64,000 nt of DNA, taken from Raja brachyura (Eukaryota). Below, piece by piece: positions 1 to 64,000 of the stretch. Every line of letters starts with the position of its first letter. The stretch's first letter is position 1. Below the pieces are notes generated by a model. The model ran no database searches, was not told the DNA's origin, and saw only the letters and a list, made by a program, of their open reading frames with translations. The position numbers were made by a program, and so were the translations under genes. The stretch lies in NCBI GenBank assembly GCA_963514005.1, contig OY740783.1, positions 128,588,001 to 128,652,000 of the forward strand, in the 5' to 3' direction.

Positions 1-1379
1 TAGGTTGCTCCCATGTGATGCAAAGCGATCAAACTCATTATGCGACCGCTCCTTATTCAAGTAGCAGCTGAGCACCAACAGAACAAAGGAACTGTAAAGT
101 AGGACTGCAAATTATATTTTTTAATGTAAACCGTTGGCACGAAGATGCAGCAAAATACGTGTCATAGAGCATTCATCCACAGGTGCTGCGATGCAATACA
201 GAATTTTATTTATAGCATTTGTAAAGCATTTTCCCGTAAACGACCATTCACTTAACATGCACGCATTGATAATTTGATCCTGGATTTCCCGTGGAGCTCC
301 CTTTCAAAATAAAAGAGAATCATTCTTGGGCAGCGGTCTACATGGTGTAAATCACAGGGAACTTTCTAGACCACATCGTATACAAGTCAGATACAACAGC
401 AGCATTAATATCTCCTCCTTCGGCAGCATGCCACATACATGGTTAGTGTAGAGAAAGCTGGGACTTTGCATCAGGACTTAGATAGGTCGCGAGAGTGGGC
501 AGGGAAGTGGCAGATGGAATATGGAGTAGCCAAGTGTTGAGTCATGCATTGTGACAAGATGGATTCTTGATTGGTACGAGTGTCAGGGGTTGTGGAGAGA
601 AGGCATGAGAATGGGGTTAGGTGGAGAGCGATGGCAAGTCTACTCTGCCATGATTGAATGGCAGAGTAGACTTGATGGGCCGAATGGCCTCATTCTGCAC
701 CTATCATTTATGACATGGTGGCCGCTTATCTATACATGCTGCGATGTAATATTGTATTTGGAACCTTCCTACTGCTTTTCCCACACACAGTTGTAATCAC
801 TTGACATTTAACCATTAACAACTTTTTTCTGGATTTCGCTTGGAGCTCCTCTTCAAGACAAAAGTGAATGGTTCCTGTGCAGCGATCTAAAATATGTAAA
901 TCACCAGGAACTGTCTATTTGTGAGTGAATACAATTCGGATACAGCAGCGGCATGAATATATTTCAATTGTTGGCACTTCATGAAGAAAATGATAATAAA
1001 ATATAACGTATAACGTGCTAAATGACCATAAATAAATATTGATAAGGAATATCCATGGCCAAAAGGTTATCTTTTAAGCAATGTTTTTGTCAACAAAACA
1101 GACAGAGAAACAGCGTGTGACGTTATTCCAGACATTAGGGCGAAATCATCGGAATGCATTGATAATGCATTGATGTGGATTGACTTACCACAGAATGCTG
1201 TGGAAGCCAAGTCGGTGGAAATTTATGAGGCAGAGATACACAGATTCTTGATTAGTACGAGAGTCAGGGGTTATGGGGAGAGATATATCAGCCGTGATTG
1301 AATGGCGGAGTAGACTTGATGGGCCGAATGGGTCACCAAGAACAAACCTATCGAATTTAGCTTCTTTAAAAGAGTGGAT

Positions 1380-2410
1380 ACAATAGACAATAGACAATAG
1401 GTGCAGGAGTAGGCCATTCGGCCCTTCGAGCCAGCACCGCCATTCACTGTGATCATGGCTGATCGTCCACAATCAGTACCCCGTTCGTGCCTTCTCCCCA
1501 TATCCCTTGACACCGACATCTTTGCGAGCTCTGTCCAACTCTCTCTTGAAAGCATCCAGAGAATTGGCCTCCACTGCCTTCCGAGGCAGAAAATTCCGCA
1601 AATTCACAACCCTCTGTGTGAAAAAGTTTTTTCTCATTTCCGTTCTAATTGGCGTACCATTTATTCTTAAACTGTGGCACCTGGTTCTGGATTTCCCCAT
1701 CATCGGGAACATGGTCCCTGCCTATAGCGTGTCCAAACCCTTGATAATCTTATCGGTTTCAATATGATACCCTCTCATCCGTCAAATTTCCAGTGTATAC
1801 AAGCCCAGCGGCTCCATTCTATCAACATATGACAGTTCCGTCATCCCGGCGATTAACGTCGTGAACCTATGCTGCCTTCCTCAATAGCTAGAATGTTCTT
1901 CCTCAAATTTGGAGTCCAAAAATGCACATGATACTCCAGGTGTGGTCTCACTATGGACATGAACAACTGCAGAAGGACCTCCTTGCTCCTATACTCAACT
2001 CCTCTAGTGGTGATGGCCAGCATGCCATTCGATTACTTCACTGCCTGCTTTACATGCATGCTTATTCTCCTGTCCCACTTAGGAAACCTGAACGGAAACC
2101 TCTGGAGACTTTGCGCCCCTCCCAAGGTTTCCGTGCGGTTCCCGGAGGTCCCCGGAGGGTTTTGTCAATCTCCCTAATGGTCGAAAGTGGTTTCCGTTTT
2201 AAAAATCGGTATTTTTTTGATCGAAGCCTGTTACGATGCTAGTTGAATGTGGTTGCCGGAGTACACAATGCATGCGTGCTTACTTTCAGTGACTGATGAG
2301 GACGCCCAGATCTCGTTGTAATTCTCATTTTCCCAACTTGACACGATTCAGATTAGAATCTGGCTTCCTGATTTTCCTACCAAAGTGGATAACCTCACAG
2401 TTATCCACAT
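1380..2410 (-). mobile_element. CR1 3' fragment interrupted by a short insertion (~2068-2270, possible MITE)
   Basis: (CAATAGA)n tail, ORF2 C-terminal peptide; duplicate at 28410-29185. Confidence 0.85.
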
Positions 2411-3084
2411 AGCACGTTGTTAACAACGAAAAGCATAGATTAGACTGGAGGGAATGCTGTTGAATCTCCATTGTGCTTGGAACGTCAATGGGTGTCCTGA
2501 ATTGTGGGAGTGCAACCGGTCACGTTTTGCATCTCTTATAGATAAAGAAAACTGAAGATGCTGGTCAACAACGGTATACCTTGCAAGCGAATGGGTGGCA
2601 TGTTTAGGAGATCATCAATGATAACATCCTCTTATTAACCTCATCTCACGTGAATAACTCATCATTCAGACTGGTGGAGGTTGTCACATTGTAGGAACGG
2701 CATCATCCCTGATACGCAAGTAGCCGAAATGCAGCTATTCTTCCGTCGTAGGTAGTGTAGTTACCATCCAGTTTTAAGAATTTGAGAAGAGCGTTTCGCT
2801 GACCGGAAATCGAACATGGGCCGCGGCGATGAGAGCGCCGAATAATAACGACCAGACCACCTGAGAACACGTGGAAGCTGCTGCAACAGAGGCGCAGCAA
2901 TGATGCCACACCAATGATTCATTTTGGGAGTTCGCTTCCAGTAGCTAATCTGGTGGTAAAATATCTGTAAATCGAGGCAGCGCTGGGCAGATTGAACAGC
3001 GGATTTCGGCCATTCAGCCCATCGACATTACGGCTGCTCTGTTTTCCCTTTGAACTCAATTTGCCTGCCTTCTACCTGTAACGT

Positions 3085-3930
3085 AGATACATGGAAACTT
3101 ATAAAATAGGTGCAGGAGTAGGTATTTCGGCCCTTCGAGCCAGCACCGCCATTCAATATGATCATGGCTGATCATTTAAATAAGTACCCCGTTCCCTGCT
3201 TTCTCTCATATTCTTTGATTCTCCTAGCCCTGAGATCTATATCTAACTCTCACTTGACAACACCCAGTGAATTGGCGTGCACAGCATCCTGTGGCAGAGA
3301 ATGCCACAGGTTCACAACTCTCTGCGTGAAAATGGTTTTTCATCATCTCAGTTCTCAATGGCCTATCCCTTATTCTTAAATTGTGATCCCTGGTTCTGGA
3401 GCCCCCAACGTGGGGAACATCTATTCTGCATCTAGGCTGCCCAATCGCTTAAGAATTGTACATGATTCTGTAAGATCTGCTCTCATCCTTTTAAATTCCA
3501 GTGACTATAATCCCAGCAGATCTTTTATTTCATCATCGGTCACTCCCGCTATCCCGGGAATTAACCTGGTGAATCTGCGATGCACTCACTCAATAGTAAG
3601 AATATCCTTCCTCAAATCAGGAGACCAAAACTGCACGCAATACTCCAGGTGCGGTCTCACTGCCTGCTATACCTGCATGTTTACTTTCAGCGACTGATGT
3701 GCAAGGACACCCAGGTCTCGTTGCTCCTCCCGTTTTCCTAATCTGACACCATTCACATTATAACCTGCCTTCTTGTTTTTGCCACCAAAGTGAATAAGCT
3801 CACATGTATCCACATTATGCGCCACCTGCCATGCACCTGGCCACTCACCCAACTTATCCAAGTCACCCTGCAACCGCATAGCATCCTCCTCGCAGGAAAT
3901 ACTGCCACCCAACTTTGTGTTATCCGCAAT
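3085..3930 (-). mobile_element. CR1 3' fragment
   Basis: 3' tail and RT C-terminal peptide (RLQGDLDKLGEW); partly duplicated at 29575-29968. Confidence 0.85.
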
Positions 3931-4023
3931 ACCATGAAGCCCTTACTCACCAAGCACCGATCTGCTCTGATGTTCAGCACATTGGTCAACGTGAGTTGTT
4001 TTTAAATGTGCAATACAAAAAAC

Positions 4024-4097
<74 letters not shown>
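4024..4097 (+). repeat. (GATT)n microsatellite, probable LINE tail
   Basis: Perfect tetranucleotide run after an AATACAAAAA-like signal. Confidence 0.95.
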
Positions 4098-4259
4098 ATC
4101 AATAGCTCCTTTAAAAATTGCCATAAAGTCTCCTCACGCGTTAACCCTTTCATCCTTTCCTCCAAAAGACTACAACTACCAGATGATCTCTTAGATTATC
4201 AGGGTGGGAGCGGAAGGCACGTAATCCCTCAACGTAACGCCTCATAAAATAAGGATCAA

Positions 4260-7210
4260 AACCAGGGCAAAAATCAAAAAGGGCCACTTTTCAACAAAAT
4301 TGTATGAGGGATAAGAGCGTTGTAAAAACAAGCCTGAAGGCTTTGTGTCTCAATGCAAGGAGTATTCGTAATAAGGTGGAGGAGTTGAACGTGCAAATAG
4401 CTATTAATGATTATGATATAGTTGGGATCACGGAGACATGGCTCCAGGGTGACCAAGGCTGGGAGATGAACATCCAGGGATATTCAATTTTCAGGAGGGA
4501 TAGAGAGAAAGGAAAAGGAGGTGGGGTAGCGTTGCTGGTTAGAGAGGAGATTAATGCAATGGAAAGGAAGGACATTGGCTTGGAGCATGTGGAATCGGTA
4601 TGGGTAGAGCTGCGAAAAACTAAGGGGCAGAAAACTCTGGTGGGTGTTGTGTACAGGCCACCTAACAGTAGTAGTGAAGTTGGGGATGGTATCAAACAGG
4701 AAATTAGAAATGCATGCGAGAAAGGCAAAACAGTTATAATGGGTCATTTCAATTTACATATAGATTGGGTGAATCAAATTGGCAGGGGCGCTGAGGAAGA
4801 GGATTTTTTGGAATGTATGCGGGATAGTTATCTAAATCAACATGTAGAGGAACCAACGAGAGAGCAGGCTATTTTAGACTCGGTATTGAGTAATGAGGAA
4901 GGGTTAGTTAGCAATCTTGTTGTGCGTGCCCCCTAGGGCAAGAGGGACCATAATATGTTCGAGTTCTTTATTAGGATGGAGAGTGACATTGTTAATTCAG
5001 AAGCAATGGTTCTGAACTTAAACAAAGGTAACTTTGAGGGTATGATACGTGAATTGGCCAAGATTGACTGGCAATCGATTCTAAAAGGGTTGACGGTGGA
5101 TATGCAATGGAAGACATTTAAAGACTGCATGGATGAACTACAAAAAATGTTCATCCCAGTTTGGCAAAAGAATAAATCAGGGAAGGTAGTCCATCAGTAG
5201 ATAACAAGGGAAATCAGGGATAGTATCAAAGCAAAGGATGATTCGTACAAAGTAGCCAGAAAAAGCAGCAGACCAGTGGACTGGGAGAAATTCAGAGACC
5301 AGCAGATGAGGACAAAGGGCTTGATTAGGAAAGGAAAAATAGACTATGAACGAAAACTGGCAGGGAACATAAAAACTGACTGCAAACGTTTTTATAGATA
5401 TGTGAAGAGAAAGAGATTAGTTAAAACAAATGTAGGTCCCTTGCAGTGAGAAACATGTGAGTTGATCATGGGGAACAACGATATGGCGGACCAATTGAAT
5501 AACTACTTTGGTTCCGTCTTCACTAAGGAAGACATAAATAATCTGCCGGAAATAGCAGGGGACCGCGGGTCAAAGGAGGACTTGAGTGAAATCCAGGTTA
5601 GTCGGGAAGCGGTGTTGGGTAAATTGAATCGATTAAAGCCCGATAAATCCCGAGGGCCAGATAGGCTGCATCCCAGAGTACTTAAGGAAGTAGCTCCAGA
5701 AATAGTGGATGCATTAGTGATAATCTTTCAAAACTCTTTAGATTCTGAGGATTGGCGGGTAGCAAACGTAAACCCTCTTTTTAAGAAGGGAGGGAGAGAG
5801 AAAACGGGGAATTACAGACCAGTTAGTCTACCATCGGTAGTGGGGAAACTGCTAGAGTCAGTTATTAAAGATGGGATAGCTGCACATTTGGAAAGTGGTG
5901 AAATCATTGGACAAAGTCAGCATGGATTTACGAAAGGTAAATCATGTCTGACGAATCTTGTGGAATTTTTCGAGGATGTAAATAGTAGCGTGGATAGGGG
6001 AGAACCAGTGGATGTGGTGTATCTGGACTTCCAGAAGACTTTCAACAAGGTCCCACACAAGAGATTAGTATACAAACTTACAGCATACGGCATTGGGGGT
6101 TCAGTATTGATGTGGATAGAGAACTGGCTGGCAAACAGGAAGCAAAGTGTAGGAGTAAACGGGTCGTTTTCACAATGGCAGGCAGTGACGAGTGAGGTGC
6201 CGCTAGGCTCAGGGCTGGGACCCCAGCTATTTACAATATACATTAATGATCAGGATGAGGGAATTGAAGGCAATATCTCCAAGTTTGCGGATGACACTAT
6301 GCTGGGGCGCAGTGTTAGATGTGAGGAGGATGCTAGGAGACTGCAAGGTGACTTGGATAGGCTGGGTGAGTGGGCAAATGTTTGGCAGATGCAGTATAAT
6401 GTGGATAAATGTGAGATTATCCACTTTGGTGTCAAAAATAGGAAAGCAGACTATTATCTGAATGGTGGCCGATTAGGAAAAGGGGAGATGCAGGGCGACC
6501 TGGGTGTCATGGTACACCAGTCATTGAAAGTAGGCAGGCAGGTGCAGCAGGCAGTGAAGAAAGCGAATGCTATGTTAGCTTTCACAGCAAAAGGATTTGA
6601 GTATAGCACCAGGGAGGTACTACTTCAGTTGTATAGGGTCTTGGTGAGACCACACCTGGAGTATTGCGTACAGTACTGGTCTCCAAATCTGAGGAAGGAC
6701 ATTATTGCCATTGAGGGAGTGCAGAGGAGGTTCACCAGACTGATTCCTGGGATGTCAGGACTGTCTTATGAGGAAAGACAGGATAGACTCGGTTTATGCT
6801 CTCCAGAATTTAGGAGATTGAGAGGGGATCTTGTAGAAACTTACACAATTCTTAATGGGTTGGACAGGCTAGATGCACGAAGATTGTTCCCGATGTTGGG
6901 GATGTCCAGGACAAGGGGTCACAGCTTAAGGATAAGGGGGAAATCCTTTAGGGCCGAGATGAGAAGGACTTTTTTCACACAGAGAGTGGTGGGTCTCTGG
7001 AACTCTCTGCCACAGAGGGTAGTTGAGGCCAGTTCATTGGCTATATTTAAGAGGGAGTTACATGTGGCCCTTGTGGCTAAGGGGATCAGAGAGTATGGAG
7101 AGAAGGCAGGTACGGGATACTCAGTTGGATGATCAGCCATGATCATATTGAATGGCGGTGCAGGCTCGAAGGGCCGAATGGCCTACTCCTGCACCTACTT
7201 TCTATGTTTC
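4260..7210 (+). mobile_element. CR1-clade (HER1-like) LINE with complete but dead ORF2
   Basis: ORFs 4304, 4955 and 5462 share one frame, broken by stops at 4934, 5198 and 5447. EN (NARSI, GITETW, YRPP), RT (FADD, RPHLEY), typical 3' tail GAATGGCCTACTCCTGCACCT. ORF1 absent. Confidence 0.95.
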
Positions 7211-10200
7211 GAACTGGTAAGTTCTCGTTTAATCTTATTATTTTACTTCGGAGTAACGTGAGTGACTACGTCAAGATTTCAAAGCTCTGTGTTTTCATGG
7301 CGTAGATGTACTCCATACGAAAAACCGCTTTGGTTGACACAGTAGTGAATAGATAAGGTATTGAACATTGCTTCAAATATTCAATAACTATTTTAAATAA
7401 TAATTAAAAAAATCAGCAATAACCCCTCGATCCCAGGGGGAAATTACCAACAATGATATAAAACAAAGCAAATGAAGTAAATGGAACCCAAAACAGCATG
7501 CCCAAACCGTGGCACTGTCTGTACAGGTTTGTCATAAAATTGTGACAAACTGCGGCCGTGAGGATTTGGTCTAGCGGCATGTCCTGAGCCTTTGCCGCGG
7601 ATGTTGAAGCCGCCTTGGTGGAGTGAGATTTAAATGCATGAGTGTCGACTCCAGCATAATTGAGAACCTGTTTCATCCATCTCGAAATAGATTGTACTGA
7701 CACTCCTTATATGGCTTTTTGTGACTAATGAGCAGTGTTGTCTCAGAACCTCTGAGACTCCTTGTTAACTCAGGATGTTGCCTTAAGTGTTTATCTACAC
7801 ATAACATTTGGTCAACAGGATATGCTTTAAACATCACCTTGGTTCCTGCCATACCTGGCCTGCTTTGTTTGATTAAATCATAGACATAACATGTAATGTC
7901 ATCTGCAGACAAATGCATACAATCCATTCGTAACAATTGTAATGTTTGTACACGTTTTGCTGAAACCAGCGCCATTAGCATAACCACTTCTAGAGTTAAT
8001 CTCTGCATAGATAATAACACAATTGGAGCCCATTGCCGAAGCAGTGTGAGAACTATACCGATATCCCAGATCTCTGTATACCTGGGTTTAGGAGGGTTTT
8101 TGTTAAAAGTTCCTCTCATAAATCGGGATACTAACGGATGAGCCCCGTTTCGTTGTTGTCCTGAGGACAGCCCTAAATAGGAGGACAAAGCACTCCGAGC
8201 ACTGTTTATAGCACTATAACTCAAGTGCTCACCAAAATGCAATTTAGCAAGGAACTCCAACACATCACTTATGCTTGCAGTATGGTAAGATATATTTGAT
8301 TGTACACAGAACATCTCCCATTTCATTATGTCAATCACATATTGTTTTTTAGTACTATTCCTCCAGGCTGCAGTGATAACCTCCATGGTCCTGTTGGACA
8401 ATCCAAGGCCTTGGAATGGTCTGTTCAGAACCTGCAGACCATCAAATTGATACGATCATGTAATGGGTGACTTTCCCCTGTAACCGGATGCACCAACAAA
8501 TTAATGCAGCTGGGAATCATCATGAATGGCTGAGCCATCATTCTGACTACCAATGGGAACCATGGTTGTGTTAGCCAATCTGGGACCACCAAAACGCCTG
8601 TGGCGGAGTCACGCTCTATTTTGGTTAGACATTTCGTAATCAGACAAAAAAGAGGAAAAGCATAAAAGAATGAGTGTCCCCAATGAAACGAAAATGCATC
8701 CACAGCTACTGCTCCTGGATATGGCTCGCATTAAACATCTTTAGGCAACTGGTGATTCAGTCTGGATGCAAACAGATCAATATCTGGCAACCTAAATCGA
8801 GTGAGAATAGTTTAAAAGATTTTAGAATTCAACATTCATTCTATATTGTCATTAGATTTTCGTGACCTATGGTCTGCCACCACACTGTCTACCCCTGGTA
8901 GATAGATGCTGAAACCCAGATGTTTCACGAAATACACCAATGCCATATGAGATTAGCCATGCTATCACATGAAACTGATTTTGCTCATCCCATATGATTA
9001 ATATATGCCACTGCCGTGGTGTTATCAATCTGGAGTTGAACGTGTAAATTATTCATTGTGGAGTAATATGCCTTTAACTCATAAAATGCCCCCCATAATT
9101 CCAAATAATTTTTCCCTTGTGTGTGTAGAATCAAACCTTCTTGTTCATACCATCTACCCCCACAGCTCGACTCAATGTCCGTAGCCCCCCATCCGAGAGA
9201 ACTTACATCAGTCTGTAAGATCATTGAAAGTTCCTGCACCAAAACGTTATTGGTAGCTTGACTAACATTAACAATCCACCACTGCAATTCTGCTAGAACT
9301 ATGGTTGGTAACTGCACAACCCGATCAAAATGACCTGCATGCTCTTTTAGTGATTGTTATCTTGCTCTTTGCAAATATTGATAATCCAAAGGACCGAACT
9401 GTACTGCAGGGAAAGCTGCTACCAATTTCCCAATGACTTTATCGGGATAAAGTTTTTGCGTGAGGCAAATACAGACATCAGCAATATCAACAACCTATGC
9501 TGTTGGTAATGTGACTGTCATATCACTGAATCAATAAGAAATTCCAAATACTCAATATTTTGGGTTGGCTGTAATTTAGACTTAGTTGGATGGACCAAAA
9601 ATCCTAATGTTTCAAACACATTTTTGGTTACTGCAACCGACTCCTCAGCTGATTCTTTAGTGTTGTTGATAATTAAGATATCATCTAAATTAGCCGTGAC
9701 AATGTGATTATGGGCCCTCGATAGCCCCAGCACTGGCTTTAACAATTTAGTAAATAGCCCAGGTGCTGAACTTAATTCATTAGGCAATGCTTTGTATTGC
9801 CACAACTGTCCCATCCAAATAAATATCAAGTACCTGCGATTATGAGCATGAATTGGCACTGAATAATACGCATCTTGCAAATCAATAGTTGCCATTTAAC
9901 AACCTTGTGCGCAACTGTTTTGCAGTAACGAAGGTGTCCATTCTAAAATGTCTACAGAGAACTGAAGAATTTAAGTGAGTGAGGTCCAGAATTACTCTAC
10001 AACCCCCATCTTTCTTAGGTCTGTGGAATATATTAGACACAAATTGTTGAGGATGAGTAATGGCTTTCTCAATCACTCCTTTTTGGCATAAATTCTTAAT
10101 CTCATCGTTAACCTGTTCAGTCTCTGGAACAGAAAACACGAACATTTTATTTGGCTTGTGCTGCTGAGGTGGATCTATCCCTGAGATAAACTCAATGGTA

Positions 10201-11786
10201 GAACCTGATACAGCATTTAGTATAAACATTTCACATGTTATGCGGCACCATTCATTGTAAAACAATTGTAATCTACCTCCAATTGGAGGTTGTGCATCAG
10301 AACCTTTAATAAGAGTTCCCTGTACCTCTGTAGGTGGCCTGTGAGCCTGTTGTCTGCTCATATTGGGGTTGAAGTCACTCTGTCTTGGTGGGTAACCTCG
10401 TTGCCCCACTGGCCTCCCCCTGCTCGGTCCAGCACCTGGATCTGACCTTCGGTACACAAACCCAGGTTTGGGAATAGGTGGCCGTGATATCCTTGGCTTC
10501 ATCAAACCAATTGTTTTTGCCTCATCATCAATATATCAATATATTTGTTTGACAAGGTCCGTTCCAAACAGGAACTCAGGCGTTTGTATATTTGTCGCCT
10601 TACATAGAGCAGCAAACATTTGATTGAGAGTTGGCTTGATGGCGATTTTTCTCACACAATTTACTTCAAAGAATGCATTGCATAATAGAGCCAACATATC
10701 TTTTTGAGTTTGAGTAATCATGGTCCCTTTGACCATTGCGCCAAATGCAGTAATTGCTGCAGACACCAGTTGGAGGAACTGTTAATACCGAACCTCCTGT
10801 CCCCTCATAGAAGGACTCATGGGTGCCCAGATTACTGGGTTCACCGTGGGCACTTTCAGTGATGCACAGTTACAGGTGTCTTATATTTATAAGTAGTCCC
10901 TTGCATCATAAATTGCTGGAGCTGATGACACTAAATAATTGATATTGTTGACAAGTTACACCTCCATTTCCTCACCAGTCCCCCCCCCGGAAGAGCAAAC
11001 TCATTGCAATATCCGGGACACCCAGAGCGTGGCTCTTGTGCTCTGGTGTTTGCACATAAGCAGGGACACCAGACATAGGGTCAGCTGCATCCTGCCCTGC
11101 TTCTCCCAAGTCATATTGTAGGGAGGCATCCTCCAGTCCTAACCAAGGCGCTGGCAGGAAATCCCCTTGCTGATAGTCCACATATTCCTCTTGATATGGG
11201 CCTTGTTAAACATCTGTCTGGGGAATCACTGGGCCCTTAGACCCTTGATTTATCAAAGTTTGAAGCATCTTCTCCATATTTTGCATCCTCCCCCACATTC
11301 ATTTATTATCTGGAGTCACCTTCTTCTTCAGACTCGTCTAACAACACGGGTCTGATAGATTTTTTTTTTTTGCCTTTCTATGGCTATCGGTGGCCTGAGG
11401 CTCCTGAGTCCCTGGAGCTGGTATAGAAAGTTCACTCTCTAATATAACGGCTGTCGGAAAAACGGCACTCGGTATCGGAACCGGCATTGCCGCGCTATCT
11501 CCCGACCCGATCTAAGTTGTGAATCCACATTACTGGACCCAAGCTACTATGAACTTTCCTACCTGACCGCTCCATACCACCAACTCCTACTGATTGCTCG
11601 AGCCAGCTTTACGGAGTTAAACATTCCCAGGCAAAGTTTTCAAAACCGCTTACCTGCGAAGTTTCTACTTACCGCTGGTGGAGGTGCGCCCTCCAGCCTG
11701 TTCAGTGCGACATGCGCGGACGTAATGGCGCACATGCGCCTGGCGGGGCTTCTTCACGTAGTCACTCACCTGACTCCGAAGTAAAA
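7211..11786 (-). mobile_element. DIRS-type tyrosine-recombinase retrotransposon (decayed)
   Basis: Order gag (~9882-10800), RT (IDLQDAY..NLDD), RNase H (LQTDVSSLGWGA, DNTTAVAYIN), methyltransferase-like (DAFSFHW..FYAFP), recombinase (SAKRVQ..L, HSTKAASTS). 36-bp complementary segments at 7241-7276 and 11751-11786 (33/36 match). Confidence 0.92.
7413..8401 (-). pseudogene. DIRS tyrosine recombinase, frameshifted
   Basis: Two overlapping ORFs (7673-8401, 7413-7703); HSTR motif reads HSTK. Confidence 0.85.
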
Positions 11787-12439
11787 TTATGTCTTTGGTA
11801 CTCCCGCACCAGCACTTCCAGGTGAGTTTTAACATTCGATTTCCGAAATATCTCCCCGTTTAGAAAACGGACTATGACTTTATTACTTCTACCAAATTGC
11901 ATGCCCCTTGCACTTTTCTCGTGGTTTACCATTTGTCACTTCTTTGCCCTCTATGCCAATACGTTCAATTCCCACTGCATGGTCCTGCTTCTTGAACACT
12001 GCCTTGCAATCCACCAACTGTGTGTCATCCGCACACATGACCATACACAAAAGATCTGCACCTGCTATTTGCCTCTCAGCAATCGTTCTGAGAGTTGTCG
12101 ATGTGAGAGTTGTCGCGGATGTGCGATTTGTCGACATTGATGTCATTTGATCGTGCAACCTGGGTCTGGGCTCTGATTTGGCCTTGTCACCTGACGTCCA
12201 ATGATCCCACCTGCACGTGCCGGGGGGCGGGGGTGGGTGTGGGGGGGGGGGGGGGGGGGTGGGGGTGCAGTATTGAAATTGCATTCCCTCCAAATTGGAG
12301 CTGGTATTCGGGATTTTCTTCTCAATCTGTTAATCGGTGGATCTTTCGCCCACAGCATGTGGAGAAGAACCGAAAGGAATTTAACAGATCGTGCAAATGG
12401 ATCGAGCTTCTACTAATGGGACATCACAGCGATGGACCT

Positions 12440-12980
12440 TTACAGTCTTTCCAGGTGAGGTAGCAGTTCACTTGCACCTCCAGCAACCTTATTGACTGTA
12501 TCCGCTGTTCCAGTTGTGGACTCCAGTTTATCGGCGAGACCAAGCGCAGTGTCGGCGATCGTTCCGCTGAACAACTCTGCTCAATCCGCCTAAACCTACC
12601 TGATCTCCCGGTTTCTCAACACTTTAATTCGCATTCTCATTCGCACACTGACCTTGCTGTCTTGTGCCTCCTCCTTTGTCATAATGAGTCCTAGTGCGAA
12701 TTGAAGGAACAGCACCTCATATTTCGCTTGGGCAGCTTACACTCCAGCGGTATGAACATTGACTTCTCTAACGTCAAGCAGCCCTTGCTTTCCCTCTCTT
12801 TCCCTCCCCTCCTCTTTCCCAGTTCTCCGACCAGTCTTACTGCCTCCAACAGAATTTTATCTCTGTACCGCCCACTCTACTGATATAAGTCTGAAGAAGT
12901 GTCTCGACTCGAAACGTCACCCATTCCTTCTCTCCAGAGATGCTACCTGTCTCGCTTAGTTACTCTAGCATTCTGTGCCT
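12440..12980 (+). mobile_element. Penelope-like 3' fragment (GIY-YIG) with terminal repeat
   Basis: FQVR..FTCTSSNLI.CIRCS.CGL.FIGETKR, EQHLIFRLGSL; paralogous copy at 30165-30700. Confidence 0.8.
12889..12920 (+). ncRNA. Minimal hammerhead-like motif (paralog)
   Basis: CTGAAGA-A-GTGTC-TC-GACTC-GAAAC-GTC; stem I only ~2 bp. Confidence 0.5.
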
Positions 12981-25133: not shown

Positions 25134-26047
25134 TTATTTTACACCAGTTTTATGCGATTTTAATAAACCTATAGTTAGGGTGAAAGGGTATTTGAGTGCC
25201 TGGAGCAGCTGCTCTCTGAACCTCCTCTGGGTCACGGTGTAAATGAGCGTGTTTGTGCAGGTGTTCAACAATTGTAGCATAACTCCAGTTTGTTCAAATG
25301 TTGCAAATGGGCTCCACAACCCTTTGTACCTAAATCCAATCAGAGTTCGATAGACAATGAAATATGCTACAGTTGTGCCCCAGAGCAGTATAAAACTGGT
25401 GGAGATTGCAAGGAGTAAAATTACGGACCGTGTGCGGTTTGCGATCTCGGGGTCCTCACTACTGATATCGCGGAGTTTCCTACGGACACGACTGGCCACT
25501 AAAATGCGCCTGACAGTGAGCACGTTCATCAGCATAATCAAACAAAATGGAATGACTGTGATTAGCAGCTGTTGAGTCCAGGAAAATGCTATCCACGAGG
25601 GCAGGCTATAAAACTGAAATTTCTTTCGGCAACCCCACAGTATACCCTGTTTATCTATGAGATAATAAGTGTACGTAAAAGGCCAGGGAGCGCTCTGTAA
25701 ACAGAAGAACGCAAATAGGATCACTATAACCACCACGGCGGTTCTTTCGGTGCAGTATCTGGTTCTCAGATTCTGAGTGGAAATGGCCACAAAGCGATCA
25801 AATGTGAAAGCGACCGTGAGCCAAACAGAACAGGCTACGGCCGCGGGAGCGAGGAACATAATGAACCTGCACACAGTGTTGTGGAAGAAGAATGTGTCCC
25901 ACCAGTAAAGGTCGGCAATCCGATGTAATATCACTTCGCAGACGATCACTGAGAGGTCCGCCGTCGCCATGGCCACCAGGTACCGAGTGGTGCATTTGGA
26001 GAGACCACAATTTCTCTGCGACAGGATCACAATCGCCATCAAGTTCA
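25134..26047 (-). CDS. GPR139-like orphan class A GPCR paralog A, coding exon 2 (full protein 327 aa)
   Basis: Acceptor ...CTCCCCTAG|TGAAC at 26048/26047; open to TAA. Seven hydrophobic segments; TM2 AMATADL, TM3 C..FTFDRFVAI, ECL2 WGC, TM6 FILLW, TM7 NTCTNTLIY. Family label by recognition. Confidence 0.92.
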
Positions 26048-26775
26048 CTAGGGGAGTAGAAAAGAGGAAACTGTCGTAATATGAAAGCGAAAGGCGATGC
26101 TTATTGGGTGTGGGGGGGGGGGGGGGGGGGGGGGGGTGGGGGGGGGGGGGGGTGAGTGGGCGGTAACCGTCAGCATCAACGGTGCTGAGGTGGAAGTGGA
26201 TGAGGACTTCAAGTTCCTCGGAATTAATATTACCAACGATATCTAATGAACGACCACATACTTAGAAGACTGAGGAACTTTGAGCTGCCTCGAATGCCTC
26301 AAACACGTTGCTACAGATTAGCATATAAAGTATACTGCTGGGTATATCACAGCTTGTTGTGGGGACATCTCTGCCCTATACAAAACTAATCGCAGAGAGT
26401 TCTGGATGAAGCCAGGTCCATATCACGAAGCAGACTACCTGTTGTTGAGATTGGATTGTTTGCATTGGTGTATCATATTATTTGATCTGATTGGAAAAGC
26501 TTTGTAAACCAAAGCTTTTTTGCGGCTCTCAGGGGGTCATGACAATAATGCACCTAAACCGGAATCTGAAGAGAATCAACCTGTACCAGATCCAATTAGC
26601 GACCGTCGAACGATCAAGTATATTAACATGTTCAAGTTAAAAGCCAACCTAGCCTGAAGGACACAGTCGAGCATTCCCGCTTTTCGCACACTATTTTTCA
26701 CGTTACCTTTAACATTGTCTTTCTGAACACAGCATCCTATCTGTCATTCCCACACACAACGTCCCATTGGCTTAC

Positions 26776-26845
26776 CTGGTATTCCGATTGCTGCGAGGAT
26801 TGGATAATAATAATATTCAGCTGTCAACGGCCTTTTCCAACTCAT
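26776..26845 (-). CDS. GPR139-like orphan GPCR paralog A, coding exon 1 (MSWKRPLTAEYYYYPILAAIGIP)
   Basis: ATG at 26845; 70-nt exon ending CCAG|GTAAGC (phase 1); joins in frame to exon 2 as ...IGIP-V-NLMAIVIL, completing TM1. Not in the ORF track because it is short. Confidence 0.9.
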
Positions 26846-26919
26846 TTCTTCTTCAAGGCCGTCCCCAGTTATACAGTGCAAAACTTACAGTAGTCAAAGT
26901 GAGATTTCAAACTTCGCTA

Positions 26920-26927
26920 TATTTATA
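26920..26927 (-). promoter_or_regulatory. Candidate TATA box of GPCR paralog A
   Basis: GGAA-TATAAATA ~75 nt upstream of the ATG; paralog B has GGAA-TATAAGA at a matching distance (43556-43562). Confidence 0.55.
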
Positions 26928-29900
26928 TTCCTAGATGAAAGGACAACGTGCGTTCGCCTCCCAGCGGACATCCATTATGCATCGTTGAACAAATAGATTG
27001 CTCCCATGTGATGCAAAGCGATCAAACTCATTATGCGACCGCTCCTTATTCAAGTAGCAGCTGAGCACCAACAGAACAAAGGAACTGTAAAGTAGGACTG
27101 CAAATTATATTTTTAAATGTAAACCGCTGGCACGAAAATGCAGCAAAATACGTGTCATAGAGCATTCATCCACAGGTGCTGCGATGTAATACAGCATTTT
27201 ATTTATAGTATTTGCAAAGCATTTTCCCGTAAACGACCATTCACTTAACATGCACGCATTGATAATTTGATCCTGGATTTCCCGTGGAGCTCCCTTTCAA
27301 AATAAAAGAGAATCATTCTTGGGCAGCGGTCTACATGATGTAAATCACAGGGAACTTTCTAGACGACGTCTTATACAATTCAGATACAACAGCAGCATTA
27401 ATGTCTCCTCCTTAGGCAGCATGCCACATACATGGTTAGTGTAGAGAAAGCTTGGACTTTGCTTAAGGACTTAGATAGGTGGCGAGAGTGGGCAGGGAAG
27501 TGGCAGATGGAATATGGAGTAGCAAATTGTTGAGTCATGCATTGTGACAAGGTGGATTATTAATTGGTACGAGTGTCAGGGGTTGTGGAGAGAAGGCATG
27601 AGAATGGGGTTAGGTGCAGAGCGAAGGCGCATCCATGATTGATTGACAGAGTAGACTTGATGGGCCGAATGGCCTCATTCTACACCTATCATTTATGACA
27701 TTGTGGCCGCTTATCAATACATGCTGCGATGTGATATCGTATTTGGAACCTTCCTACTGCTCTTCCCAGACACAGTTGTAATCACTTGACATTTAACCAT
27801 TAATAACTTTTTTCTGGATTTGGAGCATCTCTTCAAGGCAAAAGTGAATGGTTCCTGGGCAGCGATCTAAAATATGTAAATCACCAGGAACTGTCTACTT
27901 GTGAGTGAATACAAATCGATTACAGCAGCGGCATGAATATATTTCAACTGTTGGCACTTCATGAAGAAAATTATAAGAAAATATAACGTACAACGTGCTA
28001 AATGACCAGAAATAAATATTGGTAAGGAATGTCCATAAGGTTTTAAGCAATGTTAAGCAACATTAAGCAATGTTTTTGTCAATAAAACAGACAGTCTGTG
28101 ACGTTATTCCAGATATTAGGGCGAAATCATCGGAATTCATTGATAATGCATTGATGTGGAATGACTTACCACAGAATGCCGTGGAAGCCAAGTCGGTGGA
28201 AATTTATGAGGCAGAGATACATAGATTCTTGATTAGTACGAGAGTCAGGGGTTATGGGGAGAACGCACGAGAATGGGATTAGGATGGAGAGATATATCAG
28301 CCGTGATTGAATGGCGGAGTAGACTTGATGCGCCGAATGGGTCACCAAGAGAGAAATTGGGGGATATCTACACATCAATCGAATTTAGTTTCTTTAAAAG
28401 AGTGGATACAGTAGACAATAGACAATAGGTGCAGGAGTACGCCATTCGGCCCTTCGAGCCAGCACCACCATTCACGGTGATCATGGCTCAACGTCCACAA
28501 TCAGTACCCCGTTCGTGCCTTCTCCCCATATCCCTTGACACCGACAACTTTACGAGCTCTGTCCAACTCTCTCTTGAAAGCATCCAGAGAATTGGCCTCC
28601 ACTACCTTCCGTGGCAGAAAATTCCACAAATTAACAACATCTGTGTGAAAAGGTTTTTTCTCATTTCCGTTCTAATTGGCGTACTATTTATTCTTAAACT
28701 GTGGCACCTGGTTCTGGATTTCCCCATCATCGGGAACATGGTCCCTGCATCTAGTGTGTCCAAACCCTTGATAATCTTATCGGTTTTAATATGATCCCCT
28801 CTCATCCGTCAAAATTCCAGTGTATACAAGCCCAGCGGCTCCAGTCTATCAATATATAACAGTTCCGTCATCCCGGGGATTAACGTCGTGAACCTATGCT
28901 GCCTTCCTCAATAGCTAGAATGTTCTTCCTCAAATTTGGAGACCAAAAATGCACATAATACTCCAGGTGTGGTCTCACTAGGGACATGAACAACCGCAGA
29001 AGGACCTCCTTGCTCCTATACTCAACTCCTCTAGTGGTGATGGCCAGCATGTCATTCGATTACTTCAGTGCCTGCTTTACATGCATGTTTATGCCCCTGA
29101 CCCACCTTGGAAACCTGAACGAAACCTATGGAGCCTTGCGCCCCACCCAAAGTTTCCGTGCGGTTCCCGGAGGTTCCCGAACGGCCTCATTCCTGATACG
29201 GAAGTAGCCGAAAATGCAGCTATTCTTCCGTCGTAGGTAGTGTAGTGACCATCCAGTTTTATGAATTTCAGAAGAGCGTTTCGCTGCCGGGAATCGAACA
29301 TGGGCCGCGGCGATGAGAGCGCCGAATAATGACGACCAGACCACCTGAGAACACGTGGAAGCTGCTGCAACAGAGGCGCAGCAATGATGCCACACCAGTG
29401 ATTCAAATTGGGAGTTCGCTTCCAGTAGCTAATCTGGTGGTAAAATATCTGTAAATTGAGGCAGTGCTGGGCAGAGTCAGATTGAACGGCGGAATTCGGC
29501 CATTCAGCCCATCGAGATTACGTCTGCTCTGTTTTCCCTTTCAACTCAATTTGCCTGCTTTCTCCCTGTAACATAGATACACGGAAACATATAAAATAGG
29601 TGCAGGAGTAGGCCTTTCGGCCCTTTGAGCCAGCACCGCCATTCAATATGATCACGGCTGATCATTCTAAATAAGTACCGTTCCTGCTTTCGCTCATATT
29701 ATTTCATTCTCCTAGCCCTGAGAGCTATATCCAACTCTCACTTGAAAACATCCAGTGAATTGACGTGCACAGCATCCTGTGACAGAGAATGCCACAGATT
29801 CACAACTCTCTGCGTGAACACGTTTTTTTCATCATCTCAGTTCTCAAAGGCCTATCCCTTATTCTTAAATTGTGATTCCCGTTTCTGGAGTTCCCCAACG

Positions 29901-30164
29901 TCCGGAACATATATTCTGCATCTAGGCTGTCCAATCGCTTAAGAATTGTACACGTTTCTATAAGATCTATAAGGAGGTGCTGTATTGAAATTGCATTCCC
30001 TCTAAATTGGAGCTGGTATTCGGGATTTTCATCTCAATCTGTTAATCGGTGGATCTTTCGTCCACAGCACGTGGAGAAGAACCGAAAGGAATTTAACAGA
30101 TCGTGCAAATGGATCGAGCTTATACTAATGGTATCTGTCAGTCTTTTCAGATGAATCTTTACTG

Positions 30165-30700
30165 TCTTTTCAGGTGAGGTAGAAGTTCACTTGCAACTCC
30201 AGCAACCTCATCGACTGTATCCGCTGTTCCAGTTGTGGACTCCTGTTTATCGGCGAGACCAAGCGCAGTCTGGGCGATCGTTCCGCTGAACAACTCTGCT
30301 CAATCCGCCTAAACCTACCTGATCTCTCGGTTTCTCAACACTTTAATTCGCATTCTCATTCGCACACTGATCTTACTGTCCTGGGCCTCCCCCATTGTCA
30401 TAATGAGTCCTAGTGCGAATTGAAGCAACAGCACCTCATATTTCGCTTGGGTAGCTTACACTCCAGCGGTATGAACATTGACTTCTCTAACTTCAAACAG
30501 CCCTTGCTTTCCCTCTCTTTCCATCCCCTCCTCCTTCCCAGCTCTCCGACCAGTCTTACTGCCCCCGACAACCTTTTATCTGTGTACCACCCACTCTCCT
30601 GACATGAGTCTGAAGAAAGGTCTCGACTCGAAACGTCACTCATTCCTATTCTACTGAGATGCTGCCTGTCTCGTTTAGTTACTCCAGCATTTTGTGTCTA
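30165..30700 (+). mobile_element. Penelope-like 3' fragment, duplicate copy
   Basis: Same motifs as 12440-12980. Confidence 0.8.
30604..30643 (+). ncRNA. Minimal type I hammerhead ribozyme-like motif
   Basis: ATGAGT-CTGAAGA-A-[AGGTC TC GACTC]-GAAAC-GTC-ACTCAT: core boxes intact, 6-bp stem I, imperfect stem II, palindromic ACGT stem III. Confidence 0.6.
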
Positions 30701-32374
30701 TCACATTGATCAATGTCTGTTCACGGCTATTCAGAACCTTCTTCAACCATGCGGCTGGTATCTAATCTTCCAGTGGACTAACAACGGATGTGTGGGATTG
30801 TTACGATAGAGATGCTCATTAGGTCATGTGACAGGAGAAGAATTGGGCCAATTGGCCCATCAGGTCAACTACGCAATTCAACCAAGCCTGGTCTATCTGT
30901 CTCAACTTACCATATTCTCATGTCTTCTCCCCATAATCCCCGACACCCGTACTAATCAAGAATCTATCTATCTCTGCCTTAAAATATCGATAGACTTGGC
31001 CTCCACGGCTTTCTCTGACAAGGGACTCCACAGATTCACATCGGACGAAATCAATCTATTATTCTCTCCTTCCTAAATAAACTATCCTTTAATTCAGGGA
31101 CTATGGCACTCTCACCAGTGAAGCATCCTTTCCACATTCAATCTATCCCGCAAGCCTTTCATTATTCGGTATGTTTCAATATGCCCCCCCTCTTCCAAAC
31201 TGCAGCGAGTGCAGGCAAAATGCCGTCAAACGCTCGTTGTAAGTTAACCCACTCATTCCTGGGATCTTTCTTGTGAACCTCCTCTGGACCATCCCCTGGA
31301 CCGGCACATCCTTCCACAGACATGGTGCCCAAGGATGTAGAGAGCCCTCAGAGGAGCACATAAATTGTATGGGTGCATTATATTCACGGACAACTAAAGA
31401 TAATAGAGAAAGTGTGTGTTCTGACAGAACAAAGCAGAGAATGTATTTACATTATGATGGATTGGGTAATGTCAGAAATTGGCATGCGTTCATTAAAAAC
31501 AATGAGCAGTCGTGGCAGACGACGTTACGTTGACCATTCTGAATGAGTGGACTAAAGATGTTTCGATAGCTCCTGAGACGTCCCTTGGAGTAGCCCGCGC
31601 TGCGTTGGTCGCCTTGCGTTTGATTTTTTCCAGGATGTCATGTTGAAGATCCAGATGCTCTCTCAGTAATTATAGTTTCAGTGCTGGATCAGAAGGGAAC
31701 AGAAATAGTTCCTATACGGTATACGCAAATATTTATTTGTGCAACGACATGCGAAATAGAAATGACGAAGCAATTTATGAGCAAAAATAGCCAGCATTTA
31801 AAAAATAATCGGGTAAGGAACACCCAGAGAGAGATTTAGTTGTTTGATTGAGAACAAAGTGTGATATTTATTGTGAGAAACGCATCTACTCAGTCAATTG
31901 GAAAGAGTTGAAGTGAGCAGTTGTCTAAAGTTTAGGAAACCTTCCACAAACTTCAGCAGAAAGCTATTTTTCTTTCTGTGCGTTCTTCCAAGCAATATCT
32001 TTAAATTTCTCAATCAGGTCGAGGTACATATCGAGAAGGAATAATTGCACAAACATGAACTCAAATAATGCATGTTCTCTTAATTTCAAACCTGAGATAA
32101 AGATATTGTCAATCATGGTGGTTGAAATTCAAAGTGAAATCTTATTTGTCTTTTGATGATTCTGACAGGACCTTGCATGGCATTTCGTAGAGACGGAACG
32201 AATAATCTGAATATACATATCAAAAATCGACAGGTTGGGCAGCTGAAGAGTTGCTGTCTTACAGTGCCAGAGACCCTTGTTTAATCCTGATCATGGATGC
32301 TGTATGTACCGACTATCTGTACCTTCTCACTCTGACCGCGTGTGTTTTCTCAGGGTACTCCGATTTCCTGCTAC

Positions 32375-33340
32375 ATAGAGACATCAGGTGATATAGTGAT
32401 ACAGCATGCAAACAGACCCTTCAGTCCAACATGCCCACACTGGCCAACATGTCTCCACTACATGAGTCCCACCGGCCCGCGTTTGACCCATATCCTTCAC
32501 ACCTGCTCTATCCAAGTACCCGTCTAACTAAACGTTGGCATAGTCCCTGCATCAACTACAGTTCCTCCTCCCGTAGCTTGTTTCATGCACCCACCATCCT
32601 TTGTGAGAAAAAGTTACCCCTCAGATTCCTATTAAATCGATAATCCTTCACCTTAAACCAATGCCCTCTTGTCCTCGATCCTCCTACTCTGGTAAGTGAA
32701 TCTATGCATCTTCCCGGTCTATTCCTCCCTTGGTTTCATACACCTCTATAAGATGACCATTCATCCTCCTATACTCTATGGAATAGAGTCCTAGCCTACA
32801 TAACAGATAATCTCAGATCACCTAGTCCTGGCAACATACTCCTTAATCTTCTCTGTACCCTTTCCAACTCGACAACATATTTTCTATAACATAGTGCCGA
32901 TAACTGAACACAACTGCAACACGATCTCACAACTTCTATACTCAATACTCTGACTGATGAAGGCCAAAGTGCCAAAAGCCTTTTTGACCACCCTATCTAC
33001 CTGCGACTCCACCTTAAGGAATCATGCACCTGCATTTCGAGATCCCTCTGCTCGGGAACACTCCCCAGAGGCCACGATTCACTATGTAGGTCCCGCCCAT
33101 TTAGCCTTCACAAAATGCAACACCTCACATTCATCTGTATTACATTCCATCAACCTTTCCTCAGCTCAACTGGTTAATCGATCAATATCCTGCTCCAATA
33201 TTTCAACAACTATTTAATTGACTGTAAGACCACCCACTTTTGTGTCATCATCAAACTTGATAATGTTGCCATGTATGTTCTCATCCAAATCATTTATATC
33301 AATAACAAACAATAACGAGCCAAGCACTGAACCCTGGGAA
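32375..33340 (-). mobile_element. Older CR1 3' fragment
   Basis: Decayed RT-to-3' tail similarity. Confidence 0.7.
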
Positions 33341-33619
33341 CCAAGCACCCTGCAGACCTAAGTACTATGAGATTTTTTTTCTGCAGCTTCTGCCCCTCCA
33401 CCCTTCAGAGCCTGTCCACACAAAAGTGTGTTGTGTGGACATGCACTGTAGGCACTATGCCATAATGAACACCAATTTGATAATTTGCAGACTTGACATC
33501 CCATCTACCTGGACATGCGTACATGTATAATTTCCCCATTGATATGTTGATATTGTCTTACATAATATAAAACATGAAAAGATGTAAAATACTCCCTGAC
33601 ACATTTTATCTTCTATTGT

Positions 33620-34231
33620 TAGGAGGCAGCAGTGTCTCCCGGGTTATCATGCAGAGTGCTATCGTCACTTCTGCAACATAACAATAAATCGAGCTATAGC
33701 AATGTCTAGACGGAAGAAAGGTTATGATAGGACTCACACAACAATTCTTTTATTTACGGTCATATGATGTTGCTTTGAAAAATGAAAAGATATATTTGAG
33801 GATGTTGATTTCATTCCTTTTCAGTTTTCTTTTCCCTCTTTCAATTGAGTTCAAGACGCTGAAAAGCCTGAAGCGGGTAAATCACATCAATAGGCAGTTC
33901 CTGATGGTGAAGCAGATGAGCCGGCCCCAAAGAGACTGCTTCGATTCATGACAAGTGAAGATCAACAAACATGGACTTGGGTGTAAAATTGAGGTAGTGA
34001 ATTAGACATTGACTGGGGTGAGCTGCTCCAGCCCCAAGCACCTTGCTAGAATTAACTTACTGTCCATGCAATAAAACAAACTGTGAGAAATCAAGTACAG
34101 GGACAGTAAGATGCTCATGTTAACAGTATGGTGTGCCATGCACAAATTTGTATAAGTGTGTTGACTGCAGAAACTATTATTGCAAAGACTTGGAATCTGA
34201 TGAAGAATATTCAGATGAAGATCAGATGTAA
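33620..34231 (+). mobile_element. Internally deleted DNA-transposon relic, probably Academ
   Basis: GYHAECYRHFC fragment between AG/GT sites; C-terminal IDW...PAPSTLLELTYCPCNKTNC...RCSC*QYGVPCTNLYKCVDCRN plus acidic tail (34028-34231). Confidence 0.6.
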
Positions 34232-35287
34232 TGTAAACAAATAAATTGGGGAAATAAATGACTATATCAAGTTCCATGCATGCACACACACACATACATG
34301 CACACATACATCCACGCCTCCACACACACATCCACGCAGCCCTCGCACAGGTATATATGCACGCATCCATCCACATATATACATCGACACACACATACAT
34401 ACATCCACACACATACATCCACACATTTACATCCACACATCTACAGATACCCGTTTGACAGGTATACACAGACACACACTACAGATACTCAAACAATGCA
34501 ACACTTTTAAGGTTATTTTAGGTTAAAGGTAATAGGCCTCATTTGAAAAGGCATCATGGGGGGGGGGGGGGGTCTCTAACATGAATGTAGGCTCATTGTA
34601 GCTTAAAATGAATACTCATCGAGTAAACATCAGAGAATTCTATTCTTGGTCAGGATGTGACATTTATATCATAAATAAGACTTTTACAGGTCTGTCCCCC
34701 AACCTAGCACTGCCCCAGTTCCACTATGGCCGTGACCCCCACTCTTCCCACTATGGTAGTCAGAGAGGTTCAGTAAACGGGGGAACCCAGGCGATCTGTC
34801 CTGACCCTGTAATTAGGCAGGTTCGTGAGCCCTTAAAACCTGGGACCTCTGCGGCAGTCTCATTCATTTTCCTATTGGCTGGAAGATGCCTTGCAGGTCT
34901 CTACCCCAGCCTGGCACTGCCCAGTCCCACTATGGCCGTGACCCCCACTCTGCCCACTGGCAGTCAGTGGGGTTCAGTAAAGGGAGGAACCCACAGGAAC
35001 TGCCTTCACCAATTAATTAGGCTGGTTCAGGAGCCAGACCTCTGCAGCAGTCTCATTCAAAAAACACACTCACAATAATATTCATTGTATTATTTTTATG
35101 TAATATAATTATACTCAATTATGTATGATTACAGTCATATTTATAAGTCATATATATATATACATTTTTAATGCACTGCAACACGGAAATAGGCTCCCCA
35201 ATGTGTAACATGGATATTGGCCGCTAGAAGGCGCTTACTTTCCCTATCTCATTTTCGAATTAGTTTAATTATTATATGTGCAACTGA
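34183..35287 (+). repeat. Duplicated block homologous to 46093-47417
   Basis: Shared transposon tail, CA-rich tract, two-copy ~200-240-bp internal repeat, AT-rich tract and CTCF motif. Confidence 0.92.
35218..35235 (+). promoter_or_regulatory. CTCF-like motif, paralogous copy
   Basis: TGGCCGCTAGAAGGCGCT at the equivalent position of the duplicated block; 2 substitutions relative to 47350. Confidence 0.5.
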
Positions 35288-36433
35288 TTCGTTTGCTGAA
35301 ATGAAGCCCCCATGAGAAAATAATGATGTATTATTTTATGCACATTGTATCAAGCAGATTTATGTCCTGGGTACTTACATGAACAATCAGATGTGGTTTT
35401 AAAGAAGAAAAGTCTGTTGAGGTGGAACAGTCGAGGACCGGAAACGTAGAGCTATTGGCATTGAGAGCTGAAGGCGTGGGGACTGGATTCAACGGATGGA
35501 CGGTTTGTTGGTAAACCAAGTTATGAAAATATTTCTGAAGAAGCTGGCACGTCACAAATGGACACTGATTTCCATGAATGTCAAAATTGGAACAATCAGC
35601 TGAAGGGACAGTAATTTTGTCCCGAAATTACTTTCGTTATCAGTTTACATTTTGGTAGAAAGCTTATTTCATCATTCTCCATTTTATCTCAATACGTAAC
35701 TAAACAACCAGTAAGTCGTCTACTGGGGAACCCGACAAGAGATGCTCTCGATCCTGAGAAGAAAGCTTTAGAGCTTCTCTCTCTTCGTAGTGCTTACCAT
35801 GAGAACGGTGAAAGATGCTTGCGACGTAATTGCTCAGAACTGTTATGGGTTTTAAACAATAATTCTAGAACGACCACTTTAGTTACTTCGCCCTACGCCT
35901 CGGCAGATCTGCTGCGTCTGCGCTGCATCAATGGAGGTGGAACAATATGCAAAGCGATTCTGGATGTCTGGCAAACCACACAGGCGAACGTACTCACTTT
36001 GCCGCCCTGTATGAATATCACCGACTACATTTGGCTGCATCTGGTGCAGAATTAATAATTTTAATGAAAACCTAAAGGCTCGTTAGTAGCAATGTGGCAT
36101 TACATTCAGTGAAGCGAGATAAGATGGAAGTCCCATTAAAGTAAATATTGCAGCAATAATTTGTTTAAACACATTTGTGTCATGGGCATTTACATACGTA
36201 ATCACGGTCTCAAAGAAAGTAAAGGAATGGAGGATAACACGTTTAGCACGATAACGCTCTGTCTGTTCTCATCGCGTGCTCGAGGCGTTACCGCTGGATT
36301 CAAAGGAAGGTGGAAACAGTTAACAAAGTGCACGGTTCCCCATGACCGCCCTCCCACTGAGCAATTGAACAATGTACCAGTCTCCCGTGTGTCCAATAGG
36401 ACCGGTGTGTCGACGGTAGGAATGAAGATCTGG

Positions 36434-37778
36434 ACTGGACTAAATATGTAATGTGTATCATGCATACTTCCTGTCTGCGCTGTATATTGATTTTAGACAA
36501 AACGGCTGTGATGTTTGGCTATCTTACTCACAGTCGTCCTCCGCTGCGCAGGCCCCGAGGATTTTTCCGATCGATGAAAAATAAGAGAGTTGTGATTGTT
36601 TAAAAAACCTTGATATTCACTCTTCTGACAATCACCGCGATTAAGGTAACGCCCCTTGGGGGGTGGGGGGGGGGGGGGGGGGGGCAGGACTATAAAACCC
36701 GGGATGCTTGGACATGACTCTGTCTCTCGGCAAGATGGCGAGGGAGAGGCCACGACTCTCATTCTGCTGTGAATCAACGGAACTTTGAGTCTGCAATGCA
36801 CTCGAGTAAATTATTTGTTAGCCCTTAATGAAAATGCCATGAGTTTTTTAGCCTGCTTCCCTGTCTGTACTTGAAACTGCAATGATCTATTAGATCCGAC
36901 TGCCTTTAGTTCAAAAGTTCCGCTCATTTCGTGACTTCCGCTTAGTGGACAGGTCGAGTTGATTGCATAATTTTCGGTGAGTGCAGATGTCGAGCAGATT
37001 GCGGAAATGCCGCTGACAGTGGAAGGCCCAAAGTGGAGAGGCTGCGCTGAGTCGAGTGAGTATTCAAGAAAGTTTAGTGTCATATATATGGTGTGAGAGT
37101 CAGTGTGAGTGAGTGTGTGTGTTTGTGAGNNNNNNNNNNNNNNNNNNNNNNNNNNNNNNNNNNNNNNNNNNNNNNNNNNNNNNNNNNNNNNNNNNNNNNN
37201 NNNNNNNNNNNNNNNNNNNNNNNNNNNNNNNNNNNNNNNNNNNNNNNNNNNNNNNNNNNNNNNNNNNNNNNNNNNNNNNNNNNNNNNNNNNNNNTTGAAG
37301 GTGCGTGTGTGATTGTCTCTCTGTGTGCATGTGTGTGTGAGTGAGTATGAGTGAGTGTGTGAGTGAGTGAGTGTGTGCGTGTGCCAATGAGTGTGAGTGT
37401 GTGTGAGAGTTTGTGTGAGAGTTGCTGTGAGAGGTGGAGGGTTGTGAGTGTGTGAGTGTGTGTGAGGAGGAGGTTGTGTGTGCTTGAGTGTGTGTGAGCG
37501 CATGTGTGTGTGTGTGTGAGAGAGAGAGTGCATGTGTGTGTGAGTGAATGTGTGTGTGTGAGTGCATGTGTGTGCGTGTGTGTGGGTCTGTGTGTGTGTG
37601 TCCGTGAATGTGTGTGAGTGCATGTGTGTGAGTGAGTGTGTGTGGTGGAGGCTGTATGTGTATGTGTGTGGTGGAGTGTGTTTGTGTGCGTGTGGTGGAG
37701 GATGTGTGTGTGGTGGATTGTGTGTGTGTGTGGTGGACCGTGTGAACATGGGACACAACGGGTTCCACTTAGTCTAGT
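36434..37778. mobile_element. Non-autonomous element, possibly Helentron/HINE-like, containing a (TG)-rich simple repeat
   Basis: Imperfect ends ACTGGACTAA / TTAGTCTAGT, degenerate subterminal hairpin GGGACACAACGGGTTCC, internal microsatellite and gap; absent from the paralog A flank. Confidence 0.4.
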
Positions 37779-37855
37779 GTTTATATATATATAAACACTA
37801 TATATATAGTAAAGACATACTAATCTACACTCACTAAGGGATTTGTGTTGGTATA

Positions 37856-38763
37856 TTATTTTACACCATGTTTTCTCGATTTGATTAAACTTACAGTTAG
37901 GGTGAAGGGATATTTGAGTGCCTGGAACAGCTGCTCTCTGAACCTCCTCTGGGTCACGGTGTAAATGAGCGTGTTTGTGCAGGTGTTCAACAGTTGCAGA
38001 ACAACCCCAGTCTGTTCAAACATTGCAAAGGGATTCATCAATCCCCTGTACCAATAAACGCTCGCATTTCGATAGAACACGAAATGTGCTACAGTTGTGC
38101 CCCAGAGCAGCATAAAGGTGCTGGATATTGCAAGGAGTAACATAACAGAGCGTCTCCGGTTTCCGATTTCGGCGTCCGCACCATCGCGGAGCTTCCTGCG
38201 GGCCCGACTTGCCACTAAAATACGTCTGACCGTGAGCGCATTCAACAGCACGATCAAACAGAACGGAATCACAGGTGTTATGAGCTGTTCAGCCCAAGAA
38301 AATGCAACCCATGAGGGCAGAGAATAAAAGTGTGACACTATTCGGCAACCCCACTGTATACCCTCATTATCCATATGAAAATTACCATACGTGAAAGGCC
38401 TGGGAACATTTTGTAAACTGAAGAACGCACTTAGGGTCACTATAACTACCGTCGCGGTTTTCTTGGTGCAGTAACTGTTTTTTAGATTTTGCGTGGAAAT
38501 GGCCACAAAGCGATCAAAGGTGAAAGCGACTGTGAACCAAACGGAACAGTCTACTGCCGCAGAAGCGAGATATGAGATGAATCTGCACACATTACTGTAG
38601 AGCAAGAATGTGTCCCACCAATACAGATCGGCTATCCGATGCAATATGACATCCGAGACAATCACCGATATGTCCGCCGTCGCCATGGCGATCAGGTAAC
38701 GAGTAATGCATTCGGAAAGACCGCACCTTCCACGGTAGAGAACAGCAATCGCCGCCAGGTTCA
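37856..38763 (-). CDS. GPR139-like orphan class A GPCR paralog B, coding exon 2 (full protein 325 aa)
   Basis: Acceptor TTTCTTTCCTAG|TGAAC at 38764/38763; open frame with AMATADI, FTFDRFVAI, WGC, FMLLW, NTCTNTLIY; colinear with paralog A. The 4.65-kb intron is filled with LINE fragments. Confidence 0.92.
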
Positions 38764-38904
38764 CTAGGAAAGAAAGCAAGAGGAACATGTGATTAAATGG
38801 ACGGTGAAGTTTGGTGATGAGCGAGTAGTGGGTGCATTCATTTTTTTTGGTCGATTTGCGTCAACAGCGAAGAGGATTCCGTTGGTGGAAAGTTCCTTGT
38901 GGTT

Positions 38905-39420
38905 CAATAGACAATAGGCAATAGACAATAGGTACAGTAGTAGGCCATTCGGCCCTTCGGCCCGCACCGCCATTCAATGTGATCATGGCTGATCATCCCC
39001 AATCAGTACGCCTTTCCTGCCTTCTCCCCATATCCCCTGACTCCACTATCTTTAAGAGCCCTATCTAGCTCTCTCTTGAAAGTATCCAAAGAACCGGCCT
39101 CGATCGCCACCCGAGGCAGAAAATTCCACAGACTCACAACTCTCTGTGAGAAAAAGTGTTCCCTCGTCTCCGTTCCAAATGGCTTACCCCTTATTCGTAA
39201 AGTGTGGTCCCTGGTTCTGGACTCCCCCAACATCCGGAACATGTTTCACCAAGATATCCTCTCATCCTTCTAAAGTCCAGAGTGTACAAGCCCAGCCGCT
39301 CAATTCTCTTAGCATATGACAATCCCGCCATCCCGGGAATTAACCTTGTTAACCTACGTTGCACTCCCTCAACAGCAAGAATGTCCTTCCTCAAATTAGG
39401 GGACCAAAACTGCACACAAT
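38905..39420 (-). mobile_element. CR1 3' fragment
   Basis: CR1 3' tail with CAATAGA/CAATAGG repeats and ORF2 C-terminus. Confidence 0.9.
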
Positions 39421-39424
39421 ATTA

Positions 39425-41210
39425 ATAAGAATAATAGTAAACTTTATTTCGGACTCAAAAAACATCATAAAGTACATATAAAATCTTAGTATATCACTTA
39501 TAAAAGCATTATAAATTATATATTAAAAAATTAAAATCCAGAATAAAAATAATTATCAATATCCTACATCGGGACAACGATACCAGTGTCTCCACAACTG
39601 GGATTCGTAGCGTGTAGTGCTTAACCTTATGTTTGACAAGGCCACTATAATTACATTTTAGAGTCATTTATTCTGCAGATGAATGTATACGTGATTTCAT
39701 AGGTTAGCTTCTAATGTACTGATTCCTGCAGCCACAACCATGTTACTAGCTCTACACCATCTAGGTTTCTTAGCAGTGTTCTCTTGACATCATTATCCTG
39801 CAAACTTGTCTTTCCATAGTTCGACCACAGGTGAGCAGTATAGAGTGGTGTGCAATATGCTCTAAACAGCGACATTTTCACCACATCTGCACACGCACAA
39901 AACTAACGCAAGAGAATATTCGCCTGTACATACAGCATGCGTCGTTGCCTATAAATATCCTCATCATCTGTCCTTTGTTCTGTAATAAAATGCCCTGGAC
40001 ATTGCACCTTATTACAGACACTAAGATTATTGTCAGACGATTTAAAATCAGGACATTTTAGACATTTATCCTCTTTTTTTCTACAGATCATAACAGCACT
40101 CTTACAAGCATTATATTTAATATCATGTTCCAAACCATACACAGCACATATAGTAAGGAGCTGCTGTAGACCAGCGCTAAATGGACTAAAGTCCACAAGA
40201 TCATCTGCATATATAATATGGTTCACTAAAATATTAGCAATCATGCACCTTGTGTTACATGTTTTCAATTCTTTGGACAGATCAACAATAAAAAGATTAA
40301 AAAGGACTGGGGACAAAATTCACCCTTGTCTAACACCATTGCTAACCCCAAATGTGGCTGAGACCCTATTGCCCCGTTTTATTTGCATAGTCTGGTGGGC
40401 ATACCAGTAGACCAGAATTCTCACAATGTATTTAGGCACCCCTCTTTGACTCATTTTAACAAACAGCTTTCTATGATTAACACGATCAAAGGCTTTGGAA
40501 GCATCAATACAGCACATAAGGATTTAAGAGTTTTTGCCTCTATATTTGTTTACAATCTCCTTTAAGGCATATATGCATAAGTCAGTACCATGTTTAGCTT
40601 TAAAACCAAACTGGTTATCTGCGGAGTAAACAAACGCATTTAGTCTATCCAGCAGAACTCTTGCTAAAACTTTTGACAATATGCTGACTAAAGCTATGGG
40701 CCTGTAATTATTTAGGCTACCTACTTTACCAGCTTTCTCCTAAATGACAGGCACTAACAGAACAGGCAACATTGAGTCTGGTAACAACCCATGAATCATT
40801 AAGCCAGTAAAACAAATAGCAAGGAGAGGAGCTATCCTCATACTCGCATACTTACGATGCTCAGCAGAACTATGATCCAAGCCACTTGCTTTGTTGTTGG
40901 ACAGCTTGTTCATGGCATGATACACCTCATGTGACATAATCAACAATGCGTCATTACTCTCCATATTTCCACCTTATACAAGTTACTTTAGACACAATTG
41001 AATAAAGTACCATAATGTTGTTGCTGTAACTCCGCGATATTAGCTGTTCTGGAGATTCCATCTACAGTGCATGGTAGAGATGTTTTGCAACTGTTAAGAG
41101 CTCTCACTTCTTTCCAAAAATCAGTAGCATTGTTACTTAGCAGCTTCTTAGCCATGGAATCAGCCCTCATAGCTTGTTTTTTTAAAGATGAAGCGAATAG
41201 CACACTTATA
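39425..41210 (-). mobile_element. Non-LTR retrotransposon RT fragment (RTEX-like; clade not resolved)
   Basis: DASKAFDRV, GVRQG, IYADD in frameshifted ORFs; AATAAA plus (TTA/TAT)n-like tail near 39425-39450. Confidence 0.75.
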
Positions 41211-41214
41211 CCTT

Positions 41215-42100
41215 GCATTAGTGACCATACCCCAGTTGTGATCTCACGAGTGCCATGTACAACTGCAGAAGGACCTCTTTGCTCCTATACTTGACTCCTC
41301 TTGTTATAAAGGCCAACATGCCATTCGCTTTCTTCATTGCCTGCTGTACCTGCATGCTTACTTTCATCGACCGATGAACAAGGACCCCCTGATCCCGTTG
41401 TACTTTCCCTTTTCCCAACTTGACACCATTTAGATAGTAATCTGTCTTCCTGTTTTTGATACCAAAGTGGATACCCTCACATTTATCCACATTAAACTTC
41501 ATCTGCCATGCATCTGCCCACTCCCCCAACCTGTCCAAGTCATCGTGGATTCTCGTAGCATCCTCCTCACAGTTCACACTACCACCCAGCTTTGTGTCAT
41601 CTGCAAATTTTCTCATGTTACTTTGAATCCCTTCATCTAAATCATTGATGTATATTGTAAATAGCTGCGGTCCCAGCATCGAGCCTTGCGGTACCCCACT
41701 AGTCACTGCCTGCCATTCTGAAAGGGAACCGTTAATCACTACTCTTTGTTTCCCGTCTGCCAACCAATTTTCTATCCATGTCAGCACTATACGATGTGCC
41801 CTAACTTTGCCCACTAATCTCCTATGCGTGACCTTATCAAATGCTTTCTGATGTCCGGGTAAACTACATCCACTGGCTCTCCCTTGTCCATTTACCTAGT
41901 TACATCCTCAAAACATTCCAGAAGATTAGTCAAGCATGATTTCCCCTTCATAAATCTATGCTGACTCGGACCGATTCTGTTACTGCTATCCAAATGAGCG
42001 GCTATTTCATCTTTTATAATTGATTCCAGCATCTTCCCCACCACCGATGTCAGGCTAAGTGGTCTATAATTCCCTGTTTTTTTCTCTCACGCCTTTCTTC
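41215..42100 (-). mobile_element. CR1 RT fragment
   Basis: SGVPQGS..GP, KFADDTKL; homologous to 5800-6660. Confidence 0.9.
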
Positions 42101-42434
42101 ACTGTAGTTTCGGATGCTGCGCTCATGTCAAATCTTTCCACTCGATAGTGAATTGATCACTTGTGCAGTGACCTTTAAAGGAAGCGATATGCGGACAAAA
42201 TCGTAGCCAACGTTGTTCGGGATTCCCCATCCAAGCAGGATTAGATTCCCAGTTCTACAGCTAATCGAGACGGCCGCGCTCACTCTGGAGCGTTTGTCAG
42301 TTAATCACATATTGTTAAATTAGGTCAAATTATTTTTTATTTTTAAAAGAGACGTTTAAACCCATATGATAGCAGATGGACCAATAAAACACATTTGATT
42401 GCAGGAAATGTGCAATAATACTCGATAAATTGGA

Positions 42435-42740
42435 ATTTTAGTTTAGAGATACAACACGGAAACAGGCCCTTCGGCCCACAGTCCGTGCCGACCAGCGATG
42501 CGCGCACATTAACACTTTACTGCACACACTAGGGACAATTTACAATTTTACCAAGCCAATTAACCTACAAACCTGTACGTCTTTGGAGTGTGGGATGAAA
42601 CCGGAACCCGAAGAAAACCCACTAGGCCACGGGGACAAATGTACAAACTCCGTACAGCCAAGTACCCGTAGTCATGATCGAACCCGGGTCTCTGGCGCTG
42701 TAAGGCAGCAACTCTACCGTTGCGCCACCGTGGCGCCACC
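42435..42740 (-). mobile_element. tRNA-derived V-SINE-type SINE
   Basis: A/B-box head GGTGGCGCAACGGTAG...GGTTCGATC, V-domain-like core, CR1-like tail. Related copies at ~14445-14770, 22768-23075, 32255-32370 and 47735-47995. Confidence 0.8.
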
Positions 42741-43416
42741 GTGCCGGAATCTCGCCACAGTCAGGGATCAGCCTAGACGAGATCGTCCGATTAACATGTT
42801 CTGTACATTCTATGCCCCTTTTCCCTATTCTATTTGAAGTTGACAGTCTTTTGTGAATCTACAGTATTATATGTCCGGATTTGATAGCAGGGGAAACAAA
42901 GCTTTTCAGTGTACCTCCGTACACCTAACGATAATAAACCTTACCCTGAGCCAAAATCCAAAAGCTAAACATTGGTTCCAACTATTCGATCCGGCAGAAT
43001 CATTGGATTCATCTCTGTAATTTAATGCGAGAAAGTAAACTTAAAATTGTTCTCAGGTCTCGAGGTATTTTCCACAGTCCGCAGCTAAATAATTAGATCG
43101 GGTTTCCCGGGAACGTTGCAATGCCTTCCAAAACATGGCGTCCGGGAATATAATTCAATATGCGTTCAGGTTGCAACCCAATGTATTCTTTTTAAGCCCA
43201 GCTTGCCACGGCTTTCAAATATTAAAAAGAATAGATATTGAAGAAATGGTTAGAGCAAATTATTAAAGGCTTTAGGTTAACCACGTCCCACCGCCCCACA
43301 CCTGGACGCGGTCCAACAAACTAACTTTCAACACACTTTTCACTATATATTCGATATTGCCCATTTACTGAACGTCACCCTCACACCAATCCCAATACAA
43401 CTTTCCAGTGACATAC

Positions 43417-43486
43417 CAGGCACTCCGATTGCTGCCAGAATCGGGTAATAATAATATTCAACCAACATGTGCCACTTCCAACTCAT
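43417..43486 (-). CDS. GPR139-like GPCR paralog B, coding exon 1 (MSWKWHMLVEYYYYPILAAIGVP)
   Basis: ATG at 43486; 70 nt; donor CCTG|GTATGT; same length and phase as paralog A exon 1. Confidence 0.9.
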
Positions 43487-43555
43487 TTCTCCTGCAATGC
43501 GACCTCAGCAAGGCAGTACGACGCTCACAATAATTTGGAAAGCTCAAACCCGGTG

Positions 43556-43562
43556 TCTTATA
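43556..43562 (-). promoter_or_regulatory. Candidate TATA box of GPCR paralog B
   Basis: GGAATATAAGA ~70 nt upstream of the ATG; positionally conserved with paralog A. Confidence 0.45.
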
Positions 43563-45369
43563 TTCCAAGGAAAAATCGTAGCTGAAAATTAGATCACCTC
43601 CCGGGACATGGCATTACCTAATTTAATCCCATGTGAAAATGTTACTCGCTGGTGCCGCTTTTCCACATCCACCATCCGAGCACCTACAGAAAAACAAGAC
43701 TGTAAAACACCAATCAGCTACGATTAAATATTTTATTTGCAACCATTGTCTGCAGTGCCCATGCATGGTTTAATTTCCACCACATGCTAATACTTTTTTT
43801 ATCGCGGATTACTCCAGAAGCTGCTGCGAAAAATAAAATAAAACATTACTTGTGCAGATTTCTAATAGGCTGTGGGCAGAGGAGCTTTTTTGTACAGTTT
43901 CGTGACCCAACTCACGGAACTGCATGAAATTTTCACATATTGTAAAAATATCATATAAATCAGCCCTGAAACCTGTCAAGAACAAAACTTGCACTTTTTA
44001 AAATTAAATTATAGAAAAATCTGATTTTTTTCTAGTATTTTTGGCCATTCAAAGCACGCTTGACATGGAGTCGGACGCCGGTTGGCCAAACACGCGCTTA
44101 GTTTCAGGCTAGCTCGGCAGAGGATTTCATTGATGCCTGTTTTACTGGAGAATCCGATGAAGGTTCTTTGTTGTTCTGCGGAATACATGTCGTGGAAACT
44201 TGCAGCAGGGTAATTGAATTTAGTGAGAAAAGCATTAAGAAGTCTGAAGAATGTGCAGCTAAGTGGATAGAAGTGGAACAAAGCCTTGAAAGCAAAGTCG
44301 CTGCTAAGGTGCTGCAACACAAAGTCGTGAAACCAGTGAAACATTGTACAAAGGTGCACAAAGGTACAAAGTACAGTTATTATCACATACACCAATTTGT
44401 GTCGTCAAATTTGACTTGCCATGCAGCACACAGATAAAGATAAGACACAACATTAAAGAATTTAACAATAAACATAAAACATACCCCACAATGGTTCCCA
44501 CTGTGAGGGAAGGCACAAAGACCAGTCCCATCCCCATGTGCACCCATAGTCGGGCCTATTGAGGCCTCTGCAGTCGCTGGTGCGGGGCCCGATGTTCCAG
44601 GCATTTCTCGCCGGGTGATGGTGCTCCGGCGTCGGGAGAATCCTCTCAGCTGCTTGGGCCACCTGGAACGGCCGCTTCCTTACTGGATTCCGCGGCTTCG
44701 GAAGCCGACAGGCCGCGCTGGATGGTGCTCCACCACTGGGATGGAAGCTCCCGATGTAATGTTCAGCGCCGCCGCCCGTAGCTGGCCGCTCCACAGTCCC
44801 GCAGCTCCTGTTTTTGTTTGGTTTTTTTGTCGGCCGTCTTCAGCACACCGGAGTTGAAGCGCGGCGACCCAGGCAAGGCATCGCCTGATCCGATCCGCGA
44901 TAGCGCTCCAGCGCTGCGCCCCCGCCGAAGCCCCGGTTCTAGCTGGTCCCATCAGGAAACACCGCTCCAGGCCCTCTGGTAGGCCGCGAGGACGGGTTGA
45001 AGATGCAGCCCGGAGAAAATCTGCCTCTCCGAGCAGGTAGGGACCAGGAAAAGCAGTTTCCTCTCTCCCCCCCCCCCCCCCCCACCCCCCCACCCCGCCC
45101 CCGCCCCCCACATAAAAAAGAATGCACACGAAACAAAACACTTTTTACACACTAAAAATAAAAGAAATAAGTTAAAAGACAGACAGCTATAATTGTATTA
45201 TATAAAACAATGTATCATACCCAACTGGACGGCGCAATGATTCATTGTGAATCAAATGGAACTGAAAGGTAAGATCTAAAGTCTGAATTTATGAAAATTA
45301 ATCTGTATGGACTTTAACTAATTTAATTGCACCCTTTTATAATGCGAAACAATGAGATTTGGAGGCTGT

Positions 45370-45475
45370 ACATTCACTCATTCATTCACTCATTCATTCA
45401 TTCACTCATACACTCATGCATTCATTCACTGATCCATTAATCCATTCACCCATTCATGCACTAATTCATTCATGA
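45370..45475 (+). repeat. (CATT/CACT)n degenerate microsatellite
   Basis: Visible tetranucleotide periodicity. Confidence 0.9.
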
Positions 45476-46398
45476 AGTTGAGGGCCTAAACTATGTGTAT
45501 ACTTAACAAAGTAAAATGAACATAAACTAATGCCAGCTTATTGAAGTCTAATAAGTTTTCTTGAACATCTATTATCGGTGCTGCCTGCGATAACTTACCT
45601 GGAAAAAGTGCTCCGACCACGGGGCTTATGGGCCTATGGGCCTATGTACTTAACATAGTGAAGCCACGGTCTCAATTAAGAACCGGCCGATTCGCGAACG
45701 CGGAGCCGCGGAGTGTGTTTGCATCATCTCCGCGGAAGGGGGGGGGGGGGGGGGGGGGGGGAGAGAACATAGTGCCGTCCGTAGCGGCCGTTTCCAGACC
45801 CCGGGAGAATACGGAGGAATATTCACTGCACTTTATAGGCTTCCACTGGAGTGATAAATGGGCAGAAATAGCTGATGCTTATGTAGATATGAATTGGTGT
45901 ATGTTAACTTGAACTTGAACTAATCTATCTATGGTAGTAACAGTGTTATTCTCATTAACATTAAGAAGAGGTGAAATTTTATGATTTTTTCCATGGAGAC
46001 TTAATGCCTATGAGATTTTTTCTGTAGCCTCTGACTGACCCTCTACTTGAACTTGAACTGGAACTCTTATCAATGGACATCAAAGCTTATCAAAAGACTT
46101 GGACTCTGATGAAGACTATTCAGATGAAGATCAGATGTTGTGTAAACAAATACATTTGGGAAATAAATGATTATATAAAGTTTTATTTTAATGTCGATCG
46201 TTTCACTGTTTATTTGGTCAAATTATTTAAACAATAAGTGAATTACCTATGCTAATGGCGTGCTGGTAAATGACAGTGCGACAGTCCACCCACCCATCCA
46301 CACTGACATATATATATACATACATACATACATACACATACACATCCATCCATACGCACACCTGCATGCATGCACACACACAACATGCACACATACAT

Positions 46399-46438
<40 letters not shown>

Positions 46439-47349
46439 ACACACACACACATCCATCCGCATGCAGACATACATGCACACATCCATGCCAACACATACAT
46501 CCACACATACATCCACACATCCATCCATCCGCATATACACTTACATCCACACATCCACAGATACATGTTTGACAGTTATACACAGACACACACACAAACT
46601 ACAGTACTCAAACAATGCAACACTTTAGGGTTATATTAGGTTAAATGTAATAGCTCTCATTTGCAAAGGCACCATCGGGGGGTCTCTACCATAAATATAA
46701 TCTCATTGCAGCTTAAAATGAATACTCATCGAGTAAACATCAGAGCATTCGATTCTTGGTCAGGATGTGACATTTACATCAGAAATAAGACAGGTCTCTT
46801 ACAGGTCTGTCATCCAGCCTGGCACTGCCCCAGTCCCACTATGGCAGTTGCCACCATTATCCTAACTATGGCAGTCAGTTGGGTTCAGTAAAAGGGGAAA
46901 CCCAGAGGATCTGGCCTGACCCTTTAATTAGACAGGTTCATGAGCCCTTAAAAACTGAGAGCTCTGCTACTGTCTCATTAGATTTCCTTTTAAAGCGACA
47001 GGAAGATGCCTTACTGGACTGTCCCCCAGCCTGGCACTGCCCCAGTCCCACTATGACCGTGACCCCCCATTCTGCACACTGGCAGTCAGCGGGGTTCAGT
47101 AAAGGAAGGAACCCACAAGAACTGCCCTCACCCATTAGTTAGGCTGGTTCAGGACCTCTGCGACAGTGTCATTAAAAAAACACTCACAATTATACTCATC
47201 ATATTATTTTTATATAATACAATTATACTTAAATATATATGATTACAGTCATATTTACAAGTCATAATATATATATTATAGGTATATTAATATATAGTTT
47301 AAATGGACTGCAACACGGAAATAGGCTGCGAATGGTGTATTATGAGCAT

Positions 47350-47367
47350 TGGCCACTAGATGGCGCT
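47350..47367 (+). promoter_or_regulatory. CTCF-binding motif (strong)
   Basis: TGGCCACTAGATGGCGCT matches the CTCF core consensus closely. Confidence 0.7.
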
Positions 47368-49269
47368 TACTTTCCCGATCTCATTTTGTAATTAGTTTAA
47401 TTAATTAATGTGCAACTTTCGGCACTGACGACTTATGACATCCTTCTCAATTATATTTAATCTAAATCTGTGGAAAATGTCATGTAGGTCCGTGACGTGG
47501 GTCACGAAATTCGATTTCTACACACATTTTTGATGCTTGCCCCACAGCCTAATTGTTGTTGTACGAAGTGCCGGATTAAGTTGTTACAACAAACGTGCAG
47601 AAGATATATGTTTAACAATAAAAATAAGTTGAAATTGCTGGACATGTTAAATAGGAACAGTAAATTTTGCAAACACCTGGAGTGTTACGCAGCCTGTGGC
47701 GAAAGACAAATCTCACACCGGGAAGCCGAATGACGGCTGGAAGCGCCAGAGACCCGACTTCGTTCCCGAAATCAGGTGCAGACTGTGAGCAATTTGTGCG
47801 TTCTCCCCGTGTTTTCCTACTGGTGCTCTGCTTTCCTCCCACATCCCAAAGACGTGCAGGTTTGTAGGTTAATTGACCTGTGTGATTGACTCTGGTGTGT
47901 CGGGGGTGGATGCGATAGTGCGATAACGTGGAACGTGTGTGTCGCCGTGGATTTGGTTGGCAGAAGGATCTATTTCTATGCTATATCTCTAATCGAAAAT
48001 GAATTTGCCATGGTTTAGTCTCCCAAGGATGGTCGTCCTGGAAACGGATTGGTTTTCTCTTTCCACACTTGCTGCCCAACCAATGACCAATTTCTCTGTT
48101 TTCTGTCAAAGAGGTTACCTATTTGTAAAATACGTTGAATGTAAAATGGGGAGATTTCGGAACAGCTGTAGTATTTAAATATTTCTTTAATCCAAGGATG
48201 TATCAGAAAGACAATTTGAATTCATTTTTGTCTACGGCTCCCAATGTAATTTAAACATAAAACGCTCCTCTAGTTACTAAATTGGTAATGAAAAATGTCA
48301 GTTTTACGAATAGTTACGGTGAAAAAAAAAAGGACATTTGGGAAATCCCACTAATCCTTGAATAGAGTGAGAATTGAAAGGAGGTTTTGAGTGACGTTGA
48401 AAATTACATTTGCATTTATTTAAATCAAACATTGATTTAGCAACTGTGCATTTTCACTATTAAAAGTAGACTCCATCGATATGAAAGCAGTTTGCTGTTA
48501 AAGTCACGAGGCAAACGTAGTTTTTACAATAGATTTCAGGTTGAAATTTATAATGAATATATTTTTTATTCATTTCGTATCGGACAGTGCTACAATATTA
48601 ATCATTTGTTCTTCAGTGCCGATGACATTGTAAACGTAAATTCGTTTTAAAGATGATTGAAGCTGAATTGGGCGTCATTGCATAAACATTAATTTTTATT
48701 TGATTATTATTGAATTCATTAAGGCGCAGTCCATTGCAATGGTGCACACCGCCGAATATTTGAAACCTGTGTCGATTTATTTAATTACGGAGTATTAACA
48801 TGATCTTATATTTTATATGCTACATTTAGTTTCCAGATGTTGTGCTACATAACGTTTATTAATCTGCCATTATATTGAGAGAGTTATTCTTAATCCTTAC
48901 AAATGCAATCTCTTACTTGTTTTTAATCTGGTTGTCAATGTTGTCATCGGCTGGTTTGCTTTTCGGAATTAACTTGCAATTACTATCGGCATACAAATGA
49001 TCAGTATATTTTCGTGAGTGATGGGAGAACAAAATACAGTACAAATGAACATTTTAAGTGTGTTATTTGTCGTTAAATAACAGAGCTACCATTTCAATCC
49101 CATCCACCCCCTTAGTTGGTTTCGTTCGATGGACACATTATAGGGCAAATTTCACGAACAAGATTGTGATTGTTTATTTTTGTCTTCTCCCAACTTATGT
49201 TCAGAAGCCCGATATGGTAGACCACAGTTATCCTTCCATTTTCTATGATTTTATCGGATAATCTCTGAA

Positions 49270-50000
49270 CCATTTATCAAACCAAAACTATTCCCTCTTC
49301 CTCCAAATCAAAAGATCAGCCATGGGCTAGCTCATGGGCCCAAGCAAAACCTACCTAAATCATTTAATTTAAATTAAATAAATGCAAATAACGTCACTCA
49401 AACCCTCTGTTGAGCCATCGGTTTCAAGTCTCAACTCTATTCTCGGATTAGTGGGATACCCGTTCTATAATTAAAATAGCGGAGACAATTTCGTTTCCAA
49501 ACATTCCTCAGCGTTTCACAAATTTTCATTTAGTTGGGTACATGGAACAACCCCTGACACAGACTGCCCCTATCCCCGAACTCTTCCTCCTGTACCCATG
49601 CAGAACTCGTCGACTTCATTGTCTACAAACTTATATCCTACGAGCAAATTCACCCAGTCCATCCCGGACACACACCTCCCCTCTGTTGATCTCACCGTCT
49701 CCATCGCAGGAGATAGACTATCGACTGACGTAAATTACAAATCTACGGACTCCCACAGCTATCAGGAATACACCACTTCCAACCTTACCTCCTGCAAAGA
49801 TTGTCCTACTCCAAAATTCATCCATCTCCGCGCAACTGCTCCCAAGATGAGTTGTTCTATACCAGGATATCCGAGGTCCTCATTCTTTAGGAAGCGGCTA
49901 TTCCCCACTTTTACAATTGACGAGGCCCTCACACGTGTCTACACCGTATCCCATAGTTCCGTCCTTGTTCCATCATCCCCAGTCGCAACAAGGAGTTTGG
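49270..50000 (+). mobile_element. Penelope-like RT fragment
   Basis: Decayed FLQIK..AMG and LSTDVNYKSTDSHSY motifs. Confidence 0.7.
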
Positions 50001-50460
50001 TGAGATTGTAACACGTAGGCCAATATTAGTTATGGGTAGACAAAAATGCTGGATACACTCAGCGGGTGAGGCAGCATCTAAGGAGCGAACGAAATAGGCA
50101 ACATTTCGGGTCGAAGCCTTCTTCAGGCTGAGCATTGAGCATTCCTGAATAACCCTGCGAATTTCACAGTAATTAATACTGGAGGCCTATCGATATATTT
50201 CCAACTCGAGATTGTGCGTACATTTGACAGCAACTGGCAGATATTGGCACCCACAGATTGGCACCAGATACGTTGTCAGCCAATCTGTTCCAATGTGGTA
50301 TCAAAGCGAAATGTTGAACTAATAGCTTATGATACTCAGGTGAAGTTTCATGAAATAGAAAACTGCTTAACGAATTGCTGTATAATGATTCGTCGCACTA
50401 AATATTTTGCAAAACGAGCAAGAGAGAGAATTTAACATTCGTGTGACCTTTGACTTGCAG

Positions 50461-50751
50461 CGACTCCATCCGCACCCAGCCCCTTCATTCTCTTCACCTG
50501 CGAGGATCACGGTTCCTGCGATTCGTTCACCTACGGTTGTTTGGTGTTGGGCTATTCCCCTGTGGGAGCCAGCGTTTCTTGGAAGAAAGATGATAAAACA
50601 AAGACCACCGGAGTGAAGGACTACCCGGCAGCGCTCAATAAGATGGGAACTTACACCCGGAGCAGCGAGTTAACCATCACCGAGGCAGGGAAAGGCGGCA
50701 TCTTCTGCGTGGTTCAGCACGACACAAAAGAGTATAAAGCGAAAGTACCAG
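50461..50751 (+). CDS. IGHM: IgM heavy chain CH1 exon (open frame)
   Basis: TTGCAG| acceptor, |GTTCGT donor, 291 nt phase 1-1: ATPSAPSPFILFTCEDH...YGCLVLGYSP...VSWKKD...TTGVKDYPAALNKMGTYTRSSELTITE...IFCVVQH; matches shark IgM CH1 as remembered. Confidence 0.9.
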
Positions 50752-51153
50752 GTTCGTGTTGCGGTGTACCGCGATGCCGAGGGTAGAGTTGAGAGTCAAG
50801 AGTCAAGAGTGTTTTATTGTCATATGTCCCAGATGGAACAATGAGATTTTTGCTTCCTGCAGCACAACAGAATATGTATTCATAATAAATGATATGATAA
50901 ACGAGAGAACAAAGTTCCACGTATATATACACGTACTCACATAAGTTTATATATGTATATATATATACATGGAACAACCCCTGACACAGACTGCCCCTAT
51001 CCTCGAACTCTTCCTCCTGTACCCATGCAGAACTAATCGACTTCATTGTCTACAAATTATATCCTACGATCAAATTCACCGAGTCCATCCCGGACACATA
51101 CCTCCCCTCTGTTGATATCACCGTCTCCATCGCAGGAGATATACTCCTTATTA

Positions 51154-51190
<37 letters not shown>

Positions 51191-51199
51191 TAATAGTAT

Positions 51200-63260: not shown

Positions 63261-64000
63261 AATCTGGGGCTGCAAGTATACCGCTTCGTGAGAGTGGCGC
63301 GGGTTAGAATCTCAACCTTCAGCGTATTGGCCGCGCTCTGTAGAGACTTTGGGAGTTCTTAAATAATTTGGCAAGAAGAGCTGGAAATCGGAACGGGAAA
63401 TCTGGGCATTGATTTGAATGTACCCCTCAATCTGCCTGTACGGTCGGCCTTGCACAATATTTGAAACGTTTCATGTTTGCATTGTGAAACTAGGTGTCTG
63501 AAAGGAGCACGAATATGGTGAAACCACGTTCTTCAGAATGATTTCTATTTCCTCGCCGGTTTCCGAAGTCTTGGCTAATTTGATCTCCACTATTTTATGC
63601 ACTTGTGGACATCACGTCACTAATTTGTTGGCAAAAAGTTCAGGATTATGTCAGGAGTAGTGGGAGTCAATGAGGTAAATATCTTTGCAGGAATACGTGG
63701 GCCATGGATAATGTGAGATTTTGGTAAATGTCCAATTTAGATAGCTATCGGGGCTTTGAACCTGGTGAGACGCAGGAGGAGCCCGGTCGGGAGTCACCCC
63801 ACAGAGCCCAGTCCCTCCATGCACTAGAGTCTCCCAACCCCTGCAGAGTAGTTATTAAGATGGATGATCCGTGGGCGGTTGTTGCTGGGACGCAAGTCGG
63901 GGCCTGATCAACCACGGCTGGGTCGCCTGGGCGAGGTTGTCTGATGTTGTGAGACCCGAAACACCCGATAACTCCAGGTCACATCACTGAGGATGCGTCC

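Follow-up and report, generated by a model that had tools for sequence, protein, structure and literature searches.

A very large family of class A receptor genes in cartilaginous fish as a candidate chemoreceptor repertoire

Introduction

Surveys of cartilaginous fish report 20-62 known olfactory receptor genes (PMC10869828) and comparatively few GPCRs (PMC8455134). Their large noses have been explained as favoring sensitivity over discrimination (PMC10116579). The window analyzed here, a 64-kb stretch of the Raja brachyura genome, contains two intact two-exon class A GPCR genes, both on the reverse strand: gene B (327 aa) and gene A (325 aa). The original prediction placed them in a lineage-expanded tandem array of GPR139-like receptors with diversified ligand pockets. 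The locus raises the question of how large this family is, to which receptor lineage it belongs, and what its members may detect.

Results

Two intact genes in a tandem array

Gene models with GT..AG, phase-1 introns confirm two paralogs of the same exon layout (Table 1), whose proteins are 71.7% identical. Both have seven TM helices and helix 8 and score above the 7tm_1 cut-off of 30.5 bits (67.6 and 56.5), which makes them class A receptors. Their only Pfam match is 7tm_1 (PF00001), without an OR or V1R match. The AlphaFold model of gene B exon 2 has a class A fold (pLDDT 91.7), and the predicted fold is nearest to peptide and chemokine receptors (TM ~0.7 to peptide receptors). EYYYYP, NTLIY (the NTxxY form) and the ECL2 and ECL3 strings quoted earlier are all present in the translations. 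EYYYYP is the version of a family-wide YYP..A..G.P opening of TM1 found in the subfamily of the window. As proposed, genes A and B diverge mainly in the loops, at 22/40 positions versus 36/161 on the inner side, 9/34 in the pocket and 16/53 in the outer TM. For this pair alone, loop dN is 0.38 against a dS of 0.47. The gene A intron contains reverse-transcriptase fragments. Four sequencing runs (kind unrecorded) cover the exons, intron and flanks of gene B alike with no exon 1-exon 2 joint and are uninformative on expression.

Table 1. Features of the two receptor genes and their flanks, in window coordinates
Feature	Position	Strand	Remark
Neighboring copy, upstream flank	1..2154	.	91% identical to 26994-29179
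Gene B 3' flank	23803..24863	.	75-78% identical to gene A 3' flank (35343-36324)
Gene B exon 2	25134..26047	-	TM1 middle to stop codon; open frame; 7tm_1 E 1.5e-18
Gene B intron	26048..26775	-	728 nt, phase 1, GT..AG
Gene B coding exon 1	26776..26845	-	23 codons + 1 base
Gene B predicted proximal promoter	26917..27011	-	function inferred from sequence words
Gene B TATA word	26917-26927	-	motif
Gene B O/E-like words	26959-26968, 27002-27011	-	motif
Gene B TAATGG homeodomain-type word	26970-26979	-	motif
Gene B forkhead-like word	26986-26995	-	motif
Gene A exon 2	37856..38763	-	open frame; 7tm_1 E 3.8e-15
Gene A intron	38764..43416	-	4,653 nt, phase 1, GT..AG
Gene A coding exon 1	43417..43486	-	
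Gene A predicted proximal promoter	43553..43636	-	function inferred from sequence words
Gene A TATA word	43553-43562	-	motif
Gene A homeodomain-type words	43584-43592, 43610-43618	-	motif
Gene A O/E-like words	43597-43606, 43627-43636	-	motif

The tandem array is real and comprises 12 copies over 356 kb, though only two copies lie in the window, where tblastn found no third. The ATG of a third copy is ~150 bases to the left of the window, and its protein is 94% identical to that of gene B. The match of its upstream flank to that of gene B marks a recent tandem duplication of the gene B unit, and the similarity of the A and B 3' flanks is the trace of an older A/B duplication. The genes had also been described as surviving amid decayed coding sequence. 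They are intact, but the decay is ordinary, consisting of retroelements and a stray, partly broken Ig heavy-chain (IgH) copy.

Size, range and integrity of the family

Two genome-wide motif scans gave 997 matches for TM3 (0 in the control) and 1,142 for TM7 (13 in the control). The extent to which both lists agree on contigs C1-C10 points to ~1,330-1,370 loci. The original prediction, which was to fall if paralogs were few genome-wide, stands here with ~1,000 or more loci. All of the first 100 TM3 matches were family members; exon 2 was open in 84 of these 100, with 80 distinct sequences. Another 76 loci yielded exon 2 in all but 5 cases. Pairwise identity between the proteins has a median of 50%. 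Across 155 copies, D2.50, DR3.50, N5.58, F6.44, N7.49 and Y7.53 are present in 100% and W6.48 in 99%, and the class A set (N1.50, D2.50, DRx3.50, P5.50, W6.48, N7.49/Y7.53 and C3.25-C45.50) is 95-100% conserved. T replaces P6.50 in 75% and P7.50 in 97%.

Sharks, rays and a chimaera all have members of the family. Among the 120 homologues listed of 1,243, all 119 named proteins are chondrichthyan. In the tree, genes A and B form a group with the protein of the chimaera Callorhinchus (support 96/98), which places a chimaera gene in the subfamily of the window. No description of the family was found in the literature searched, and 12 of the 24 supplementary files of PMC8455134, which may include tissue profiles, contained no match. 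This very large chondrichthyan repertoire is filed in databases as "probable GPR139".

A lineage beside GPR139 and GPR142

The genes had been called GPR139-like, yet they do not derive from duplication of GPR139 or GPR142. A conserved GPR139 orthologue lies elsewhere in the same genome and is 84% identical to the human protein, while the family genes are only 19-20% identical to GPR139. A joint clade is rejected both with GPR139 and GPR142 (p-AU 0.0006) and with GPR139 alone (5e-5). The ligand residues of GPR139 are reported as F3x33, H5x43, W6x48 and N7x38 (PMC5430874); gene B has P/Q/W/V and gene A S/E/W/V at these positions, so that one of four is kept. GPR139 and GPR142, receptors for L-Trp and L-Phe (PDB 7VUG, 9M42), belong to the same broad branch, have W6.48 and lack P7.50 as the family does, and the GPR139 orthologue has a phase-1 intron acceptor at the same TM1 point as gene B. 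The predicted NTxxY in place of NPxxY is present but is not distinguishing, since GPR139 has F at 7.50. The family differs in its separate clade, its mostly T 6.50, its copy number (~1,000 versus one each), and a TM3-ECL2 disulfide and long ECL2 that are missing from GPR139 in the alignment.

The closest relative found is a salamander orphan gene, sister to the family with support 100/98. The family, this gene and two further lineages, L132 (coelacanth, fish, amphibians, reptiles, sharks) and L133 (anchovy and the R. brachyura genome), group at 100/98. The careful tree has 45 rows; an earlier, larger one was a quick tree only. L132 and L133 each have one strong match in the R. brachyura genome and keep R6.51, whereas the family has gained many copies with varied pockets. 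Every GPR139 and GPR142 and both of the single-copy paralogues examined have R at position 6.51; the salamander gene has K there, and in the family the position is hypervariable. The three non-mammalian lineages recovered beside GPR139/142 probably correspond to the GPR210 subtypes. GPR210A/B and a third subtype are reported orphans beside GPR139/142 (Rinne et al. 2019, PMC6504862). The three lineages have a short N-terminus and a YP.L...G.P start in common with the family; PMC6504862 contains neither "shark" nor "cartilaginous" and reports no expansion. An Atlas search with a skate homologue of gene B returned only GPR139-named and Srw/FMRFamide-like clusters, and MIP/sex-peptide and FMRFamide receptors of protostomes are reported relatives of the GPR139/142 branch (PMC8514136). 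The family belongs to a sister lineage of orphans unannotated in mammals, so that aromatic amino-acid sensing cannot be transferred to it.

Selection on loops and pocket

Selection was estimated by comparing M1a with M2a in our own codon code, whose M0 likelihood equals that of IQ-TREE. Near-identical copies were removed from the codon sets, and 16 broken copies were excluded from the selection and promoter sets. The 2dL was 35 in the subfamily of the window (22 genes) and 305 in another subfamily (37 genes), or 11.7 and 62 with synonymous-rate variation, in models that do not fully account for gene conversion and multi-base mutations. In the window's subfamily, dN/dS was 1.4 in the loops, 0.45 in the pocket and 0.25 on the inner side; with rate variation its signal is modest in each third of the gene (2dL 2.6, 9.1 and 4.8). 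The other subfamily had values of 1.6 in the pocket, 1.25 in the loops and 0.25 on the inner side, and its signal was kept in each third under that third's own tree. There, pocket and loop positions account for 22 of 24 selected sites (Fisher p 6e-13), by a pocket list of generic class A positions that was drawn up after the selected sites were known. The lack of a non-synonymous excess in the ECLs, which was to count against the original prediction, is therefore not what the loops of either subfamily show. The claim of diversified ligand pockets is supported by the loops and by the pocket of the other subfamily; the TM pocket of the window's own subfamily is not under positive selection.

Predicted promoters

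Both predicted promoters contain TATA, O/E(EBF)-like and homeodomain-type words; no forkhead-like word was found in that of gene A. For the family, one promoter per unalignable group (n=45) was compared with dinucleotide shuffles; the set omits 29 of 155 open genes whose exon 1 could not be placed confidently or whose upstream sequence fell short of 400 bp. TATAA occurs in 34 groups (4.3 in shuffles), TAATKR homeodomain words in 37 (17.2), forkhead-like words in 19 (2.3), and O/E-like words with <=1 mismatch in 12 (1.0 expected). That only 12/45 groups have a good O/E site speaks against an olfactory reading. On 72 non-independent promoters, homeodomain words were not enriched (40 versus 33.8). 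Their enrichment is seen only in a narrower promoter interval across the 45 independent groups, and both results stand. O/E-like sites are most frequent 20-30 bp upstream of TATA. When matrices were trained on one half of the groups, the remaining half scored above background. Homeodomain and O/E words lie near each other in 8/45 groups (0.76 expected) at a spacing of 5-12 bp, with no sign of a fixed offset of 7 (0 and 2 of 45). The mouse Greek Island Lhx2/Ebf enhancer composite, by contrast, is defined by fixed spacing and is reported to be spacing-sensitive (PMC5608512). Mouse OR promoters are reported to carry O/E, HD and TBP motifs (PMC12547500).

Exon 1 was located in 9 of 14 V2R stretches of this genome. 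In these nine V2R promoters, the same matrices placed O/E above the 95% background in 2/9 (p 0.054) and forkhead-like words in 1/9 (p 0.017). O/E was absent from V1R/ORA upstream regions, of which there were only three. Since all family promoters come from one ancestor, their common words are evidence of conservation rather than of tissue. EBF functions in B cells and in other neurons too, and its sites are not nose-specific. Between a chemosensory and an immune role, the promoter words lean towards the former.

Discussion

The family has several features of a chemoreceptor class: it is large and clustered, undergoes birth and death, and diversifies at its ligand face. It does not belong by sequence to the OR, V1R/ORA, V2R or TAAR families (PF00001 only; beside GPR139/142 relatives in the tree). 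We give an even chance to the reading that this ~1,000-gene family detects outside molecules combinatorially, as a chemoreceptor repertoire whose likely site of expression is the olfactory sensory neurons. Each copy would have its own ligand, bound in a peptide-receptor-like pocket that has a TM3-ECL2 disulfide, and every copy would feed one common G-protein output. New copies would arise when a compact unit of gene and promoter is duplicated in tandem or segmentally, after which selection would retune the pocket and some copies would die. A proximal promoter of TATA, O/E(EBF)-like, homeodomain and forkhead-like words would drive expression in one sensory cell class. Against the olfactory part, every olfactory neuron of the catshark is reported to be a TRPC2/Go microvillous cell and its nose to be V2R-dominated, and the 50 most specific genes reported for a catshark brain-plus-olfactory library include no GPCR (PMC11979771).

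The same family size and selection data fit chemoreceptors outside the nose, in solitary chemosensory cells, taste buds, gut endocrine cells or skin sensory neurons, along the lines of the MRGPR/T2R expansions. The relative GPR142 is a nutrient sensor of gut and islet. The forkhead-like word is absent from the OR promoter motifs reported in PMC12547500, but the enriched homeodomain and O/E words are the pair known from OR promoters. A family of ~1,000 genes also exceeds taste repertoires, which for T1R plus T2R average a reported 4.1 genes in cartilaginous fish and 109 in amphibians. We regard this reading as rather unlikely.

Unlikely as well is an innate immune repertoire on leukocytes for microbial peptides or chemoattractants, like formyl-peptide or chemokine receptors. 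Positive selection at the ligand face would fit an arms race, the predicted fold is closest to peptide and chemokine receptors, and EBF works in B cells. Gene A has an IgH exon 12 kb away, and some of the other IgH copies sit within family arrays on C9 and C15. However, octamer (0), ETS (1), ISRE (0) and kB (1) words are not enriched among the 45 promoter groups. The IgH copy of the window stands alone, one of its upstream C exons contains a stop, and neither an RSS nor a V exon was found nearby. Among the 268 loci examined, none gave a match to an Ig exon. Linkage to the main IgH clusters (C2 150-151 Mb, C3 5.2-6.3 Mb) was rejected, as the complete lists for those contigs contain zero TM3/TM7 motif matches there.

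Largely neutral amplification in duplication-prone, repeat-rich regions, with most copies silent passengers or assembly duplicates, is highly improbable. Many arrays do lie near contig ends, some copies are on small unplaced contigs, and 15 pairs among 96 genes are >98.5% identical, several 100%. At the protein level this explanation is already largely refuted by the open frames, the 50% median identity, the inner-side dN/dS and the invariant signaling motifs. Promoter words also persist where flanks no longer align, and a chimaera gene falls within the window's subfamily. That the genes are true GPR139 duplicates, brain sensors of L-Trp/L-Phe or opioid-type peptides, has the slightest chance, for although human GPR139 is the top solved-structure match by sequence (E 3e-6), the NCBI name says GPR139 and the TM1 intron acceptor is common to both, the low identity, the rejected clade and the replaced F3x33, H5x43 and N7x38 oppose it.

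The family resembles the vertebrate chemoreceptor expansions (OR, TAAR, V1R/ORA and rodent vomeronasal FPR genes) in its compact genes, short N-terminus, numerous tandem arrays on many chromosomes, birth and death and pocket-focused selection, and in having O/E-like and homeodomain words close to the gene. It differs in deriving from another receptor lineage, in a coding region split by an intron and in its non-rigid homeodomain-O/E spacing. Candidate chemoreceptors have reportedly been described in the Aplysia rhinophore (PMC2700072), and Srw Pfam hits are seen in invertebrate receptors of the same broad branch. These Srw-type and Aplysia receptors may serve as a precedent for recruiting this branch to chemosensation, although they are invertebrate and independent, and genes A and B match 7tm_1 only.

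In the catshark, where the neurons form a nearly continuous layer, the V2R co-receptor is reported to mark 5.94 cells per mm (PMC10116579); if ~100 neurons per mm are assumed, most shark olfactory neurons would be without an assigned receptor. It is possible, at somewhat less than even confidence, that sharks, rays and chimaeras smell mainly via a fifth, so far unrecognized receptor family of ~1,000 or more genes with a GPR139-related orphan origin. If so, this family would fill most olfactory neurons, those without any known receptor, and would overturn the view that these animals have the smallest olfactory repertoire among vertebrates. It would also mean that a peptide-receptor lineage was recruited independently for smell. 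Whatever its tissue, ~1,000 open, pocket-diversified receptors in one genome, ~20x the credited number of olfactory receptors, are a very large vertebrate receptor repertoire that has been overlooked so far.

Genes A and B and their array

By sequence comparison, genes A and B are a corner of a very large chondrichthyan receptor family that comes from a sister orphan lineage of GPR139. Both genes were recovered intact, as originally predicted, and each has a phase-1 GT..AG intron inside TM1. Their sole Pfam match is 7tm_1. Gene B exon 2 was modelled with AlphaFold from an alignment of 112 rows (pLDDT 91.7), and the predicted fold resembles peptide/chemokine receptors (TM about 0.7). The two proteins are 71.7% identical and, as first proposed, diverge mainly in the loops (22 of 40 loop positions vs 36 of 161 inner positions).

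The window belongs to a tandem array of 12 copies over 356 kb, stop-free in all 12 matches, in a genome of 2.70 Gb. Window positions 1-2154 and 26994-29179 are 91% identical, and genes A and B share 75-78% identity in their 3' flanks. These likenesses record tandem duplication of gene and promoter as a unit. Just right of the window (C3, 128.65-128.89 Mb), loci L044/L047/L050, L045/L048, and L046/L049 are 99.7-100% identical and lie in both orientations; they reflect either very recent segmental duplication or duplication in the assembly.

Features in the window and the two orphan paralogue loci of the genome (G000)
Feature	Position	Strand	Remark
Gene B exon 1	26776-26845	-	
Gene B exon 2	25134-26047	-	protein total 327 aa
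Gene A exon 1	43417-43486	-	
Gene A exon 2	37856-38763	-	protein total 325 aa
IgH C exons	52533-52748 and 55706-56086	+	stray Ig heavy-chain copy
Near-complete LINE	16664-22235	+	between gene B and its left neighbour
RT and integrase-SAM-like fragments	7673-10535	-	
L132 orphan paralogue	G000:C24:30967807-30968757		conserved, apparently single-copy
L133 orphan paralogue	G000:C5:119208728-119209621		conserved, apparently single-copy

Other sequence in and near the window

The surroundings of the receptors had been described as decayed coding sequence. Coding traces are present, but they are retroelements and the stray IgH copy. The LINE is A+T-rich; its ORF1-like frame has 389 aa, and one stop divides its endonuclease/RT frame into 824 + 465 aa. 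The RT and integrase-SAM-like fragments are probably a decayed DIRS-type tyrosine-recombinase retroelement, a class name inferred from these parts. A 1-kb block (34275-35285) is repeated at 46392-47417 with 80% identity and an internal duplication of 150-180 bp, and both copies adjoin CA-rich satellite.

In the IgH copy, the last C exon carries a secretory tail and is closest to mu, and a C exon upstream of it is interrupted by an in-frame stop. A further 24 copies, most of them on C2 and C3, share 80-90% identity with the window's copy. No V exon or RSS was found for the window's copy, which is likely a pseudogene. On C30 (11.88-12.92 Mb), about 25 single Ig C1-type exon matches stand in tandem with 32-41% identity to the IgH exon; this row is a separate Ig-domain gene array, a candidate for MHC class I.

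Size and range of the family

A protein search of the genome returned 2,562 first-look candidates; all 132 that were scored were matches, and 127 were stop-free. Exact codon patterns gave 997 matches for the TM3 motif (control, 0) and 1,142 for the TM7 motif (control, 13). The TM7 motif is present in 71 of 86 TM3 matches on C1-C10, an overlap that places the total near 1,330-1,370 loci. The first 100 TM3 matches (98 fetched loci and the two window genes) are all family members; exon 2 is open in 84, and the first exon was located for 80. The open fraction of this sample, which was drawn from C1-C14 and required an intact motif, suggests roughly 1,000-1,100 potentially intact genes. Median protein identity among 96 genes is 50%, and 15 pairs exceed 98.5%, some of which may be assembly duplicates. 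The predicted lineage expansion is thus borne out.

Database proteins that match the family form 1,243 clusters. Among the 120 listed, 119 are named entries; these come without exception from sharks, rays, or a chimaera, and almost every one bears the label 'probable GPR139'. Skates supply the closest named homologues, which makes a batoid source likely. Genes A and B are joined in the tree by a Callorhinchus protein (96/98), so the subfamilies would, on this one sequence, be older than the chimaera-elasmobranch split.

No published account of the expansion was found in a search short on subscription papers, and the family is apparently undescribed so far. The word 'GPR' is absent from the main text of PMC11979771 and PMC10620051, as far as that text is available. 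Available sections of other surveys describe GPCRs as relatively scarce in cartilaginous fish (PMC8455134) and count 20-62 olfactory receptor genes (PMC10869828). The present genome has 3 V1R/ORA matches (L252-L254) and about 15 V2R-type large exons (V2R stretches L255-L268), in line with small published repertoires.

Relation to GPR139 and GPR142

The array was predicted to be GPR139-like, but it does not consist of GPR139 copies. The real GPR139 of the genome, recovered through one pattern match, is 84% identical to the human protein, whereas genes A and B share 19-20% identity with it. Of the four GPR139 ligand residues, as listed in the available part of PMC5430874, they keep W6x48 only. 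In a tree of 45 rows (LG+G4), the 20 family rows fall into one clade (97/90) whose sister is a salamander gene (100/98); the L132 and L133 lineages follow, with GPR139 and GPR142 placed apart (100/100). A joint clade of the family with GPR139/142 was rejected (p-AU 0.0006). The salamander gene's position is less sure because its branch is long, and an alternative placement was rejected at only p 0.018 in a test chosen after the tree was seen.

A representative search and look-ups gave further orphans in coelacanth, teleosts, salamanders, and reptiles; two orphan lineages have one strong match each in the genome, L132 and L133. The lineages beside GPR139/142 are probably the three orphan subtypes that Rinne et al. 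named GPR210, without shark data in the available text (PMC6504862). GPR139/142 are themselves related to protostome MIP receptors, according to the accessible part of PMC8514136. Databases wrongly call both L132 and L133 GPR139. Fish, amphibians, and reptiles are represented in the L132 lineage, with birds and mammals absent among 120 listed, and some of its entries are fused to TMEM183A names, a hint of linkage.

Selection on the ligand face

Codon models indicate that the family is under diversifying selection. GY94 site mixtures were fitted with our own code, whose M0 likelihood equals that of IQ-TREE; gene conversion and multi-base changes were controlled only in part, and the grid tests lack exact degrees of freedom. 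The pocket values below use positions that we take to line the pocket, a list drawn up after the first selected sites were seen. In the window subfamily (22 genes; M0 0.46), M1a vs M2a gave a 2dL of 35, or 11.7 with synonymous-rate variation. Loops reach a dN/dS of 1.4 (1.2-1.55), the pocket 0.45, and inner positions 0.25, with 5 of 8 selected sites in loops. In a second subfamily (37 genes), 2dL is 305, or 62 with rate variation, and the values are 1.6 for the pocket, 1.25 for loops, and 0.25 for inner positions. Here 22 of 24 selected sites fall in pocket or loops, including 2.61, 2.65, 3.29, 3.32, 3.33, 45.51, 45.52, 6.51, 7.32, 7.35, 7.36, and 7.39, and the signal holds in every third of the gene with a separate tree for each. 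Loops therefore exceed 1 in both subfamilies; the proposed diversification of the ligand pocket applies to the second subfamily but not to that of the window. In the 155 open copies, conservation of signalling residues is 99-100%, and entropy averages 2.3 bits over pocket and loops vs 1.0 inside.

Promoter words

For the promoter comparison, 76 further loci were fetched from protein hits. Exon 1 and 400 bp upstream were available for 126 of 155 open genes, which fall into 45 mutually unalignable groups; one promoter per group was compared with shuffles. Counts were 34 vs 4.3 for TATAA, 12 vs 1.0 for O/E (at most one mismatch), 37 vs 17.2 (maximum 25) for TAATKR, 19 vs 2.3 for forkhead-like TRTTTGYT, and 8 vs 4.5 for E-boxes. 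O/E falls to 1 further upstream and 1 in introns. Upstream of TATA, O/E-like sites are most frequent at a distance of 20-30 bp and forkhead-like words at 70-80 bp. Cross-validated matrices exceed 95% of background in 10 of 45 (O/E) and 13 of 45 (forkhead-like). O/E-like and homeodomain words lie upstream of both gene A and gene B.

The available text of two papers describes O/E, HD, and TBP motifs in mouse OR promoters (PMC12547500) and O/E-like sites common to V1R promoters (PMC3247230). Against an olfactory reading, homeodomain/O/E spacing is loose, unlike the mouse enhancer composite described in the accessible part of PMC5608512; an earlier test on 72 related promoters had no homeodomain excess; the V2R promoter control from the same genome was weak; and EBF also acts in B cells. 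O/E-like words were seen upstream of several of these V2R genes.

Possible function

The original prediction left a chemosensory and an immune role side by side. We give an olfactory role about an even chance, because of the words in the promoters and because published catshark receptor data leave a gap. In the available text of PMC10116579, catshark neurons form a nearly continuous layer, with v2r1, taar1a, and ora2 in 5.94, 2.76, and 0.45 cells per mm. If the layer holds ~100 cells per mm, as assumed here, about nine-tenths of catshark olfactory neurons would have no known receptor, though in situ sensitivity could account for part of this. In rodents, TRPC2 neurons carry V1Rs and FPRs, so class A receptors are compatible with TRPC2/Go-positive neurons. 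All catshark olfactory neurons are of this kind in the same source (PMC10116579).

Some other chemosensory role is possible but unlikely. An immune role is a little less likely again: immune-type words in the 45 promoter groups number 0 (octamer), 0 (ISRE), 1 (ETS), and 1 (kB). Neutral amplification is highly doubtful, and true GPR139 function, with a single ligand residue kept, is scarcely credible.

A large, clustered, mostly open family whose signalling face is fixed and whose ligand face varies would serve to detect outside molecules in a combinatorial way. Outside cartilaginous fish, the nearest relative found is the highly conserved salamander gene (P0236 / P0386 / P0389), and its expression in axolotl could point to the ancestral role.
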